Origin: an uncultured Gammaproteobacteria bacterium
GTDB lineage: Bacteria > Patescibacteriota > Patescibacteriia > Magasanikbacterales > GWA2-37-8
NCBI GenBank assembly: GCA_964540825.1
Contig: CAZINT010000002.1
Location: 477 to 64,476 of the forward strand
DNA: 64,000 bases
Direction of reading: 5' to 3'
In this document: one piece after another, positions 1-64,000 of the stretch
Numbering within the stretch: the first letter of the stretch is position 1
How the letters are laid out: each line of letters begins with the position of its first letter
Position numbers and translations under genes: made by a program
Notes under the pieces: model-generated
Told to the model about the DNA's origin: nothing
Seen by the model: only the letters and a program-made list of their open reading frames with translations
The model's database searches: none

Positions 1-24
1 CAAGGTAGCTGGGCTCAATTAGAA

Positions 25-558
25 ATGGCGTTGACACTTGTTTTTCATAAAATTCTCAGCGAGGAATTTTTGGTGGTGCGTGCCAGTCAGTTTGATGACT
101 ACATGAATGGAGTCGATTATTTAATTATTGATCGTAAAACAGGCAATGTTGCTTGTTCGTTCGATGGTTTTAATAGTAAAGCTGGCGACCTGAAATACGC
201 TGAAAAGATGTACAAAACTATTGATAAAGCCAAAAAAGGTGGTGCAAAAGTAAAGTATGGTGTTTCTTTTGAGCAAAATCAGGGCGAACGAGAAATCGTG
301 CGTAAGCCCGTGGAGCATGTTGTTCCGTTTAACGTATCACTCAGCGATGATGAACTTCAAGAATTACTGACAGGCATGGAAACGAATATTAACGGTGCAG
401 TCACACCTGTTGAAAAAAGAGTCTTTGAAACTGTTATGAAGAGTTTGGAAGAGCAGCAAAAAATGTTGGCTAAAGAAGACTTGCCAGAAGATATGAGGAC
501 TGAACTTGACGCTTTCAAAATTTCATTTGAACGAATGCAGCGGCTTGGAAAAAAATAA
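25..558 (+). CDS. hypothetical protein (177 aa), first gene of a tightly coupled pair
   Basis: Complete ORF. A 4-nt gap separates it from the next ORF. No recognisable family. Confidence 0.5.
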   Translation: MALTLVFHKILSEEFLVVRASQFDDYMNGVDYLIIDRKTGNVACSFDGFNSKAGDLKYAEKMYKTIDKAKKGGAKVKYGVSFEQNQGEREIVRKPVEHVVPFNVSLSDDELQELLTGMETNINGAVTPVEKRVFETVMKSLEEQQKMLAKEDLPEDMRTELDAFKISFERMQRLGKK

Positions 559-561
559 TGT

Positions 562-1086
562 ATGCCTAAAAAGAAAATCACTGGTACCGATCGGTTTCAA
601 GGTACATATACTTATGAACTGGTTGAACCGGTCGGAAAACACTTTGATCCTGAATTTAAGCCGGAATTAACGCCGGCCGAAATGTTAAAATTAGGCGTTT
701 TTGGCGGCGCATATTTTATCGGCGTGGATGGACTTGTTCCTGACGATCTGCCGGCAAGTTGGTTCAAAGGCGTAAAACTCTCTAAGGATGGTAAAAAACA
801 CGCCAACCTTAATTTTTTTAATGTATCCGCCAGCCAGCCCCTCAGTGTCTGGCAGGCTAAGGGCTGGATCGCGCTCTGTGACCCGCACGGCTGGTTTCAG
901 TGGTATTGTCGGTATTATCTCGGCAGACGTATTCCGGGCGAAGATAGGCGGCAAATTGGACGTTGGAAAGCCATTACCCGACATATCGGGCAGATTAAGA
1001 AATATTGCAAAAAAGGTGATTTGTCGTGCCGTCCACGGCAACGCCAAGCGCTTCTGCACTGGGCATATGATAGCCGGAAAATGTAG
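562..1086 (+). CDS. hypothetical protein (174 aa) with a Trp/Tyr/Arg-rich C-terminal motif (GWFQWYCRYYLGRR...RQIGRWK)
   Basis: ORF directly follows 25..558. Ends at a bidirectional terminator hairpin. Family not recognised. Confidence 0.55.
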   Translation: MPKKKITGTDRFQGTYTYELVEPVGKHFDPEFKPELTPAEMLKLGVFGGAYFIGVDGLVPDDLPASWFKGVKLSKDGKKHANLNFFNVSASQPLSVWQAKGWIALCDPHGWFQWYCRYYLGRRIPGEDRRQIGRWKAITRHIGQIKKYCKKGDLSCRPRQRQALLHWAYDSRKM

Positions 1087-1092
1087 CAAAAA

Positions 1093-1125
1093 ATAATCCC
1101 GACCACGCGTCGGGATTATTTTAAG
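1093..1125. terminator. bidirectional rho-independent terminator (aatcccgac-gcgtg-gtcgggatt flanked by A/T runs)
   Basis: Perfect 9-bp inverted repeat with an A-run upstream and a T-run downstream. It lies between convergent ORFs. Confidence 0.6.
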
Positions 1126-1195
1126 GCACCCGAGTTCTGCCAGGCACGAGTGCTGTGCTGACGAACTCGGGGAAGTCATCGGGTGAAAGGAGGTC

Positions 1196-1768
1196 TTATG
1201 CGGCCAAGTGCTTTACAGCCTCAGCTGATGTTAGGGTGCTTTCAGCCTTCGTGAGCGCCGGATAGCGGTAGGTGTGTATAGCCACGGGGAGCACCGAGGA
1301 GCGCCTTGGTACCTGCTTGGCGTTGACTACGCGCAGGCCGAGCCCCTGCTTACGGACCCTGACACGCATCCAGCTTTTCGCGCTGATGCTGTAGAGGTAG
1401 CATTTCCACGATTTTCGGAGATGTCTCAGGCCGATCTCGTAGACGTAGCCGTCGAGAACGAGTCGTGGTTTTATTTGGGTATTCACAGCGACCTCCACGG
1501 TGATTTGAAAAAAATCTGGACGTGGTTCCTCGATGCTTACGAAAGCGCAAGGATCAGACATGTGGCGAAGAAGCCATTTTTTAAGCTCAGCGAGCTGGAG
1601 CACAGAGTGGGCATAATGCGCTGGCTGCCTTCCACGCTGAACAAGCAGCAAAGCCCTTCGACGAATTTTTTCTTTTTTGTCTACAGCCTCCGACCAGATA
1701 AGGTGGAGTATGCTCAGGTACAGGCTCAAGAAGAGCCCGACTTCGACAGACAAATGCCGTCGCGGCAT
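1196..1768 (-). CDS. hypothetical protein (190 aa) on a GC-rich (~57%) foreign cassette
   Basis: SD AGGAGG sits 6 nt before the ATG at 1768. A TTGACA..TATACA-like promoter lies upstream on the minus strand. The terminator at 1093-1125 follows. GC is well above flanking DNA. Confidence 0.55.
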   Translation of the reverse strand: MPRRHLSVEVGLFLSLYLSILHLIWSEAVDKKEKIRRRALLLVQRGRQPAHYAHSVLQLAELKKWLLRHMSDPCAFVSIEEPRPDFFQITVEVAVNTQIKPRLVLDGYVYEIGLRHLRKSWKCYLYSISAKSWMRVRVRKQGLGLRVVNAKQVPRRSSVLPVAIHTYRYPALTKAESTLTSAEAVKHLAA

Positions 1769-1840
1769 GGGGTCCTCCTCTAGGTAAAAAAGTCCTGTAA
1801 GTGGTGTATAACGAACCAGCTCTTCTGTCAATGTAGTTTA

Positions 1841-3073
1841 TTAATTAGCGGCATTTTCTCCTGCCGCGCGTCCGGTTGCCCAAGCAGCTTGCAAATTAAA
1901 TCCACCGGTAAATCCGTCAATGTTTAAAATTTCACCGGCAAAAAAGAGGTCGGGACAAAGTTTTGATTCCATTGTTTTGGGATTCACTTCGCCGAGGTCA
2001 ACTCCTCCTGCAGTGACAAATTCGTCACCGGCTCCGCGTACAATAGCATTGAGAACTGACTTTTTAAGCGCCAGGGCAGTTTTTTCCAATTCCAGTTTAC
2101 TAATTTCACCATTTGTTTTTTCACCAGGCAGTTTGTGTTCGTTACTAATAATTTCGGCCACCGATGCTGGCACGAAAAAATGCAGACTATTTTTAAAAAG
2201 TTTTTTTGGATGTTCGAGCGCTTTATTTTTGAGGAGTTCGCCAACTTCTTCGATGGAATGATCGGGAACAAAATCTATGGTAAGAGGCAGGGGATTGGTG
2301 GGTCCGAAATTTTCAAAGGCAGTGAGTGACGACAGTGCAAAAACAGCTGGGCCGGTAATGCCGCTATGGGTAAATAAAAAAGGTCCGGCAGCAGTTTCCG
2401 TTTTAGTGCGGCCGGCCGAAAGATGGGCGTATTTAATCGAAACGCCGGCTACTGTCTTTGGCCATTTTTCTTTGGTGATAAATGAATGCAAGCTGGGGCC
2501 GAGTGTCGTGATGGTGTGACTCAGGGATTCGGCGAGTGTATAGCCGTCGCCGGTTGAACCGGTATGGCGATAGGCTTGTCCGCCAAGTGATAAAATAACT
2601 TTTTGCACCTGGAGTGGTGGATTATTTTTACTCTGAATTATAAAACCTTTGGGGATTCTTTCAATTTTGGTTACTGCTTGATTAAGCAATACTTTGGTGT
2701 GGTGCTTGGTAAAAAGTGCTTCAAAAGCTTTTACGATGTCGGTACCGCGATTAGAAATCGGGAAGACGCGGTTATCAGCTTCGCATTTGAGGGGGACGCC
2801 ATGTGCTTCGAACCAGGCAATCACGGCTTCGGGCGGGAAATTGTTAAAAGCAGAAATAAGGAATTTATTACCGCGGGGGTATTTGGTGAGAATTTCTTTA
2901 AGGTCGGTAAGGCCGGTTGTCACGTTGCAGCGTCCGCCACCTGAGATAACGACTTTTTTACCGAGTGCGTCATTTTTTTCAAATACAAAAACCTCAGCTT
3001 TGGGGTTAGTTTCGTTGATTGTGGCTGCGGCCATAAGGCCGGCGGCGCCTCCACCGATAACGGCGATTTTCAT
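1841..3073 (-). CDS. NAD(P)/FAD-dependent oxidoreductase, HI0933/BaiN (aminoacetone oxidase-like) family
   Basis: N-terminal GGGAAG dinucleotide-binding motif. Full-length similarity pattern to the HI0933 flavoprotein family (…GGGRCN…). Confidence 0.85.
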   Translation of the reverse strand: MKIAVIGGGAAGLMAAATINETNPKAEVFVFEKNDALGKKVVISGGGRCNVTTGLTDLKEILTKYPRGNKFLISAFNNFPPEAVIAWFEAHGVPLKCEADNRVFPISNRGTDIVKAFEALFTKHHTKVLLNQAVTKIERIPKGFIIQSKNNPPLQVQKVILSLGGQAYRHTGSTGDGYTLAESLSHTITTLGPSLHSFITKEKWPKTVAGVSIKYAHLSAGRTKTETAAGPFLFTHSGITGPAVFALSSLTAFENFGPTNPLPLTIDFVPDHSIEEVGELLKNKALEHPKKLFKNSLHFFVPASVAEIISNEHKLPGEKTNGEISKLELEKTALALKKSVLNAIVRGAGDEFVTAGGVDLGEVNPKTMESKLCPDLFFAGEILNIDGFTGGFNLQAAWATGRAAGENAAN

Positions 3074-3204
3074 ACGTTTTTGTTTATTGGCTTAGTCTAC
3101 CTGAAAGGATGTGATTTGCCTAGCGGGCCACGAAGGAAGGATGGGCAAAAAATAAAAACACCCCCGGCTGGTGAAAAGCTGGAGGTGCTGATTCTGGGCT
3201 GTAT

Positions 3205-3645
3205 TTAGAGCATCATTCCGCGGTTCATCATGCGACGACCTTTGGCTCCTTTTTGAGCGGCCATGTTTTGAATAGACGTTAAGCGCTTATCAGCTTGGGC
3301 CTGCGTAATAATTCCTTGACTGACCAAACCTTGGAGCATAGTTTTTGTTTTGGCAAGTTGAGCTTCTTTTATACGTTGCTGTAACTGATCTTGCGTTATG
3401 CCTTTTTCTTGAGCCAGTTCTTGAAGTGATTTTCCATCAGCCCAAGCATTTTTAACTTCGTCTATGGTAATACCGAGTAAGTTGGCTTGTTCCTGAAATA
3501 GGTTTTGCTGCTGGGTAGCGATTTGTTCGGTTGTTAAATTGCTCATCGGTCCAAACATGCCATGTGCAGAGGCAGCAGTAGCGCCAAGGAGACCCAAGCC
3601 TAAAACTGCAGGAAGAAAAGCATAAGCGGCTAGTTTGTATTTCAT
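3205..3645 (-). CDS. secreted hypothetical protein (signal peptide MKYKLAAYAFLPAVLGLGLLGATAASA)
   Basis: Signal peptide followed by a Gln-rich low-complexity helix. The start was chosen at the Met preceding the signal peptide. Confidence 0.55.
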   Translation of the reverse strand: MKYKLAAYAFLPAVLGLGLLGATAASAHGMFGPMSNLTTEQIATQQQNLFQEQANLLGITIDEVKNAWADGKSLQELAQEKGITQDQLQQRIKEAQLAKTKTMLQGLVSQGIITQAQADKRLTSIQNMAAQKGAKGRRMMNRGMML

Positions 3646-3784
3646 AAGAAAAGATTTAAGAACAAAAAAATCAGGCAGTACAATACGCCGTTCCCACAAC
3701 TGTCTCGCGAGAGTTGAAGACTCTTCAATTGAAGGTAGGAGCGTATCTCTACTAAAGTATTACTCTAGTGCCTGATATTTTATT

Positions 3785-4486
3785 TCATTCTTCAACTTCC
3801 CGGATTCCGTATGCTTCGATAGTGTCAGCTGAGCGATTGCCAAACACGACTACGCTGTCTCCGAGATCAAAATCTGCTCCGTAGGGAAGCCGGGTGCGCG
3901 GAGTTATGAGCACCTTTATGACTTTGCTTCGGCGTGCTTGCATCTGAAATCCGTCTGGAAATATGCGAATAATTTGACCGTGATGAATGTCTTCGTAAGG
4001 CGATTCGCCAAAACGCTGATAGAGAATGTTTCCCATGGGCAATTTTCCGGCATCGGCATAGTCAGCTAGGTCGCGGTGAAGCGGTGTAGCCGCAACGATG
4101 TAGCCACCGCCGATAACCAGGACAATGATTCCGAATGTGGAGTAGAGAACGGGTCTGCGGTAGGCAAACGCTGTTCGCCGCACTAAAAATTCCAAGAGAA
4201 CAATAAAAATGCCGGCAAGCGCTGCAAGTATCCAAGGGAATGAAATAAGAAAAGCGTACCAGCCGCGCGCCCCGAAGTTCGGAACTGAAGAAATACCCGT
4301 TCGATCAAGCATGAAAATAATAAAGCTGGCGAGATAAAACAGTGTTAACAAAAGAACTGTTCCGCCAACTGAGAGGCAAACTGTTTGGAGTACAAAATGC
4401 CAGCGCGGTGTCATTTTGATATGGCCTTCTTTGATTGGGCCAAGAACCCGGTCTTGAAGTGATGGCTGTTGTGTATCAAGCGGCAT
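3785..4486 (-). CDS. membrane protein, putative anti-sigma factor or sigma-associated membrane protein
   Basis: Four to five TM helices. Overlaps by 11 nt the upstream ECF sigma factor gene, which indicates translational coupling. Confidence 0.55.
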   Translation of the reverse strand: MPLDTQQPSLQDRVLGPIKEGHIKMTPRWHFVLQTVCLSVGGTVLLLTLFYLASFIIFMLDRTGISSVPNFGARGWYAFLISFPWILAALAGIFIVLLEFLVRRTAFAYRRPVLYSTFGIIVLVIGGGYIVAATPLHRDLADYADAGKLPMGNILYQRFGESPYEDIHHGQIIRIFPDGFQMQARRSKVIKVLITPRTRLPYGADFDLGDSVVVFGNRSADTIEAYGIREVEE

Positions 4487-5051
4487 ACAGCGTGTCTGAT
4501 TGTTGAACCAATTTTTTTAAAGCGGCTTTAGCGCGTCCGAGGCGTACCCCTACCGTCGACGTCGGGAGGTGTAATATTTCACCAATTTCTTTATAATCAA
4601 GTTCTTCGAGATAGTATAGAATTAATGGTTCGCGATATTTAGGCGATAATTCGTTAAGATGCTTTTCAATTAAACTTTTGTCTTCACCGCGAATAAATTC
4701 ATCCTGGGTGCTCGGAAGCGGTTTGGTGGGCAGTTGTACTAAAATATCAAAATCAAAAAAGGACAACGGTTCCCTTCCCTTTTTCTTAATAACGTTAATA
4801 AAGGTATTGTGGGCAACGCGATACAGCCAGGTAGAAAATTTTCTTGATACCGTAAAGCTCTGAATATTTTTGTATGCTTTGATAAAGACCTCCTGTACGG
4901 CGTCTTCAAGGTCCTCGTAGCTATATAAAAATCGTTGTCCGTACCGAAGAATTTTTCTCTCATACCTTCCAAAAAGAATGGTAAAAGCATCGCGGTCGCC
5001 AGCTTGCAGCTTGGCGGCCAATTCCTCGTCGCTCAGGGCTACTGTATCCAT
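4476..5051 (-). CDS. RNA polymerase sigma-70 factor, ECF subfamily
   Basis: Conserved region 2 (AFTILFGRYERKILRYGQRFL…) and region 4 (YKEIGEILHLPTSTVGVRLGRAKAALKK) are present. Confidence 0.85.
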   Translation of the reverse strand: MDTVALSDEELAAKLQAGDRDAFTILFGRYERKILRYGQRFLYSYEDLEDAVQEVFIKAYKNIQSFTVSRKFSTWLYRVAHNTFINVIKKKGREPLSFFDFDILVQLPTKPLPSTQDEFIRGEDKSLIEKHLNELSPKYREPLILYYLEELDYKEIGEILHLPTSTVGVRLGRAKAALKKLVQQSDTLYAA

Positions 5052-5116
5052 AAAAACAGGGGATTGAACCTCTCCTTATATCTCTACTACACCCATAGGC
5101 CTTTTTTATTTCACCC

Positions 5117-5356
5117 TTACTTTTTTTCTACGATAATAGTGCATTTGGTAACGAGGGCGGCAACTGCACCAATAGCTGCGAGGGCAGGAGCAAGCAGCGC
5201 GCCGACAGCCCCAAGGGTGAGCGGTACTTCAAGGAGGGTCACACCAGTTTCATTTTTAATAATGATCCGGCGAGCGTTGCCTTCTTTAATCAGTTCTTTT
5301 ACTTTGGTAATTATTTCTTCACCGTTTAGTTTAAATTCTTCTTGATTATTTTCCAT
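5117..5356 (-). CDS. DUF4342 family small protein
   Basis: 79 aa with a charged N-terminus and a Gly/Ala-rich hydrophobic C-terminus typical of DUF4342. Confidence 0.55.
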   Translation of the reverse strand: MENNQEEFKLNGEEIITKVKELIKEGNARRIIIKNETGVTLLEVPLTLGAVGALLAPALAAIGAVAALVTKCTIIVEKK

Positions 5357-5367
5357 ACAGTGAATTA

Positions 5368-5859
5368 TTAAAAGGTTACGGGTAAGCGATATTCACCGTC
5401 GTTTTCAGGTAAACCGGAAGGATTATCTTTCTTAAAAATAATATAACCTTTTTTTACTTCAGGTCGGGCAGTAAAAGTCAGGCTAGCCTTAAAAGGTACC
5501 GTGTTGGTGGTCATCCAGTTTCCAATTGCTTCCGCGTGTGATTCGGCTACGAGATGTCCGTCTCGGTCCACAAGCGTGATTGGAAAACTGCCTTCAAAAA
5601 ACCACGTGCCTGGTGCGTCACCTTCAATAGTTAGCGGGCTGGTGATGACTGCGCTTTCCTCGGGTGTCGTAATGTGAATTTGATTTTGTTGAGTCTGAGG
5701 AGTGCTGGCAGGGGTAGAGGGTGGTGCCGTCATGTTTTGTTGCGGCATCGGGGTAGTTTTATTAAAACCGGCATAGACAAGAACGCTGTACGTAATTAGG
5801 GCACCCAAAGCAAAACTGAGTAGGGCTATAGAAATATTTTTGTGATTTTGAGTGTTCAT
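5368..5859 (-). CDS. Gmad2 immunoglobulin-like domain protein (secreted or membrane-anchored)
   Basis: N-terminal TM/signal segment, a Pro/Thr/Gln linker, then a C-terminal Gmad2-like Ig domain (TIEGDAPGTWFFEGSFPITLVDRDGHLVA). Confidence 0.6.
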   Translation of the reverse strand: MNTQNHKNISIALLSFALGALITYSVLVYAGFNKTTPMPQQNMTAPPSTPASTPQTQQNQIHITTPEESAVITSPLTIEGDAPGTWFFEGSFPITLVDRDGHLVAESHAEAIGNWMTTNTVPFKASLTFTARPEVKKGYIIFKKDNPSGLPENDGEYRLPVTF

Positions 5860-5868
5860 AGAAAATAA

Positions 5869-6405
5869 TTAACCCTGAATAGAAACTTTGGCAGCCCCGC
5901 CGCCGTCGCAGGTAATAAAGTAGTCGCCGGCAGTTTTTACATTTACAAGTGCAAAATCATACGCTTTAAGTTCGTAAGTATTTTTACCAATACCAAAAAT
6001 GTGGGTTTTGTTGTCGCGGTTATCGAGCATGAAATTAGTCCCTTTTTTGATGCTAAGAACACCCGGGTTGCCGGCGCAGGCGACAAACTGAAAACGTTTA
6101 CCAGCGTTATCATTAAGCGCGGCGGTGTAGCTTTGTGTGGGTACCGCAGTATTTTTTGGCTTCATAGTACCTGCCGGGGGAGTGAGCTCAACAATACCGG
6201 GGATAACAATTGCCGAAATAGCGAGTTCATCAGTGCCGGTATAGGTTGTGGTTACAATATCGTAGTCCTGAATGGTCGTGGTTGGAGTTGCTGGGTTAGC
6301 GTCCTTAGGAATTATATTCTGATTTGGCGTAGTACCTGTACTGCAGCCAGAGAGAAGCAATAGTGAAAGTGCTCCGAGCGCTGCAAATGAAGAAATTTTT
6401 TTCAT
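5869..6405 (-). CDS. lipoprotein, hypothetical
   Basis: Signal peptide with an LSGC lipobox. Confidence 0.6.
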   Translation of the reverse strand: MKKISSFAALGALSLLLLSGCSTGTTPNQNIIPKDANPATPTTTIQDYDIVTTTYTGTDELAISAIVIPGIVELTPPAGTMKPKNTAVPTQSYTAALNDNAGKRFQFVACAGNPGVLSIKKGTNFMLDNRDNKTHIFGIGKNTYELKAYDFALVNVKTAGDYFITCDGGGAAKVSIQG

Positions 6406-6471
6406 AGTTTTTTAGAAAAATAAAGAGTGGTTTCAAAATGCTGTTGCTTATAAAGCAAAAAGACCTGTTAT

Positions 6472-7728
6472 TTATTCGTACCGCAATGCTTCGATCGGGT
6501 CAAGCTTGGCCGCGCTGCGGGCGGGGAGCACGCCAAAACCAATACCGATAGCGGCTGAGACGCCAAAGCCAATGCCAATAGCATAGGGGGGCACTACAAA
6601 CGTCCAGGCGAGTCCGCCGGCAGAAGCAGCGAGTGAAACAACCCACCCGAGGAGTGCGCCTAAAGCAATGCCAAAAACTCCGCCTAAAATAGTAACGAGC
6701 ACTGATTCAATGAGAAATTCACTCAAAATGTTGTTGTACGTTGCGCCTAAAGCTTTTTTGAGGCCAATTTCGCTCGTGCGTTCGGTAACGACCACATACA
6801 TAATGTTCATGATGCCAACGCCCCCAACCACCAGCGATATTGCCGCAATTGCAATAAGGAGCAGAGTAATACCGTTAAAAATAGTATTAAAACTTTCGAG
6901 TGATTGAGCCTGGGTCTGCACCAAAAAATCTTCTTTAGTTACGTCGGTGATGTTGTGGCTCCGGCGCAATGTAGTGCGAATTTGGGCGACTGTGGCGTCC
7001 CCTTGAGAAATGTCTTTAACCTGAATAACACCAATGGTGATGTGGTCAACGCCTAACATTTTTTTCTGGGCAGTAATTAAGGGAACGTACAAACTATCAT
7101 CAGCTTGCCCGCCAAAACTTCCTTGGGAATTATAGACGCCAATGACTTGAAAATTAAGATTGCCCACCCGAATAAGTTTGCCGATCGGTTCGTCTTGGTT
7201 AAATAAATTATCAGCGAGTGAACTGCCGAGGATGACAACTTGTGCTCCGCCGCTATCTTCAGCCGGGGTGTAGAAGCGACCAGAACGAAGCGTGTGCTGG
7301 TCAATGCTAAAACGTTCGGCCGACGAACCGTAGTAAATAACATTTTTTTGTGTATCCCGGTAACTTACAACCGCCTGACCGGTAATCATGCCGTAACTGT
7401 TCACGACATTTGGGAGTTTGTTAATTTCATCAAGATCGCGCTGTTTTAGGGTGGTAATAACTATACCATTAAAACTTCCGGTGCCGTCGTCTGAGCCGGC
7501 GGAAGCAGCTGCTCGTGTTTTGGTAGTGGGCGGGACACGTGTTTGGACAAAGAGTGTATTGGTGCCGAGCGCGCCAACTTGCGCGTCAATTAAGCTTCTA
7601 AATCCGGCACCGGCCGAAAGCACCATAATCACCGTGGCAATACCAATAATAATGCCCAGCGTCGTTAGCATTGTTCGGCCTTTGTTTGCCAAAAGCGCAC
7701 GCAAAGATTGTTTAAAAGCTGCAAACAT
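6472..7728 (-). CDS. ABC transporter permease, MacB/FtsX-like (permease 2 of a tandem pair)
   Basis: N-terminal TM segment, a large periplasmic domain, and a C-terminal FtsX-type 3-TM bundle ending …LDPIEALRYE. Confidence 0.85.
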   Translation of the reverse strand: MFAAFKQSLRALLANKGRTMLTTLGIIIGIATVIMVLSAGAGFRSLIDAQVGALGTNTLFVQTRVPPTTKTRAAASAGSDDGTGSFNGIVITTLKQRDLDEINKLPNVVNSYGMITGQAVVSYRDTQKNVIYYGSSAERFSIDQHTLRSGRFYTPAEDSGGAQVVILGSSLADNLFNQDEPIGKLIRVGNLNFQVIGVYNSQGSFGGQADDSLYVPLITAQKKMLGVDHITIGVIQVKDISQGDATVAQIRTTLRRSHNITDVTKEDFLVQTQAQSLESFNTIFNGITLLLIAIAAISLVVGGVGIMNIMYVVVTERTSEIGLKKALGATYNNILSEFLIESVLVTILGGVFGIALGALLGWVVSLAASAGGLAWTFVVPPYAIGIGFGVSAAIGIGFGVLPARSAAKLDPIEALRYE

Positions 7729-7731
7729 ATT

Positions 7732-9033
7732 TTATTCGTAACGCAAGGCGTCAATTGGGTTCAGTTTTGAGGCCTTAAACGCTGGATAGAGTCCAAATAC
7801 AACCCCGGTAATAACCGAAACGCCTACAGCGAGTACGACCGAGGTAATTGAAATAACAAAATCCCATTCATAGCCCAGCTTGTGCATGAGGAGGGAAGCC
7901 AGATACGAAATAACCGATCCGAAAATGATACCAATAATACCGCCAAGTGACGTAAGCGTGCCTGCTTCGAGTAAAAATTGGTTGCGAACAGCGGCCGGAG
8001 TCGCCCCAATGGCTTTACGTAGTCCGATTTCACGCGTGCGTTCGGCGACGGTAGCAAGCATGATATTAAGGATGCCAATACCGCCTACAACCAGTGCAAT
8101 GCCAGCCATGGCAACAAGAAAGATACGGAGCGCGTTAGTGATCTGAGTGAGTGCTCCGACCGCGTCAGCAATATTTCGTACCGTAAAATCAACGTCAGCA
8201 TCGTTTTTAATGCGATGACGAGTGCGCAGTGTCGTGTCTACATCGCGAATAGTTTGGTCGACATTTTGGTCACTATCAACTTTAATGTTGATCGTTTGCA
8301 AATAATGAATACCTAAAATTTGCTGCTGCCCAAGCGCGAGCGGAATAAAAATCTGATCATCCTGGTCTTGAAAAAAAGAACTTCCTCGTGGGCTAATAAC
8401 TCCAACAACTCGCAGTGGAACACCGCCGCTCGTGGGTGAAGTTGACCGTTTAACTTTGATTATCTGTCCGATGGGATCAACACCGTTAGCAGTAAAGAGT
8501 TCGTCGGCCACAGTTGAGCCAAGGACGACGACATTGGCGCCGCCCGATTCTTCTTGTTCGCTAAAAAACTGACCTTTCTGCATGTTAAAGCTGACAACAT
8601 TCGCGTATTCATGATCGGTTCCGATGAAATTAGTGTCAATTGTTTTATTTTCCCACGTTACCGTAGCACTTCCGCGGACGACTGCGTTAACGGCGCTGGC
8701 GTGCGGGACTGCGCCAGGGTCGCGCAGGGCAGCGACGTCCTCGTTAACAAGGGTGGTTATGACGATACCAAATACCTGGGCAGGCGGGCCTTTTTCGTTG
8801 CTTTTTCCTGGTTGAACGCTGAGCAGATTTGAACCGAGTTTGGTGACCTGGCCAAGCACCAAACTTTGCGCTCCGGCACCAAGTGAAATAATGATAATAA
8901 CCCCAGCAACCCCAATAACAATCCCGAGGATTGTCAGTACAGATCGGCCTTTACGTGCCCTAAGGCCGCGAAAAACCATTTTAATGGTTGAGAAGAAATT
9001 CATGTGAGTTGTAAGTACTGCCAACCCTGTCAA
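7732..9033 (-). CDS. ABC transporter permease, MacB/FtsX-like (permease 1)
   Basis: Same architecture and the same C-terminal LNPIDALRYE motif as 6472..7728, so the two are paralogous. Confidence 0.85.
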   Translation of the reverse strand: MTGLAVLTTHMNFFSTIKMVFRGLRARKGRSVLTILGIVIGVAGVIIIISLGAGAQSLVLGQVTKLGSNLLSVQPGKSNEKGPPAQVFGIVITTLVNEDVAALRDPGAVPHASAVNAVVRGSATVTWENKTIDTNFIGTDHEYANVVSFNMQKGQFFSEQEESGGANVVVLGSTVADELFTANGVDPIGQIIKVKRSTSPTSGGVPLRVVGVISPRGSSFFQDQDDQIFIPLALGQQQILGIHYLQTINIKVDSDQNVDQTIRDVDTTLRTRHRIKNDADVDFTVRNIADAVGALTQITNALRIFLVAMAGIALVVGGIGILNIMLATVAERTREIGLRKAIGATPAAVRNQFLLEAGTLTSLGGIIGIIFGSVISYLASLLMHKLGYEWDFVISITSVVLAVGVSVITGVVFGLYPAFKASKLNPIDALRYE

Positions 9034-9047
9034 AGATTGGCAAAGCG

Positions 9048-9764
9048 TTATTTGACTAACTCCTTTTCAGCGCTGGCAAAGACGCGATCAGCTACTTTTT
9101 CGTCAGACAAAATTAAACCGTCTTTAACGCGAATAATGCGACTGGCATGACGAGCAGTCTCTTGTTCATGTGTAACCAGAATAATTGTGCGGCCTTCGTC
9201 ATTGAGCTTTTGGAGGATGCTCATGACAATGTTACCTGATTTTGAATCAAGGTTTCCGGTTGGTTCGTCGGCAAAAATAACTGCCGGATTGCAGACTAAT
9301 GCGCGAGCAATAGCAACGCGTTGTTTTTCACCGCCGGAAATTTGGTTGGTAAAATAATTAAGGCGATGTCCAAGACCAACCGACTCAAGCGCGGCTTTCG
9401 CGAGCGAGTCTTGGTTTTTTTTCTTGCTATAGATGAGCGGAAGTTTTACGTTATCGAGTACGCTGGTGCGAGCAAGTAAGTTAAACGATTGGAATACAAA
9501 GCCGATGCGTTCATTGCGGAGTCCGGCTAAGTAGTTGTCGTCAAATCCTTCGGTGTTTTTACCTTCGAATTCGTAGACGCCGCCGGTCGGTCGATCAAGA
9601 AAGCTCAAAATATGCATGAGGGTTGATTTACCGCTGCCGCTTGGCCCCATGATGGCTACGAATTCACCTTGTTCAATTTTAAAGCTGACACCCTTAAGTA
9701 CCGATGTCGAGACTCCATCATTTTCGTAGTCTTTTGTAATATTTTGAACATCGATAAGACTCAT
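9048..9764 (-). CDS. ABC transporter ATP-binding protein (MacB/LolD-type ATPase)
   Basis: Walker [13 protein letters not shown] signature LSGGEKQR, Walker B ILVTHE. Confidence 0.9.
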
Positions 9765-9766
9765 AC

Positions 9767-11338
9767 CTACGGTTTAATATAGGTAACCACTTCTTGACCT
9801 TCGGTAACACCGGAGAGAACTTCTACCAAACCGCCGTCAGCTTCGAGTCCGGTCGTAACGTCTACAGAATGGTATGTTTTTTTGACGCTGTCATCAATAA
9901 CGCGAACGGAATGTTTGCCGTTTTCACTAATTATAGCGCTATTAGGCACAGTAAGTACTTGTTTTTTCTCAGCTACCAAAATAGTCATGTTGGCAGTCAT
10001 GCCGGGTTTGATTTCGTCAATTTTAGGAATGCTGGCTGTGACTTTATAGTTAACGACACCCGATACGACAGTAGAAGCAGGATTAATTGTTTGAATGGTG
10101 CCGGTAGAATGGCGATCAGGACCCAGAGCGTCAAAGGTGAAGTCAACGGTCTGACCGATTTTAAGCGAGGCAACATTGGCTTCGCTTACGTTTGCTTCGG
10201 CATGCAAGTCGCCAATATTTTGAAGGGTCATAACGGCCTGTAGCGCGCTGGCCTGTTCGCCAACTTTGGCGTTGATTTGGGTAATAGTTCCGTTAGCGGG
10301 GGCGCGAAGCGTTAAGTTGCCAAGGACGGCACGGGCAGAAGCAACTTGGCCCTGGGCTGAAAGAATCTGGGCGCGAGCAACAGCAAGGTCGGCCGGGCGC
10401 GCGGCAGAGCGCTGTACATCAAGGCTAGCTTTGGCTTGTTCGAGTGCCACAGTCGCACTGTTTACCTGTGCTTGTGCGGCGCTGATGGCGCTTTGCTGTG
10501 ATTCTACTGTGCTTTGGTAGGCATTATTGTTGGTTAAATAGGTGGCAGCTTTGGTGTTTGGAATATCCACTGTCCAATAGTCATCAGGATAGTAGGTTCC
10601 ATTAGGAAATTGTAAAAAAAGACCGTTGCCCATGGAAACAGGAATGGCTGCATTGAGTGGAATGGCGCCGGTTCCACTACCAAGACCACTAACGGTGTAC
10701 TGCATATTACCGGCCATGTACAAACTTATTTTATACTGGCCTTGCTCACTGCCGCCGTAGGTACCACTAATTGTCGGGGTGACAGTTGATCTGTTGGTAG
10801 GACCCGCTACTACGGCAGGAGTCGAGTTAAGGAGCGCATTGTAGGCATTTTTAACGAGAACTGCCTGTTGCTGCTTGGTGGTAGCTAAGTTTTGATTGGC
10901 GTTATCAAGTGCTGTTTGGGCAGCATCAACTGCGCGCTGCGCCACAGTGATTTGCTCATTGCTGGCGCCTGCTAGTACTTTGTCGTAATTAGCCTGGGCC
11001 TGGGCAAGGCTGCCAAGGGCGCTCGTGAGACTGGCTCCGGCACTGGCTTGGTCAAGTGTTGCCAAAATTTGGCCGCTTTTTACCGCATCACCTTCGTTCA
11101 CACGAATCTGACGGATCACACCGCTACCCTGAAAACTAAGGCTAAGATCAGTTTTGCTGACTACTTGGCCAGTGGTTAAAACTGTTTGTTCAATATCTTG
11201 TTTCTTAACTATATCAGTTTGAATGGTGGTGTTAGGAGCATTTTTTTTACGGACATAGCCAAAAACTACCAGCCCGGCGATACCGATAATTATGATACCC
11301 CAGATAACGCGCTTTTTGGTCAGAAACTTTTGGTTCAT
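9767..11338 (-). CDS. efflux periplasmic adaptor subunit (HlyD/MacA family) with a long coiled-coil insert
   Basis: N-terminal TM anchor, biotin-lipoyl-like halves, a long Ala/Gln-rich coiled coil and a C-terminal beta-barrel segment. A 3-nt gap separates it from the ATPase gene. Confidence 0.8.
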   Translation of the reverse strand: MNQKFLTKKRVIWGIIIIGIAGLVVFGYVRKKNAPNTTIQTDIVKKQDIEQTVLTTGQVVSKTDLSLSFQGSGVIRQIRVNEGDAVKSGQILATLDQASAGASLTSALGSLAQAQANYDKVLAGASNEQITVAQRAVDAAQTALDNANQNLATTKQQQAVLVKNAYNALLNSTPAVVAGPTNRSTVTPTISGTYGGSEQGQYKISLYMAGNMQYTVSGLGSGTGAIPLNAAIPVSMGNGLFLQFPNGTYYPDDYWTVDIPNTKAATYLTNNNAYQSTVESQQSAISAAQAQVNSATVALEQAKASLDVQRSAARPADLAVARAQILSAQGQVASARAVLGNLTLRAPANGTITQINAKVGEQASALQAVMTLQNIGDLHAEANVSEANVASLKIGQTVDFTFDALGPDRHSTGTIQTINPASTVVSGVVNYKVTASIPKIDEIKPGMTANMTILVAEKKQVLTVPNSAIISENGKHSVRVIDDSVKKTYHSVDVTTGLEADGGLVEVLSGVTEGQEVVTYIKP

Positions 11339-11351
11339 ACAGAAGATTATA

Positions 11352-11696
11352 TTATTTAGCTAATTTATTTTTAGATTTGCTGCTTTTTAATATTTTTTGA
11401 AAATAGGTTTTAAAATTTTCTTCCTGACCGCTTCCCGAAAGGTGATCCATAACCATGTTAAAAAAATCTCCTACGTTATCTGCTTTAACAAAGGTCAGTA
11501 CCTTGCCCACCTTGTTGCCCATAGCAATTACTTGGTCGCCGGGCTTAAGGCCAAAGTCTTTGCGTGCGTCTGCCGGTATAACGATTTGCCCGCGCTCACC
11601 AACCGTTGTTGTGCCGTAGAGCCGGTCACCTTTATGAATGCGGTTATGAGCGGTCGAGGATTTTGAGGTGTTTATAGGCTTTTTTGTTGTAGCCAT
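11352..11696 (-). CDS. AbrB/MazE/SpoVT-family DNA-binding protein (putative regulator of the efflux operon)
   Basis: SpoVT-AbrB looped-hinge-helix motif GQIVIPADARKDFGLKPGDQV. Sits first in the efflux operon. Confidence 0.7.
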   Translation of the reverse strand: MATTKKPINTSKSSTAHNRIHKGDRLYGTTTVGERGQIVIPADARKDFGLKPGDQVIAMGNKVGKVLTFVKADNVGDFFNMVMDHLSGSGQEENFKTYFQKILKSSKSKNKLAK

Positions 11697-11714
11697 AAAG
11701 ATTTAAAGGGATAT

Positions 11715-11730
11715 ATGATATATCATATTT
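11715..11730. promoter_or_regulatory. perfect 16-bp palindrome ATATGATATATCATAT, 19 bp upstream of the AbrB-like gene start
   Basis: Exact inverted repeat in the divergent intergenic region. A candidate operator. Confidence 0.3.
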
Positions 11731-11874
11731 ATCATATTTTGCTGAGTAAGTCAAATAAAAGAGCCTTCTTGAAAAAGCTTGGATTGCTGCATAAAAACAT
11801 CATAACCCTTGTAACTTTTATTAAAATATGGTGTATGTATACATACGAGAAAATGGGCGGGAAGGAGGAAAACG

Positions 11875-12255
11875 ATGGAAAGAATCGCCGTGGTGAGCGT
11901 CAGTCGGGCAGTGCGCCTCAGAGCCTACAGGCTTCATCATTATGATCAATCAGTCCGCGAATACGCCTGTTTGCTGGAATTGCAGATTGGCGATCGGGAA
12001 CTTGCTGGCTGCGACTTCGTGAATCGAGCGCTCGAGCTGCTGGCACAGATGATGCGTCTGCAGCGAGAGAAACCGCAAAACGCGCTCCGGTCACTCTACA
12101 TTGTGAATAAGCATTTCACTTCGATTTTGCGGATCTGCGTTGAATCGTGGGAGTATGAGGAGGCCGTAGCCTGCTATGAAGCGCGGCTTCACTGCACCAT
12201 GGCCCTCCTGGCTGAGCGGGGTCTCAGCCTCGAGCATTTGTCGCAATTCGCTTGA
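11875..12255 (+). CDS. hypothetical protein (126 aa), GC-rich (~57%) foreign cassette
   Basis: SD AGGAGG sits 6 nt before the ATG. GC is far above flanking DNA. The gene is followed by GGCGCCGC-containing repeats. No family recognised. Confidence 0.5.
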   Translation: MERIAVVSVSRAVRLRAYRLHHYDQSVREYACLLELQIGDRELAGCDFVNRALELLAQMMRLQREKPQNALRSLYIVNKHFTSILRICVESWEYEEAVACYEARLHCTMALLAERGLSLEHLSQFA

Positions 12256-12331
12256 CGCACGTACGTTCTGTTTTTTCGTTTTGGCGCCGCATGTTTTTTC
12301 GTGTCGGCGCCGCTTTGTTTATTTTGGAAAT

Positions 12332-13978
12332 TTATTTAATACGGATAGCAACCGGGCGGTCATTGTTAGAGATGAGCCCGCCCCAGTAGGGGAGAATCGT
12401 GTAATAGTAGGTATGCGAGCGAGTCACGCGTCGATCCGTAAACGTAAACGTATTTTTAGAAACACGCCCGATTTCGCTGCCGCGTTCGCGGCTTGAGTCA
12501 GAGCGGTATATGATATAGCCATCGTAATCAAATACTTCTTGATTTAAATCCCAGGTAAGAATGCTGGTCACCCCTGATTGGCGCACGCTTGATCCGGGAA
12601 TGCTGGGAAATGTGTTTAAGGAAGTTGCTGCGCCAACTGAAACCGAAATTTTTCCGCAAACGGTTGTAGTGCTTTGGCAGACAACAATATCACTCGAACC
12701 GTTAGCCAATCCGTTTACCCGTAAGGCGCTTCCGTTCAAACTTGCTGAAACAATGCCGGAGTTACTGTTGGAAGAAATATAGTAGCCGGCAGCTAAAGGG
12801 TTAGTAATTGCGATTTGCATACTCTGACCGCGGAAAAGTGGAATGGTAAAACTAAGACCGCCAAGTGTAATCGGAGTGGTAGTAAGTAATGTGATTGTAA
12901 TTGTAGTGCAGCTCGACGTGTTTTGCGTATCGCACACAACGACCGTGCTTGATCCGTAATCGGCAGTGCTCGTAAGCGTAAGGACGCTGCCGCTGAGCGA
13001 CGCGTTCACTCCGGAAGTGTATGTTGAAGCTCCGGAAATAAAATAATTTCCGGACCCTCCGTAGATAGTGACGGTTCTGTTTTGGTAGCGAGTAAGGTCG
13101 AGCGTATTCTGGCTGGCGCTGAGCGTGCTATAGGTGGGATTAGTGGTGATTAAGAGTGTGCCGCAGCTGTTCGGAAAACCAACTGCGCAAATAGTTAGGG
13201 TCGAAGAACCGTTGTAGCTCTTACCGTAGAGCGAAAGCGTGCTACCGCTGATTGAAGGGCTCACGACATTTGGATTGGAATTCGAGGTAACGTAGTAATT
13301 GCCCGCGGAGCTGCCGTACAGCGTAACAGAAGTCGTTTGACCGTTTTGCAGTGTTACTGTGTTTTGACTAAAAGTAACTTGATTTTGATTGCCGCTACCG
13401 GAGCCAACATTTACCCAAACTGTGCTGCACCCTGCATTCGCACCGCACAAAGTAAGCTGTGACGAACCCGTTGTATTTCCGGTTACATTTACTTGGGAGT
13501 TATTGGCAGCTGCTCCGAGTACGGAACTGTTGCTATTATACGCAATATATACCTGTGTTGAAGCAGTAATGGTAAAACTTTGACCGATTGCCAACTGGAG
13601 GTTGCTTTGGCTGAGCGTCAGATTATTCGTATATGAAGGCCACGAAATGGTGGGGGAAGAAATGCCGTTAATAATCGCATATGTTTGAGCGCCGCTTGAA
13701 ATACCGTAGGTGCCGCTACTGATAGTCATGTTTAGATTTCCATTCGAGTCAGTATACCCGAAATTACTTACCGTGGTTGGCGTAGCAGCACCGGGGCGGT
13801 AAAAGACTAATTGTGCAGTACTATTTGCATCTCCACTAATGCGCACGTGCACCTGGTCGCCGCTGCTGACGCTTGAGGTAATATACGGTTGGATGGCAGC
13901 ATGACTTGGTCGGAATGAGCAAGCGAGTCCGGCCACTGCTAACAATGTAAAAAGTGACCATTTTTGAAAATTCCGCAT
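12332..13978 (-). CDS. large secreted cell-surface protein with tandem Cys-pair Ig-like repeats and a C-terminal Fn3-like domain
   Basis: Signal peptide. Ser/Thr/Asn/Gly-rich composition. At least three ~65-aa repeats with the pattern …GS.L.L.G…SST..VC…C.T. C-terminal Fn3-like segment (YIIYRSDSS…YYYTI). Confidence 0.7.
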   Translation of the reverse strand: MRNFQKWSLFTLLAVAGLACSFRPSHAAIQPYITSSVSSGDQVHVRISGDANSTAQLVFYRPGAATPTTVSNFGYTDSNGNLNMTISSGTYGISSGAQTYAIINGISSPTISWPSYTNNLTLSQSNLQLAIGQSFTITASTQVYIAYNSNSSVLGAAANNSQVNVTGNTTGSSQLTLCGANAGCSTVWVNVGSGSGNQNQVTFSQNTVTLQNGQTTSVTLYGSSAGNYYVTSNSNPNVVSPSISGSTLSLYGKSYNGSSTLTICAVGFPNSCGTLLITTNPTYSTLSASQNTLDLTRYQNRTVTIYGGSGNYFISGASTYTSGVNASLSGSVLTLTSTADYGSSTVVVCDTQNTSSCTTITITLLTTTPITLGGLSFTIPLFRGQSMQIAITNPLAAGYYISSNSNSGIVSASLNGSALRVNGLANGSSDIVVCQSTTTVCGKISVSVGAATSLNTFPSIPGSSVRQSGVTSILTWDLNQEVFDYDGYIIYRSDSSRERGSEIGRVSKNTFTFTDRRVTRSHTYYYTILPYWGGLISNNDRPVAIRIK

Positions 13979-14104
13979 ACTAAAATAATTAAAAATGATA
14001 TACCTGTAGTCTACCAGGAAAAACTTGTTTTGTAGTCTTCTGTCAAGTGTTGTCTTAATTAAAAAACCAAGGTTTTTAACCCTGGTTTTTAAAAACTTGC
14101 TCGA

Positions 14105-15055
14105 TTATTTTTTGGTTATGCCGCCGGGCATGAGAACAATCGTGCCGCTCAGCATCCCGACCTTACCGTCCAGCATCGCAGTTACTGTGTAGGAATCACC
14201 GGTGCTGGTATAGGTGTAGGCTTTACCGCCCGGGTCAGGGGGGATAGAGCCAAAATAAGGGTATGGGCAATCATTGCTTGATCCCCAGCCATCGGTATTC
14301 AGGCACGAAGTTTCGTTCATGCCCAGTACTACTTGCGTTCCCTCAGGGTACATGCCCGCTGCAGTAAAATAGGCAGCAAGCGCAATTTGAAGTTGTTTGA
14401 GCGTCGTGACACGTTCTAAATCAGTTGCACTCGCCGAGCTATCAGTAATTGGCGCGACCACAGGGTTTTCGCCGGAAAAAATATCTGGTTGTCTAATGTC
14501 AGTCGGTGCAACCGGTTGGCTGAGCGTGGTGAGTGCTGCGGTAGTGGTGGCAATTGATTCGATGGCGCTGAGTGGAATTTTTGAAGGAGTAACTTTAATT
14601 TTGAGTTGGCGGCCATTCGGAGCGATGGTATTTTTTCCGGTGTACTTGATTGAGTAATAATACGTCTTGCCCGCCAGAGCTTTTTTGTCGGTAAATGTGA
14701 GCTGTGTCTTTGTAGGGTGTCCGATATCTGCGCCTAGTTTTCCGGATTGCTCCGAGCGATACACTATGTAATTGGCGAAACTAACTCCTTTTGCTGGCTT
14801 GCCCCATTTCAAAATCACAGCTGGTCCCAGCTGTTGCACGGTAAGCCCGGGAACGATAGGTAGTTTTATAGTTTTTACAACTGCTGGCTTAGTAATTTTG
14901 GCAATTGTCCCGGTGGACGCAGCAATGGTTAAGCCGCTAAAGGTAAGACAGACAACGGCGACGAAGCTGTAGAACAGAAAGTTTCTGGCCTGCTTCGCGG
15001 TAGTATTTTTCATAGATACAATTAAGAATATAGCTGTAGTATAGCACTTTTTCAT
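14105..15055 (-). CDS. secreted protein with an N-terminal Fn3-like domain and a C-terminal type II secretion/type IV pilin-like globular domain
   Basis: Signal/TM segment. Fn3-like region (YIVYRSEQSG…YYYSIKY). C-terminus LKQLQIALAAYFTAAGMYPE…IPPDPGGKAYTYTSTGDSYTVTAMLDG matches the GspG/pseudopilin globular domain pattern. Confidence 0.6.
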   Translation of the reverse strand: MKKCYTTAIFLIVSMKNTTAKQARNFLFYSFVAVVCLTFSGLTIAASTGTIAKITKPAVVKTIKLPIVPGLTVQQLGPAVILKWGKPAKGVSFANYIVYRSEQSGKLGADIGHPTKTQLTFTDKKALAGKTYYYSIKYTGKNTIAPNGRQLKIKVTPSKIPLSAIESIATTTAALTTLSQPVAPTDIRQPDIFSGENPVVAPITDSSASATDLERVTTLKQLQIALAAYFTAAGMYPEGTQVVLGMNETSCLNTDGWGSSNDCPYPYFGSIPPDPGGKAYTYTSTGDSYTVTAMLDGKVGMLSGTIVLMPGGITKK

Positions 15056-15096
15056 CTTCGTGGGCAGTGATATTTTTTGTTTGTAAAGAGTGTGGT

Positions 15097-15606
15097 AGTA
15101 TGGAGTCTATGCAAATACCTTATAGACGCCCTGGTAAATTCAGCCAAATGAAAGGAGATCCGCTCATTACGCGTGAGAAATTTTTAGAATTAGAGCGTAA
15201 GCTGGATCGACTTAAAAATATCAGCCGCCCTGAAGCCGCGAGCGAAGTAAAACGTCTTGCGGAATTAGGTGATTTTTCGGAAAACGCTGAGTATCAACTC
15301 GCCAAAGGCAGGCTCCGAGGGATCAATAGCCGAATACTCTCAATTGAAATTCAGCTGAAGCAAGCGATCGTTATTAATCATGAGGATACGGGACAAGTGC
15401 AGGTAGGAAGTACGGTTACTATTTCAGACGGTGCGAGCGAAAAGACCTACCAGATTTTGGGGTCAACCGAAACGAGGCCCCAGCAAGGAATTATTTCACA
15501 TAATTCGCCCGTCGGAAAAGCGCTGCTCGGGCACGAAGTGGGGGACAGGGTGCGCGTTGAATTAGCGACGCGGGAAGTTGAATATACCATACTAAAAATT
15601 AGGTAA
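15097..15606 (+). CDS. greA: transcription elongation factor GreA
   Basis: N-terminal coiled coil (LITREKFLELERKLDRLKN…GDFSENAEYQLAKGR) and a C-terminal FKBP-like domain. The start is ambiguous: 15067 (alternative codon), 15097 or 15148. Confidence 0.8.
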   Translation, partial: SMESMQIPYRRPGKFSQMKGDPLITREKFLELERKLDRLKNISRPEAASEVKRLAELGDFSENAEYQLAKGRLRGINSRILSIEIQLKQAIVINHEDTGQVQVGSTVTISDGASEKTYQILGSTETRPQQGIISHNSPVGKALLGHEVGDRVRVELATREVEYTILKIR

Positions 15607-15651
15607 CCGGCATCAAAAAACAGGCTCGAAAGCCTGTTTTTTTAGTATGTT

Positions 15652-16287
15652 TTATTTTTTCTTTTTTGCCGCCGCTTTTTTGGCAGCAGGCTTGGCTGGT
15701 TCTTCAGCCTTCTCTTCTTTTTTAACTTTTTTCTTACCGATCGCTTCAGCCTTCTCAAGGGTGATTGGCTCAAGTTTTGATTGATTAGGGTTAAGGGCGT
15801 TTAAGATTCTATCAAGTTTGTCGTTGAGCTGTTCGAGCTGCTCTTTGAGGCTATCAATATTTTTGTTAGTATTGACGCCGCCTTTGTCAAAACAGTTGTT
15901 GCAAAAGACCGGTTTACCAGCAAGAGGTTTGAACGGTACTTCGCAATCGTTACCGCATTTACCACAGGTAGCGTGAAACATTTTTTTGTCTTCAAAACTT
16001 GGGCGCTGGAAGCTGTTGCCACCAAAGCGGGGGGCACCGGCTCCGGCATTTCCTTCGCGTTCAAAACAGTTGCTGCAAAATACAGGGCGTCCGCCGGATG
16101 GGCGAAACGGGATTTTACAATCCCTGCCGCAGGTGCTGCAGGTTGCATCGTAGAGCTCGCGTTTTTCGCCGCCAAAACCACCGCGGTTGCCTCCACCAAA
16201 TGAAGGGCGTCCGCCAAAATCTCGTTTGCCAAAAGGCTTGCCTCCTCGGTCGCCACCAGGTCCTCGATTGTCTCTAAAATTCTTCAT
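15652..16287 (-). CDS. CxxC-x17-CxxC domain protein with an RGG/Gly-rich N-terminus and a Lys-rich C-terminal tail
   Basis: Two copies of C-x2-C-x3-C-x-PF-P-x5-PV-x-C-x2-CF. An N-terminal GGxRGG repeat region. A C-terminal KKAAAKKKK tail. Confidence 0.7.
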   Translation of the reverse strand: MKNFRDNRGPGGDRGGKPFGKRDFGGRPSFGGGNRGGFGGEKRELYDATCSTCGRDCKIPFRPSGGRPVFCSNCFEREGNAGAGAPRFGGNSFQRPSFEDKKMFHATCGKCGNDCEVPFKPLAGKPVFCNNCFDKGGVNTNKNIDSLKEQLEQLNDKLDRILNALNPNQSKLEPITLEKAEAIGKKKVKKEEKAEEPAKPAAKKAAAKKKK

Positions 16288-16383
16288 AGGGTAGAGCTTG
16301 ATTAAGCTGTATTAATAAGGGTAACTAGTGAAGACTACACTATTTTGCGATAAATAGCAAGGGGCAGACCTTCGGAAAGGCTT

Positions 16384-17118
16384 TTAGGAGGCCAAATAAT
16401 GACGCAGGGTGAAGACGAGTTCCGGGTTTTGATCGATCTCATTTTTTTGAGTTTCACTGCCGTAGAGCCACTCGAGATACGCTTTATCGCTTTTGGCTAC
16501 CTCAGCATAGGTCTTCCCTTTGTATTTTCCAAAACGAATTGTGTTCAAGAGTGTTGGTTGCTGATTAAGCTCCAAAATTTTTTCATAGACCTGAGCTTCA
16601 TCTGTAAGGTTGTATTTTTCGGCAACTTTTTTCTGTAAATATTCAAAAAGCGCTTCTAAAACTAGAATATCACCCAGTGCGTCATGAGCGGTTCCGGCAA
16701 CATTGAGTCCGAGGAAATAACGCAGGTACTGCAAAGCATGCTGCTCGGCGCCCTCAACTACATGGCGGGAGAGTCGGACAGTATCAATATGATTGTTGAT
16801 GATAACTCCTTCGTTTTTGAGAATGCCGATATCAAAAGCAGCATTGTGAGCGACAACGATTACATGCTCAAGTTCATTCACCAAAGTTTTGCGGCATTCA
16901 CTTCCGGCAAAGGCGGGTTTATCTTCAACCATTTCATGTGTGATGTGGTGTACAGCCATGGCGCCATAAGAAATTTTTACGGGTGGCTTAAAGTATTCGT
17001 TTACAATCGTACCAGTTGCACTGTTTTTGTAAGCGAGTTGCACCAAGCGTGCGCCCGGATCAGTCCCGGTAGTTTCGGTATCAAGATATAAAAAATGCAT
17101 ATAAGTATTTACTTCCAT
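16384..17118 (-). CDS. DEDDh 3'-5' exonuclease (DnaQ-like) fused to an exodeoxyribonuclease X-type C-terminal domain
   Basis: Exo I motif FLYLDTETTG, Exo II HNAAFD, Exo III H-x4-D (HDALGD). C-terminal FGKYKGKTYAEV…YLEWL domain. Confidence 0.75.
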   Translation of the reverse strand: MEVNTYMHFLYLDTETTGTDPGARLVQLAYKNSATGTIVNEYFKPPVKISYGAMAVHHITHEMVEDKPAFAGSECRKTLVNELEHVIVVAHNAAFDIGILKNEGVIINNHIDTVRLSRHVVEGAEQHALQYLRYFLGLNVAGTAHDALGDILVLEALFEYLQKKVAEKYNLTDEAQVYEKILELNQQPTLLNTIRFGKYKGKTYAEVAKSDKAYLEWLYGSETQKNEIDQNPELVFTLRHYLAS

Positions 17119-17205
17119 GACGCTGCAAGCTTATCTTGCGGAGCGCGCTGTGCAGTTAAAACAAGGTTCATATTCTTGATAAACAAAAAATTTTAAAAAC
17201 AGTAA

Positions 17206-18258
17206 TTACCCTTTATATTCGTTTAAAAAAACAAGCGTTGCGCGTTCGGCTATTTTGAGACGTGCATTGGTAAACTTTTTCATTTTTGATCTTTTGGCAC
17301 AATCAGGTAAACGGTGTTTGAGATAGACTGCCAGTACTCCGGGATGGATATAGGATTTTCTACAAATTGCAGGTGTGTTACCGAGCTCCTCGGCAACCTG
17401 TTGAATGGTGGTGGTGATATTTTTTTTAAGCTCGGTTTTGGTTGTGGCAGCAGATTGGATTAAAAGCTGCTTGAGTGCTGAGACGGTAGCGTGCCAGGTC
17501 CTGAAATCTTTGGCGGTAAAATCATTCTGGGAGATTTCTTTCAAATACGCATTTACATCGTTTGATTCAACACGATGGATTGACCCGTCGCTGTCGCGAT
17601 ATTCAAATAGTTCGTACCCGGGCAATTCTTGGCTGGTATGAATAATTTTAGCCAGTTCTTTGTTGTGGAATTCAACGGTATGCTGAATGCCTCGTTTACC
17701 GCGAAACGAAAATTGGATTGTATCGCCGTGTATTCGGGCATGACGATTGCGAAGGGTGGTTAAGCCATAGGATTTATTTTCTTTGGCATATTCTTCGTTG
17801 CCAATACGAATATGGGTTTTGTCGAGCACGGCTACGATCGCCGCTAGTATTTTTTGACGTGGATTTCCTTTTTCGTGAAGTTGTTTATGCACCGTTTCTC
17901 TAATTGCGGGCAGTGCTTGGCCGAACGCAAGCATGTGCTCAAATTTATTAGCATCTCTCACGGCTCGCCAATTAGGATGATAGAGATACTGCGTGCGCCC
18001 TCGTTGGTCCTTGCCGGTGGCCTGCAGGTGACCATTAGCAAATGGAGAAATGTGTACATCACGGTAGGCGGGCGGAATTTTAATTTGCCTGATCCGTTTT
18101 AAAATAGTTTTATCGGTAATTGTTGTGTTTGCAGTATCGCGATACCTAAAACCTCGCCCTAAACGAACGCGAGTGATGGTCAGTTTTTCTGGGTACATGT
18201 AGTGTAGTCCATTTTCTTCTGCAATACTTTTGCTGTCGAGTTCCGGTGTTTGGTGCAT
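17206..18258 (-). CDS. DNA topoisomerase IB (poxvirus/bacterial TopIB type)
   Basis: Conserved TopIB catalytic region: SFRGKRGIQHTVEF…DFTAKDFRTWHATV…CRKSYIHPGV (active-site Tyr context). Confidence 0.8.
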   Translation of the reverse strand: MHQTPELDSKSIAEENGLHYMYPEKLTITRVRLGRGFRYRDTANTTITDKTILKRIRQIKIPPAYRDVHISPFANGHLQATGKDQRGRTQYLYHPNWRAVRDANKFEHMLAFGQALPAIRETVHKQLHEKGNPRQKILAAIVAVLDKTHIRIGNEEYAKENKSYGLTTLRNRHARIHGDTIQFSFRGKRGIQHTVEFHNKELAKIIHTSQELPGYELFEYRDSDGSIHRVESNDVNAYLKEISQNDFTAKDFRTWHATVSALKQLLIQSAATTKTELKKNITTTIQQVAEELGNTPAICRKSYIHPGVLAVYLKHRLPDCAKRSKMKKFTNARLKIAERATLVFLNEYKG

Positions 18259-18335
18259 ACAAGAAGTTGCTGATTGGTAGATTTGTAATTAGTTTAGCAT
18301 GCTGCGTCCTGCCTGGCTAGCAGATTCTAATAATA

Positions 18336-18372
18336 AAACAAGCTTCCGTCAGGAAGCTTGTTTTGGTTTTTT
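18336..18372. terminator. rho-independent terminator hairpin (aacaagcttcc-gtca-ggaagcttgtt + T-run)
   Basis: 11-bp perfect stem followed by TTTTGGTTTTTT. Confidence 0.5.
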
Positions 18373-18888
18373 GTTAAGCGTTGTCCGGTGTACTTGGTAC
18401 GCCGTCGCCATCGTGATCGTGGCCGTCGCCTTTAGTATGGCCTGGAGGAAGTGGTGTGCCGTCTTTAGTCATTGTGTCGTCTTGGTCTTCGTCAGTAGTG
18501 TAGAACATAGTCATGCTGTTAATGAATAATTTCTGAGATATGGTAGCGCACGCTCGACTGCGTACCCATAGCTCATAGGTACCGTACGTTGCTCTCGTTT
18601 ATTCGTCAAGTGGGTTGTGCAATATCGCACTATAGCGTAGAATAGTTTTTTACTTAATCAAAACATATGCTTGATTTTATCAAATCATATTTTATTGCCT
18701 GGATCCTCGGCGGTGGATTCTTTTTGGCACTCGTCATCTATCTTATTTTTTTCCGCTAATGTATACATACATTTGACAGATTACTGTGTAGTCGGGTTTT
18801 TTCCCGGCTACTTTTTATAAAAAGAGTTATTTAAGCATTGACAAAAAAGTCAAAATAGTGTCAAGTAATCCTCAGGGAGGACTATATA

Positions 18889-19371
18889 ATGTGGCAAACA
18901 GTCATTTTCTTGGCTCTTGTCACGAGTCTGGTTGTGAGCTGCACCGCACTCGCCGAAAACAACCCGCCCCGCCAGGTGACAACTAGGTGGTATCCGTATC
19001 GCTACCAAGCCGATCGTAGGGATCCGGATTCCTGCATTGATAGCCCGAAGGTTGTCAAAGAGTTCAAGAAAGGGAATGTCCAGATTCTCTTCGTCGAGGA
19101 CCTGAATATTGCAATTGGGGAAGTCCATGGGTTGCATGATTATGTCCTCAAGTTACCGCTCGGAAAACTTTTAGAAGACGGGTCGGTTTATTATAAAGGG
19201 GAGATACGAGTCATGCTCGGAAGGCTGGTGTTGTACACCCGCCAAGCAAAACTAAGCGGGAGATTGTTCCAAAATGGTTTCGACTTCCGCGTAAAGTACT
19301 ACGATGAAGAGCTTGGGTGCTGGAAGGAGCGCTATCTGCGCAGCCCGGCAGTTCCGCCCACCAGCTCCTAG
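18889..19371 (+). CDS. secreted hypothetical protein (160 aa), GC-elevated (~52%) cassette
   Basis: TTGACA-containing promoter region. SD GGGAGG 9 nt before the ATG. Signal peptide. A terminator follows at 19489-19525. Confidence 0.55.
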   Translation: MWQTVIFLALVTSLVVSCTALAENNPPRQVTTRWYPYRYQADRRDPDSCIDSPKVVKEFKKGNVQILFVEDLNIAIGEVHGLHDYVLKLPLGKLLEDGSVYYKGEIRVMLGRLVLYTRQAKLSGRLFQNGFDFRVKYYDEELGCWKERYLRSPAVPPTSS

Positions 19372-19488
19372 GAAAGACATACCTAACCGCTTCTACCTGA
19401 AGCGTGCCCTCTTGGTCTCATCTGGGAAAAAGAGGATACTTCAGGTGGGAGCAGTCGCAGGAATGTTAGTTTGCGGCTCTAAAAAAAT

Positions 19489-19525
19489 AAAAACACGATT
19501 GCTTAAAATCGTGTTTTTTATTTTA
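19489..19525 (+). terminator. rho-independent terminator (acacgatt-gctt-aaaatcgtgt + TTTTTTATTTT)
   Basis: Perfect stem plus T-run. Confidence 0.6.
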
Positions 19526-19621
19526 AAGACACGACTATTTTCATTGACATAAAATCAGTTTATTGCTACTCTTTATGGCAGAAAATGAGATACCCCGAAA
19601 AGGGTATTTTTTATATAGTAT

Positions 19622-20233
19622 ATGAACAAAAAACAACGCGTAGTTATAACCAAAGTATCAGCTTTACTGCTAGCAGGACTGGGAGTTTTGTTTTTGCCTT
19701 TGCGTGCTCATGCGGTTGTTACGGGTTACTCGGGTTCTACTTGCCCCACAACTACTATCTTAAATCAACTTTCGTTTCCGGGAGATCAGGGTATTTTTTT
19801 GACTTCGTTTAGTACCACCAGCTATTTAGGAGAGAATACCCCAGATTTGCTGGTGGTAGACAATCGCGCCGCCAGCATTGATGATTATTTTGCCGATCAC
19901 CAGATGCCGCTCGCCGGGTATGGGAAAACGTTTGTCGAAGTTGCTGATAGTTGCGGTATGGATTGGCGCTTGTTGCCGGCCATTGCCATTCAAGAATCGA
20001 CAGGCGGAAAGCGTATGGTTCGCAACAATCCGTTCGGCTGGGGGTCGGCTAAGATTGGTTTTGATTCGCTAGAAGCGGCTATTATCGTAGTCGGAAATAA
20101 TCTCTGTGGCAATGCGCCCGCCACTAAAAATTACTATAAAAATAAAACCACGGCCCAAAAATTATGGAGCTATAATGGCAGCGTATCGCCTTCGTATATT
20201 GGCCAAGTAATGCAGCTGATGAAACGATTTTAG
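19622..20233 (+). CDS. secreted peptidoglycan hydrolase with a glucosaminidase (FlgJ/Acm-like) domain
   Basis: Signal peptide. Motif LLPAIAIQESTGGK…NNPFGWGS typical of mannosyl-glycoprotein endo-beta-N-acetylglucosaminidase domains. Confidence 0.6.
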   Translation: MNKKQRVVITKVSALLLAGLGVLFLPLRAHAVVTGYSGSTCPTTTILNQLSFPGDQGIFLTSFSTTSYLGENTPDLLVVDNRAASIDDYFADHQMPLAGYGKTFVEVADSCGMDWRLLPAIAIQESTGGKRMVRNNPFGWGSAKIGFDSLEAAIIVVGNNLCGNAPATKNYYKNKTTAQKLWSYNGSVSPSYIGQVMQLMKRF

Positions 20234-20282
20234 CGTAAAGCCTTAGCAGCTAGATTGGTTCAGCTCTTTTGACCAACATTTA

Positions 20283-20786
20283 TTACTCTAAAAAAGAATA
20301 TTTTTTTACCCAAGAAATTTTTTTCCACCATTTTCCAAATCCGTAATAATCTTCGGAACGGATAGTTGATTTGGCTATGCCAAGGAACATGATGGCGTAA
20401 ACAACATGTTCGTCAATAATCGGGTTATTTTCAGAGGGTAGTTTGGCAAGCCAAAGTATGAACATAAGGAGTGCGCCTAACTTGGCTGAAATTTTAATTG
20501 TAATGCCGAGAATAAGCGTACAGCTAATTCCTAGTAATCCCAGCATAAACAGCCAGTCTACGACCGTGCTTCCAGCAAGGGCATGAAAAAATGGCGCAAA
20601 TATCCCGTCTACTCCATAGGTCAAAAATCCTTTAGTCGGCGAAACGCCATTGATCCACGCCTTCCCAGGCACGGTAGCGAAACTAAGTCCGAAGGCTTTA
20701 TCTAAAAATGCCCATAAAAAAATTATTCCAAGCGAAAATCGGGCAGCTGTCCAAAGATATACATCGGCAATATAGGTCATATACAT
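20283..20786 (-). CDS. DoxX family membrane protein
   Basis: Four TM helices with the DoxX-like pattern (FLDKAFG…). Confidence 0.7.
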   Translation of the reverse strand: MYMTYIADVYLWTAARFSLGIIFLWAFLDKAFGLSFATVPGKAWINGVSPTKGFLTYGVDGIFAPFFHALAGSTVVDWLFMLGLLGISCTLILGITIKISAKLGALLMFILWLAKLPSENNPIIDEHVVYAIMFLGIAKSTIRSEDYYGFGKWWKKISWVKKYSFLE

Positions 20787-20798
20787 TGTAGGTTATGT

Positions 20799-21506
20799 TT
20801 AGGCTAGACGCAGGCTTACTTTTTGAGCGTATTGCAAAAAAGTATGCGCAAGTACTTTCATTTCTTGTTCAGAAAAGGCATGAAAGCTTTTAAAAGAAGG
20901 CTTAAGCGTGATAGTGCTTCGAAATGATTGCAAAAATACCTGCTTGGCGCGATCCATCAGGCGAGCCATGTCTTCAAGTATGTGGTCGGGATGAATCTCT
21001 TTAATAAGGGTGCAGCGGAATTCATAGTCAAGGTTTCCGGCCTTAAGGAATTCAATGCTCTTTTGGATTGCTTCGGGATTCACTGCCGGACCTACTAATG
21101 AGGGGTATTCGGCCAGACTTGTTTTAATATCCATGGCAACATAATCGACAACACCTGAAGTGACTGCCTGCCGAAGTACGTCAGGACGATTGCCGTTAGT
21201 ATCCAACTTTACTAGGTAACCAAGCGATTTTATGGTATCCATAAATGGAATAAGATCCGGCATAATAGTGGGTTCGCCGCCGCTAATCACTACACCATCC
21301 AAGAAACCGCGCCGTTCATTTAAAAAATTAAATACAGCGGTTTCCGGAATAAAACTGTTTTTGAGTTGTATAATTTTTTCCGGCAAAACAAACTCGGGGT
21401 TATGACAGTAGCCGCATCGAAAATTACAGCCGGGGGTAAAAATAATGCAGGCTGTTTTTTCAGGATAATCAACGAGCGTGAACTGCTCGATTCCGGAGAT
21501 AAGCAT
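20799..21506 (-). CDS. nrdG: anaerobic ribonucleoside-triphosphate reductase activating protein (radical SAM)
   Basis: CNFRCGYCHNPE radical-SAM cluster motif. Located in the operon with nrdD. Confidence 0.85.
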   Translation of the reverse strand: MLISGIEQFTLVDYPEKTACIIFTPGCNFRCGYCHNPEFVLPEKIIQLKNSFIPETAVFNFLNERRGFLDGVVISGGEPTIMPDLIPFMDTIKSLGYLVKLDTNGNRPDVLRQAVTSGVVDYVAMDIKTSLAEYPSLVGPAVNPEAIQKSIEFLKAGNLDYEFRCTLIKEIHPDHILEDMARLMDRAKQVFLQSFRSTITLKPSFKSFHAFSEQEMKVLAHTFLQYAQKVSLRLA

Positions 21507-21518
21507 ATACCCAGTTTG

Positions 21519-21701
21519 TTAAACATTGGTGGTGTAGCGTGCGGTAAACTCGGAGTTAGCCGCTACACATTCTTCAAAATGTTTGCGTGAATAATGTTCC
21601 GACTTTTTGCCGATGTTGAAATGCGATACCGGGCGGTGGTAGCCCATCACCCGTGTCCATACTTCACACCGTGTTCGTTCAGCTAGTTGTTCTTTTTCCA
21701 T
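21519..21701 (-). CDS. free-standing ORF carrying the class III RNR C-terminal glycyl-radical motif (TRVMGYHRPV…NIGKKSEHYSRKHF), out of frame with nrdD
   Basis: Aligns to the E. coli NrdD C-terminus TRRVCGYLG…NAGKQEEVKRRVKH. ATG at 21701. Lies 21 nt after the nrdD stop and 12 nt before nrdG. Reading frame differs from nrdD. No SD. Confidence 0.55.
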   Translation of the reverse strand: MEKEQLAERTRCEVWTRVMGYHRPVSHFNIGKKSEHYSRKHFEECVAANSEFTARYTTNV

Positions 21702-21721
21702 AGTTTTTTATTTAATAATAA

Positions 21722-23839
21722 TTATTGAGCAGGTTGAGCGCTGGCATATTTTTCCAGCAGAACAGTGTCGTGCCGAGTGGCTTCTCGAATACCGAGCTTG
21801 GCATCACACGTTGGGCACCAGTCCCATTCACCGGCCAGATAGCCGTGTTTTGGGCAAATAGAAAATGTCGGTGTTATGGTGATGTAGGGAAGTTTAAAAT
21901 TCGTTAGCACTTTGCGTACCAGATTTCTGCAGGCCGAACCGCTCGAAATTCGTTCGCTCATATAACAATGCAAAACTGTTCCGCCAGTATATTTGGTTTG
22001 AAGCTTGTCCTGAAGCGTCAGTGCTTCAAAGACATCGTCGGTATAGCCCACCGGAAGCTGTGACGAGTTGGTGTAGTAGGGGGCATCCTTTGTGCCCGCT
22101 TGAAGAATATCTGAAAAACGTTTTTGATCTTCTTTGGCAAAGCGATAGGTTGTGCCTTCGGCCGGGGTAGCTTCTAGGTTGTAGAGGTTTTTAGTTTCTG
22201 TTTGGAAATCCTGCAGTTTAGCGCGCATAACATCAAGGGCACGAGCGGCAAATTCCTGACCCCATGGGGTGGCAATATTTTCTTTACCGTCAGTAAAATT
22301 GCGAATTGCTTCATTAAGACCATTAATACCAATGGTTGAGAAATGATTTTTCAAATAACCCAGGTAACGCTTGGTGTAGGGGAAGAGACCGGCGGCGATC
22401 CACTTTTGAATTTCTTTGCGTTTTATTTCCAGCGAAGTTTTGGCCAGTTCCATGAGGTGTAAGAGACGGGAAAAAAATTGTTCTTCATTGCCCCGCGCCA
22501 CATACCCAATGCGCGCGCTATTTATAGTCACGACACCAATGGACCCGGTCATTTCGGCTGATCCAAATAACCCCCCGCCGCGTTTGCGCAATTCTTTCAT
22601 ATCGAGCTGCAATCGACAGCACATGGAGCGAACATCGCCGGGATTTAAACTGGAGTTAATAAAATTTTGAAAGTAGGGCGTGCCGTATTTGGCAGTCATT
22701 TCAAACAGCGGTAGATTTTTGGGATCTTCCCAATCAAAATCTTTAGTAATATTGTACGTTGGGATGGGGAAAGTGAAGGTGCGGCCTTTGCTGTCACCCT
22801 CGGTCATTACTTCAATAAATGCCCGGTTAATAATATTCATTTCTTTTTCCAGCTCACCAAAAGTATAGGCAAACGGTTTGCCGCCAAGGATAAGCTGCTT
22901 AGGCTTTAAATCTTCCGGACAATTCCAATCAAGCGTGATATTAGTAAACGGTGTCTGCGTGCCCCACCGCGAGGGAATGTTAAGGTTGAAGACAAATGAC
23001 TGCATGTTTTGATAGACGTATTCATATACTTTGCGATCAATATATTTTTCTTGTGCTTCGGGAGAAGGGAAGGTAACGCACTCATTACGCAGATCGTTTT
23101 CAAGCTCTAGAGCGTATTTTTTTACAAACGGTGCCAAATAGGTATCAAAGCTTGAAAATGCCTGTGCTCCGGCCCATTCGTTTTGGAGTGTCCCCAAAAA
23201 ATTAACCATTTGAGCTACTGCTGACGATAAGTGTTTGGGTGGACCTGATTCAATCTTATCAGGGACGCCGTTAAAACCTTCTTCAAGAAGTACGCGCAAA
23301 CTCCATCCGGCGCAGTAGCCCGAGAACATATCTAAATCATGAATGTGCAGATCGGCATTCCGATGGGCGTCGCCAATTTCGGCCGGATAGATGTGCGAAA
23401 GCCAGTAGTTTGCCGTCACCTTGCCGGCGGTATTTAAAATCATCCCGCCCAGCGAGTAGCCCTGGTTTGAGTTGGCGTTAACGCGCCAATCTAACCGGTT
23501 GAGATATTCGCCGATGGTTTTTTCTACTTCCACGACTACATTTTTTTCGCTGCGTACCTCGCCGCGTTTTGCTCGGTAGAGGATATAGGCCTTAGCCGCT
23601 GCCGCCAGATTCGCTTCGATCAATGTTTGTTCTACAATATCCTGCACGTCTTCTACTGAAGGTATGGTGCATACAAATCGTTCCTCTAAGGCTGCCTGAG
23701 CCTTTACAGCTAAAGTTAGCGTCGGAATGTCTGATGCCTGCTCGGCAGCAAGCATTGCCTTTTGGATGGCGATCACAATCTTAGAAAGATTGAAATCAAC
23801 AATCGCCCCATTTCTTTTTTGAATTTTATACACGGGCAT
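21722..23839 (-). CDS. nrdD: anaerobic ribonucleoside-triphosphate reductase (class III) that lacks the glycyl-radical motif in its own frame
   Basis: N-terminal ATP-cone. Class III RNR core. C-terminal Zn-ribbon remnant (CPKHG…CPTC), then a 27-aa non-conserved tail and a stop. The ATG start at 23839 is preferred over the TTG at 23845. Confidence 0.85.
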   Translation of the reverse strand: MPVYKIQKRNGAIVDFNLSKIVIAIQKAMLAAEQASDIPTLTLAVKAQAALEERFVCTIPSVEDVQDIVEQTLIEANLAAAAKAYILYRAKRGEVRSEKNVVVEVEKTIGEYLNRLDWRVNANSNQGYSLGGMILNTAGKVTANYWLSHIYPAEIGDAHRNADLHIHDLDMFSGYCAGWSLRVLLEEGFNGVPDKIESGPPKHLSSAVAQMVNFLGTLQNEWAGAQAFSSFDTYLAPFVKKYALELENDLRNECVTFPSPEAQEKYIDRKVYEYVYQNMQSFVFNLNIPSRWGTQTPFTNITLDWNCPEDLKPKQLILGGKPFAYTFGELEKEMNIINRAFIEVMTEGDSKGRTFTFPIPTYNITKDFDWEDPKNLPLFEMTAKYGTPYFQNFINSSLNPGDVRSMCCRLQLDMKELRKRGGGLFGSAEMTGSIGVVTINSARIGYVARGNEEQFFSRLLHLMELAKTSLEIKRKEIQKWIAAGLFPYTKRYLGYLKNHFSTIGINGLNEAIRNFTDGKENIATPWGQEFAARALDVMRAKLQDFQTETKNLYNLEATPAEGTTYRFAKEDQKRFSDILQAGTKDAPYYTNSSQLPVGYTDDVFEALTLQDKLQTKYTGGTVLHCYMSERISSGSACRNLVRKVLTNFKLPYITITPTFSICPKHGYLAGEWDWCPTCDAKLGIREATRHDTVLLEKYASAQPAQ

Positions 23840-23863
23840 ATACAAATAAATAAAAAGAGTAAT

Positions 23864-24955
23864 TTATGCTTCTACACCAACTGCTTCTGAAATATTTTTA
23901 AAACCGTCCTTTGTCATTAGTTTAATAAGTTCTTTATTAATTTTGCTTATTGCCAACGGTCCGCCGTAAATAAAACCGGTTACAAGTTGTACTGCACTAG
24001 CACCCGCTTTAATTTTATGGTAGGCATCTTTTGCGGTGAAAATGCCGCCAACGCCAATTATTTTGAGTTTGCCCTTGCTGAGGCGATACAATGTACGAAT
24101 GGTCTGCGTACTCATCGTTTGCAAATGTTTTCCGGAAATTCCTCCGGGGTGATGGAGTTCATCAGGTGTACTTTTAAACGCTATATCTGAGCGATCCTTG
24201 ATGAGATTGGTGGCGATAATTCCAGTTATTTTTGCTTCAAGCGCGCACGTAACAATTTTAGAAAGGTCGCTATCACTAAGGCGGGGTCCTATTTTTATAA
24301 AGACATCTTTCCGGCTGCCCGTTTTGTTTCGGTGTTCTGAAAGCATGGTAAGTAATAGTTTTATGAACGAAATTTGAGAAAAAATGCTCTCACCAGCCAC
24401 ATTCGGACAGCTTACATTAAGCGTGATGTAGTCGGCGCTGCCCTCAACTGCCGAAAACGTCTTAAGATAATCCTCAGCCATTGCCGGGCCACTCAGTCCA
24501 TTGCTTGGGGCAATACTGATTCCATAGGGGATGCGGTGTGGCTGTATTTCTTTGTAGCGATCTAACGTTTTTTGTGCGCCATCGTTGGCTAAGCCGTAGT
24601 GAACGATGAGCCCTTTATCGTTCGGCAACCTCCAGAGCCGCGGTTTGGGATTGCCCTCCTGGCGAGTAAAGGTTATCGATCCCAGTTCGGCCCACCCAAA
24701 TCCCAGCATGGGGTAGGCGAGCGGCGCATCAATATATTTATCAAATCCCGCTGCGAGTCCGACGGGATTGGGGAGACGAAGATGTCCTAGTGAAATACGC
24801 AGTCGGTTGTCGTGTACTTGTAAAAACTGCGCACCTATTTTGCTGAGCAGCGGACGTTTGCTTGCTGCGCCAAGGAGGCGCAATGCTGTTTCGTGAATGC
24901 TTTCAGGATCAGTGTAGGTAAAAAGAAGTGGGCGAATACAGTGTGTATAAAACAT
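23864..24955 (-). CDS. pyrD: dihydroorotate dehydrogenase (quinone), class 2
   Basis: LPNPVGLAAGFDK motif plus the FMN-binding and C-terminal GGI…GASAVQLVTG motifs of class 2 DHODH. Confidence 0.85.
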   Translation of the reverse strand: MFYTHCIRPLLFTYTDPESIHETALRLLGAASKRPLLSKIGAQFLQVHDNRLRISLGHLRLPNPVGLAAGFDKYIDAPLAYPMLGFGWAELGSITFTRQEGNPKPRLWRLPNDKGLIVHYGLANDGAQKTLDRYKEIQPHRIPYGISIAPSNGLSGPAMAEDYLKTFSAVEGSADYITLNVSCPNVAGESIFSQISFIKLLLTMLSEHRNKTGSRKDVFIKIGPRLSDSDLSKIVTCALEAKITGIIATNLIKDRSDIAFKSTPDELHHPGGISGKHLQTMSTQTIRTLYRLSKGKLKIIGVGGIFTAKDAYHKIKAGASAVQLVTGFIYGGPLAISKINKELIKLMTKDGFKNISEAVGVEA

Positions 24956-24961
24956 AGAAAA

Positions 24962-24995
24962 AAATAAAAACTCCCTTTGGGGGAGCTTCAGGAGC
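24962..24995 (-). terminator. rho-independent terminator (ctccc-tttg-ggggag with a T-run on the minus strand) downstream of the Com-like gene
   Basis: Hairpin preceded on the plus strand by AAAAAAATAAAAA, which is a T-run on the minus strand. Confidence 0.5.
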
Positions 24996-25022
24996 TTCGG
25001 AGACTAAACGTTTAAAGTGTGC

Positions 25023-25241
25023 CTATGAGGCATGCTTAGTATCAGCTGCGGCGGCAACCGTTATGCGATGGGGACAGGGAAATACGGCGCACAGAAGTTC
25101 GTTAAACGCGCTGCTCTTAACCGTAGTCATTGCGTGGCAATGTTTGCAGCGAACCTCTACTACGCTTTCGACCAGCGCTCCTTTAAATAATAATTTTTTA
25201 CACTGCTCGCAGCGGTATTCTTTGAGACAAACAGTTGTCAT
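25023..25241 (-). CDS. Com-family (phage Mu Com-like) zinc-finger protein
   Basis: C-x2-C-KKLLFKG-x12-C-x2-C pattern characteristic of Mu Com translational regulators. Confidence 0.5.
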   Translation of the reverse strand: MTTVCLKEYRCEQCKKLLFKGALVESVVEVRCKHCHAMTTVKSSAFNELLCAVFPCPHRITVAAAADTKHAS

Positions 25242-25359
25242 AGGCTTACAAAACTTATAATCCTATATGTAGTGGATAAGGCAGGTATACAGCACTACGT
25301 ATTGTGTTTACTAGTATAGCAGATCTCAGCCGAGGCGACAATCATACAGTGGATAATTT

Positions 25360-25824
25360 TTATTTTAAAACATACAGCACCAATAAAAAAAGTCCGCCCC
25401 ACCACCCAAGATCTGAAATAATAAGGCTGACAGCAATTTTTCTCTGCCAGCTTGAAGGCAGCAATTCACTGGCATTACCAGCTTTTTCGCGGGCAAGTAA
25501 AAAAGGACTGACGCTCAATGAAAGAAAACAGCCGTTAAGAATAAGTATGACTGCTAAAAGGGCGTGAATCCCCGGGATACCGTACAAACCCTCGTGGCGG
25601 TACAAAATACTGCCTCCGAGAATCGCCAAAAATATGCCTGCCCAAATCATCGGCTTGGTGACTTTGTGGGTGCGCGTGGTAGCTTCAGTCCAGTAGCGTG
25701 ATTTTCTTCCCAAAAAGCCATGAATATCAATAACTGTAACCGCCCCGAGTCCGATAACAAAACCAGCTAGGAAAAGAAACAATCCTAGAGTGTCCAAAAT
25801 ATTAATTGAGTCTATAAATTGCAT
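25360..25824 (-). CDS. hypothetical membrane protein (4 TM)
   Basis: Hydrophobic helices. Overlaps the tspO end. The start is uncertain (25842 or 25824). Confidence 0.45.
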   Translation of the reverse strand: MQFIDSINILDTLGLFLFLAGFVIGLGAVTVIDIHGFLGRKSRYWTEATTRTHKVTKPMIWAGIFLAILGGSILYRHEGLYGIPGIHALLAVILILNGCFLSLSVSPFLLAREKAGNASELLPSSWQRKIAVSLIISDLGWWGGLFLLVLYVLK

Positions 25825-26302
25825 AATTAAGATATGAGGCAAAACTTACCCATAGTATATAAGGAATAAGAAGGGCAGCGGCGGGCTTGGAAATTTTGGC
25901 AAAAGTAACGATGCAGGCGGCAATACTTATCCATAAAAGGGCAATTTCGGCTAAGGCCAAACCGAGTGTGTGAGCATTAAAAAACAAAAATGACCAGATA
26001 AAGTTTAAAGCAAGCTGTACTCCAAAAAGCACCAAAGAAATTTTTGCTTGTCGATGAGTGTGTCGTCGTTCCCAAATAAGAAAAGCGGCTACTCCCATCA
26101 AAAAATAGAGCGCTGTCCATACCGGTCCAAAGATCCAGGAAGGAGGCTGCAAAGCGGGTTTCACAAGCGTGGCGTACCAGGTTGGTATCGCGGGAGTTGT
26201 AAAAACAGCGCCAATAATTCCCACTAATTCACATACACCGATAAAAACGCAAAGCGCTATACTTTTTTTAAGTTTGTCGTTTTTAAAAAATGACATATCC
26301 AT
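25802..26302 (-). CDS. tspO: TspO/MBR family tryptophan-rich sensory protein
   Basis: Five TM helices with the conserved PPSWIFGPVWTALYFLMG motif. Confidence 0.8.
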   Translation of the reverse strand: MDMSFFKNDKLKKSIALCVFIGVCELVGIIGAVFTTPAIPTWYATLVKPALQPPSWIFGPVWTALYFLMGVAAFLIWERRHTHRQAKISLVLFGVQLALNFIWSFLFFNAHTLGLALAEIALLWISIAACIVTFAKISKPAAALLIPYILWVSFASYLNYAIYRLN

Positions 26303-26305
26303 TGG

Positions 26306-27313
26306 TTATAGAGAAACAACATTTTGCGCCTTGCCCTCTCTGAAGGAAATAATATTTTCTACAGTCACGTCAATAATTCTTTGCAGGGCTTCGGTGCTAT
26401 TAAAGGCATTGTGCGGTGTTACAATAGTATTTGGATGGTCAATGATAAGATTGTTGATAAGTGAGGTTTTAAATTTAGTTGCCGGGTCTGTGCTCGCCAT
26501 AATTTTTTCAATGTGTTGCAATAAATTTTCATCTTCCAGAACATCAAGTCCGGCGCCGGCAAGCGTGCCGTTATTAAGGGCTTCAAGCAGAGCTTCTGGG
26601 TCAACCAGACCACCTCGAGCGGTGTTAACAAGCATGCTACCCTGCTTCATGAGTTTAAGTGTGTCTTTATTGATGAGATGTTCTGTGGCCGGAAATAAAG
26701 GGATGTGAAGGGTCAGAATGTCGGCCTGGCTGAGCACGTCCTCGAGCGAAGCGTATGTATAACCAAGCTCTTTTGCAAAGGTGCCGTTAGGCTTGGTGTC
26801 ATAGGCTACGACGTTCATTTCAAAGCCTTTGGCAATACGAATAACGTGATAACCGATTTTTCCAGTACCAATAACCCCGAGCGTCTTATCTTTAAGATCA
26901 ATTCCGCGAAGCCCTTCAAAGTCAAAAGCACCTTCTTTTACCCGTTTGACGGATTGAAATAATTTTCGGGTGAGTCCGAGTATGAGTGCAAAGGTATGTT
27001 CAGCAACGGTATTTTCTCCATACGTTGGGACGTTTGAAACCACTACGCCTTTTTTCCGCGCTGTTTCAAGATCAATGTGATCGAATCCTGTGCTCATGGT
27101 GACGATGTACTTGAGGCGGGGAAGGGCGGCGATAATTGTTTCGGTGACCGTGGAATTAATAAAAACAACAAGAATTTCTGTTTCAGGATTAAGATTATCA
27201 AGCGAAATCATTCCTTCGTGCACATCGATATGGTACGAAGTCAATTTATTTTTAGCATAATCGTTCAGCTCTCTCCAAAGTCCGTAAAAAGCAATTGTTT
27301 GAACAGCAGACAT
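26306..27313 (-). CDS. D-isomer specific 2-hydroxyacid dehydrogenase (NAD-binding)
   Basis: GVIGTGKIGYHVIRIAKGFEMNVVAYD Rossmann motif. The catalytic R/E/H are in the expected order. Confidence 0.85.
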   Translation of the reverse strand: MSAVQTIAFYGLWRELNDYAKNKLTSYHIDVHEGMISLDNLNPETEILVVFINSTVTETIIAALPRLKYIVTMSTGFDHIDLETARKKGVVVSNVPTYGENTVAEHTFALILGLTRKLFQSVKRVKEGAFDFEGLRGIDLKDKTLGVIGTGKIGYHVIRIAKGFEMNVVAYDTKPNGTFAKELGYTYASLEDVLSQADILTLHIPLFPATEHLINKDTLKLMKQGSMLVNTARGGLVDPEALLEALNNGTLAGAGLDVLEDENLLQHIEKIMASTDPATKFKTSLINNLIIDHPNTIVTPHNAFNSTEALQRIIDVTVENIISFREGKAQNVVSL

Positions 27314-27475
27314 AGCTTAAAAATAAAAAATAATTCTTCGTCTTTACAATATCACTTTCTGATGATTTAGTCACCAACCGAAAAAGTCGTCAACTATCGC
27401 GTTCAGAAATACGCCTATTTTAGACCTAATGTGTAACAAGCGGTAGTAGTGTGAGTAGTTGTATTTAATGTGGTA

Positions 27476-27491
27476 AAGCAGTATACTGCTT
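27476..27491. promoter_or_regulatory. perfect 16-bp palindrome AAGCAGTATACTGCTT in the divergent crt promoter region
   Basis: Exact inverted repeat. A related half-site GCAGTTTCTGAA lies 40 bp downstream. Confidence 0.3.
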
Positions 27492-27598
27492 CTGAAATCG
27501 TTGCTAGTTTTTAACCAGCAAGTTGGTTAAGCAGTTTCTGAATTTATCAGTGTTAGGGGGTAATTTGTTCGCAGCATTGTTTTAAAAGCTTTGTGTAT

Positions 27599-29071
27599 AT
27601 GCGTCGTAAAAAAGTTATCATCATCGGGGCCGGTTTTGGAGGCCTGTCTGCTGCAGCTCTCTTGGCGTACAAAGGTTTCGATGTTACAGTTTTTGAAAAA
27701 AACGATCAATCGGGCGGTCGGGCCAGTGTGTACCGTGAAAAAGGCTTTACGTTTGACATGGGGCCGTCATGGTACCTCATGCCGGATGTTTTTGAAAAAT
27801 TTTTTGCCGAGTTTGGCAAAAAACCAACTGATTTTTTTGAGTTGAAAAGGCTTGATCCGGCATATCGCATTTATCATGGTAAAAACGAGTATGTAGATGT
27901 GTCGGCTGATCTTGAGAAAAACATGGCGCTTTTTGAGGCTATGGAGCCGGGAAGCGCAAAGCAGCTGACGCGGTACCTGGCGCAGTCAAAGTATCAGTAT
28001 GACGTATCGATGAGTGATTTTTTGTATAAGGATTACACGTCGCTCATGGATTTTTTTAATCGCCGTATGCTTGTGGAAGGCCGGAAACTGCATGTATTTG
28101 AATCGCTTGATACCTATACGCGGCGTTATTTTAAAAGCGATAAACTTCGTAAGATTTTGGAGTATAGTATGGTATTCCTCGGGGGAGCGCCCAAAAACAC
28201 ACCGGCCATTTACTCACTCATGTCGCACATAGACTTTAATCTGGGAGTATGGTATCCAACCGGCGGCATCGGTGCTGTTGTGCAGGCTATAGAAAAAGTA
28301 GCCCGCTCGTATGGTGCGCATTTTGCGTTTAATACCCCCGTAGAAAGAATAATTGTTGAAGACAAGCAAGCTCGCGCAGTGGTCGTCAACGGCCAAACGA
28401 TTGAAGCCGATATTATTATTTCCGGAGCCGATTACAAACATACCGAAAGTACGCTTTTGACTAAAGAAAATCAGACGTATTCAAAAAAATATTGGGATAA
28501 GCGAACGCTCGCGCCGTCAGCATTCATGCTGTATCTCGGCTATGACCGAAAAATCGCCGGGCTCGAACACCATACGTTATTTTTTGACAATGACTGGGTG
28601 CGTCATTTTGATGCTATTTTTGAGCATCCGGAGTGGCCGGAACATCCGTCGTATTACGTTTCGTGTGCATCTAAAACTGATCCCACGATTGTCCCTCCTG
28701 GTGGGGAGGCGCTCGTAATCTTGGTTCCCATTGCTGCGGGGCTTGAAGATACCGATGAAATCCGGGAAAAATATACTGAAAAAGTATTAGTTCATTTGGA
28801 ATCGCTTTTGGGGCAAAATCTGCACGATACTGTTGTTAAAAAAGTTTTTAGCCAGCGCGATTTTGCCAGCATGTTTAATGCGTATAAGGGTACGGCGCTC
28901 GGCCTCAGTCATACGCTTATGCAGACAGCGGTTTTTCGCCCGCGCCACCAGAGTAAAAAAGTTTCGAACCTCTATTATACAGGGCAGTACACTCACCCGG
29001 GGATCGGCATGCCAATGTGTTTGATCTCTTCCGAGCTTGTCGCGGGAGCTATTGAAAAAAAATATGGTTGA
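27599..29071 (+). CDS. crtI: phytoene desaturase (CrtI family FAD-dependent desaturase)
   Basis: N-terminal GAGFGGL FAD motif and the …GPSWYLMPDVFEKFF… CrtI signature. 492 aa. Confidence 0.8.
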   Translation: MRRKKVIIIGAGFGGLSAAALLAYKGFDVTVFEKNDQSGGRASVYREKGFTFDMGPSWYLMPDVFEKFFAEFGKKPTDFFELKRLDPAYRIYHGKNEYVDVSADLEKNMALFEAMEPGSAKQLTRYLAQSKYQYDVSMSDFLYKDYTSLMDFFNRRMLVEGRKLHVFESLDTYTRRYFKSDKLRKILEYSMVFLGGAPKNTPAIYSLMSHIDFNLGVWYPTGGIGAVVQAIEKVARSYGAHFAFNTPVERIIVEDKQARAVVVNGQTIEADIIISGADYKHTESTLLTKENQTYSKKYWDKRTLAPSAFMLYLGYDRKIAGLEHHTLFFDNDWVRHFDAIFEHPEWPEHPSYYVSCASKTDPTIVPPGGEALVILVPIAAGLEDTDEIREKYTEKVLVHLESLLGQNLHDTVVKKVFSQRDFASMFNAYKGTALGLSHTLMQTAVFRPRHQSKKVSNLYYTGQYTHPGIGMPMCLISSELVAGAIEKKYG

Positions 29072-29882
29072 CCAGACAATTTATCAAACCTTTAAAAAGG
29101 GGAGTAAAACATTTTTTACCAGTAGTTTGTTTTTTCCTCGCGCTGTTCGCGAAGATGTTTTTATTTTCTATGCCTTTGCCCGGGTGGCAGATGATTTGGT
29201 TGATAGCGTACCGGCCAAGTTAAGCGATTTTGCCTTGTTTAAAAAACAATATACCGCTGCCCTAGCAGGAACTATGTCTGGTAACACAATTATCGATTCT
29301 TTTGTTGACCTCATGAGTCGCCGGTCGATTCCCCGAGAATGGATAGATTCATTTTTGCGGGCAATGACGAGCGACACGGAAAAGAAAACGTACGTGACAT
29401 TGGCTGAGCTTGAAGCGTATATTTACGGCTCAGCCGAAGTTATTGGTTTGGTTATGGCCCGACTTATGAACTTGCCGCCCGAGTCGCATACTACTGCCCA
29501 GCTTCTTGGCAAAGGCTTCCAGTATATTAATTTTATTCGCGATATTGCCGAAGATATTCAGCTCGGCCGCCAGTATTTGCCGCTCGAAGTGCTTCGTCCG
29601 TTTGGTTTTGAGTTGTTGACTGAACAGACGGCTCACTGCCGAGCACCTGACTTTATAGCCTTAATTAAGCATGAATTGGCACGCTACCGCGCCTGGCAAT
29701 CAGCTGGTGAAGCGGGCTTTTCCTTTATACCGAAGCGTTCACTTTTACCTATCAAAACCGCTGCTGATATGTACCGCTTTACTGCCAACGTAATTGAAAG
29801 CGATCCGTTCGTTATTTTCAGAAAAAAAGTAAAGCCAACCAAGTCAAAAATTATCTGGCAGTTATTCCTTAATCTCTTATGA
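29064..29882 (+). CDS. crtB: phytoene synthase (squalene/phytoene synthase family)
   Basis: The ATG overlaps the crtI stop (ATGGTTGA). YAFARVADDLVD and second Asp-rich motifs. Confidence 0.8.
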   Translation: MVDQTIYQTFKKGSKTFFTSSLFFPRAVREDVFIFYAFARVADDLVDSVPAKLSDFALFKKQYTAALAGTMSGNTIIDSFVDLMSRRSIPREWIDSFLRAMTSDTEKKTYVTLAELEAYIYGSAEVIGLVMARLMNLPPESHTTAQLLGKGFQYINFIRDIAEDIQLGRQYLPLEVLRPFGFELLTEQTAHCRAPDFIALIKHELARYRAWQSAGEAGFSFIPKRSLLPIKTAADMYRFTANVIESDPFVIFRKKVKPTKSKIIWQLFLNLL

Positions 29883-30940
29883 ATTCCTTGTATACCGAAG
29901 CCTCCAATCAGCTCCGCCCGTTTTTAAAAGATTTTTTTGCAGAGCAAATAAAAACATATCGTCCGGTAAACACCTGGTCTAAAGATGCATTGAAACGACT
30001 TTATGCCTCGGTTATAAAAGGTAAAATGGTGCGCGGCGGTATGGTATTTCTCGCGTATGCTCTGGCTCAAAAAAAGTCGGACGAAACCTGTCTGCGTCTG
30101 GCAGCGGCGATTGAAATTGTCCATACAGCGCTTATCGTTCACGACGATATTATGGATCTTGACGGGCTCCGGCGCGGAGATGTTACCCTATATAAACAGT
30201 ATGAAGCGCTCGTAAGAAAACAAGACGGCCACAATCCAGAGCATGTTGGAGAGTCGCTAGGTATTTGCGCTGGTGACATAGCTATTTTTTTGAGTTTTTA
30301 TTTATTGTCTTCTTTGCCGCAAACTGCAAATGGCACGCTCAGGCAGCTTATCAGTATTTTTGCGCAGGAGATCACCCGGGTTGGTTTCGCTCAAATGCAG
30401 GATGTCTATTCCGGCGCGCTTACTGCACTGCTTTCGGCTAAGGATATTTTGCGCCTGTATTGTTATAAAACGGCGCGGTACACGTTTTCATTGCCGCTCA
30501 TGCTAGGGAGCTTGGCGGCCGGCCAAACGGCGGCAAATGTACCATTGCTTGAAAAGTTTGGAGAACATTTGGGAATTATTTTTCAAATCAAAGATGATGA
30601 GCTCGGCATGTTTGGCGATGAGCAAAGGATTGGTAAGCCGGTCGGTTCGGATATCCGGGAAGGCAAAAAGACTTTATATTATTATTTTCTGTTTGCCCGG
30701 GCGACGAATACGGAGCGTGCTCGGCTCAAGCGTATTTTTGGCAATAGTTCGGTTGGTGAAAGAGAAATAGCCGTTGTCCGCACCATGATTGAACGCTACG
30801 AAATTGAAAAAAAGATACACACCATCTTATCTCGTGAAATCCGGGCGGTGCGAAAAATAGTGGACGCCTACCGCGGACCTAAGGCCGAGAAACAAATGCT
30901 TAACGAACTTTTGGAGTATAATCTTAACCGATCGAAATGA
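29879..30940 (+). CDS. polyprenyl (geranylgeranyl) diphosphate synthase
   Basis: FARM motif IVHDDIMD and SARM motif FQIKDDELG. 4-nt overlaps with both neighbours. Confidence 0.8.
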   Translation: MNSLYTEASNQLRPFLKDFFAEQIKTYRPVNTWSKDALKRLYASVIKGKMVRGGMVFLAYALAQKKSDETCLRLAAAIEIVHTALIVHDDIMDLDGLRRGDVTLYKQYEALVRKQDGHNPEHVGESLGICAGDIAIFLSFYLLSSLPQTANGTLRQLISIFAQEITRVGFAQMQDVYSGALTALLSAKDILRLYCYKTARYTFSLPLMLGSLAAGQTAANVPLLEKFGEHLGIIFQIKDDELGMFGDEQRIGKPVGSDIREGKKTLYYYFLFARATNTERARLKRIFGNSSVGEREIAVVRTMIERYEIEKKIHTILSREIRAVRKIVDAYRGPKAEKQMLNELLEYNLNRSK

Positions 30941-31764
30941 AAGAGCTTTTAGTTGTACTGTACCACACCTCACGGCCGCGTTTCTGGCTGTACCTGGCGG
31001 GCACCTATGTCGTTGGCTACGCTGCCGGGGGAGTAGGACTGCATATTTTTGCGGAAGGGCGTTTTTGGTTTTTTTTGTGTTTTTTTGCTCTACCGGCCAA
31101 TATTTTTTTGTACGGTATTAATGATTACGCTGATGCTGATACCGATCAGTTTAACAGTAAAAAAGGGAGTGAGGAGCGTTTGCTTAAAACAGCGGAACGA
31201 AAAAAACTGCGGGCCGTTTTATGGGGTATTGCCCTCGTAACTTTAGCGATCGCCATGGTGAGTCGGTCGGGTATGCTGGTTGTTTTTTTGCTGCTAGCTT
31301 TTTTTTACAGTGCGCCACCGCTTCGCTTCAAAGCGCATCCGTTCATTGATTTTGCATCCAACATCTTATACGGACTGCCTGGGTTTATCGGTTATTTTCA
31401 AGCCAGCGGGCACTTTCCGGCCTGGCCGATCGCCGTAGCGGTATTTTTTTGGACGAGTGCGATGCATCTTTTTTCGGCTATTCCGGATATTGAGAGTGAC
31501 GCGAAAGCCGGGCTTACGACCAGTGCTATTTTTTTCGGTCAAAAAAAGTCGCTCTTTATATGTTCTGCTTTTTGGGCGCTGAGCAGTATGATTGCGGCAG
31601 TTACACTGCCTGCCTATTGGGTGGCGGTACTAGGTCTCTTGTATCCGCTCGTACCGCTTTTTTTGGTCAGTCGCCCGATGTTAATCAAGCGTGTGTATTG
31701 GTATTTTCCTTTGTATAATGCAATTGTTGGTTTTGGATTGTTTCTCGCGGCAATTTGGCGTTAA
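30937..31764 (+). CDS. UbiA-family prenyltransferase (lycopene elongase-like, 8 TM)
   Basis: NDYADADTD Asp-rich motif. Multiple TM helices. Last gene of the crt-type operon. Confidence 0.7.
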   Translation: MKELLVVLYHTSRPRFWLYLAGTYVVGYAAGGVGLHIFAEGRFWFFLCFFALPANIFLYGINDYADADTDQFNSKKGSEERLLKTAERKKLRAVLWGIALVTLAIAMVSRSGMLVVFLLLAFFYSAPPLRFKAHPFIDFASNILYGLPGFIGYFQASGHFPAWPIAVAVFFWTSAMHLFSAIPDIESDAKAGLTTSAIFFGQKKSLFICSAFWALSSMIAAVTLPAYWVAVLGLLYPLVPLFLVSRPMLIKRVYWYFPLYNAIVGFGLFLAAIWR

Positions 31765-31771
31765 ATTCTTT

Positions 31772-32209
31772 TTACGCAATGTGCTTGGGTTCAAAGCTCA
31801 CCATCCACTCAATTCCATACTTGTCTCTAAAAGAGCCAAAGTATGAACCCATAAGTGGATTTTCATCCATAGGAAATTCTACCTCTCCTCCTACAGAAAG
31901 TCCGTTGAATAATTTGTCTGCCTCTTCTTTGCTTTCTGCGTTTATTGTAATTTTACTTCTGTTTTCGCGCTCGTTTGTTTTTCCCATAAATTTTGGAACA
32001 TCATTAGCCGTCAGCACCGTATGCTTTCCAATAGGCAAAGCAATATTCATTATTTTATTTTCTTCATCCTCCGGTATGGGGAACCCAGGGTTTTTAAGGT
32101 CTTTAAAGCGAACAATTTTTGTCAGCTCTCCGCCAAAAACTGATTTGTAAAAAGTGAATGCTTCTTCGGCATTTCCGTTGAAGTTAATGTGGGGGTTGAT
32201 GGACGCCAT
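31772..32209 (-). CDS. VOC/glyoxalase-family protein (PhnB-like)
   Basis: PhnB-like pattern (FNGNAEEAFTFYKSVFGGE…). Confidence 0.65.
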   Translation of the reverse strand: MASINPHINFNGNAEEAFTFYKSVFGGELTKIVRFKDLKNPGFPIPEDEENKIMNIALPIGKHTVLTANDVPKFMGKTNERENRSKITINAESKEEADKLFNGLSVGGEVEFPMDENPLMGSYFGSFRDKYGIEWMVSFEPKHIA

Positions 32210-32433
32210 ATTTTAAAGAGTAATTTAAATATGCGAAACTATAGCATGTAGACAGCTCTCTTGCCTAGAGCACCTAAACTACTGCTTAGGCAAGCCGTAT
32301 TTTTTTACGCTCCAGTTCTTAAATGATGTTAAAACTTATTTTGCCCCAAAATATTGATGCTGCATTGACGATAATCAAAATATTAAGTATAATTGCTGCT
32401 GCTTTGTCATTGTTTTTATTGTGTATCAAATAT

Positions 32434-34195
32434 GCGACAAATAAGTATGCGACTAGCTGGAGTTATTGGGGCACTTGCGGTAACTGCCGGTTTGAGTCGT
32501 TTTGCACCCCAAGCCTTCACTTTTTTTGAACATAATAAAGAACACGAACTGTTGTTTATTTTTTTTCAAGTAGCGGTTTTGTTCGTTTTAAGCTTTGTAG
32601 TTTTCTACATCTCGAACGTTACCAAGCTCCCATCATTTGTGGTGGCTATTTTTTTTGGTATTGCCGGACATGGAATTTTGAAGCCGGTTATTGAAGACGA
32701 AGCAATTTTAAATTCCCTCGTCGGTTTTGGAGCGACACTTATCTTATTTGGCGGCGGACTCGAAACGCCTTTTACGAATTTTAAAAAATTAATCGGTAAA
32801 ATTTTAGCTTTATCGTTTGTTGGCCTGCTTTTTACGGCTATAACTTTTTCCGGAACTGTTGTAGCACTGAGCAACCTCTTCGGTGCATCGGTTTCAATTA
32901 TGGTTGCGGTGCTTTTAGGAGCCGTGCTTGCGTCTACGGACCCGGCTGCCATCATTCCGATTTTAAAGCGCCTTCGCTTCTATAATCGTTCTACCAAAGA
33001 TATTGTTGTATCTGAAAGTGCGGTTACTGATGTTACCGGCACGCTGCTTACGGTTGCGTTTCTTGGGGTTATTATTGCCGGAAAGAATTTTGATTCCTTG
33101 AACGGGTGGTATGCAAGCATCCTTACTCCGGAAAGCGGGCTTATTTTGCTGAAGCAGGTTGTTTTCGGAATTATTTTCGGAGGGATCGGCTATGTATTTT
33201 TGGAAATATTGCAACGTTTCAAAAAAACTCACACCAGAGAATTTGAAGCTGATTCGGCTTTTTTCCTTTTTATTCCCGTCGTCATTTTTACTATCGCCCT
33301 GGCCTTTGGCGGTAGCGGTTATTTAGCGGCGTTTATTGCCGGTCTCTTGTTTAATTTGACTGAGCATTTGCATGAGACTGAGCGGTTTTTCAACCATATT
33401 ATTGACGGCTTCTTTAAACCGACCATCTTTATATTGCTCGGCGCCCTGGTTGACCCTGCACAACTTATTGAATTTGCAGGTATCGGCATACTGGCGGCCA
33501 TAGTCTTTATGGTAGTCATTCGTCCGGCCGGAGTATTTCTATCGCTGTTCCCTTCGCTTATATTTGGTAAAGAAAAGTTAACTGTACGCGACATGCTGTT
33601 TATTTCCTGCGTACGTGAAACCGGAGCAATTCCGGCGGTGCTTATGATTACGATCGCAAGTGCCGGTATTGGCGATATCCGCGGTCTTGCTCCAATTGGT
33701 ATGTGGGTTATTCTTCTGACACTTATTATCGAGCCGATTTTGACGCCGCTTATTGCTAAAAAATTGAAAGTCGCCGAAGAAATAGAAGATACCGTGAAAA
33801 CAGACATTGGACCAAGCCCCATCGTCGTCCTTGGAACACGCGGCCGATCGTTCGTCAGTCGACTTCCCATGGTGACCGAATGGTCAAAGCGCCACGGCAT
33901 TGAACGGCTGATGGTAATGCTTTGCCTCGAAGACAACTACAGCGCTGAACTTGCTGAAACAATTAATCAAGAAGCCCAAATAGAATTCGCTAAAATTAAT
34001 CGTGACCTGAAAGACAGGGGAGAGGGCGAAATAGATTTTGTGTTTACAGCTCGAACTGGTTTTTTGCAGCAAAATATTAATGAATTAGCGCTCAGCGATA
34101 CTAACATTACGGCAATTTTTGTCGGACGCAAAATGCTTGATTTCCGCTTGAACGAAATTAAGCAGCTGCATGTGCCGCTCTATTTTATGGAATAG
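32434..34195 (+). CDS. monovalent cation:proton antiporter (CPA family Na+/H+ exchanger) with a C-terminal cytoplasmic domain
   Basis: About 11 TM helices of Na_H_Exchanger type followed by a ~180-aa soluble C-terminal domain. The terminator at 34213-34250 follows. Confidence 0.7.
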
Positions 34196-34212
34196 AAAGA
34201 TTTTAAACAAAT

Positions 34213-34250
34213 TAAAAGCCCTCTACACAGCATGCAGAGGGCTTTTAATT
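34213..34250 (+). terminator. rho-independent terminator (aaagccctct-…-agagggcttt)
   Basis: 10-bp inverted repeat followed by a T-rich tract. Confidence 0.5.
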
Positions 34251-34363
34251 TGTTTTGCCCCAAGGTCTGCCGCTGTGTCGAAGTAGTTCGAGACAAGGGC
34301 AGGTGACCTTGGGGAGTGAATATGAGAAGGCCAGCCTGAATTTTTGTTGGTAGAAATCCTGTT

Positions 34364-35815
34364 CTATTTTGCGCTACTGCTGGAGAGGCCGTAGTGCTTC
34401 TCGAGCCTCGGTGCAACGATTCGCAGCATGATGTAGCGAATCACGAGTATGGCCAGGATAGCACTCCACCATTTCCAGTAGTACAGAAGGACCACAGGGT
34501 ATCCGATAACCAGAGATAGACTCACATGCCAACCTTCCTTCAGCCAACGAGCCATGTTCCCTGCCTGAGGAAAGTAGTCTTCATTCGTCAAGGCAACACC
34601 GGCCGAAGTGCCGATGGGGGTCAGCGATCCGCCAACATTCACCGGGAAGAAGAAACGACCCCAGACGTACTGTGCCCCAGCCTTTGCCTGGATAATGGCT
34701 ACGGCTGTTAGGGGAATATTGTCGAACACTGCCGAAATCAATCCGGCGATGAAGTCGCTGTACCAGGTTGGTTCCGGTAGCCCGGTGAGGGGAACCATGT
34801 TGGCAGACGCGATGAGGCCGATAAGAAAGAGGGCTCCCTTCCCGGCATCAAGAAAGCCTGATTTCCAGTGGGTCTTGCGGAAGAATGAGCCGAAGATCAG
34901 GCCGATCATCACCATCCCGCCCATCCAGGGGTAACTCTCAGCGAGTTCCCGATGCCTGAACATAATATAGAAGTTGAGGGCGACGGCGCTCCCGAGCACA
35001 ACACCGAAGATGATGAGGTGGCCCCCGTTGATTCCTACTTTGAGAGTGGAATCTTTCTGGATGGGGTGGTGTGCTTGCTGCTGGATCGATGAGATCACCC
35101 CTGAGATGTAGATTACTGCACAGCCACCGAAGTAGGCCGGCAGGAATTTGTACCAAGCCATACCAGCAAGGTACGCCATTAAGTCCGGGGTGTCGCCGAT
35201 AAAACTGCCAGCCCCTCCTGCGTTCGACATGACCACGACGCTTGTGATGAAGCTTATGCTTACACGACCGGCGTAGACGCCTTTGGCCGTCTTGCCCATC
35301 ACAATAGCGGTAATTATGTTGTCGAGGATTCCTGACAGCGCAAAGCCGTACTTCTGCAGTTGGAATCCTCCTCGCCAGTCATCCTTAAGATAGCGGGGCA
35401 CGATCCGAGGAAGGTGGCTATCACTGAAATGACCACCCAGGATGTCGAAGCCGATCAGGAGGAGTCCCAGGTTTACCAATTCGGGGCCTTTGTGCCCCAA
35501 AAAGTGGTAGACACCCTCCTTTCCGCTATGGACAATCGCACCATGTCCTACTGCAGGGAAAAAAGTTACACAGATCATCGCCGCCAAGCCGCCCATCGAC
35601 CACCAGAACTTCTCATGATGGTGAAGTGCGACTCCTGTTAGTGTCGCGACAAAAACCAGGTACTGAGCCGGCAGTCGGAGTGTGAGGATTACTCCTATCT
35701 CAATTAGGAAGAGTAGGCCGATATTTCTTTTTGCCCAGCGCAACAAAGAAATACCGCACCGGCACAGTAGGCGTAGAACACTTTTATAGTTGCTTCTTTT
35801 CAACTTTTCCTCCAT
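34364..35815 (-). CDS. ArsB/NhaD-family permease (putative Na+/H+ antiporter NhaD or anion permease), GC-rich (~55%)
   Basis: About 12 TM helices. Conserved GD(T)P-containing segment. GC is clearly above the flanks. Confidence 0.6.
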   Translation of the reverse strand: MEEKLKRSNYKSVLRLLCRCGISLLRWAKRNIGLLFLIEIGVILTLRLPAQYLVFVATLTGVALHHHEKFWWSMGGLAAMICVTFFPAVGHGAIVHSGKEGVYHFLGHKGPELVNLGLLLIGFDILGGHFSDSHLPRIVPRYLKDDWRGGFQLQKYGFALSGILDNIITAIVMGKTAKGVYAGRVSISFITSVVVMSNAGGAGSFIGDTPDLMAYLAGMAWYKFLPAYFGGCAVIYISGVISSIQQQAHHPIQKDSTLKVGINGGHLIIFGVVLGSAVALNFYIMFRHRELAESYPWMGGMVMIGLIFGSFFRKTHWKSGFLDAGKGALFLIGLIASANMVPLTGLPEPTWYSDFIAGLISAVFDNIPLTAVAIIQAKAGAQYVWGRFFFPVNVGGSLTPIGTSAGVALTNEDYFPQAGNMARWLKEGWHVSLSLVIGYPVVLLYYWKWWSAILAILVIRYIMLRIVAPRLEKHYGLSSSSAK

Positions 35816-36072
35816 TACTTTTTTGAATCCAGGCCGAAATAAATACTAACAAAATACTTATCTCGACCTGTATTTACACCTTCTCAAATTATCAAAGAAC
35901 GTTGATCCTATTTTCTGTATCGTGCATATAAAATAAGCTTAAAATAACATATTTTAATAAAAAGTCAAGCATATTTGCTGGTGTGCGTAAAAAAAGAAAG
36001 GGTTATCAGCCCGCCCCCTTCTTGCATGAGATTCCCAAACATTTTAATTCTGCATCATAATCGGGTAAAACT

Positions 36073-36273
36073 TTATGCCGCTTCAAATCGTGCCTTGTTA
36101 TCTTCCATCCATTTTTGCATTCCGGCCATTTTTTCTTGGTCTGAAGCGTTTGATGCCTGTTTCATAAAGTCTTGGTGGGCTTCAGCATAGTGAGATTTCA
36201 TAGCATTCATCCATTCTCCAAAAGTTTCACCTTGTGCTGTTACTTCGCACAAATCACAGCTAACTGTTTTCAT
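36073..36273 (-). CDS. DUF1059-like small protein
   Basis: MKTVSCDLCEVTAQGETFGEW… matches the DUF1059 pattern. Confidence 0.45.
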   Translation of the reverse strand: MKTVSCDLCEVTAQGETFGEWMNAMKSHYAEAHQDFMKQASNASDQEKMAGMQKWMEDNKARFEAA

Positions 36274-36341
36274 ACATTTTTATTAATTTAATACTATTTG
36301 AAATATAGCATACAAGAATAATTATGCCTATCTATAGCGTA

Positions 36342-36409
36342 TCGGTTCGAAGTCTCGTGGCCGGTAAAAATATAAATGGCTTAGAAAAGCCGTTTTTATG
36401 CTGGCTCCG
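36342..36409. repeat. ~68-bp intergenic element (copy 1) containing a terminator-like palindrome aatggctt…aagccgttttt
   Basis: About 80% identical to 38112-38179. Begins with cggttcgaag. Confidence 0.55.
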
Positions 36410-36491
36410 GGGAAGATACTCTAACTCGCAATAAATTTGGCTAAGATTGTCGAAAATAATTTTTGATCTTCGGCAGCGATGTGGCTGGAAT

Positions 36492-37091
36492 TTAAAATTC
36501 AATCCGGCTGCTTCTGTTAAGCATGTCCTCTTTAATTCGATCTAGCTCTCCATAGACAGGGGTGTCCGTCAAGTCAGTTCTTATTAGGGTTTTCTTATTT
36601 AATTCTCCATTAGTATTTAGGCGTTCGGTTCCACGTTCCACGCAAATATTTAACATTTCTCCGTAGGCCTCGGTAAATACATCCTTATCAAAATAAAAGC
36701 CTCTTGCCTCAGCTATCTCTTTGGCTGTATTAAAAACGTTATCATCAAATACCACATCATGATTTCCGCTCAGAACGACAAGGCGGCGACCTAATATGTT
36801 TTTTAATTCCCTTAATACTGAAATATACCTTTTTCCTTCTTTAGCGTCCTCAATCAATTGCGGTTGTTCGGTGTGAGCAAAAGCAAACATCAATTCATTG
36901 GGGTTTAATTTTTTAGCTTTTTCTAAATACTTGTCTAACAATGTTTCGTATTCCGCCATGCGTGCTTTATACGGGTTTCGAGTCGGGTCGTTTTCTGGCA
37001 TCAGTGGAACCTCCCGACTTAAAAATCCAGGGTGTATTAGAAAATGTATCTTTTGAATATTTGGCTTACTTTGTAAATTAATATTGCTCAT
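36492..37091 (-). CDS. hypothetical protein (199 aa) with a GNHD metallophosphoesterase-like motif
   Basis: Low-GC island gene. LVVLSGNHDVVFDD motif. Otherwise unrecognised. Confidence 0.45.
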   Translation of the reverse strand: MSNINLQSKPNIQKIHFLIHPGFLSREVPLMPENDPTRNPYKARMAEYETLLDKYLEKAKKLNPNELMFAFAHTEQPQLIEDAKEGKRYISVLRELKNILGRRLVVLSGNHDVVFDDNVFNTAKEIAEARGFYFDKDVFTEAYGEMLNICVERGTERLNTNGELNKKTLIRTDLTDTPVYGELDRIKEDMLNRSSRIEF

Positions 37092-37340
37092 ATTGAAATT
37101 TTCAAATGTTTTTACTAGGAATGGGATTCGAACCGGAAGATTTGCCTAGTTTATCAAGTTTTTTAGTCCTTGTCATTTTTGGATGGGGATGGCAATAGAA
37201 AAGTCGCTTTTTACCATCCCCGTCGCTCTTGGCTAAGTTAAAACAAAAATCCGACCTGACGGGGGTCGGTCGGATTCACAAGATAAAATGGCTCTGGTTG
37301 GTAGATGAAGTTAGAACTTGTTTATAAAAGAGTGCAATGA

Positions 37341-38072
37341 TTAGATGGTTTCATTTCGATTAATAATATATGTTTTACGTTCACAGCTAAGCTGGTTAGT
37401 CGAAATCACTATTACACTTACTCTGACATCTTCTTCGTCGTTTTTAGGTTCAAAGGCCGCGTATATGTAAGTTGCTATTTTTTTGCAATCGCCTGAAGGC
37501 AATTTTAGCGGAATAGGCTTTCCAACAAAAGAAGGTGTAGGGCGAACATTGGGGCCATCATAGGTAGAAATGAATAGTGCATTTTCTTGGACTGTATCTA
37601 AAGCATAGCAATCTCTAACCGGTTCCTGGTAATCATTGCTGCGAATAATGTGTAAAGCACAGGTCCAATTTCCATTCTTTTCCAAAATGCAGCCCGTTAT
37701 GCGCGGAGTATTATATTTATCAATTTCGAATGTTTCATCTTTTAAATCTTCATTAAGTTGTTCCTCGGCATTATTTTTAGTCAATGAATGTACTCTATCG
37801 GTTTGTCTTCCATTGCCGATAATCAATCCAGTTTCGAAAAAATGAACAGCACTATAATCGAGTAAACTTAGATCACCTTGAGCCATTATTTCCGCGTCTG
37901 TAGCTTCAACAATAATAGATTTTTTATCTTCACTAAAAACATACCGCTTAGCTCGACTAGAAATATTTCTAGCGGTAACACCATACACGGCAATAATTTC
38001 TTCGTTTCTTTTTCCCAGAATAAGAAAACGACCGGGATAGGGCTTGTTTTTTGCTATTTCTTTAATTTCCAT
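37341..38072 (-). CDS. IMP cyclohydrolase PurO-like (archaeal-type, NTN-hydrolase fold) protein, tentative
   Basis: YPGRFLILGK…VYGVTARNISSRAKR…DKYNTPRI…LFISTY blocks resemble PurO (YLGRI…NTPRI…ISTY). This is based on remembered family features only. Confidence 0.4.
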   Translation of the reverse strand: MEIKEIAKNKPYPGRFLILGKRNEEIIAVYGVTARNISSRAKRYVFSEDKKSIIVEATDAEIMAQGDLSLLDYSAVHFFETGLIIGNGRQTDRVHSLTKNNAEEQLNEDLKDETFEIDKYNTPRITGCILEKNGNWTCALHIIRSNDYQEPVRDCYALDTVQENALFISTYDGPNVRPTPSFVGKPIPLKLPSGDCKKIATYIYAAFEPKNDEEDVRVSVIVISTNQLSCERKTYIINRNETI

Positions 38073-38111
38073 ATCTGTTTACTTAGTGATAATTTTTTAG
38101 ATAGTAGCATG

Positions 38112-38179
38112 CGGTTCGAAGGTATGCTAGAGGGTAAAAATAAAAATGGCTTATTAAAGCCATTTTTATGCTTGCTCCC
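38112..38179. repeat. ~68-bp intergenic element (copy 2) with the perfect palindrome AAAAATGGCTT-atta-AAGCCATTTTT
   Basis: Aligned by eye to 36342-36409. The start gcggttcgaagg and the terminator-like hairpin are shared. Confidence 0.55.
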
Positions 38180-38276
38180 TTCGTTGGACGAGTTCAGAAC
38201 TATTGATTGGAAACAGTTGATGAAAGAAATAAGTTTTATTCCAAACTTTGCTACGGCTTAAGAAGAGGAACATTAT

Positions 38277-39221
38277 TTATTCAACTTTAGTTATTTCTTT
38301 TACAGGATACCCAAACCCTGCCCCGTCATTTCTAGCGGAATAAAGGCCCTCGTTTATGAACGTTAATTTTCCGGATTTATTAGTAACAAATTCAAAATCC
38401 ATTTCGCTCGTTATTTGTGATCCTAAAGCCTGCTGATTTGCTACCCAGACACTTTTGTTGCCATTTGGTGATTCCACCAATTTAACAAACCTTCTGTCCA
38501 AAGTTTTAACAGGAAGCTGCTGTATAACATTGGCTGCAAAATAAGCTCCGACTGAGTATTCGGCGAAAGGGTCGCCCGTGAAGGATCGTGGATTAGTCGA
38601 GTCGTATGGAACCATATGCTGAAAATAGGGATCGTAGAGCACAACTGTGTTTCCTTCGGCAGCCCGTAGCCAAACATGTCCAATGTCGTGTGGTCTCCGG
38701 TCTTTAAATAATGAAGAGGCTCCATATATCATCTGAGTGTTTATTTCCGGTCTAACGGCTTTTAGTAATCCGGCTGCTACCAAAACTTTGCCAGCGCAGG
38801 CGCTGTGCCCTTTTTCCACTATTTCTGAAACTCTGGTAATTCTCTCATCACGAGCATCAGAACGTATGGTTTTTTGAACAATTTCATCCAAATTACCCAT
38901 GGTTTCTTCTAAGTTTTGACCTTTTTTCAAGGAACTTTTTAACCTAGCTATCAACGGTTGTACTGTGACGGAGTCAAAATCTAATTTTAATGGTTGATGC
39001 TGTGTTTCTATACTATTATTTCCATAGAAAAAATTTTTATCATTCACGTCAAATTCAGGAAAACCGGCAACAATATGATGTCTGCCTTCCGGCACTTCTA
39101 TTGTTGTTTTTCTTATTCCCGCTTCGTTTATATCTCCAATTATTTTGAAATTTTTCCGCTCTAAAGTTTGAAGGAAAGAGCGTTTTGATTCTGGTTTGTG
39201 ACCTAGCTCAGGGTGTTTCAT
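38277..39221 (-). CDS. transglutaminase-like superfamily protein (putative Cys-His-Asp papain-fold enzyme)
   Basis: GHSACAGKVLVAAGLL (Cys) … HVWLRAAEGNTVVLYDPYF (His, Asp), in the spacing typical of transglutaminase-like cysteine proteases. Confidence 0.5.
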   Translation of the reverse strand: MKHPELGHKPESKRSFLQTLERKNFKIIGDINEAGIRKTTIEVPEGRHHIVAGFPEFDVNDKNFFYGNNSIETQHQPLKLDFDSVTVQPLIARLKSSLKKGQNLEETMGNLDEIVQKTIRSDARDERITRVSEIVEKGHSACAGKVLVAAGLLKAVRPEINTQMIYGASSLFKDRRPHDIGHVWLRAAEGNTVVLYDPYFQHMVPYDSTNPRSFTGDPFAEYSVGAYFAANVIQQLPVKTLDRRFVKLVESPNGNKSVWVANQQALGSQITSEMDFEFVTNKSGKLTFINEGLYSARNDGAGFGYPVKEITKVE

Positions 39222-39355
39222 AAATTGTTTTGATCGGGTAGAGCTGAAGGTTTAGTATAAAAAGTAATATTATTGTACTCTACGAAATAAAAATTATCTA
39301 GATGTACATATTTAAAATAAAAATATTGGCTAATTTTAGCCAATATTTTTGAACG

Positions 39356-39427
39356 CTCCCGGGGTCGGATTCGAACCGACGACCAATTGGTTAACAGCCA
39401 ACTGCGCTACCGCTGCGCTACCCGGGA
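39356..39427 (-). tRNA. tRNA-Asn (anticodon GUU)
   Basis: Manual fold: 7-bp acceptor stem TCCCGGG/CCCGGGA, D arm GCGC…GCGC, anticodon loop CTGTTAA, T arm GTCGG-TTCGAAT-CCGAC, discriminator G. CCA is not encoded. Confidence 0.85.
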
Positions 39428-39433
39428 ATATAT

Positions 39434-39670
39434 TTATTTTCGTGATCCGTACGCTTCAGGGTTTAAAATATCTCTATCGTCTGGACCGTATTTTACACGT
39501 TTCGGTGTAACTGCCCCTGCCGATGGAGAAGGAACAAAACGATCTCCCACGATTTCTCCTTTTTTTGGTTCCGTAATAACATTATCGAGCATGCCTCCGT
39601 ACGGAAGTTCTGACAAAGATTGACGCGCCACCAAAAGAGGGGTTGATGGCGGTGAAAAGCGTCTTTTGCT
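39434..39670 (-). CDS. small hypothetical protein
   Basis: ORF immediately upstream of tRNA-Asn on the same strand. No family recognised. Start uncertain. Confidence 0.3.
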   Translation of the reverse strand, partial: SKRRFSPPSTPLLVARQSLSELPYGGMLDNVITEPKKGEIVGDRFVPSPSAGAVTPKRVKYGPDDRDILNPEAYGSRK

Positions 39671-39724
39671 CATATATTCTAAGAACGGTACTAGTATAGC
39701 GAAGCATTTTTGACCTGTCAACCA

Positions 39725-41092
39725 TTATAACAGTTGATAATTCTTAGCCGGCTCTTTCACGCGATTAAACACCACATCCATTATATTCTTTACCCCAAAT
39801 TGGCGTCCATCCAGGTATCCTGACATAGCCGCTTCCGCCAGCCATCCCGAGTTGACCCAGTCAAAAAGCCATTCGTGAGTATATCGCGGGTCGTTTTGGC
39901 TGATACCGCCATCAATAGTTTTGAGCCAAATGCGATTAAACTTTTCTTGGCTGCCAAGAGATGGTGCCATGATGATCGGGAGACCTAGCCCCGAGTAAAA
40001 AACGAGTTCACTGGGTTTAGTCCAAAGAATGTCTGTGGTGCGCAGTGCCTCATTAAAGATTTTAAAATATTCTTCTTTATCTGCAGCAAAAATGATCTTA
40101 AGATTTTTGTTAAGGCGTTTATCAAGGCCGAGTTCGAAAATACGTTGTTTGAAGTACAGGTAAACGTCGTTGCGGCTGCCTGCAACGAGATTAAGGTTAA
40201 TTTTTTTCTTAAGAAGTGTATCTTTAAGACTATACAAAATAGCCTCGGCAATTTTGCGCTGCGCACCAGCTCCGCCTACGGCGAAGGTGAGTGTAAGCGG
40301 GTGGTGGTGGCGGACACCGAGTTTTGTTTTTGAAATAAACTGTTTAATAGTGGAAGCATATTTTTGGCGATAGCGCTGTTCGGGGTCAAGGTTAATAATG
40401 CGCTCCGCCAAATCGTGCTGTAGTGTTTTTAAATGTGTGGAACCAATATTTTCCTCAGGGAGCGGGAAGCCGGTCAAGAAAATATTTTCGTTTTTAATGC
40501 CATAGAGCTTAAGACGACTAACTACCTGACGACACGGTGCGAAGTATTTAATACGGCTTTTAGTGGGGTGGAGCGGTGCCCAGGCGCGGCTGATGTCTGA
40601 ATCGCAAATAACCACGTAGATATCGTTTTTGAAACCGTGTTCTTCGGCCATAAACGCTACGGTAAAAAACGTGGTAATAAGGGGAATGTTTTTTTGATTA
40701 AGGTAATTGACAAGGTCTTTGCCCCAACCTTTATGTATTAAATAATAATTTTGACGTACCTGGAGGTTTGGTGCTGATAAGTCTCGGCGCGGATAAAATG
40801 GCGGAACTTCTTGAAATTTATCGAGTAAACCAAAAATGATACCGCCAATAAGTGGAAGGTTACTCAGGCGCGAAACAGATTCATACAATTTTTGACCGCC
40901 ATGCCACAGTTGGTAATCACTTGCCGGTATACCATTGTATTTGTTGGCAATAATAACTTTCCCGGTAGGGGAGAGGTGGCGCAGGGGATACGCCGCACGC
41001 TGGTGCCCATATCCCATATCAACAGCCACTACCCAAGCCTCCTTTTTCATAATAAACGAGAGAGAGCTTTTGAACGTACTCGAAAATTTCAA
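39725..41092 (-). CDS. glycosyltransferase, MGDG-synthase/UgtP-like (GT28-type) family
   Basis: N-terminal VVAVDMGYGHQRAAY motif typical of the MGDG synthase N-domain. About 450 aa with two Rossmann halves. Confidence 0.55.
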   Translation of the reverse strand: MKFSSTFKSSLSFIMKKEAWVVAVDMGYGHQRAAYPLRHLSPTGKVIIANKYNGIPASDYQLWHGGQKLYESVSRLSNLPLIGGIIFGLLDKFQEVPPFYPRRDLSAPNLQVRQNYYLIHKGWGKDLVNYLNQKNIPLITTFFTVAFMAEEHGFKNDIYVVICDSDISRAWAPLHPTKSRIKYFAPCRQVVSRLKLYGIKNENIFLTGFPLPEENIGSTHLKTLQHDLAERIINLDPEQRYRQKYASTIKQFISKTKLGVRHHHPLTLTFAVGGAGAQRKIAEAILYSLKDTLLKKKINLNLVAGSRNDVYLYFKQRIFELGLDKRLNKNLKIIFAADKEEYFKIFNEALRTTDILWTKPSELVFYSGLGLPIIMAPSLGSQEKFNRIWLKTIDGGISQNDPRYTHEWLFDWVNSGWLAEAAMSGYLDGRQFGVKNIMDVVFNRVKEPAKNYQLL

Positions 41093-41183
41093 GTGAGATT
41101 CAAAAATGTAACAAGCAAAGTAAGTATACTACAGAAATAAAAAAAATTCTACGAACTGTAGAATTTTTGGAGCAACTATTTTT

Positions 41184-41879
41184 TTAAGACTTTCGTTTGT
41201 TTTGCGCAAAGAGAAAGCCCATGGTCTTTTCAAATTTGGAAGGAAATATTTCCACGCTAAACCCGTGTTCACGCAGGCACGTTTCGATTAACTTGTAGGT
41301 TTTTGATTTAGTATTGTGATATTCAAGAATGATTGTTTCAATCATGCCGAAATCTTTATCGTCCCAACTGTCAAAAATTACATACTCGCCACCCTCAATA
41401 TCCATTTTAACGAGTGAAATTTTAGTAAGAGCGTACAGCGAGCATACTTCACTCAAAGAAATTGTTGCCACGCGAATTTTTTTGCCATCGCCTTTAAATG
41501 GTCGTTCAATGTAATGATTGTGGTTATCGCCAGCAATCATCAGATTTGCTCTACCGGTTTGATCGTGAAGCGCTTTTGGAATAATGGCTACATTGATAAG
41601 TTTATTTTGTTCGACAGTTGTTTGGAGTGCTTCCAGATTGTTTGGTTCAGGTTCAAGTGCAAAAATAGGTACGTTCGGGTTAAGGGCGTGTGCGTAGAGA
41701 CTAAAAAAACCGGCGTGCGCCCCGACATCTATAATAGGGTATGTTGCAGCTCGTATTTTTTCATCAGCCCGGCGATATTCATGTAATTTAAAAATTTCAG
41801 CAAAAACACTCCTATCCGCCTCATCACGGAGGGAAACCGTAAATATTTTATCATTGAACGTAAAAGTTCTTTTTTCCAT
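41184..41879 (-). CDS. FkbM family methyltransferase
   Basis: IIDVGAHAGFFS SAM-binding motif and the FkbM-like C-terminus. Confidence 0.75.
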   Translation of the reverse strand: MEKRTFTFNDKIFTVSLRDEADRSVFAEIFKLHEYRRADEKIRAATYPIIDVGAHAGFFSLYAHALNPNVPIFALEPEPNNLEALQTTVEQNKLINVAIIPKALHDQTGRANLMIAGDNHNHYIERPFKGDGKKIRVATISLSEVCSLYALTKISLVKMDIEGGEYVIFDSWDDKDFGMIETIILEYHNTKSKTYKLIETCLREHGFSVEIFPSKFEKTMGFLFAQNKRKS

Positions 41880-42009
41880 AGTTTGCCTAGTATAACAGTT
41901 TTTGAATCTATTTCAATAAAAAACCGGATCCAGCCTCAAAGTTCTATGATTAGAGCAGTAAGACGGGATCCGGTTGGATTCACTGCTGGGCTTGCGCCGG
42001 GCCATGAAT

Positions 42010-42321
42010 TTACTCGGATGGAAAGAGCGATTGTTCAAGCGCAAAGGGCGGTTGAATGCCTAGGTTCGATTGCGTGATCGTGTGGTCGGCAACCGTTTTT
42101 GCGTGCGTGATTGTTTCGACTGTAGAGAGGCAGTCGACGTTTTCCATGTAAAGTCTCGGATGCCGAAGATCTTTTTCTGCTTCAGTCAGCTCCAGGTATG
42201 GTTTACTATTGAAATCTGCCTGTGCAGTTGAAATTGTCGACGTGACCAAGATCATGTCTTCGCTGCTCGGAGAAGCTTCTCCGAGAACGGTAATGGCATA
42301 TGCCAGGTTTTTTTCACCCAT
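42010..42321 (-). CDS. hypothetical protein (103 aa), divergent partner of the high-GC gene
   Basis: SD GAGGA before the ATG. TTGACA-like promoter. A long-loop terminator follows at 41905-41965. Confidence 0.45.
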   Translation of the reverse strand: MGEKNLAYAITVLGEASPSSEDMILVTSTISTAQADFNSKPYLELTEAEKDLRHPRLYMENVDCLSTVETITHAKTVADHTITQSNLGIQPPFALEQSLFPSE

Positions 42322-42604
42322 GAATTCCTCACTTTAAGCTGTTTAACGTCATACATCTTTTTTAAGCAGTTGTCAAGATAGTTTCCCAAAAAAACCTTAT
42401 ACATTAGCCAAAAATAAACTTTTAAATTTTTTATGTACTTAGTAATTTTTTAGGATTGACAAAACACCTTTTTTATGCTAGGATTGAACGTTTTGAAAAG
42501 TAACCCGACGATTAATTTCGGCTCGTTGGGCTGCAGGTTCTCGAGTGGAGCTATTTGCAAGCTCCATTTGGAGAGGACCTGTTTTTCGATCAAGGAGTCA
42601 TCAC

Positions 42605-43813
42605 ATGCCGATCCAGTCTGTCGTCACCCCGATCACCTCCAACCTCAGCGATGGCGTCCCCGAGCTGCTTGGGGATGACAAGGACACCGACCGCATGGTC
42701 GTTCCGCCCTTTGTCCAGCCCCCCATGATTGGCCTTGCGCCCCCCGAGCGCGCGGTCCTGGAGGCGTACGCGCGGTTCTACGCCATGCTCAACCCCCAGC
42801 TCGAATTTCCGCAGCCAAGGATCATTGATGGCCAGTACTACTGCGGCATGCCCGCTGGCCTCCCGTGCTGCGACCGATCCTTCACGGTCGACAGGTGGAG
42901 CATCCGTAGCGGTATCGTGATCGGGATTTGCCAGCAGGCGAGTGTTGTTTTCGTGAAGGTGAACAATCACGAGTACCCCGCGGCCAAGCACCTCCTCTGG
43001 ACCGGCTCCCTGACCCGGGCCAGGGAGATCGCCGCCAACCAGGCAGAGAAGATCCAGCGCCCGCCCGCCCAGGCCCGCCCCGTGCGTCGTCGCCCCGAGG
43101 ATCTCGTGGTCAAGCCGACGTCCGGTACGATCTTCCGTCCCATCCCTCCGAAGAAGGTGTTCGTCCCGGCCGCGGTCACCCCCGCGCCTGCGATCACTAT
43201 CACCGTGGCCACCCCGGCCGCTGTCATCAAGGAGGACAAGAACAAGGGTGCCGAGAAGCGCGTCGCCCGCAAGACCAAGGTCCACGAGCTCACCTCGCGC
43301 CTCCGCCTCGTCGGCATGGAGGAGAACGAGGCCTCCAGCGCCGCCGAACGAGTGGCGTACAAGTTCGAGAAGAAGACCGGTAGCGAATTGACCCCAGAGG
43401 ATAGTGCGTCGAACATCTTCGGCAGCGCCATCGACGGGCTTCTCGAGGCCGCCGCGACCTTCGGGGAAGATAACGCCGAGTATCAGGTCAAGATCAGGCT
43501 GTGCCGCTACTACCTGGCGGCCTCCACTATCCTCGAGTCGATCCTGACCGGAGAGACCGACGTGGAGCAGATCAAGCGCCACGACCACCCCGAGATCATG
43601 GACAAGATCGTGAGCATGCTCGCGGCTGTCAAGCATGAGCTCGCGGATCGTGCGGCCATCGCTCGCGCCCACGCCGTGCCCAGCGAGAAGCCCTTCGCTG
43701 TCGTCGAGGGCCACCGCCGACGCCCGACCCCGGTCGCGCCCACCAAGAAGCTCGGGGGTGGTCAGAACGCCAACAAGAACAACAACCAGGCCCGCGGCAA
43801 GCGCGGGCAGTAG
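42605..43813 (+). CDS. hypothetical protein (402 aa), very high GC (~65%) foreign gene, Ala/Pro-rich
   Basis: TTGACA-N17-TAGGAT promoter at 42457-42487. SD AAGGAG 7 nt before the ATG. Strong third-position GC bias. The terminator at 43856-43895 follows. No family recognised. Confidence 0.6.
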   Translation: MPIQSVVTPITSNLSDGVPELLGDDKDTDRMVVPPFVQPPMIGLAPPERAVLEAYARFYAMLNPQLEFPQPRIIDGQYYCGMPAGLPCCDRSFTVDRWSIRSGIVIGICQQASVVFVKVNNHEYPAAKHLLWTGSLTRAREIAANQAEKIQRPPAQARPVRRRPEDLVVKPTSGTIFRPIPPKKVFVPAAVTPAPAITITVATPAAVIKEDKNKGAEKRVARKTKVHELTSRLRLVGMEENEASSAAERVAYKFEKKTGSELTPEDSASNIFGSAIDGLLEAAATFGEDNAEYQVKIRLCRYYLAASTILESILTGETDVEQIKRHDHPEIMDKIVSMLAAVKHELADRAAIARAHAVPSEKPFAVVEGHRRRPTPVAPTKKLGGGQNANKNNNQARGKRGQ

Positions 43814-43855
43814 GAGTAACCGAGGTCTTCGTGCCTCGGCAGCGCCTCGAATTTT

Positions 43856-43895
43856 CGAGCGCGGCCCCGTCTTCGGGACCGCGCTCTTTCTTTTT
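43856..43895 (+). terminator. rho-independent terminator (gagcgcggccc-cgtcttcg-ggaccgcgctc + TTTCTTTTTT)
   Basis: GC-rich hairpin plus T-run. Confidence 0.6.
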
Positions 43896-43990
43896 TAAGG
43901 AAAAATATTTTATTCAAATAAAGATAATCAGGTTAAGGTTGCCTTTTTACAGCTTTCGAGTATACTGAAGACATAGTTACTTATCTAATC

Positions 43991-44602
43991 ATGTGTATGA
44001 TTAAAATTTACGGTTCAGCTCAGAGCAGCGCAGCGCGTTCTATTTGGATGCTGGAAGAACTTGAAGTACCTTATGAACAGCAGTCGCTTAATTTTAAGGA
44101 AAAAGAGCACAAATCCGAATGGTATCTTAAATTAAATCCTAACGGTAAAGTACCAACTTTAACGGATGGTGAATTTGTACTGTGGGAGTCCTGCGCGATC
44201 AATGATTATTTAGCCGAAAAATATCGCCCTGAAATGCTTGGTACGACGCCCGAAGAACGCGCTCTTGTTGCTCAGTGGACCTATTGGAGTTTACTCCATC
44301 TTCAACGCAACATTGATCCAATTTTGTATTTTATGATGTTTAAAATGGGAACAGAGGAGGCTGCCAATCAAGGGCGTATTGATGTTGTGCGCTATCTTGA
44401 GGTGCTTAATCTTTCACTTGCCAGTAAAGAGCATATTGTTGGTAGCACATTTACAGTTGCAGACTTAAATCTGGCTTCAATTATCCATATGGCAACGCAG
44501 GTACAGGTAGATCTATCAACTTACGGCAATATTATTGCCTGGTTTGAAAAAATTAAAGCTCGACCATCGTATGCCAAGTTGATGCAAAAAATGCAGGGTT
44601 AG
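43991..44602 (+). CDS. glutathione S-transferase
   Basis: N-terminal thioredoxin-like GST domain (KIYGSAQSSAARSIWMLEEL…GKVPTL) and a C-terminal helical domain. Confidence 0.8.
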   Translation: MCMIKIYGSAQSSAARSIWMLEELEVPYEQQSLNFKEKEHKSEWYLKLNPNGKVPTLTDGEFVLWESCAINDYLAEKYRPEMLGTTPEERALVAQWTYWSLLHLQRNIDPILYFMMFKMGTEEAANQGRIDVVRYLEVLNLSLASKEHIVGSTFTVADLNLASIIHMATQVQVDLSTYGNIIAWFEKIKARPSYAKLMQKMQG

Positions 44603-44623
44603 AAAATTATTAAAATAGTCCGG

Positions 44624-44655
44624 AACTTGCCGGACTATTTTTTATTGTGTAATTG
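44624..44655 (+). terminator. rho-independent terminator (tagtccgg-aactt-gccggacta + TTTTTTATT)
   Basis: Hairpin plus T-run. Confidence 0.6.
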
Positions 44656-44701
44656 CTGTTTTAGTGTAAATGAGGTATACTTTTTATAAAAATATCAATG
44701 T

Positions 44702-45370
44702 ATGTGTTTTTCTCCAACCGCTAGTTTTGCTGCTGGTGTTGCCATTGGCACTGTAGGCATAGCAACACTTAAAAATGTAAAAGATCGCCGCGAAATACCT
44801 TTTGCGCTTGTTCCGCTTATTTTTGGTATTCAACAAATTATAGAAGGGTTTGTGTGGTTGTCGTTTGGGTGGGAACCGGGCTTACATCAAACCTTTGCAG
44901 TTATATATTCTATTTTTGCGCTGTCAGTCTGGCCCATGTGTTTGCCGGTGGCCATTCTTCTTTTAGAAAATCATGAATTTAGACAAAAAATTCTCATGGT
45001 AATTAGTTTAGCTGGCATTGCGGTTGGCGGGTTCTTGCTGTATCGGGTTTTTGCCCATCCACCCACGGCCTATGTACTTAATAGCTGCATTCATTACGAT
45101 GTAGTAACTCCGTATAGTAATTTGCTGTGGGCCGCGTATGTGCTTGTGGTTGTGGGGGCAGGAGTGGTTTCAAGCAAAAAAACAGTGCAAGTATTTGGCG
45201 CCGTACTTTTAGGTTCGTTGTTATTTGCCGTTCATCAGTATAAAGAAAACGCCATTTCGGTGTGGTGCTTTTTTTCCGCACTCCTTAGTGCTGTGGTGTA
45301 TTGGCATTTTAATCGATTGCCTACTAAAAAAAATAATAAAAGGTCTTTAAAACACGAAGCCGGCAGATGA
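44702..45370 (+). CDS. hypothetical membrane protein (6 TM)
   Basis: Hydrophobicity pattern. A bidirectional hairpin follows at 45357-45390. Confidence 0.5.
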   Translation: MCFSPTASFAAGVAIGTVGIATLKNVKDRREIPFALVPLIFGIQQIIEGFVWLSFGWEPGLHQTFAVIYSIFALSVWPMCLPVAILLLENHEFRQKILMVISLAGIAVGGFLLYRVFAHPPTAYVLNSCIHYDVVTPYSNLLWAAYVLVVVGAGVVSSKKTVQVFGAVLLGSLLFAVHQYKENAISVWCFFSALLSAVVYWHFNRLPTKKNNKRSLKHEAGR

Positions 45371-45405
45371 CCAATCTGTCGGCTTTTTTGAAAATGAGCG
45401 GGTGG

Positions 45406-46053
45406 TTATGTGCACTGCTCGAGCGCTGATTTCGCGAGCTGGTAGGCATAGGCGTTGTCGATCAGCCGCTCAAGAGCCGGGCAGCCTCGGAACATCACGG
45501 ACGCTCTTCTGCCCAGCTTCACCGTAAGGCTTTTCCTCAAATTCGGGCCCGGGATGCGGGTCGCTTCGAAAACCTCCGTGATGCTGAGTGATTGCTCAAT
45601 GCGCCGTGCAACATCCTGGTGTATGAGCGCAACAGCGCTCAGCGCTTGGGGAATGGTTGCCCGAAAATCCACTTCGCAGAGCTTCGCAATACTCTGCATC
45701 GCTGCTTCAAAACCACCGCTTTGCCCGGGGGTTTTATTGCCCTGGATCAAAAGCTTCGTCTTGAGGGTCACACCGGCACCAATGAGAACCGCCTTGAGGG
45801 GGTCGGTCGAAGTGGTGTCGGCGGATTTGACGGCCATTAATCCATCAACGATATCGTAGACATTCGCCCGCGCGAGCAGAGGGTGGTCGGCCCTCAAGCT
45901 TGGTGCGCCAAGGAGCACGCCGACGTGCCTAAAGAAACGAAACGAGGCGTGCCCGCTGCTGACGCTATCAGCCAACCACTGGAAGAGACTTTGGCTGCGC
46001 AGTTCGGCCGGCAGAATCTCCTTCCCGGTCAGGTTAGAGACAGTTGCGTTCAT
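45406..46053 (-). CDS. hypothetical protein (216 aa), GC-rich (~57%) foreign gene
   Basis: SD GGAGG 5 nt before the ATG at 46053. GC is above the flanks. No family recognised. Confidence 0.5.
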   Translation of the reverse strand: MNATVSNLTGKEILPAELRSQSLFQWLADSVSSGHASFRFFRHVGVLLGAPSLRADHPLLARANVYDIVDGLMAVKSADTTSTDPLKAVLIGAGVTLKTKLLIQGNKTPGQSGGFEAAMQSIAKLCEVDFRATIPQALSAVALIHQDVARRIEQSLSITEVFEATRIPGPNLRKSLTVKLGRRASVMFRGCPALERLIDNAYAYQLAKSALEQCT

Positions 46054-46221
46054 TGGGTTCCTCCGCAAGATAGTAAGGAAGCGTTGTTGTTTTTCGTTTG
46101 TTTTTTTAAAACGAATAGCCAGTGTTGTAAAACTTTCTCGGGTGCTTGTCAATACTTTTTGGCAATAGCCTGTGTATATGATATAGTGATTGCGACTTAC
46201 TTATTAAATTTAAGATTTTGT

Positions 46222-46911
46222 ATGCGTCAACCAATTGGATTACTCACAATTTTTGCAGCCAGTATAGTGCTTATATGCACTGGTTGCGGCGCAAGCACAA
46301 AGGAGCAAACAACCGCGACAGTACCTGTACCACAATCACAGCCGACAGATGCAATGACAAATCCTTCAGACACCACTAAGACACTTGAAGAAAATACTGC
46401 CATGGCAGCAAAAGTTGATAGCGCTTCTTCAGAAGGCGCTGCCACCAATCTTGCTATCGGGGTTACTGCTAATACTAACGTAAACACAGCACTAAAAACC
46501 CAGCTTGAAGCTTCGTATAATAACCTCGTTCAGGTAATTGCTTCGGGAGACAAAGATGGTTTCGTAATGATTATGGATCCAGAGAAAAAAAGCCCGTCCC
46601 CGACAGATGATCAGTGGAAACAAGCCTTACCGGTAATTAGTAAGACATTCCCTGCGCTCAGTACGACTCAATTCTTAAAAATTGACCAAAAAAACGAAAC
46701 GCGCGCATATTATTATTACCTTACGAATCTACAAGACAAAAGTTACACTTCGGTAAATGTTGCCATTTTCAACAAAATTAATGGTGAGTGGAAAATCTCT
46801 GGAAATATTTTTAGCTCCAATTTTCCAAAATCCAGCGATGAGGCTAAAGAAAAAGAGGCTATTGTCAAGGCAACGGCGAGTTTGAGTGCAAAGGCCGATA
46901 ATGCCGAATAA
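46222..46911 (+). CDS. lipoprotein, hypothetical
   Basis: Signal peptide ending in LICTGC. The long ORF was truncated to the ATG at 46222 to avoid overlap with the opposite-strand gene. Confidence 0.55.
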   Translation: MRQPIGLLTIFAASIVLICTGCGASTKEQTTATVPVPQSQPTDAMTNPSDTTKTLEENTAMAAKVDSASSEGAATNLAIGVTANTNVNTALKTQLEASYNNLVQVIASGDKDGFVMIMDPEKKSPSPTDDQWKQALPVISKTFPALSTTQFLKIDQKNETRAYYYYLTNLQDKSYTSVNVAIFNKINGEWKISGNIFSSNFPKSSDEAKEKEAIVKATASLSAKADNAE

Positions 46912-47235
46912 TTGAATAACGTAGGCTAAAATCAGCTCAACAAAGAGCTGATTTTGATTTAAGAAGAGTTATCCACTTGTACTTTTATTTGAGGGGTGTA
47001 CGGTAGATATATACAGAGGGAAAGAACATCACTATCTAAAACAGTGTGTAACCAAGGAAAAAACTTTCGTTATGTAAAGCCCTGCCGCGTGCTAGGACTG
47101 GTCAGCGGATGAGCTTTCGTAATCGGAACAAGTATCCTTGTTATGCATTTTTTAAGGTAGTGATCCTGTCCCTCCGCTATAAAGCCAGGCAACGCGAAAC
47201 CCACGTTGCCTATTTTTAAGTAGTAGTATAGTCCT

Positions 47236-47865
47236 ATGCCCGCAGTTCAAAATCAATTCAAAAAGTCACTCCGTGCCTTGTGCCTCGTGGCAAGTGTCTT
47301 TACGCTCGTTTTTTTTGTACTTCAACAACCTTCGTTAGCAGCGGCCCAGGGAACAGACATTGTTCCACCAATTACCGAACAGCCTGATTTGCCGCCTCCG
47401 ACACCCCAGCCCGACGTACCGCCGCCAACAGCACAACCGGATGTAACTTTGCCTCAACCTGAGCCTCAACTTGTGCCGCCAATTACTCCGCAGCCTGATC
47501 TTCCGGTGCCAACCTACACCAATGCTCCCGTTGTCTCGGTTGCTTCCTGGGGTGATTTTATAGGGCTCGGCTCCACCGACCCGCGGCTTATCATTGCCCA
47601 ACTGATCCGTGTCGCTCTCAGTTTTTTAGGTATTGTGTTTTTAGTTATGATATTGCTTGCCGGTTTTACCTATTTAACTGCCGGTGGCAATGATGAGCGT
47701 GCTGCATCGGCCAAACACACCCTTTTCAATGCTATTATTGGTATCATCATTATCTTAAGCGCCAACAGTATCGTTATGTATGTAGTAAAAGCCTTCAATG
47801 GAACTACAGACGCGGCAGCCGTAACTTCGCCCGCCACGCCCACGGTAAATAATGTTGGGCTCTAA
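47236..47865 (+). CDS. secreted Pro-rich repeat protein with a C-terminal two-TM hairpin (VirB2/TrbC pilin-like)
   Basis: Signal peptide. PxPD[LV]PPP(T)xQPD repeats. The C-terminal ~100 aa has two hydrophobic helices with a Gly-rich turn. Confidence 0.5.
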   Translation: MPAVQNQFKKSLRALCLVASVFTLVFFVLQQPSLAAAQGTDIVPPITEQPDLPPPTPQPDVPPPTAQPDVTLPQPEPQLVPPITPQPDLPVPTYTNAPVVSVASWGDFIGLGSTDPRLIIAQLIRVALSFLGIVFLVMILLAGFTYLTAGGNDERAASAKHTLFNAIIGIIIILSANSIVMYVVKAFNGTTDAAAVTSPATPTVNNVGL

Positions 47866-47915
47866 AGAAAACTAAAAAACAAGCACTTTTTAAGTGCTTG
47901 TTTTTTAGATGCTAA

Positions 47916-48302
47916 TTAATTTCCAAGCATTTTTGACGCTTCCTCCATTGCTTCCGCGTAAGCTTTTTCAGCGGCCGCAAGCGCAGTTTTTGAATGATTT
48001 GCCTTTGCTTGAGCGCTCGCTTTTACGTAAGCTGTGTGCGCCGTGCTAATAAGTTCGAGATAGCCGGGTGGGGGAGCTAACTGTCCTTTAGCTACAGCGA
48101 CATTCGTCACAACCGCGGCAGCTGTCGGTGTCGTTTTTTTAACTGCAGTCTTTTTAACCGTTTGCTTGGTGGCGGTAACTTTTTTAGCTGCAGGAACTGA
48201 TTTTTTCGTGGCGGCGAAAGCGGGAGTGCCAAACGTTACTCCGACGAGCAGCAGGACTAAAAGAATTTTTTTCATAAACAGGCAGGTTAAAAGCTTAGAC
48301 AT
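47916..48302 (-). CDS. small secreted Ala/Lys-rich protein
   Basis: Signal peptide (MKKILLVLLLVGVTFGTPAFA). The start may be 48275. Confidence 0.5.
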   Translation of the reverse strand: MSKLLTCLFMKKILLVLLLVGVTFGTPAFAATKKSVPAAKKVTATKQTVKKTAVKKTTPTAAAVVTNVAVAKGQLAPPPGYLELISTAHTAYVKASAQAKANHSKTALAAAEKAYAEAMEEASKMLGN

Positions 48303-48392
48303 CCTAACACGGCCTCATTAAAATGAGCAAGACGCCATATTGTGATTTTGTTTAAAAATAGCTATACTAAGAGTAATTTACGTTTATCATTC

Positions 48393-49670
48393 ACTATGAA
48401 GCTGCTCAAATCAATCAAACGTTTCCTCAAAGGATGTGGCCCGGGTTTTATTACCGGCGCGTCAGACGATGATCCGTCCGGGATAGCCACATACTCTCAG
48501 ACCGGCGCACAATTTGGTTTTAGCCAGCTCTGGTTAACGATTTTAACTTTGCCGTTCATGATTGCGATTCAAGAAATGTGCGGGCGTATCGGACTTGTGA
48601 CCGGGCAAGGCCTCTCAGGAGTTATTAAAAAAAATTATGGCCGACCGCTTCTGTATGGCGCGGTAGCGATTCTTCTTGTTGCTAACACGATCAATATTGG
48701 CGCCGACCTTGGAGCCATGGCTTCCGCGCTCGGACTCGTTATCCCGCTTCCTTTTATTGTTTTACTTATTTTGATTACAGTCCTCACGCTTGTCCTCGAA
48801 ATTTTTGTTTCTTACCACGTGTATGTTAAGTATTTAAAGTACTTAGCATTATCGCTGTGTGCTTATATTGTAACCGTGTTTGTTATCAAACTTGATTGGC
48901 GTGTAGTGGCTGTTTCAACATTAGTGCCCCATGTTACGTGGAGTAAAGAATATTTATTTAATATCGTTGCGCTGCTTGGTACAACGATTTCCCCATATTT
49001 ATTTTTTTGGCAAGCAGATGAAGAGGTGGAAGAAGAAATTGATCATAAAAAAATTCAAGCATTTGGCGAGGGAAAGCCTCGCGTTACTAAGCGTGACATT
49101 GCCAGCATGAAAAGTGATACCGTTATTGGTATGTTATTTTCCAATATCATCACTTTTTTTATTATTGTAACAGCTGCCGGAACACTCGGCGCCAACGGCG
49201 TCACGTCTATCACTACCGCCACTGAAGCTGCCGAAGCCCTGCGTCCGCTTGCCGGAAATTTTGCCTTTATTCTGTTTACTATTGGGATTATCGGAACCGG
49301 TCTCCTGACGGTGCCGGTACTTTCCGGTTCTGCTTCGTATGCTATAGCAGAGGCAGTCGGTTGGAAATCAGGTTTATACCGAAAATTATCCGAGGCTCAT
49401 GGTTTTTATGGAGTTATCACACTCGCCACGCTGGTTGGCTTGCTCGTCAATTTTGTCGGTATCCCGCCGTTTAAAATGCTCTATTACACCGCCGTGCTTA
49501 ATGGTGTTGTGGCGCCACCCCTCATGATTTTAATTTTATGTCTGGCCAATAATAAAAAGGTGATGGGGCATCGTACTAACTCCACGCTTTCCAATATTTT
49601 CGGAATCATCATTACACTTATTATGTCATTGGCTGGTCTTACACTTATTGGTTCATATTTTATACACTAG
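48393..49670 (+). CDS. mntH: NRAMP-family divalent metal (Mn2+/Fe2+) transporter
   Basis: GPGFITGASDDDPSG N-terminal signature. 11 TM helices. Confidence 0.85.
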   Translation, partial: TMKLLKSIKRFLKGCGPGFITGASDDDPSGIATYSQTGAQFGFSQLWLTILTLPFMIAIQEMCGRIGLVTGQGLSGVIKKNYGRPLLYGAVAILLVANTINIGADLGAMASALGLVIPLPFIVLLILITVLTLVLEIFVSYHVYVKYLKYLALSLCAYIVTVFVIKLDWRVVAVSTLVPHVTWSKEYLFNIVALLGTTISPYLFFWQADEEVEEEIDHKKIQAFGEGKPRVTKRDIASMKSDTVIGMLFSNIITFFIIVTAAGTLGANGVTSITTATEAAEALRPLAGNFAFILFTIGIIGTGLLTVPVLSGSASYAIAEAVGWKSGLYRKLSEAHGFYGVITLATLVGLLVNFVGIPPFKMLYYTAVLNGVVAPPLMILILCLANNKKVMGHRTNSTLSNIFGIIITLIMSLAGLTLIGSYFIH

Positions 49671-50565
49671 GACTCGGGTTGTGCGCTTCGCAAAGTATCT
49701 TCAAAAACTCATTACGCTTTTATTGTTTATTGTCCTCGCGGTGCTGCTGGGGACAATTGGGTATAAAGTATCAGCGCTTCGTGCGAAAAAAACACCTGTC
49801 ACAGAGCATGGACCCCGAACGCTCCCGATAGTTTTTTTGCTGCCCCACCAAGATGATGAAATGTTTATGGCTGGTGCTATGCAGCAGGCGCTGGCGAGCG
49901 GCAGGGAAGTGTACGTGGTTATGGTAACTGACGGATCGAATTCACGGGCGCGCCACATTATTAATGGGCAGGATGCCGGCGAGCATCCCGTTATGGATAC
50001 CGTCTATCATTATATCCACCGGCCGCTGCGTGAAGGGTATGCGCCGCTCGATAGACGCATGTTTGCCGAAGCGCGTAACAAAGAATACGCGGCTTCCGTT
50101 GCGGCGCTGGGTGTTTCGCCGGGGCATATTTGGTTTGCTAACCCTGGAAAAATTGCCGGATCTGATTCACCGCGTTTTGTTAATGATCAGCTAACAACTG
50201 CAAGCGCAACCGATGCCATCAATCAAGTATTCAAAATCGTGGGGGACGGCACCTACGCTACAGTCGCCGCCAATTTGGGTATGATTAACGCTCAACACGG
50301 CGATCATTATGCGCTTCGTGAAGCGCTTCGTACTTATACGGGTATTCGTGAAAAGCAATTCTTTTCCGAAAAGACAAATACCGGAAATGCGGTGCCATTG
50401 ACCCCTGCCGAGATAGCTCGTAAGCGTAAGGCCTTGGCTAACTATTTTGTATGGAATCCAAAAAAAGGACGTTTTGCCGTTGGAGAGCATTCGGTGCTCA
50501 TGCTTTTGGAGCGCTGGTCCAAAAATCCTTTTGAGTATGTTATTGATAGCACTGATCTTAAGTAA
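49648..50565 (+). CDS. PIG-L/LmbE family N-acetylglucosaminyl deacetylase
   Basis: LLPHQDDEMF (PHxDDE zinc-binding motif) after an N-terminal TM anchor. Confidence 0.7.
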   Translation: MVHILYTRTRVVRFAKYLQKLITLLLFIVLAVLLGTIGYKVSALRAKKTPVTEHGPRTLPIVFLLPHQDDEMFMAGAMQQALASGREVYVVMVTDGSNSRARHIINGQDAGEHPVMDTVYHYIHRPLREGYAPLDRRMFAEARNKEYAASVAALGVSPGHIWFANPGKIAGSDSPRFVNDQLTTASATDAINQVFKIVGDGTYATVAANLGMINAQHGDHYALREALRTYTGIREKQFFSEKTNTGNAVPLTPAEIARKRKALANYFVWNPKKGRFAVGEHSVLMLLERWSKNPFEYVIDSTDLK

Positions 50566-50631
50566 TCAGTAAAAAGCACATTTTAGTTACGGCTTTACGT
50601 TTTGAGCTTGTTTTGCTAGAATAAGCCCATT

Positions 50632-51306
50632 ATGGACTCTGGAATTCTCTATATTGTAGCTACACCAATCGGTAACCTCAGCGATTTTACCGAACGCGGG
50701 ATATCGACGCTGCGCGATGTCGATCTTATTTTATGCGAAGATACGCGCGTTACTAAAAATTTGCTAACTCATTTTGGCATTACTGCTCAGACAATGAGTT
50801 ATCATCAGCACAGTGATGTTAAAAAAATAAAAGAAATTGTTGCATTGCTTGAGGAGGGTAAAGATATTGCTCTGGTCACCGATGCCGGTACCCCGGGAAT
50901 CAGTGATCCGGGAAATGTCTTGGTAGAGGCAGTGCTCAAATTTAATCCCTCTACCCAAGTTATTCCTATTCCCGGCGTTGCGGCGGTGACTGCCGCCCTA
51001 TCTATTTCCGGCTTTCAAACTGACAAATTTTTATTCTTGGGTTTTCCGCCGCACAAAACAAAACGCCAGAAATTTTTTAAAGAGGCTGCCGAAAGTCCGT
51101 ATACAATAGCGTTTTACGAATCGGGGCATCGCATTAAAAAATGTCTTGATGAACTGCCTCATTTTTTTGAGCCAAGTCAAAGAATTATGGTTTGCCGTGA
51201 ACTTACTAAAAAATTTGAAACCACCTACCGCGCAACCATTGCTACTATTGGGGAACAGATGAAAGATGATAGAGGGGAATTTGTGATCGTAATTTCTAAA
51301 ATATGA
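50632..51306 (+). CDS. rsmI: 16S rRNA (cytidine1402-2'-O)-methyltransferase
   Basis: ILYIVATPIGNLSD…LCEDTR tetrapyrrole-methylase-like RsmI motifs. Confidence 0.85.
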   Translation: MDSGILYIVATPIGNLSDFTERGISTLRDVDLILCEDTRVTKNLLTHFGITAQTMSYHQHSDVKKIKEIVALLEEGKDIALVTDAGTPGISDPGNVLVEAVLKFNPSTQVIPIPGVAAVTAALSISGFQTDKFLFLGFPPHKTKRQKFFKEAAESPYTIAFYESGHRIKKCLDELPHFFEPSQRIMVCRELTKKFETTYRATIATIGEQMKDDRGEFVIVISKI

Positions 51307-51650
51307 AACCTCGTTCACTCGAAGAGCTCGATGCGCTTCGCGCTGATATAAAAATGGCTGCTCGCCAAGAAGCACTTAAACGACCGCTGCCCGATAAATT
51401 CTTCAATGGACTTTTTAGAGAATTCTTCAGTAAGAATAATCTGCATGTTCGATGGATCTGTAAAGATACCGATGACACCGATAATCCGGGGTATACTATT
51501 GATTTTTGCAGCGCAAGCGGAAACGTACTTAAAAAAGTGGAATTTAAACACGGAGAAGAAAGCAAGGCGGCAGAAGCGTATGAACATATGATTAAAGAAG
51601 CGGAAAAGTATGATACGCTGACACCGCCATCTAGAAAGCCTAAAAAATAA
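51303..51650 (+). CDS. hypothetical protein (115 aa)
   Basis: 4-nt overlap with rsmI and a 3-nt gap to metG. No family recognised. Confidence 0.45.
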   Translation: MKPRSLEELDALRADIKMAARQEALKRPLPDKFFNGLFREFFSKNNLHVRWICKDTDDTDNPGYTIDFCSASGNVLKKVEFKHGEESKAAEAYEHMIKEAEKYDTLTPPSRKPKK

Positions 51651-51652
51651 TT

Positions 51653-53200
51653 ATGAAAAAACCTTATTTTCTTTCAACTGCTATTCCGTACGCGAGCGCC
51701 GCGCCGCATATCGGCCATGCGATTGAATTTTTATACGCAGATGTCATGGCTCGGTATCAGCGCCTCCTTGGTAACGAAGTCTTTTTTTTAACTGGTACCG
51801 ATGAACATGGGCTTAAAGTCGTGAAAACTGCGGCTGATTTTGGCTTGTCTCCTGACAATTATGCGGCCAAGATGTCAGCTCTCTATCAAAACCTCGCGGA
51901 TACGTGGAATATTTCGAACTCGGATTTTATTCGCACAACCGAAGAGCGCCATAAATTAGGAGCCCAGAAATTTTGGAGTGCGGTGGCATCAAACGGGGAT
52001 ATTTATAAAAAAGCATACACAGGACTCTATTGCATTGGTTGTGAAAGTTTCAAAACGGAAAAAGATTTAGTTGACGGCAAATGCCCGGATCACCACACAG
52101 TTCCCGAATTGCTGACAGAAGAAAATTATTTTTTCCGTTTATCGCGCTACCAAGAACCGCTCGAATTTTTGTTCAAAAATAATCCCGCCTTTGTTACCCC
52201 GGAAAGTAAATACAAAGAAGTCTACAACATGCTTAAAAGTGGTCTTGAGGACGTGAGTATTTCACGTGTTAAAGAAAAGCTCGCCTGGGGTGTACCGGTT
52301 CCAGGCGATGATACTCAGGTGATGTATGTTTGGTTTGATGCGCTCACTAATTATATTACTGCGCTTGGGTATGGGAGTGCTGACGAAAGTTTGTTCAAAC
52401 ACTATTGGCCCGGGACGCATTTGGTAGGTAAAGAAATCAATCGTTTTCATTCACTTCTGTGGCCGGCCATGCTGATGGCTGCCGGGCTTGAGCCGCCGAA
52501 GCAAATTGCCGTACACGGCTGGATTACGGTCGAAGGTCAAAAGATGAGCAAGACTATTGGTAATGTTATTAATCCCCTTGAATTAACCGAACAGCTTCCG
52601 CTTGAAGCGGTCCGTTATTTCCTTATGCGCGAAATTCCGTTTGATAATGATGGTGATTTTTCGCGTGCTAAATTTTTGGAACGCTACCAGGGAGACCTGG
52701 CTAATGGCGTCGGAAATTTAACTAACCGTATTTTAACGATGGTTGAAAAATATTGCGAAAGCGTCGTTCCGCAAGTTTCCACGGTAAATACCGAGTTGAT
52801 CAATTTTTTAAGTGCCAAAATTTGGCCAGCCTACACCGAAGCTATGAACCGCTGGCGCTTTGATCATGCGCTTGAAGAAGTGATGCGTTTTGTGACGCAT
52901 TGTGATCAGCTTATTTCCGACAAACAACCGTGGGCACTGGCAAAGCAAGGCGAAACTATTTTGGTGAATGACCTCCTTCATCATTTGGTGGAAAGCTTGC
53001 GTCATATTGCGCTTATGCTATGGCCGATAATTCCTGAGACTGCGGAAAGCATTTTGCGCCAACTTGGCCTCGAAGTCGAAAAAGAATTTGCGAAACCGCT
53101 TAGCGAATTACATCAGTGGGTGGAACTCGTAGTCGGTAATAAAATTACTAAGACTGCAATGCTCTTCCCGCGTCTTGAAGAAGCTGCTCCAAAAAAATAA
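51653..53200 (+). CDS. metG: methionine--tRNA ligase
   Basis: HIGH motif (PHIGHA), KMSKT motif and a Zn knuckle (CIGCESF…CPDH). Confidence 0.9.
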   Translation: MKKPYFLSTAIPYASAAPHIGHAIEFLYADVMARYQRLLGNEVFFLTGTDEHGLKVVKTAADFGLSPDNYAAKMSALYQNLADTWNISNSDFIRTTEERHKLGAQKFWSAVASNGDIYKKAYTGLYCIGCESFKTEKDLVDGKCPDHHTVPELLTEENYFFRLSRYQEPLEFLFKNNPAFVTPESKYKEVYNMLKSGLEDVSISRVKEKLAWGVPVPGDDTQVMYVWFDALTNYITALGYGSADESLFKHYWPGTHLVGKEINRFHSLLWPAMLMAAGLEPPKQIAVHGWITVEGQKMSKTIGNVINPLELTEQLPLEAVRYFLMREIPFDNDGDFSRAKFLERYQGDLANGVGNLTNRILTMVEKYCESVVPQVSTVNTELINFLSAKIWPAYTEAMNRWRFDHALEEVMRFVTHCDQLISDKQPWALAKQGETILVNDLLHHLVESLRHIALMLWPIIPETAESILRQLGLEVEKEFAKPLSELHQWVELVVGNKITKTAMLFPRLEEAAPKK

Positions 53201-53221
53201 TTTTAATTTTAATATAACAAT

Positions 53222-53812
53222 ATGCCAGTGGGGGACATAGTGATTATCGTGGTAGTCGCACTTTTTGCGCTATCAGGGCTTCGTTCGGGATTTATCAAAA
53301 CCTTGGGGTCGCTCCTTGGTACAATTCTCGGGGTGTATATTGCCGGTCATTACTATGCGCCGCTGACTGACCTGCTTGTCAAATTCACCGGTTGGGCACC
53401 GAATTTTATTCGCATTGTTGTCTTCTTGCTCTTGTTCATTATCAGCAATCGTCTTATAGGGCTCTTGTTCTGGTTTATCAATAAAGCAATAGGCATAATT
53501 ACTCGGCTCCCATTTCTGAGTACTATTGATCATGTTCTCGGAGCGGTTGTCGGTTTTGTGGAGGGTGTCTTAGTAGTTGGAATTGCTATTTTCTTTATTA
53601 CGCGGTATCCTCCGAGCCAAGGCTTTATGACTAAGCTTGGCGAGTCAAAAATGGCGCCGAAGGCTGTGCAGGCAGCGTCGTTTCTGTGGCCGCTCTTGCC
53701 GAAAGAATTGGTCGATCTCGTCGGAGATGTGGCAGGAATAAAACTGCCGAACGGTTTATCGCTGCCCAAGGATTTTGACTGGAAAAACATGGTCAGTACT
53801 ACCAAAAAATAA
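53222..53812 (+). CDS. CvpA family membrane protein
   Basis: Four TM helices with the CvpA-like N-terminus (DIVIIVVVALFALSGLRSGFIK). Confidence 0.65.
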   Translation: MPVGDIVIIVVVALFALSGLRSGFIKTLGSLLGTILGVYIAGHYYAPLTDLLVKFTGWAPNFIRIVVFLLLFIISNRLIGLLFWFINKAIGIITRLPFLSTIDHVLGAVVGFVEGVLVVGIAIFFITRYPPSQGFMTKLGESKMAPKAVQAASFLWPLLPKELVDLVGDVAGIKLPNGLSLPKDFDWKNMVSTTKK

Positions 53813-53837
53813 TCTATTATTTATCTGATGTAATTTT

Positions 53838-54578
53838 ATGGAAACGATTACGAACAAAGGTTTATCACGTTTTGGCATGATTTTAGCGCTTGGCCTTATC
53901 ATCGTTGCAATCATTGCCGCAGCCACGTTTTATCGCTCTAAAAGTCTTGGTGATACGGTAAGTGTTACCGGATCATCGCAAACTAAAATTCACTCTGACA
54001 TGGTAAAATGGCGCAGTACGTTCTCACACAATGTTGATGTTAAAGATTTGCAAGACGGATATGCACGCATGAAATGGGAGGCGGGCACAATTACAACATA
54101 CCTCAAACAAAACAAAATTACCGACGATCAGATTACGATTAACCCGGTCAGTATTTATCCGCAATACGAACAAACCAACTTTGGCAGTACCGGAAAAATT
54201 ATCGGCTATACATTATCCCAGCAAGTAATTGTTGACTCAAGTGATGTTGACGGTATTACCAAACTTGCCAAAGACTCCGGAACGCTTATTAATCAGGGAA
54301 TTTTCTTTACCAGCGACCCGTTAGAATACTATTTCTCGAAACTTAATGATCTAAAACTCGACATGCTTGCCGAAGCAACCAAAAACGCCAAAGATCGTGC
54401 TCAAAAAATTGCGGAAAGTAGCGGCGCTAAGGTAGGGAGCATGCGTTCAGCTGACATGGGTGTCTTTCAGGTGATGGCGCTCAACTCGGCTGATGTTTCT
54501 GATTATGGCACCTTTGATACATCCTCAATTGATAAAAATGTGATGGCCGTTGTTCGCGCCTCATTCTCTTTGCGCTAG
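53838..54578 (+). CDS. SIMPL (DUF541) domain protein, membrane-anchored
   Basis: N-terminal TM anchor followed by a SIMPL-like pattern (TVSVTGSSQTKI…). Confidence 0.5.
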   Translation: METITNKGLSRFGMILALGLIIVAIIAAATFYRSKSLGDTVSVTGSSQTKIHSDMVKWRSTFSHNVDVKDLQDGYARMKWEAGTITTYLKQNKITDDQITINPVSIYPQYEQTNFGSTGKIIGYTLSQQVIVDSSDVDGITKLAKDSGTLINQGIFFTSDPLEYYFSKLNDLKLDMLAEATKNAKDRAQKIAESSGAKVGSMRSADMGVFQVMALNSADVSDYGTFDTSSIDKNVMAVVRASFSLR

Positions 54579-54581
54579 GCT

Positions 54582-55232
54582 ATGACTCTCGCCAAAAAGA
54601 AAGGGGTCATTCTTCTTATCGCCCCAATTACAGTGCTAATTGTAGTCTTAGTCTCCTATGGGGTGGCAAATTATTTTTTGTCTCGAAGTATTGCGCTTCC
54701 GCCTGAAGGAACAATTGGATTAGCGCAGGCTTCACTGAACACAGCTGTTTTTCAGATGACAAAAGTTACTCTTGGTCTTTTAGGGACCGCGGCAGTTGCA
54801 AGTATGTTTATCTGCTGGCCGCTTGGAATTTATTTTTTGGCTAAAAAAGAACATGGTGATCAAGAAGTTATTAAGCTTCAAACACAAGACCAGTATCAAA
54901 ACTTAACCACTGAACAAATAGCTTTTATCCAAAAGTGGTCCTGGGGCGCTTTCTTCTCACCGTTTGTGTGGACACTGGGTAACAAGCTGTATCTGTGGGC
55001 TGTCGGAACACTCGTGCCGCTTTTTGGAATATATGCTTGGATAAAACTTGCAAGCAGCGGCCGGGAAATGGCGTGGGTACAAAAAGGATGGACCGGTTTT
55101 GAGCAGTTTAAAAAACGTCAAAAGATAATGATGCTTATTATTATAGTAGTAACCATCTTAGCCATAGGTGGAAAAATAATCGGTTTTTCTTTTTCTACAA
55201 AAAATCAACCGGGACTGACAATTTCCAATTAA
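54582..55232 (+). CDS. hypothetical membrane protein (5 TM)
   Basis: Hydrophobicity only. Confidence 0.45.
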   Translation: MTLAKKKGVILLIAPITVLIVVLVSYGVANYFLSRSIALPPEGTIGLAQASLNTAVFQMTKVTLGLLGTAAVASMFICWPLGIYFLAKKEHGDQEVIKLQTQDQYQNLTTEQIAFIQKWSWGAFFSPFVWTLGNKLYLWAVGTLVPLFGIYAWIKLASSGREMAWVQKGWTGFEQFKKRQKIMMLIIIVVTILAIGGKIIGFSFSTKNQPGLTISN

Positions 55233-55242
55233 TATCAAGGTT

Positions 55243-56121
55243 ATGTCTCACCCTGCCAAGCTTATTGATACGCACTGTCATGTTCACTTTAATGCCTTTA
55301 AGCTTGATAGCGATGAGGTTGTCAGACGTGCTCTGGAAAAAGGAGTGATCATGAATTTAGTTGGTACTCAGCGAGATACCAGTAAAAACGGTGTGGTGAT
55401 GGCAGAAAAATATGATGGAGTATATGCGAGTGTAGGATTGCACCCGGTCCATTTGCATTCGCAGCACTTAGATGAAGAAGAATCTTCTTTTAATACTCGT
55501 GAAGAAGATTTTGATTATGAGTATTATAAAGAATTAACCAAGAGTCCCAAAACAATCGCGATCGGGGAGTGTGGGCTTGACCTGTATCGTATCCCTGAAG
55601 GAATTTCTAAGGAAGCAGTACTTGTCAAGCAGCAAGCCGTTTTTCGCGAACATGTTCGCCTGGCGTTTGAAACCGGACTACCGCTCGCCATTCACGTGCG
55701 TGACGCTTATCAGGAAATGATCGATCTTTTAAAAGAAGAGCTGGCTCAGCGCGGACAAACGCAAGTACGGGGAGTGATTCATTGCTATATCGGTAATTGG
55801 CATTTTGCCGAGCAACTTTTGGCGCTCGGACTGTATCTTGGTTTTACTGGCATTATTACCTTTCCGCCCAAAAAGAGCGACCCGACTGCCCAAGTAGCAC
55901 TTCTCGAGGTTGTTAAAAATTGCCCGCTTGACCGGATGGTGCTTGAAACGGATTCGCCGTACTTGGCTCCGATTCCATATCGTGGTAAGCGGGCGGAACC
56001 TTGGATGGTAGAAGAGGTCGCAAAAAAAATTGCTGCTGTAAAAATGTGCGATGCAGAACTGGTGCGCAAAACGACCACGCGAAACGCTAGCGCACTCTTT
56101 AATCTTTCAGTATCAAGCTGA
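55243..56121 (+). CDS. tatD: TatD family metal-dependent hydrolase (DNase)
   Basis: IDTHCHVHF start motif. Conserved His and Asp (GECGLD…HCY…ETDSPYL). Confidence 0.8.
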   Translation: MSHPAKLIDTHCHVHFNAFKLDSDEVVRRALEKGVIMNLVGTQRDTSKNGVVMAEKYDGVYASVGLHPVHLHSQHLDEEESSFNTREEDFDYEYYKELTKSPKTIAIGECGLDLYRIPEGISKEAVLVKQQAVFREHVRLAFETGLPLAIHVRDAYQEMIDLLKEELAQRGQTQVRGVIHCYIGNWHFAEQLLALGLYLGFTGIITFPPKKSDPTAQVALLEVVKNCPLDRMVLETDSPYLAPIPYRGKRAEPWMVEEVAKKIAAVKMCDAELVRKTTTRNASALFNLSVSS

Positions 56122-56179
56122 TTTATTCACAGTAAAAAGTACTTGACTTTATCGTTAAAAACCACTAATATAGTGGCCT

Positions 56180-56449
56180 ATGGACCAGAAACCTACACCA
56201 GTCTTTGACCCATCTGACCGTAAATACTATCTTTTTGCACTTAAGGTTGTAGGTGATTTTGGTGCAAATATTGCTGTTCCCGTAGTTATTTTCGTTCTTC
56301 TTGGTCAATTCTTAGAAAAAAGATACGGTTTTGCCCCGTATGGAACAGTTGCCGGTTTTGTTATAGCGGCTATTATTTCCGGGGTAATCATCTTCCGTAA
56401 GGCCAAAGAGTACGGTACTCAGTATCAAGAGCTGATTAAGAAAAAGTAA
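56180..56449 (+). CDS. atpZ: AtpZ/AtpI-like small membrane protein preceding the F-ATPase operon
   Basis: Two TM helices. Sits immediately upstream of atpB. Confidence 0.5.
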   Translation: MDQKPTPVFDPSDRKYYLFALKVVGDFGANIAVPVVIFVLLGQFLEKRYGFAPYGTVAGFVIAAIISGVIIFRKAKEYGTQYQELIKKK

Positions 56450-56459
56450 TACTGCACGT

Positions 56460-57245
56460 ATGAGTCAAGTACATATTCCCACCTTAGCGCCTGAAACCCT
56501 TTTTCACATTGGGCCCCTTCCGGTTACCAATACCATTATAAACGCGTGGATCGCGCTTTTTATTTTTTTAATCGTTGGTTTGGTTTTGCGTAAACGCCTG
56601 GCGCTGCGCCCGGGCAAAATGCAGAACTCGATGGAATACTTTTTGGAAATTTTGCTCGGCTATTTTGATCAGGTAACGGGGTCGCGCGCCAAGACGATGC
56701 GTTTTTTGCCGATTGCGGGTTCAGTTTTCTTTTTTATTCTCCTTTCAAATTGGTTAGGTTTATTACCGGGCACTGGCAGTATTACGCTGGGTCATGACTT
56801 TTTGCTTCGTCCGGCTAACACGGATTTAAACCTTACCCTCGCCATGGCACTGGTCACCGTTGTGTCGTCACATATTTACGGTTTGTTTGCGGTCGGGTTC
56901 TTTACCCATATCAATAAATTCATTCAGATCGGTTCTATTTTCAAAAGTTTGCGTAAAGGTCCGATCGCTATTTTTACCGCGCTCGTCGAATTTGCTGTCG
57001 GTCTTATTGAAATTGTGAGTGAAATGTCCAAAGTATTGTCGCTCTCGCTTCGTCTGTTCGGTAATATTTTTGCCGGGGAAGTACTCATTACGGTTATTAC
57101 CAGTATTGTCGCCGTAGTTGTTCCAACACCGTTCATGCTGTTGGAATTGCTCGTAGGCATTATCCAAGCATCTGTTTTTGCTATTCTGACCATTGTGTAC
57201 ATGACCGTAGCGTCGAGCGAACCGCACGGAGCAGAAGAACATTAA
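56460..57245 (+). CDS. atpB: F0F1 ATP synthase subunit a
   Basis: Conserved Arg-containing helix (LSLRLFGNIFAGE). Confidence 0.85.
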   Translation: MSQVHIPTLAPETLFHIGPLPVTNTIINAWIALFIFLIVGLVLRKRLALRPGKMQNSMEYFLEILLGYFDQVTGSRAKTMRFLPIAGSVFFFILLSNWLGLLPGTGSITLGHDFLLRPANTDLNLTLAMALVTVVSSHIYGLFAVGFFTHINKFIQIGSIFKSLRKGPIAIFTALVEFAVGLIEIVSEMSKVLSLSLRLFGNIFAGEVLITVITSIVAVVVPTPFMLLELLVGIIQASVFAILTIVYMTVASSEPHGAEEH

Positions 57246-57376
57246 TTAGTATCAGCAGCGCAGTACCTGTGGAAGTACCGCTCTGCTCTATTAATTAATT
57301 GGTAAGAGGTGAATCGGGAGTGCACGTAACGCCGTGCTACGCTGTACCTTCACTTCAAACGCGTTATTACCAGTAA

Positions 57377-57619
<243 letters not shown>

Positions 57620-57642
57620 AAGTATTTCGATCGATCGGGTTT

Positions 57643-58290
57643 ATGCCTCAGGGTATAAGCCCGATCAAATTGGATTATTTAGAACTAAACATTATGAGAT
57701 TTACTAGTATTGATACGGTACACGCTGCAACTGCGCACGAAGCGGAAGCACCTACCGAAGCGCATGAAACTGCCGCCGATGGAGGTGTGCTCGGATCGCT
57801 CGGTATCAGCCCAACCTTGTTTGGATTTCAACTGATTAACTTTGCAATTGTTGCTGCTATTGTTTGGTTTATCATTTTAAAACCGCTCACCTCGAAAATG
57901 GCGGAGCGCCAGAAGATGATCGACGAAAGCCTGTCTAATGTTGATAAAATTCAAGAGAAGCTTGCCAAGGGTGAACGTGACTACCAGGAACGCATTGATG
58001 TTGCCAAAGTAGAAGCAAATAAAATTATTGAAAAAGCCGGAGTTCAGGCAGGGGAGTTATCTGAATCAATGAAAGTAAAAGCACGTGAAGATATTGAACA
58101 GTTGGTTGATCAGGCTAAGCGCAATATTGAAGTTGAGCGCGATCAAGCAGTGACCCAAATTAAAAAGAATGCTGCCGCCCTGGTCACGTCAGCGGTTGAA
58201 AAAATATTACATGAAAAGTTAGATGGCGCTAAAGATCAAAAATTAGTTGAGGAAATGGTTTCTAAAATTGCTTATGAAGAAGAAAAATAG
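57643..58290 (+). CDS. atpF: F0F1 ATP synthase subunit b
   Basis: Single N-terminal TM followed by a long charged coiled coil. The start could be 57694. Confidence 0.75.
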   Translation: MPQGISPIKLDYLELNIMRFTSIDTVHAATAHEAEAPTEAHETAADGGVLGSLGISPTLFGFQLINFAIVAAIVWFIILKPLTSKMAERQKMIDESLSNVDKIQEKLAKGERDYQERIDVAKVEANKIIEKAGVQAGELSESMKVKAREDIEQLVDQAKRNIEVERDQAVTQIKKNAAALVTSAVEKILHEKLDGAKDQKLVEEMVSKIAYEEEK

Positions 58291-58666
58291 TTATAAAGAG
58301 TACGCCGCCGCCTTGTACGAGGTTACCAAAAACCTCGAAGGCAAAGCTCTGAGTCAAGCTCTTGCCGAGTTTGTAAAGCTTTTGGCGCGCGCAAACAAAC
58401 TTAAGAAAGCGCCGCTCATCATGGACTGTTTTGAAAAGATCTACCGCAAAAAAAATGGTATTGTGCCCTTGGAAGTAATCACTGCCAAACCACTGGCTGA
58501 AAAAAGCAGGGAAAAAATCATTACAGTATTTGGGGCTAAAGCAGAACTGAACGAAACGACGGACCCAAACATTATCGGCGGGATCATTATCAAGACTGAA
58601 GATATCGTGCTCGACGGAAGCCTCAAAAAACAATTACAACTTTTAAAGACTCAATTAACTGCATAA
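58274..58666 (+). CDS. atpH: F0F1 ATP synthase subunit delta (short form)
   Basis: OSCP/delta-like C-terminus ([22 protein letters not shown]). Overlaps atpF by 17 nt. Confidence 0.6.
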
Positions 58667-58668
58667 GT

Positions 58669-60156
58669 ATGTCCATGAATTCCATTATTGAAGAACTCAA
58701 AAAAAATATCAGCAGCTTCGAAAAGCAGGTTGAAGTCGAGGAAGTTGGTAAAGTGCTTGAGGTGGGGGATGGTATCGCCCGCCTGAGCGGTCTTACTAAA
58801 TGTCAGGCCAGTGAAATGCTTGAATTTCCCGGCGGAACGTTTGGCGTAGCCCTTAACCTGGAAGAAGAAACGGTTGGTGCGGTTATTTTAGGTGACTATA
58901 CTCATATTAAAGAAGGGGATACCGTTAAACGTACCGGTCGTATTTTGTCCGTTCCGGTTGGCGAGGAACTTATTGGCCGCGTGGTTAATCCGCTTGGTGT
59001 TGCCAAAGATGGCGGAGCACCAATTGCTTCCAAGAAATTTTATCCGATTGAAAAAATTGCTCCGGGCGTTATGACTCGTGAGCCGGTTACCCAGCCGGTG
59101 CAAACGGGTATTAAGGCGATTGACGCGATGATCCCGGTAGGGCGCGGTCAACGCGAACTTATTATCGGCGACCGCCAAACTGGTAAGACTGCTGTCGCGA
59201 TTGATACGATTATCAACCAAAAAGGACAAGACATGATTTGTGTCTATGTTGCGGTTGGACAAAAAGAATCAAAAATCGCTCGTATCGTTGCCAAGCTTAA
59301 AGAAACAGGTGCAATGGATTACACAATTGTAGTCGCAGCTGGTTCTTCTGACCCTGCATCCCTTTTATACATCGCGCCCTACGCCGGTGTTGCTATGGCT
59401 GAATACTTCATGGACAAAGGCAAAGATGTTTTGGTTATCTACGATGATCTTTCCAAGCAAGCTTGGGCCTACCGTGAAATTTCACTTCTCTTGCGCCGTC
59501 CACCGGGCCGTGAAGCTTTCCCTGGTGATGTTTTCTACCTCCACTCTCGCTTACTTGAACGCGCTTGCCGCCGCAACAAAGAATCCGGCGGTGGTTCGAT
59601 CACAGCCTTACCGATTATCGAAACACAGGCTGGAGACATCTCTGCGTATATTCCAACTAATGTAATTTCAATTACGGACGGTCAGATCTTCCTTGAAAGT
59701 GATTTGTTCTTCCGCGGTATCCGCCCGGCGCTTAACGTTGGTATTTCCGTATCGCGCGTTGGCTCGGCTGCCCAGATCAAACCCATGAAAAAAGTGGCCG
59801 GTAAGATGAAGCTGAACATGGCCCAGTTCCGTGAAATGGAAGCCTTTGCTCAGTTTGCGAGCGATCTCGATGCTGAAACAAAAAAACAGATTGACCTTGG
59901 TCAGCGCTTAGTAGAAATCTTGAAACAGCCACAGTACCAACCCGTACCGGTTGCTAACCAAGTAGCGGTTATTTATGCGCTTAACAATGGCTATGCCAGC
60001 GATGTTGCGGTAAAAGATATTCGTGACTGGGAGGCTAAATTGCATGAATACATGAATAAAACGAAACCAGGGCTGTTAGAAAAGATCAGTAAAGGTGGTT
60101 GGGATGAAGAGATTGAGAAAGAATTAAAAGAAGCGATTCAAGAATTCAAGAAATAA
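58669..60156 (+). CDS. atpA: F0F1 ATP synthase subunit alpha
   Basis: Walker A GDRQTGKT and the full alpha-subunit similarity pattern. Confidence 0.95.
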
Positions 60157-60179
60157 AAAGATCTTTTAAAAAAGTACCC

Positions 60180-60215
60180 GGCGAACCTTTGTAGGCTCAG
60201 CCGGGCAATAAACCC
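60180..60215 (-). terminator. rho-independent terminator for the antisense cassette gene (cccggc-…-gccggg with a T-run on the minus strand)
   Basis: The hairpin is followed on the minus strand by TTTTTTAAAAGATCTTTTT. No T-run on the plus strand. Confidence 0.55.
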
Positions 60216-60232
60216 CGAAGTTGCTAGTCGAG

Positions 60233-60646
60233 TCAGCGCTTCGGGTCGTTACGGATGTAGTTCTGCTCGGTCAGGTACTCGAGGTCAGACCGGCGAACCA
60301 GACGACGCTTGGTTCCTCCCTGGAGGTCCTCCACGACGATCTCCTCGCCGACGTCCATGAGGAAGACCAGGTAGCGCGTGACCTCTTCGGCACTGCTCTG
60401 CCCGAAGCAGCCCAGGTGGTAAACGCTCCCGCTGATGTTCCAGCTGGCAAGCGCACCTTGGGACACCTCCCAGCAAACGAGCTCCTGCTCCGGACTCTTC
60501 GAGATGACGGAGCGGACGAGGGCGTTGTTGATCTCCGGTCCCTGCTCCTCGAGCAGCGCGACACCGCCACAAGGACTGAGCAGGCTGCGAGGAATTGTAT
60601 TTGCAATACCTTTGCGACCAATGAACGTGCAGCGAAAGATCGGCAT
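60233..60646 (-). CDS. hypothetical protein (137 aa), high-GC (~60%) cassette inserted antisense between atpA and atpG
   Basis: SD AAGGAG 6 nt before the ATG at 60646. Own promoter and terminator. Strong GC3 bias. No family recognised. Confidence 0.55.
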   Translation of the reverse strand: MPIFRCTFIGRKGIANTIPRSLLSPCGGVALLEEQGPEINNALVRSVISKSPEQELVCWEVSQGALASWNISGSVYHLGCFGQSSAEEVTRYLVFLMDVGEEIVVEDLQGGTKRRLVRRSDLEYLTEQNYIRNDPKR

Positions 60647-60734
60647 GCTGAACTCCTTATTGAGTGGCCAGAAAAGCAGGTAAGCGAGCCTTCTATTCTG
60701 GATACTCAATAAAAATAACAAACAAGTATAGCAC

Positions 60735-60765
60735 TAAAACTCTTATTTGTCAAGATTTACCCTAA
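60735..60765 (-). promoter_or_regulatory. near-consensus sigma70 promoter TTGACA-N17-TATACT driving the antisense cassette gene
   Basis: Read on the minus strand: cTTGACAaataagagttttagtgcTATACTtg. Confidence 0.45.
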
Positions 60766-60771
60766 GCTTGT

Positions 60772-61665
60772 ATGGCTCTCAGTACTAAGACAATTAAACG
60801 ACGCATCAAATCTATTGCCAACACTAAAAAAATAACCAAGGCAATGGAGATGATTAGTGCTGTAAAAATGCGCCGAGCCGTTGCTAACGCCTCGGCAACA
60901 CGCGCTTATGCTGACCTGGCTTGGAAAATGCTCCAGGATGTGACGCGCAAAGCTGGTCCCAAGCACCACCCGCTACTGGCAGAACGTCCGATTAAAAAGA
61001 TGGGGCTGATTTTAATCACCAGCAACCGCGGACTTGCCGGCGGGTTTAGTTCCAAACTCCTTCAGGAAGTCGACGCTTTTATTACCAAAATCAAAAAGGA
61101 AAAAAATGTCGATGTTGAAGTCTTGGTAATGGGTAAAAAAGGCCGAAAAATTTACCAGAATTTTGGTCACGCCATTGCTGCTGAATTTGATAAGGTTGAT
61201 GTTACAAAAGCGATTTCAGATATTCTTCCGATGTCACAGCTTGCCGCAACAGATTTTATTAATAGCACGTACGATCAAATTGGCGTAGCGTACATGCAAT
61301 ATATTTCAGCTATTAAACAGGTGCCGATCATTAAGCCGATTTTTCCAATTAAACAAAAAAATCACATTACGGTTATTGAAAAAAATCCTCAACCTACAGA
61401 GCAGCCTACCGATTTTATTTTTGAACCGAATCCGCTGGAAGTACTTAAAATGCTTCTGCCCCGCCTCATTGAAATGCAGCTCTACCAGGCAGTGCTTGAA
61501 TCTGACGCATCGGAACATAGTGCCCGCATGATGGCCATGCAAGCAGCCTCAGACGCCGCAAGCGATATGATCAAAGAATTAAATACCACCTTTAATAACG
61601 CTCGCCAAGCGGCGATTACCAAAGAAATTGCCGAGGTGATTGGTGGGGCAGCGGCTTTGGAATAA
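60772..61665 (+). CDS. atpG: F0F1 ATP synthase subunit gamma
   Basis: Gamma-subunit N-terminal (IKRRIKSIANTKKITKAMEMISAVKMRRA) and C-terminal (ITKEIAEVIGGAAAL) helices. Confidence 0.9.
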   Translation: MALSTKTIKRRIKSIANTKKITKAMEMISAVKMRRAVANASATRAYADLAWKMLQDVTRKAGPKHHPLLAERPIKKMGLILITSNRGLAGGFSSKLLQEVDAFITKIKKEKNVDVEVLVMGKKGRKIYQNFGHAIAAEFDKVDVTKAISDILPMSQLAATDFINSTYDQIGVAYMQYISAIKQVPIIKPIFPIKQKNHITVIEKNPQPTEQPTDFIFEPNPLEVLKMLLPRLIEMQLYQAVLESDASEHSARMMAMQAASDAASDMIKELNTTFNNARQAAITKEIAEVIGGAAALE

Positions 61666-61674
61666 TTATTTTTT

Positions 61675-61983
61675 ATGAGCAATGAAGCCCGTCAAATGAT
61701 ACGAAATTTTGATCGTCCACCAAGCGCTTCGCAAGAACGGCGTGAAAAAAACGGGTACTTTGAAGTAGCAGAATTACTCGCAACACATTTTGATGATAGT
61801 GTTTTTACTTTATCGGATATTCGTGAGGCGGGAATAACAAAAGAACTTACCAGATCAACTATTTCGGCTATGATAAAAGAAGGTTTTTTGGTACCAGATG
61901 GTGCTGGCTTTGCTGTTTCAGGTCCAACATATGAGCGTATTACTAAGCGTGATAGTGCCGGAAATGACGGAGAAGACACTTAA
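61675..61983 (+). CDS. hypothetical protein (102 aa) inserted between atpG and atpD
   Basis: ORF with an ATG 9 nt after the atpG stop. Not an ATP synthase subunit. No family recognised. Confidence 0.4.
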   Translation: MSNEARQMIRNFDRPPSASQERREKNGYFEVAELLATHFDDSVFTLSDIREAGITKELTRSTISAMIKEGFLVPDGAGFAVSGPTYERITKRDSAGNDGEDT

Positions 61984-61997
61984 TAAAAAGACTGTAA

Positions 61998-63398
<1,401 letters not shown>

Positions 63399-63493
63399 TA
63401 TTAGTACTAAGCAGAGTAGGCAGAATAAGCGAGTTAAGCGCATCTTATTACTTACCCTGCCTACAACTTACTCTGCTTAATCTGCTCGTCTAT

Positions 63494-63907
63494 ATGAAAT
63501 TTCAAATAATCACACCCGAACGCGTTGTTTTCACTGATGAGGTTGATCAGGTCAGTTTAATGACGTCTACCGGTGAGATTACAGTTATGGCCCATCACAT
63601 TCCGCTCGTGACCACTATCCAGCCTGGGGAATTGCGCTTTAAAAAAGATGGCAAAGAGAGCGTAATTGCTGTTTCCGGCGGTTTTGCTGAAGTAAAAAAA
63701 GATAATTCTCTTGTTATTCTTGCTGACACCGCTGAACATGCTACCGAAATTGACTTAACTCGTGCCGAAGCTGCCAGAGATCGAGCACTTAAAACCATGC
63801 AAGAGCCGGTTCGACGGGATCAAGAAGAATTTGCTGCGCTTCAGGCTAATCTTGAGCGCGCTCTTAATCGCGTTAAAATAGGTAACAAATATCGTCGTTT
63901 ACCGTAA
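63494..63907 (+). CDS. atpC: F0F1 ATP synthase subunit epsilon
   Basis: Epsilon N-terminal beta-sandwich (IITPERVVF…) plus a C-terminal helical hairpin. Confidence 0.85.
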   Translation: MKFQIITPERVVFTDEVDQVSLMTSTGEITVMAHHIPLVTTIQPGELRFKKDGKESVIAVSGGFAEVKKDNSLVILADTAEHATEIDLTRAEAARDRALKTMQEPVRRDQEEFAALQANLERALNRVKIGNKYRRLP

Positions 63908-63927
63908 AAATTAGAGTATCTTTAAAA

Positions 63928-63968
63928 AATTTGGTATAGTGTACAGCTATACCAAATTTTATTTTTAG
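63928..63968 (+). terminator. rho-independent terminator after atpC (tttggtatag-…-ctataccaaa + TTTTATTTTT)
   Basis: 10-bp inverted repeat plus T-run. Confidence 0.55.
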
Positions 63969-64000
63969 CGATTGTCTCATGCGCGCCGCTAACCTTTCCC

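Follow-up and report, generated by a model that had tools for sequence, protein, structure and literature searches.

Organization of the GC-Rich Locus

The window, i.e., the whole 64,000-nucleotide stretch of DNA analysed, contains at 42.4–43.9 kb a GC-rich island consisting of a single gene with its own expression signals, next to a divergent small gene. The features of this region are the following:

42010–42321, minus strand: divergent orphan gene of 103 aa, a singleton cluster and a variable neighbour
42413–43924, plus strand: whole insertion/deletion unit (promoter, leader, ORF, and terminator), delimited by blastn and alignment against the relative L004
42456–42484, plus strand: near-consensus sigma-70 promoter with an extended −10 box (TTGACA, 17 nt, TAGGAT, with TG upstream), from a promoter scan
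42492–42604, plus strand: putative 5′ leader, some 113 nt long with 47% GC, folding into two stem-loops; its start is a predicted one
42590–43714, minus strand: antisense shadow ORF of 374 aa, a non-gene that mirrors the real frame
42605–43813, plus strand: CDS of the 402-aa protein P0001 (44 kDa, pI 9.3, rich in Ala, Pro, Val, and Arg), based on GC1/2/3 and codon usage
42740–43054, plus strand: conserved Cys4 domain (aa 46–150), the sole region matched by 17 remote homologues
43055–43240, plus strand: basic Pro/Ala-rich low-complexity linker (aa 151–212, pI 11.4), from sequence and composition
43241–43672, plus strand: predicted helical C-terminal domain (aa 213–356; helices at 214–355 in a low-confidence single-sequence model)
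43673–43810, plus strand: polybasic Gly/Asn/Lys/Arg tail (aa 357–402, pI 11.8; 10 K+R versus 2 D+E)
43814–43896, plus strand: 3′ UTR forming an intrinsic terminator, with two GC-rich hairpins and a U-tract after the second

The ORF has a GC content of 65.2%, against 44.5% for the whole window. Along 300-bp windows, GC values were 0.35–0.39 at 42200–42650, 0.60–0.67 at 42500–43850, and 0.37 by 43850–44150, and no second 1-kb block above 0.52 was found elsewhere in the 64 kb. GC1, GC2, and GC3 of the ORF were 0.635, 0.457, and 0.864, respectively, the latter with a z-score of 6.0 relative to the remaining 57 ORFs of the window (mean 0.435, sd 0.072). Thus, the excess of around 20 GC points and the strong third-position bias described in the first-pass annotation were both borne out. 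Codon choice followed the same trend: the AAG/(AAA+AAG) ratio was 1.0 in the 402-aa gene versus 0.24 in host genes, and A occupied 3% of its four-fold sites versus 18% in host genes. The three-base periodicity of these values identified the plus frame as the coding one, and a GC1 of 0.85 with a GC3 of 0.63 marked the antisense ORF as a shadow. It is this antisense ORF that appears as the Logan gene call at the island, recorded as protein P0023, and a protein identical to P0001 is on record from NCBI. Such genes are under-counted in protein-based surveys, since the shadow ORF was the one called by at least one public pipeline.

Regarding expression signals, the two promoter boxes (TTGACA at 42456–42461 and TAGGAT at 42479–42484) match the consensus at 10 of 12 positions. 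This promoter was the best match in the window (29.7 bits, with the runner-up at 18.8) to a matrix derived from 10 cassette promoters, itself among them. The leader showed a folding energy of −42.1 kcal/mol (z = −4.0, 200 shuffles), in which the Shine–Dalgarno sequence AAGGAG (42592–42597, 7 nt upstream of the ATG) stays single-stranded. Downstream of the ORF, two strong hairpins (−42.4 kcal/mol, z = −3.9) are followed by UCUUUCUUUUUU, and this U-tract identifies the element as a terminator; a simple terminator scan left the site unflagged. The promoter with its 17-nt spacer, the AAGGAG, and the GC-rich terminator noticed earlier were therefore all located, and the claim of a real protein-coding gene on the plus strand with its own promoter, Shine–Dalgarno sequence, and terminator was upheld. 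The same autonomous layout, a single gene between its own promoter and a factor-independent terminator, was found in the relative L005 and at other loci of the family described below.

The cassette lies in an ordinary neighbourhood, among genes for a FkbM methyltransferase, GST, DUF6629, MetRS, ATP synthase, and similar proteins. No integrase or transposase domains were found among the approximately 29 window ORFs scanned, and the nearest tRNA (Asn, 39355–39427) lies 3 kb away. No direct repeats flank the cassette, no repeats were detected within 2.2 kb, and each island segment was found only once in the 64 kb; accordingly, a diversity-generating retroelement target was discarded. An integron gene cassette was rejected as well, given the presence of its own promoter, the lack of an integrase, and 3′ hairpins ending in a U-tract. 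In addition, a T4SS-pilin-like gene (PF18895) is located at 47236–47865, 3.4 kb downstream of the cassette, and no gene for a coupling protein or VirB4 was identified in the window.

The 402-aa Protein and Its Cys4 Domain

The translation of P0001 contains both motifs highlighted by the first-pass annotation, CGMPAGLPCCDRSF and PAAVTPAPAITITVATPAAV. Its Cys4 domain follows the consensus CGLPxxVxCCDxxxPxxRFxxxxGxVYGLC, with C80, C88, C89, G107, and C109 as invariant residues in the domain alignment (A1), where the four cysteines are unchanged in 22 of 22 aligned copies. The Cys motif was found in 38 instances within 18 proteins. An AlphaFold2 model of the domain built on A1 reached a pLDDT of 92.9 and a pTM of 0.80, placing the cysteines at the ends of two beta-hairpins and at the N-terminus of a helix, and its comparison by Foldseek with PDB and BFVD gave no match at E < 0.1. 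The single-sequence model of the whole protein (pLDDT 44) was too poor for use. In the linker, such low-confidence modelling showed no secondary structure. Neither a signal peptide nor a transmembrane segment was seen in P0001, and a G/K-rich tail comparable to its own (e.g., ...GGKKNKK) was present in about 14 of the 18 family proteins, with tails read by eye.

As judged from sequence, the Cys4 domain would most probably be either a site for metal (Zn) or a redox/disulfide-stabilised knot. As with zinc ribbons and treble clefs, it has four invariant cysteines, and some relatives of P0001 carry CxxC...CxxC modules; unlike them, the family spacing is C-x5-7-CC-x16-19-C, which contains a vicinal CC and lacks a CxxC knuckle, and no solved structure was matched by Foldseek or HMM search. 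P0001 itself is presumably abundant and would bind a polyanion, e.g., nucleic acid. Alternatively, its polybasic tail could be an export signal. Positively charged C-terminal signals are known in type IV secretion substrates such as VirE2 and VirF of Agrobacterium and the Beps of Bartonella, with which P0001 shares a polybasic tail, the lack of a Sec signal, and the proximity of the pilin-like gene mentioned above. In contrast to those substrates, it lacks BID or any other known effector domain, and a positively charged tail is non-specific, being equally typical of nucleic-acid-binding proteins.

A Protein Family in Mid- and Low-GC Genomes

A HMMER scan of 1.84 billion representative proteins retrieved 17 remote relatives of P0001, all of them matching in the Cys domain only. 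Word-index searches of 5.8 billion clustered proteins returned only P0001 itself when P0001 was the query, and nothing with the domain alignment A1 or the L005 protein. No homologue was found in Pfam, NCBIfam, PHROGs, PADLOC, or PDB sequences, nor by six-frame tblastn of GenBank phages and PLSDB plasmids, nor in GTDB species genomes scanned with P0001 motifs. The Cys-domain DNA motif gave 0 matches in 2.9 million viral contigs and four in JGI metagenomes, one of them a true family member (L092). Literature searches yielded nothing relevant. These relatives contain from one to three copies of the Cys4 domain, some of them together with CxxC zinc-finger modules. The family thus appears to be undescribed, and its Cys4 domain apparently new and without a fold match.

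DNA was available for 12 cassettes, namely 11 Cys-domain genes (of the 18 family proteins) plus the positional analogue in L005. In 12 of 12, gene GC was 0.60–0.69 and GC3 0.80–0.95, between flanks of 0.37–0.53, and each DNA-recovered family member exceeded its own genome by some 15–27 GC points. Codon preference was also shared (AAG 0.91–1.0, GAG 0.71–1.0). Most leaders, however, had GC values of 0.35–0.49; the anomaly is tied to the ORF. No amelioration was observed in diverged copies, as all members kept a GC3 of 0.80–0.95 at protein identities of 24–46%. So far, the family is found in mid- and low-GC genomes only, and in CPR/Patescibacteria wherever the context can be judged, CPR membership being demonstrated for the window and L005 and assigned from context for the other loci.

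A near-consensus promoter preceded the gene in all 12 cassettes. Over 1.4 Mb of fetched loci, 11 of the 11 matrix matches of at least 27 bits corresponded to family genes, and the L092 promoter, held out of the matrix, scored 33.6 bits. A conserved pattern, TTGACAAAA-N6-TTTTGTG-N-TAT, was considered as a family-specific promoter and rejected: it had more than 120 matches in viral contigs without a GC anomaly downstream, which identifies it as a generic strong promoter. Adaptation to optimal host codons was likewise rejected, because ribosomal-protein, EF-P, and ATP-synthase genes prefer AAA and GAA like the other host genes. Finally, selection for a specific mRNA structure within the ORF was discarded (z about −0.4 against shuffles of the same composition); therefore, any selection at the RNA level would target composition and not specific folds.

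Variation of the Site among Relatives

The best matches of the window MetRS were found in Magasanikbacteria MAGs, so that the genome is Magasanikbacteria-like. As cultivated members of the CPR are episymbionts, the earlier guess of an episymbiont was a good one for a genome that MetRS places in this group. In the closest relative, L004 (95% MetRS identity), the site is empty: around 30 unrelated bp stand in place of the 1.5-kb cassette, between collinear flanks (window 42352–42412 to L004 848–907, and window about 43925–45331 to L004 955–2343). In the more distant relative L005, this site is occupied by another, different GC-rich cassette, with a TTGACA-17 promoter, a leader of about 140 nt with a hairpin, AAGGAG, an ORF with a basic tail, and a hairpin terminator. 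Similarity between both cassettes is weak and C-terminal, with 52% identity in the leader; the C-terminal domain of P0001 aligns to the C-terminal half of the L005 protein with 24% identity over 172 aa (pairwise E = 7 × 10−7). Replacement by transfer and divergence in place are equally likely origins of this difference. In any case, the locus is strain-variable, a check proposed by the first-pass annotation, with the cassette absent in L004 and swapped in L005.

The 103-aa gene is also variable. It has a promoter of its own on the minus strand (TTGACA-17-TATGAC, −35 box at 42371–42376) and a GAGG Shine–Dalgarno sequence, and its product had no match in Pfam, PHROG, PADLOC, or NCBIfam. The promoter, Shine–Dalgarno sequence, and last eight or so codons are conserved in L004, but not the body (BLASTP E = 0.04), which in L004 and L005 is replaced by unrelated ORFs of 122 and 71 aa between the conserved expression signals. 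The gene is therefore present and divergent, as had been described, but the intergenic distance is 283 bp instead of about 220 bp. A role as regulator or partner of the 402-aa gene was rejected, given that it is missing at other family loci and its body is replaced in both relatives.

A further comparison was possible between the positional orthologues L086 and L094. Their promoter and leader show 75% nucleotide identity, similar neighbours being the DeoC gene (72% nucleotide, 76% amino acid identity) and an NTP-transferase (69% amino acid identity), whereas the ORF between them retains only 54% nucleotide and 24% amino acid identity, with a GC3 of 0.84–0.86 in both. Their leader hairpins differ by six compensatory pairs, and 3′ UTR elements are common to the two loci. 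High GC is thus kept in place even as the protein sequence changes far more quickly than the gene's UTRs and neighbours. A donor fingerprint would have decayed in these two loci, which argues that the composition is maintained.

Explanations for the High GC Content

Our results indicate that the island is probably a self-contained, strain-variable expression cassette of an undescribed family, in which high GC is a maintained family property and not the mark of a donor; it is the family-wide and persistent character of the anomaly that leads to this reading. Several processes could maintain it. The first in our ranking would be selection for base composition in the ORF or its mRNA, for instance for a long-lived message resisting AU-preferring RNases, with which hairpins at both mRNA ends would be consistent. 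The second would be a recombination hot spot with GC-biased gene conversion, and the third, an unsampled pool of GC-rich genes that circulates among CPR and from which the cassettes are repeatedly replaced. GC1 and GC2 are raised too, which would be explained equally well by biased gene conversion or by GC-rich ancestry.

A broader and more tentative proposal, which we regard as possible though the less probable outcome, is that CPR-specific, fast-evolving, and strongly expressed genes hold their ORFs, but not their UTRs, at GC3 values of 0.8–0.95 in genomes of 40–50% GC through an ORF-restricted process. This could be selection on message composition, either for RNase-proof mRNA or for codons matched to a GC-rich host cell, inside which the product or the message would then act; otherwise, it could be an exceptionally strong GC-biased gene conversion at a hot spot.

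The first-pass annotation had considered the gene clearly acquired from a high-GC donor, with an actinobacterial host as a speculative source. A single recent transfer of this kind, e.g., from the actinobacterial host of an episymbiont, unameliorated and with the promoter brought along or captured, would fit the sharp 20-point GC step, the missing cassette in L004, and the C-ending codons, AAG and GAG, which we take to resemble those of GC-rich bacteria. Moreover, other GC-rich islets in related genomes (L006, L038) show that imports from GC-rich donors do occur in the lineage. We nevertheless consider it unlikely here. Nothing outside the family was found in 1.84 billion representatives, 5.8 billion clusters, phages, plasmids, or the GTDB motif scan, and the only relatives were the 17 family proteins, so the searches yielded no homologue in a donor lineage, actinobacterial or other. 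Twelve of 12 cassettes, in contexts of 37–53% GC, share the anomaly at 24–46% protein identity, and positional orthologues (L086 and L094, both of which keep their GC3) have a hyperdivergent GC-rich ORF between conserved AT-rich UTRs.

A similarly low probability was assigned to a moron-like origin, with the cassettes as remnants or cargo that a GC-rich phage, plasmid, or integrative element infecting CPR delivers repeatedly. Morons are autonomous promoter–gene–terminator units of deviant base composition described in lambdoid phages, a definition that the cassette fits. Such cargo would account for a GC content that stays constant and for a consensus promoter of phage type, the exact pattern of which is common in viral contigs, and gain, loss, and replacement were all seen at one intergenic site. 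However, no integrase, transposase, or capsid genes were found in the scanned window ORFs or the family loci, where the neighbours are housekeeping genes or 5S rRNA; the 2.9 million viral contigs lacked the Cys motif, and tblastn against phages and plasmids was empty. Furthermore, the viral-contig genes behind the same promoter pattern are not GC-enriched, and the leaders of L086 and L094 diverge at the rate of the chromosome.

An artefact, through chimeric assembly or the binning of a contaminating GC-rich fragment into the MAG, would explain the abrupt compositional break, but it is extremely improbable, because Logan contigs independently assembled from two SRA runs matched with 100% identity at the left junction (SRR11567528, 1593 bp, window 41489–43081; SRR11567520, 28.8 kb, fetched pieces corresponding to window 39394–54602), the latter also spanning the right one, and because an AT-rich host-like promoter and leader are joined to a GC-rich ORF in 11 other contigs from unrelated projects. 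The chimeric-assembly artefact raised in the first-pass annotation was thus tested and rejected, and the island is not a chimera. Just as improbable is a structured non-coding RNA with an incidental ORF: structured RNAs often account for GC-rich segments in AT-richer genomes, and the structure of both UTRs is significant, but the strong periodicity (GC3 0.86 versus GC2 0.46), a Cys motif kept at the protein level at about 55% nucleotide identity, the confident protein-domain model, the lack of an Rfam family in the island at E < 0.1, and ORF windows that fold like shuffles all point to a protein-coding gene.

Comparison with Known Systems

Like phage morons, the cassette places one gene between a sigma-70 promoter and an intrinsic terminator of its own, sits between two unrelated genes, has a composition clearly unlike that of these neighbours, and is present or absent between close relatives. 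Unlike them, it lies in an ordinary chromosomal neighbourhood and not in a prophage, has no viral relatives, and shows an anomaly that extends throughout its family, even to deeply diverged members. The PE_PGRS genes of Mycobacterium, which owe their GC excess to Gly-Ala repeat codons and lie in a genome that is itself GC-rich, are comparable in being lineage-restricted, polymorphic, fast-evolving, and markedly GC-richer than the genome. In contrast, the excess in the island falls mainly on third positions of a non-repetitive ORF within a 44% GC genome, and there is no sequence or domain relationship. With horizontally acquired genomic islets and ORFans, the cassette shares an atypical composition, a patchy distribution, and the lack of an annotated function; it differs from them in having no identifiable donor, mobility genes, or flanking repeats, no amelioration over 12 divergent cassettes, and native-like conserved UTRs around a deviant ORF.

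Atypical GC is routinely taken as proof of recent horizontal transfer and as a clue to the donor. If the GC-richness is a maintained trait, this family would represent a clean counter-example, as well as a natural system in which to ask what keeps one ORF around 40 GC3 points above its genome. Were the ORF-restricted process true, atypical GC would be an adaptive or mechanistic trait instead of a record of ancestry, and, if the class is real, wrong-strand gene calls would make it largely invisible in protein databases. In addition, a putative new Cys4 domain is defined within the poorly understood accessory genome of CPR, and the combination of near-consensus promoters with fast evolution is that expected of proteins at a symbiont–host or phage interface.

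Finally, a general class of GC-rich cassettes was also considered and rejected, as islets in L006, L015, L020, and L038 encode unrelated proteins, some of them with ordinary-looking motifs. A few such additional GC-rich islets (L006, L038) encode ordinary-looking proteins.

The GC-rich cassette and its expression signals

The cassette is best described as a strain-variable, autonomously and probably strongly expressed unit of an undescribed Patescibacteria (CPR) family, with a new Cys4 domain, a basic tail and extreme GC3 as a maintained family trait. The features of the locus are the following:

42413–43924: cassette (promoter, leader, GC-rich ORF, terminator)
42605–43813, + strand: GC-rich ORF, 402-aa product P0001
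42590–43714, − strand: 374-aa antisense ORF
42010–42321, − strand: divergent 103-aa gene

In 300-bp windows, GC content steps from 0.35–0.39 to 0.60–0.67 between ~42.5 kb and ~43.9 kb and then falls to 0.37, as the first-pass annotation had noticed; elsewhere in the 64-kb window, 1-kb blocks stay at or below 0.52. The ORF has a GC of 0.652 (GC1/GC2/GC3, 0.635/0.457/0.864), and its third-position bias, also remarked on there, lies 6 SD from the other 57 window ORFs (mean GC3 0.435, sd 0.072). This codon-position periodicity fixes the + frame as the coding one; the antisense ORF, with the mirror GC pattern, was rejected as a gene and is a shadow ORF. The expression signals previously proposed were all found: a TTGACA-17-TAGGAT promoter with TG ahead of the −10 box, an AAGGAG Shine–Dalgarno (SD) sequence 7 nt 5' of the ATG, and a terminator of two hairpins plus a U-tract in the 3' UTR (z = −3.9). 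The inferred leader of ~113 nt folds at −42 kcal/mol (z = −4.0), leaving the SD unpaired.

The suspicion of a chimeric assembly was checked against Logan contigs, assembled independently from two sequencing runs. Both were 100% identical to the window, one crossing both junctions and the other the left one, and there was no artefact; the feature is genuine, and an ordinary assembly error can be excluded as its explanation.

Strain variability at the cassette site

In L004, a locus from one of the closest related MAGs (flanks at ~83% nucleotide identity), ~30 bp stand in for 42413–43924, so that exactly the promoter, gene and terminator are missing; the locus is thus strain-variable, which the first-pass annotation had left to be checked. 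The second close relative, L005, carries at the same methyltransferase/GST intergenic site a different cassette (63–70% GC, GC3 0.94) of matching design, with a TTGACA-17 promoter, a hairpin leader of ~140 nt, an AAGGAG sequence, an ORF ending in ...KKGKKQK, and a hairpin terminator. Its protein has no Cys region, and its C-terminal half aligns at 24% identity over 172 aa with the C-terminal half of P0001 (pairwise E = 7e-7). Neither direct repeats flanking the window cassette nor a second copy within the 64-kb window were found. A 16-nt inverted repeat (41946–41961/43977–43992, 88% complementary) brackets the 103-aa gene and the cassette, which may be due to chance.

The 103-aa gene, with its own TTGACA-17-TATGAC promoter and GAGG SD, had been proposed as a regulator or partner. 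This was not borne out: L004 keeps the promoter and the last ~8 codons with the body swapped for an unrelated 122-aa ORF of 58% GC, L005 has a 71-aa ORF of 63% GC in its place, and the gene is absent from the other family loci. It represents another variable orphan at this hot spot.

Another variable spot lies 1.5 kb downstream of the cassette (window 45406–46152, − strand; L004 2364–4831; L005 5499–7103). In the window it encodes a 248-aa orphan (GC 0.55, GC3 0.64) absent from the protein collection, and in both L004 and L005 a 534-aa multi-pass membrane protein, with an additional 272-aa orphan in L004. Upstream, ~3 kb from the variable region, a 28.8-kb Logan contig stops at 39394, inside a tRNA-Asn (39355–39427, − strand); strain variation may have broken the assembly there.

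A protein family with a Cys4 domain

No match to P0001 was found in Pfam, PHROGs, PADLOC, NCBIfam or PDB sequences; a word-index search of 5.8 billion clusters recovered only the query itself, and tblastn with P0001 and with the protein P0006 against 50,697 phage and 72,556 plasmid records gave no matches. A full HMMER search of 1.84 billion representatives revealed 17 remote relatives (E from 2e-24 to 9e-4), all aligning to P0001 residues 46–160. The motif CGLPxxVxCCDxxxPxxRFxxxxGxVYGLC occurs 38 times in 18 family proteins (one to three copies each), with C31, C39, C40, G58 and C60 invariant in an alignment of 22 domain copies (alignment numbering). AlphaFold2 modelled the domain from this alignment as a confident alpha/beta fold (pLDDT 92.9), for which Foldseek found no match in PDB or BFVD. 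Several relatives additionally carry CxxC-type zinc-finger modules, and about 14 of the 18 have a basic C-terminal tail rich in Gly and Lys. From N- to C-terminus, P0001 comprises:

acidic N-terminus
Cys4 domain
basic Pro/Ala linker
helical domain
polybasic tail

The count of 17 relatives is a minimum. The Logan gene caller picked the antisense shadow ORF, whose product is the singleton P0023 in the public protein collection, and the L005 cassette protein is absent from that collection; protein-based searches thus under-count the family. Wrong-strand calls for GC-rich genes in AT-richer genomes are probably systematic and, if so, conceal such families from protein searches.

In L097, one of the family loci, a second GC-rich ORF (1643–1936, + strand, 97 aa, GC 0.69) overlaps the family gene's stop codon, and the two ORFs may make up a two-gene variant of the cassette. 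Two loci from CPR genomes of 59–61% GC contain 497–545-aa orphans adjoining TatD (L039 11064–12701 and L041 15010–16641, both − strand), with a similar consensus promoter ahead (24–27 bits), basic stretches and a C-x8-C motif; homology to the Cys-domain family is undetectable.

The GC anomaly is a property of the family

DNA was recovered for 12 cassettes from several unrelated projects: 11 Cys-domain genes (the window, L084, L085, L086, L088, L092, L093, L094, L095, L096 and L097) plus the L005 positional analogue.

Composition of family genes and of flanks or host genes
GC: family genes 0.60–0.69; flanks/host genes 0.37–0.53
GC3: family genes 0.80–0.95; window ORF mean 0.43
AAG/(AAA+AAG): family genes 0.91–1.0; flanks/host genes 0.24
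A at four-fold sites: family genes 1–6%; flanks/host genes 18%

The key result is that the GC anomaly belongs to the family, whose protein identity is only 24–46%. It is tied to the ORF, since most cassette leaders have a GC of 0.35–0.49. The first-pass annotation had read the gene as an import from a GC-rich donor, speculatively actinobacterial, which is not supported, as all 12 cassettes share the anomaly within flanks of 0.37–0.53 GC. In L086 and L094, the cassette gene sits at the same locus, upstream of DeoC/DUF2090 and NTP-transferase genes; the promoter and leader are 75% identical, DeoC 72% (nt) and 76% (aa), and NTP-transferase 69% (aa), whereas the cassette ORF retains only 54% (nt) and 24% (aa). 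There are also 3' UTR elements common to L085 and L086, and to L086 and L094. The conservation of UTRs and neighbours between L086 and L094 implies that the cassette descended with the chromosome while its ORF changed at close to the neutral rate with GC3 staying at ~0.85. Such turnover is possible only if a bias towards G/C keeps acting on the ORF, and a decaying donor signature cannot explain it.

The leader of one subfamily (L084 237–364, L086 400–562, L094 1545–1698) is AT-rich and conserved, with two hairpins, six compensatory pairs among the three sequences and no Rfam match; it may be a regulatory leader.

Possible causes of the high GC content

Three explanations may account for what keeps the ORF GC-rich. 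Message composition may be under selection (for stability or RNase evasion), in keeping with the hairpins at either end of the cassette. GC-biased gene conversion at a recombination hot spot would be consistent with the raised GC1 and GC2 and with how often cassettes are replaced at the window/L005 site. The third, replacement from an unsampled GC-rich pool among CPR, would agree with the presence of other GC-rich islets in related loci, although their proteins are unrelated to the family. Selection for specific mRNA folds is disfavoured by z values of about −0.4 for ORF windows, which fold at about −51 kcal/mol per 150 nt vs. about −34 for MetRS. Host translational selection is disfavoured too: the presumed highly expressed host genes (S6, S18, EF-P, ATP synthase) rely on AAA and GAA, as other genes in the genome do, so the family is not simply using the host's optimal codons.

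Besides the family cassettes, only these islets (L006 1854–2507, L038 1677–2159 and L015 7066–7536, all − strand, and L020 2301–3200) exceeded the background by 15 GC points or more across the 758 kb of related loci at ≤0.50 GC; they are plausibly ordinary imports from GC-rich donors. The L006 stretch RPDIIFVSTRIRAQQTAERA resembles, in our impression, a histidine phosphatase.

Promoters of the family

TTGACA, a 17-nt spacer and an extended −10 box precede all 12 cassettes. With a weight matrix built from 10 of these promoters, the held-out L092 promoter scored 33.6 bits, and in 1.4 Mb of fetched loci all 11 matches of at least 27 bits precede family genes. A family-specific promoter was nevertheless rejected, as the same pattern has >120 exact matches in viral contigs, where the DNA downstream of it is not enriched in GC (mean −0.9 points, maximum +8.5); being so widespread, it is a generic strong sigma-70 consensus. 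What can safely be said is that near-consensus promoters are consistent in family genes and rare in the fetched loci. The family genes are, judging by these promoters, probably strongly expressed.

Possible function and genomic contexts

Four invariant Cys, the zinc-finger modules associated with them and the polybasic tail point to a protein that may be abundant, stabilised by metal and able to bind nucleic acid or some other polyanion. The product may also be secreted or act at an interface, given its fast evolution, its polymorphism in presence or absence and the T4SS-pilin-like gene that lies 3.4 kb away in the window (47236–47865, + strand; PF18895, E = 7.5e-10), whose N-terminal half is GC-rich and Pro-rich.

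No neighbour gene is conserved across the family loci; contexts include 5S rRNA (L084, L085, L094), RNase J, DeoC and UMPH-1. In L084 (1–87), L085 (1–354) and L094 (524–1383), the cassette closely follows the 5S rRNA that ends the rRNA operon, and the L094 23S rRNA contains a group I intron adjoining a LAGLIDADG ORF.

Host genome

The window MetRS gene (51653–53200) is 95% and 82% identical to those of two uncultured MAGs (L004, L005), and 64–75% identical to those of MAGs labelled Candidatus Magasanikbacteria or Patescibacteria. The cassette neighbourhood is ordinary chromosome (FkbM methyltransferase, GST, DUF6629, Nramp, MetRS, TatD, ATP synthase and isoprenoid genes), with no integrase or transposase among the window ORFs scanned. 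Two elements are unusual content for a reduced CPR genome: an isoprenoid/carotenoid-type cluster (27593–31764, + strand) with amine-oxidase/desaturase-like, squalene/phytoene synthase, polyprenyl synthetase and UbiA genes, and an IMP-cyclohydrolase-like gene (37341–38072, − strand; PF07826) of the PurO type, an archaeal form.

Follow-up and report, generated by a model that had tools for sequence, protein, structure and literature searches.

The closest described relative of the arrangement reported here is the noncontiguous operon, in which a gene of opposite direction lies between co-oriented operon genes. Its worked example is menE-menC-MW1733-ytkD-MW1731 of S. aureus (Saenz-Lahoya et al. 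2019; reviewed in PMC7154746), for which co-transcription across the antisense gene and reciprocal regulation have been demonstrated (PMC7154746). Polymerase collision and the processing of double-strand RNA by RNase III have been proposed to uncouple the two halves of such an operon (PMC7154746). A related system is the excludon of Listeria, in which overlapping antisense transcripts arise between neighbouring genes (PMC7154746, PMC12288877).

In this study, we analysed a 64,000-nt stretch of DNA (the window) from a contig of Candidatus Magasanikbacteria (Patescibacteria; candidate phyla radiation). The atpA–atpG spacer of this contig is 615 nt long (60157..60771) and holds a minus-strand gene, ORF137, so that an opposite-direction gene lies between co-oriented operon genes. 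Judged from its sequence, this layout fits the known definition of a noncontiguous operon (PMC7154746). As in S. aureus, the intervening gene is an opposite-strand protein gene with its own promoter, which is predicted here, and its mRNA would be complementary to an internal untranslated stretch of the operon. Whereas co-transcription and reciprocal regulation were demonstrated in S. aureus, at the atp locus we infer them. The atp locus further differs in that its antisense gene appears to be an orphan of recent foreign origin and not a resident, that the operon encodes the F1Fo ATP synthase, and that the bearer is a Patescibacterium. As in an excludon, oppositely oriented neighbours would be linked by overlapping transcription; however, excludons rely on long 5' or 3' UTRs running into the neighbour, whereas here an efficient-looking terminator stands before atpA and the overlap would come from the operon reading through the unit. 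We lean towards the reading that a horizontally acquired antisense gene occupies a formerly ~10-nt atpA-atpG junction as its own transcription unit, which would make the locus a noncontiguous operon. The features of the locus are as follows.

58669..60156, plus strand: atpA (F1 alpha subunit), a 495-aa ORF with stop codon TAA at 60154-60156
60157..60771, no strand: atpA-atpG spacer, a lineage-specific insertion with a high-GC core at ~60200-60590; relatives are short here
60168..60207, minus strand: rho-independent terminator, consisting of a hairpin at 60207..60175 (14-pair bulged stem), A, C, then U6 at 60173..60168
60214..60245, minus strand: proximal GC-rich hairpin CCCGAAG...CUUCGGG, which contains the ORF137 TGA stop and is followed by GUUUAUU
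60233..60646, minus strand: ORF137, a 137-aa orphan protein running from ATG at 60646 to TGA at 60233 (pI 5.5, 15.3 kDa)
60653..60658, minus strand: Shine-Dalgarno sequence (SD) AAGGAG, 6 nt before the ATG
60657..60712, minus strand: leader with an imperfect 24-nt inverted repeat forming a long hairpin (fold -27.2 kcal/mol, z = -3.5)
60725..60753, minus strand: sigma-70-type promoter, TTGACA at 60753..60748, 17 nt, TATACT at 60730..60725, with an extended -10 TG
60772..61665, plus strand: atpG (F1 gamma subunit), the downstream neighbour, without SD or promoter-like site

The insertion between atpA and atpG

The genes are ordered on the plus strand as atpI-like, B, E, F, H, A, (ORF137), G, (orf102), D and C, with ORF137 itself on the minus strand. 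The preliminary description had called the operon otherwise canonical; this has to be corrected, as an atpI-like gene stands at the front and a second lineage-specific ORF, orf102 (61675-61983, plus strand), lies between atpG and atpD. The AtpA product is identical on the Logan contigs, matches Pfam ATP-synt_ab_N, ATP-synt_ab and ATP-synt_ab_C, and is 91% identical to that of the closest relative.

We compared the junction with the corresponding loci of relatives. The atpA-atpG gap measures ~10-12 nt in four of them with 84-91% AtpA identity (L001, L003, L005 and L028) and 63 nt in L002, whose spacer shares ATAGCACT and TTTGTCA with the promoter region of ORF137, but in a different order. ORF137 was absent from all 78 related loci carrying both atpA and atpG, and tblastn of ORF137 against 80 related loci gave no match. 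The preliminary description had named a comparison of atp operons in relatives as a check on its claim, and the outcome was in its favour, with the gene missing from every relative examined and a gap of ~10 nt in the closest ones. Because these closest relatives have only ~10 nt between atpA and atpG, the spacer is a lineage-specific insertion.

GC content shifts abruptly at this locus, and the Logan contigs of two runs break within or at the border of the high-GC segment (L082/L084 at ~60400-60405, L085 at 60579), as could be expected if reads of a high-GC organism had been misjoined into the contig. However, the full path from atpA through the insert to atpG was 100% identical in a 28.8-kb contig from a different assembler, and in a second run both halves were 100% identical, with a 6-nt overlap. 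The Logan assemblies of runs SRR11567520 and SRR11567528 were 100% identical across the region. In a third run (SRR12901024), the contig of a 2%-diverged strain, L085, was 97.9% identical; it reaches only the promoter-proximal 193 nt, which it joins to atpG. Moreover, the sequence at both junctions is AT-rich and part of the cassette, and the operon is in register on each side. Since independent assemblies of two other runs carry the insertion, a chimera was ruled out for practical purposes.

Relatives also carry extra genes of ~120-130 aa in the atpA-atpG or atpG-atpD spacers (L006, L008, L014 and L015, and L049 once, on the minus strand), and these inserts match PF05635 (23S rRNA intervening-sequence protein) with E values of 1e-25 to 1e-31. 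Because small extra genes are found there in relatives, the atp spacers are recurrent landing sites. The PF05635 genes resemble ORF137 as small extra genes in atp spacers, in the L049 copy also as a minus-strand gene. They belong, however, to a large known family, are AT-rich like the host, and lie on the operon strand except for the L049 copy, whereas ORF137 has no Pfam match, is GC-rich and antisense, and carries its own full set of expression signals. Neither ORF137 nor orf102 matched PF05635, a four-helix bundle family. No signature of an insertion sequence or MITE was found, as the unit lacks terminal inverted repeats and a convincing target duplication and is single-copy in the window; the sole candidate direct repeat at its ends agrees at 8 of 9 nt (TCAAGAAAT / TCAAGATTT). 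Inspection by eye revealed no integron attC site.

Composition and identity of ORF137

The high-GC antisense ORF of 137 aa claimed between atpA and atpG was confirmed. The GC content of ORF137 is 0.60 and that of the core (60200-60599) 0.618, against a window mean of 0.450; the core has a z score of 3.3, a level reached by only 1.5% of 400-nt windows, and the spacer flanks (60157-60199 and 60600-60771) have 40% GC. Codon-position GC (GC1/2/3) of ORF137 is 0.62/0.43/0.77. From about codon 21 onwards GC3 is 0.75-0.95, and in the first 20 codons it is ~0.4, which is host-like. Given this host-like beginning, ORF137 may represent a fused frame or what is left of a truncated one.

Four frames are open across the GC-rich stretch, giving five ORFs of 82-163 aa, so ORF length alone is no evidence for ORF137. 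The minus frame is favoured because codon-position GC and codon usage single it out: with a codon table taken from the other high-GC gene of the window, ORF137 has a log-odds score of +48 bits, and the remaining five frames are all negative. A plus-strand ORF of 163 aa (60221-60712) might be the real gene and an extra operon member co-transcribed with atp, since the operon strand is open there and the gene caller of the Logan contigs annotated it. However, its GC1/2/3 values of 0.75/0.40/0.59 are the mirror image of the opposite-strand gene, and where the minus frame scores +48, this ORF has log-odds of -3 bits when the high-GC table is used and -1 when the native one is used. It begins with TTG and has no start signals, it is an orphan too and matches nothing in Pfam, and the NCBI annotation carries the minus-strand protein instead. 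We therefore regard this plus-strand gene as highly improbable.

The encoded protein had been said to match no recognised family, and searches of Pfam, NCBIfam and PADLOC bore this out. A word search of 5.8 billion proteins returned ORF137 only, and in a full HMMER search of 1.84 billion representatives the only credible match was again ORF137 itself. A further HMMER match (P0005, E = 5e-26), a 3909-aa Cys-rich protein with eight near-identical repeats, was rejected; because its score is a sum of ~13 bits per repeat, each over 54 residues, the total does not count as independent evidence. PDB sequences gave nothing below E = 0.6, and tblastn against phages and plasmids gave chance-level matches only (E >= 0.8); an integrase match (H5, E = 0.8) was dropped as chance. 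IMG/VR and JGI metagenomes scanned with ORF137 peptides, and JGI metagenomes scanned with the promoter DNA, returned nothing. AlphaFold2, run without an alignment, reached a pLDDT of 36 on the whole protein and of 41 on residues 30-137. The check by remote homology and structure prediction that had been suggested for the protein thus upheld the absence of a known family and yielded no confident fold. As ORF137 has no homologue, conservation provides no evidence that it is functional.

The only match in PHROGs was a weak one to PHROG 25551, "homing endonuclease" (residues 41-111, E = 0.0022), and an AP2-like motif, W..G..W.I..G...HLG.F...EE...Y, can be seen by eye; it resembles the DNA-binding domains that phage HNH endonucleases carry. 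These two findings would suit a free-standing, homing-endonuclease-like selfish gene that would cleave the uninterrupted atpA-atpG junction in relatives and spread via repair. ORF137 would also suit it in its location between conserved essential genes, its absence in relatives, its foreign composition, and its own promoter and terminator; T4 seg/mob and HNH-AP2 phage endonucleases likewise lie between conserved genes, occur sporadically, have their own promoters and deviate in composition. Unlike these, ORF137 has no nuclease motif. With the E cutoff relaxed to 10, Pfam and NCBIfam still yielded no nuclease family. Only one His is present in the protein, and no recognisable catalytic domain of the GIY-YIG, HNH, LAGLIDADG, His-Cys box, PD-(D/E)xK or EDxHD type was found in it. 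For the AP2 comparison, phage HNH-AP2 domains were fetched with a consensus probe, and ten of them were aligned as a profile. With hhalign, this profile aligned to ORF137 residues 56-82 (27 columns) with a probability of just 4.5% (P = 0.009), which is non-significant, and Pfam AP2 was unmatched, so an AP2/ERF-type domain is not supported. Homing endonucleases come in families, whereas ORF137 has no relatives in the 5.8 billion proteins, the phages and plasmids, IMG/VR or the JGI metagenomes, and 137 aa leaves little room for both a binding and a nuclease domain. A homing endonuclease is accordingly very unlikely.

Expression signals of the antisense unit

All sequence features of the preliminary description were found where it had placed them, and its observation was confirmed. 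The near-consensus sigma70 promoter TTGACA-N17-TATACT is present, with 11 of 12 matches plus a TG before the -10, and 19 nt separate its -35 hexamer from the start codon of atpG. Three sites this near the sigma-70 consensus occur in 64 kb, compared with 0.30 expected, and none of 100 shuffles reached three. The strong SD was likewise located (AAGGAG, 60658..60653, 6-nt spacing to the ATG). On minus-strand RNA the leader hairpin pairs with part of this SD, and it forms on plus-strand (atp) RNA too; in the 2%-diverged strain L085 it is kept on both strands. A search of the leader against Rfam gave only a sub-threshold miRNA-precursor match, which reflects the hairpin. L085 retains both promoter hexamers unchanged, the SD and the ATG, and its contig covers just the first 22 codons of ORF137, with one synonymous change.

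No SD motif was found at the native atp genes, and among 57 long ORFs only 6 have an SD core, no more than background. The SD of ORF137 may serve no purpose here, as the host's own genes have none; the 3' end of the 16S rRNA lies outside the window. As a side observation, this SD is a foreign feature relative to the SD-less native atp genes.

A simple terminator scan missed the terminator of the unit; folding revealed both minus-strand hairpins, which together reach -38.2 kcal/mol (z = -4.5), with none of 200 shuffles as stable. Folding thereby supported the claim that the gene has its own rho-independent terminator, formed by the distal hairpin and U6. A GC-rich stem-loop followed by a U tract is found on the minus strand and not on the plus strand, where the hairpins are followed by CAAUAAAC and UCGUUACGG and no U tract. 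Because the plus strand has an A run before the terminator and no U run after it, the terminator is one-directional. That there is no plus-strand terminator after atpA agreed with the scan, which detected nothing terminator-like in 59500-61500. The scan also found no plus-strand promoter-like site (at least 9/12 matches) in the spacer or in 59500-61500, and manual inspection of the spacer found none.

The most serious competitor of a functioning unit is an inert relic, a foreign high-GC fragment whose frame joins the 3' part of a donor gene to a chance extension in the AT-rich flank; it would have no useful expression and would only lengthen the spacer. The protein is an orphan without a family, the change from host-like GC3 in the first 20 codons to 0.75-0.95 afterwards is as expected for a fusion or truncation, four frames of the high-GC DNA are open, the SD is partly occluded by the leader hairpin in a host that uses no SDs, and the pLDDT values of 36 and 41 give no confident fold. 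On the other side, an 11/12 promoter with an extended -10, an ideally spaced AAGGAG, an ATG and a U-tailed terminator, all ordered on one strand, are unlikely to occur by chance, and promoters this good are expected 0.3 times per 64 kb. In L085 the hexamers, SD and ATG are intact despite 8 substitutions in the surrounding 125 nt, an outcome with a chance probability of ~0.23. In addition, no interruption occurs in the 137 codons of the frame, and its donor codon usage continues as far as the hairpin-embedded stop. A relic is thus rather unlikely, though it deserves to be taken seriously. Together with the composition, the signals support ORF137 as a horizontally acquired, compositionally foreign, antisense and self-contained gene unit, and from them we infer that it is transcribed and may yield a working protein.

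Possible read-through, interference and donors

In the mechanism that we propose, a foreign gene would have landed in the originally ~10-nt atpA-atpG junction of one Magasanikbacteria lineage, opposite to the operon. The resulting antisense unit would consist of the near-consensus promoter (60753-60725), a structured ~70-nt leader, AAGGAG and ATG, 137 donor-type codons and two hairpins, and the second, U-tailed hairpin would halt the antisense transcript just short of atpA. With a terminator that acts only on minus-strand transcripts and no plus-strand promoter in the spacer, the atp transcript would have to read through the 615-nt spacer to reach atpG, atpD and atpC. Such read-through across the antisense unit is the simplest reading of the sequence, and it would make the locus a noncontiguous operon. 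Sense/antisense interference at atpA-atpG is plausible as well. If the antisense promoter fires, a polymerase bound or elongating 19 nt from the atpG start would collide head-on with the operon polymerase, and the antisense mRNA of ~550 nt, fully complementary to the spacer of the atp mRNA, would offer double-strand-specific processing a target between atpA and atpG.

The length of the spacer (615 nt) and its plus-strand structures could also indicate a split operon. Two stable hairpins follow atpA directly (-32.1 kcal/mol, z = -3.7), and a third lies just upstream of atpG, where the L085 substitutions mostly preserve plus-strand pairing. The atp genes would then form two units, atpI-B-E-F-H-A and atpG-(orf102)-D-C, the second transcribed from a promoter that a consensus scan misses, and the hairpins would end or process the first transcript, leaving little or no sense/antisense overlap; Patescibacteria promoters are poorly characterised, which leaves room for such a promoter. 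However, the spacer has no plus-strand promoter-like site of at least 9/12 matches, nor any by manual inspection, and the U tract is missing after the plus-strand hairpins. Furthermore, F1 alpha, gamma and beta are needed together, and atpA and atpG of the closest relatives are ~10 nt apart. We consider a split operon improbable.

If the antisense unit is transcribed, a recent foreign insertion would have turned the energy operon of a reduced-genome bacterium into a noncontiguous one, and the locus would be a natural example of horizontal transfer creating antisense control of an essential complex in one step. If it is untranscribed, ORF137 would just be a further hypothetical gene of a metagenome-assembled genome.

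A second high-GC orphan gene is present in the window at 42.6-43.8 kb (unit 42456-43890), and its unit has the promoter type and the double-hairpin end of the ORF137 unit. The start AAGGAG-N6/7-ATGCCGATC occurs in the window only at ORF137 and at this gene. Because AAGGAG...ATGCCGATC recurs only at the second high-GC orphan, a common foreign source is indicated. ORF137 might then be one of several GC-rich, SD-bearing orphan units captured from an unsampled donor, possibly the host or a mobile element of the host, and co-opted as an antisense brake that throttles the ATP synthase. Whenever its promoter fired, less gamma, beta and epsilon would be made relative to alpha, which would restrict assembly in the episymbiont. 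We offer this reading as a speculation with little probability behind it. GC-rich orphans with translation signals that their own bearer does not use could help to trace the donors, perhaps the hosts, of uncultured Patescibacteria. The promoter hexamers of ORF137 also occur elsewhere in the window, ~265 nt upstream of tRNA-Asn, at one of the three sites nearest the sigma-70 consensus.

Anatomy of an antisense unit in the atp operon

The AtpA protein encoded in the window shared 91% identity with its counterpart in a Candidatus Magasanikiibacteriota MAG and 80-88% with those of a series of Magasanikbacteria and Patescibacteria MAGs. We named the atp genes from an ORF scan together with the Pfam assignments that Logan contigs carry for the identical products. 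The operon and the minus-strand unit within it, including the ORF here called ORF137, are arranged as follows.

Features of the atp operon and the antisense unit
56180-56449, plus strand: atpI-like gene, first in the atp order
Between the atpI-like gene and atpA, plus strand: atpB, atpE, atpF and atpH
58669-60156, plus strand: atpA
60157-60771: atpA-atpG spacer, 615 nt
60207..60175, minus strand: second of two terminator hairpins past the ORF137 stop codon, followed by U6 (RNA folding)
60646 (ATG) to 60235-60233 (TGA), minus strand: ORF137, 137 codons
6 nt before this ATG, minus strand: Shine-Dalgarno (SD) motif AAGGAG
60753..60725, minus strand: promoter TTGACA-17-TATACT, 11 of 12 matches, extended -10 TG
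60772-61665, plus strand: atpG
61675-61983, plus strand: orf102, between atpG and atpD
After orf102, plus strand: atpD and atpC

The preliminary description had claimed an antisense ORF with its own promoter, SD motif and terminator, and no plus-strand terminator after atpA. Each of these was found in the sequence, so every element it described is present, and its observation is correct and beyond chance. GC content in 200-nt windows was 0.605-0.63 between 60200 and 60600 and 0.37-0.39 on both sides; the 400-nt core of the spacer (0.618) lay 3.3 standard deviations over the mean of the whole window (0.449). GC of at least 0.58 was reached elsewhere in the window only at 42.5-43.9 kb and at 45.6 kb.

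Across 64 kb, where chance would give 0.30 promoter sites with at most one mismatch and a 17-nt spacer, there were three, a number that none of the shuffled sequences attained. A second of these sites repeats the hexamers of the ORF137 promoter about 265 nt upstream of the window's only tRNA gene, and the consensus is therefore evidently used by the host. Judged by its hexamers, the ORF137 promoter appears as good as one preceding a stable-RNA gene. Between the second promoter (39721..39693, minus strand) and tRNA-Asn (39427..39355) lies an 80-aa ORF (39676..39434, minus strand) with no Pfam or Rfam match; this stretch could hold a small-protein gene or an RNA not yet described, transcribed along with the tRNA.

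The two minus-strand terminator hairpins together gave -38.2 kcal/mol (z = -4.5), and the pattern scan had missed them because of a bulge. They also form on the plus strand (-32.1 kcal/mol), with no U tract after them. On the plus strand, the pattern scan of 59500-61500 revealed nothing like a terminator or a promoter.

Coding strand and origin of the insert

Stop codons are scarce in GC-rich DNA, and the GC-rich stretch is open in four frames (five ORFs, 82-163 aa). Because of these open frames, and because the Logan gene caller picked a plus-strand 163-aa ORF instead of ORF137, the coding strand cannot be told from ORF length. GC at codon positions 1/2/3 was 0.62/0.43/0.77 in ORF137, the classical pattern for a GC-rich gene, and 0.75/0.40/0.59 in the plus-strand ORF, its mirror image. 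We then scored all six frames against the codon table of the window's other high-GC gene (42605-43813): the ORF137 frame gained +48 bits and was the sole positive frame, with -3 for the plus-strand 163-aa ORF, for which no homologues were found. With the native atp codon table, none of the six frames was positive. The minus frame thus bears the imprint of a protein-coding gene, one that appears to have evolved in a GC-rich genome. Its GC3 is host-like (about 0.4) over the first 20 codons and 0.75-0.95 from about codon 21 onward, so the 5' end may be younger than the rest or of different origin.

To place the unit among relatives, we fetched 80 related loci with AtpA, of which 78 also carry atpG. 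In the closest of them the atpA-atpG junction is tight: 10 nt separate the two genes in loci L001 and L003, 12 nt in L005 and L028, and 63 nt in L002, while in L006 they overlap. ORF137 had a tblastn match in 0 of the 80 loci, as did the spacer by blastn, and none carried the gene at the same position with native GC. The claim of an insertion therefore stands, and the unit is, by this comparison, apparently inserted and not ancestral. Neither terminal inverted repeats nor a convincing target duplication was found in the spacer, and it occurs only once in the window.

An assembly artefact was rejected, since Logan contigs that encode the identical AtpA and AtpG proteins, assembled independently from public runs, carry the whole insert in two runs and part of it in a third. 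In SRR11567520 a contig of 28.8 kb was 100% identical across atpA, spacer and atpG, and two 100%-identical contigs of SRR11567528 met inside the insert. The SRR12901024 contig (97.9% identical, starting at 60579) covers the promoter-proximal part only, that is, the first 22 ORF137 codons, the leader and the promoter, joined to atpG. In this variant both promoter hexamers, the SD motif and the ATG were unchanged among 8 substitutions across the surrounding 125 nt, and the single change within the covered codons was synonymous. By our calculation all 8 substitutions would miss the 21 signal positions with a chance probability of about 0.23, so the intact signals are compatible with chance because the sites are so few.

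Related Patescibacteria often have genes in their atp spacers, which are recurrent landing sites for small accessory genes, among them those for 23S rRNA intervening-sequence proteins (PF05635).

PF05635 genes in the atp spacers of relatives (E 1e-25 to 1e-31)
L006 5024-5410, L008 8507-8893 and L015 8869-9255, plus strand: between atpG and atpD
L014 3145-3513 and 4787-5179, plus strand: one each in the atpA-atpG and atpG-atpD spacers
L049 8458-8823, minus strand: the sole antisense case

A further locus, L007 (84% AtpA identity), has a 1.77-kb insertion (7486-9246) between atpA and atpG with three plus-strand ORFs of 260, 121 and 115 aa. In the window itself, orf102 (102 aa; 95 aa in the Logan call, 61696-61983) lies on the operon strand with a GC3 of only 0.23 and had no match in Pfam, NCBIfam or PADLOC. 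The closest relatives are without it, and their atpG-atpD gap is 20-90 nt. The operon of this lineage has therefore gained two insertions whose compositional biases are opposite. Together with orf102, the occupied spacers indicate that atp operons evidently tolerate insertions, and they lower the surprise of the ORF137 insertion. What sets ORF137 apart is that it is at once antisense, foreign in GC, equipped with full expression signals and an orphan.

A sibling gene and an orphan protein

At the native starts in 53838-63907, all eight atp genes and the upstream SIMPL and TatD genes were without an SD motif. A 4-mer SD core within -20..-4 preceded 6 of 57 long ORFs, which is the background rate with these crude start sites. 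The SD motif of ORF137 may not be functional in this host. ORFs preceded by AGGAG tended to be GC-richer (1199-1768, minus strand, GC3 0.61; 11875-12255, plus strand, GC3 0.64); neither of these two had a Pfam match. Only two places in the window have the arrangement AAGGAG-(6-7 nt)-ATGCCGATC (Met-Pro-Ile): the starts of ORF137 and of a gene of 402 aa.

Features of the sibling high-GC unit
42456-43890, plus strand: whole unit, self-contained
42456-42484, plus strand: promoter TTGACA-17-TAGGAT with TG, AT-rich upstream region
42592-42597, plus strand: AAGGAG, in a leader of about 110 nt
42605-43813, plus strand: 402-aa ORF, ATGCCGATC start, GC 0.64, GC3 0.84-0.86
43815-43887, plus strand: two hairpins and a T run past the stop codon

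The sibling protein found only itself among 5.8 billion proteins and had no Pfam match. Neither the proteins nor the flanks of the two genes could be aligned; what they appear to have in common is design and codon usage. Most simply, both genes would come from one kind of donor, as yet unsampled, with SD-led translation and about 65% GC. A third raised-GC stretch (45406-46152, minus strand, GC 0.55-0.58, GC3 0.62-0.64), a 248-aa ORF with no Pfam match, is 1.6 kb away from the 42.5-43.9 kb island; a GST-like gene and a membrane-protein gene, both of native composition, separate them.

The preliminary description had recognised no family in the ORF137 protein, and searches of Pfam, NCBIfam and PADLOC were likewise empty. 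A search of 5.8 billion proteins returned its own NCBI copy only, and searches of phages, plasmids, PDB, IMG/VR and JGI metagenomes found nothing. Exhaustive HMMER against 1.84 billion representatives gave ORF137 itself and P0005, a Cys-rich 3909-aa protein with eight near-identical repeats of about 480 aa (E = 5e-26). This homology was rejected, since the score was the sum of eight copies of one weak 54-residue match; repeat proteins can inflate whole-sequence HMMER E-values in this way. PHROG 25551 ('homing endonuclease') aligned to residues 41-111 (E = 0.0022), and on inspection by eye an AP2-type DNA-binding module seemed to be present at residues 56-95. A profile built from ten real phage HNH-AP2 domains did not support such a module (hhalign, residues 56-82, probability 4.5%, P = 0.009). 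AlphaFold2 without an alignment gave a pLDDT of 36 for the full length and 41 for residues 30-137. The remote homology searches and structure prediction proposed earlier thus upheld the orphan status and yielded no family or confident fold. The protein is acidic (pI 5.5), with no hydrophobic segment and one histidine. Our best guess, held with low confidence, is a small nucleic-acid-binding protein of mobile-element origin.

A possible noncontiguous operon

By its anatomy, ORF137 with its signals appears to form a transcription unit of its own, convergent with the operon that surrounds it; as read from sequence alone, this matches the published definition of a noncontiguous operon (PMC7154746). 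In the S. aureus men operon, an antisense mRNA is itself protein-coding and also base-pairs with an untranslated stretch inside the polycistronic mRNA, and polymerase collision and RNase III processing uncouple both operon halves (PMC7154746). Here, the predicted antisense mRNA (about 60718 to 60168, about 550 nt) would be complementary, over its whole length, to operon RNA from the atpA-atpG spacer, and the ORF137 terminator would keep antisense transcription out of atpA. Since no more than 19 nt separate the -35 hexamer from the atpG start codon, a polymerase on the ORF137 promoter would be in the way of the operon polymerase just before atpG. With ORF137 expressed, one would expect less gamma, beta and epsilon relative to alpha, and strong operon transcription would be expected to suppress ORF137. 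We infer the antisense RNA, the collision, the subunit imbalance and this suppression from the arrangement of the signals. The earlier interpretation fits a known architecture and is reasonable but unproven; we read the locus as a noncontiguous-operon layout, of an already known type, that a horizontally acquired orphan gene probably made.

The leader also contains a hairpin (60657-60712; 79-134 in L085, the SRR12901024 contig) that is kept in the variant on both strands, with six positions differing. Substitutions on both sides of one pair have turned it into a mismatch (minus strand: U-A to C.C; plus strand: G.G). The remaining stem changes keep or improve plus-strand pairing (A-U to G.U, G.U to G-C, U.G to C-G), a hint, from this single comparison, that the hairpin might have a role in the atp mRNA.
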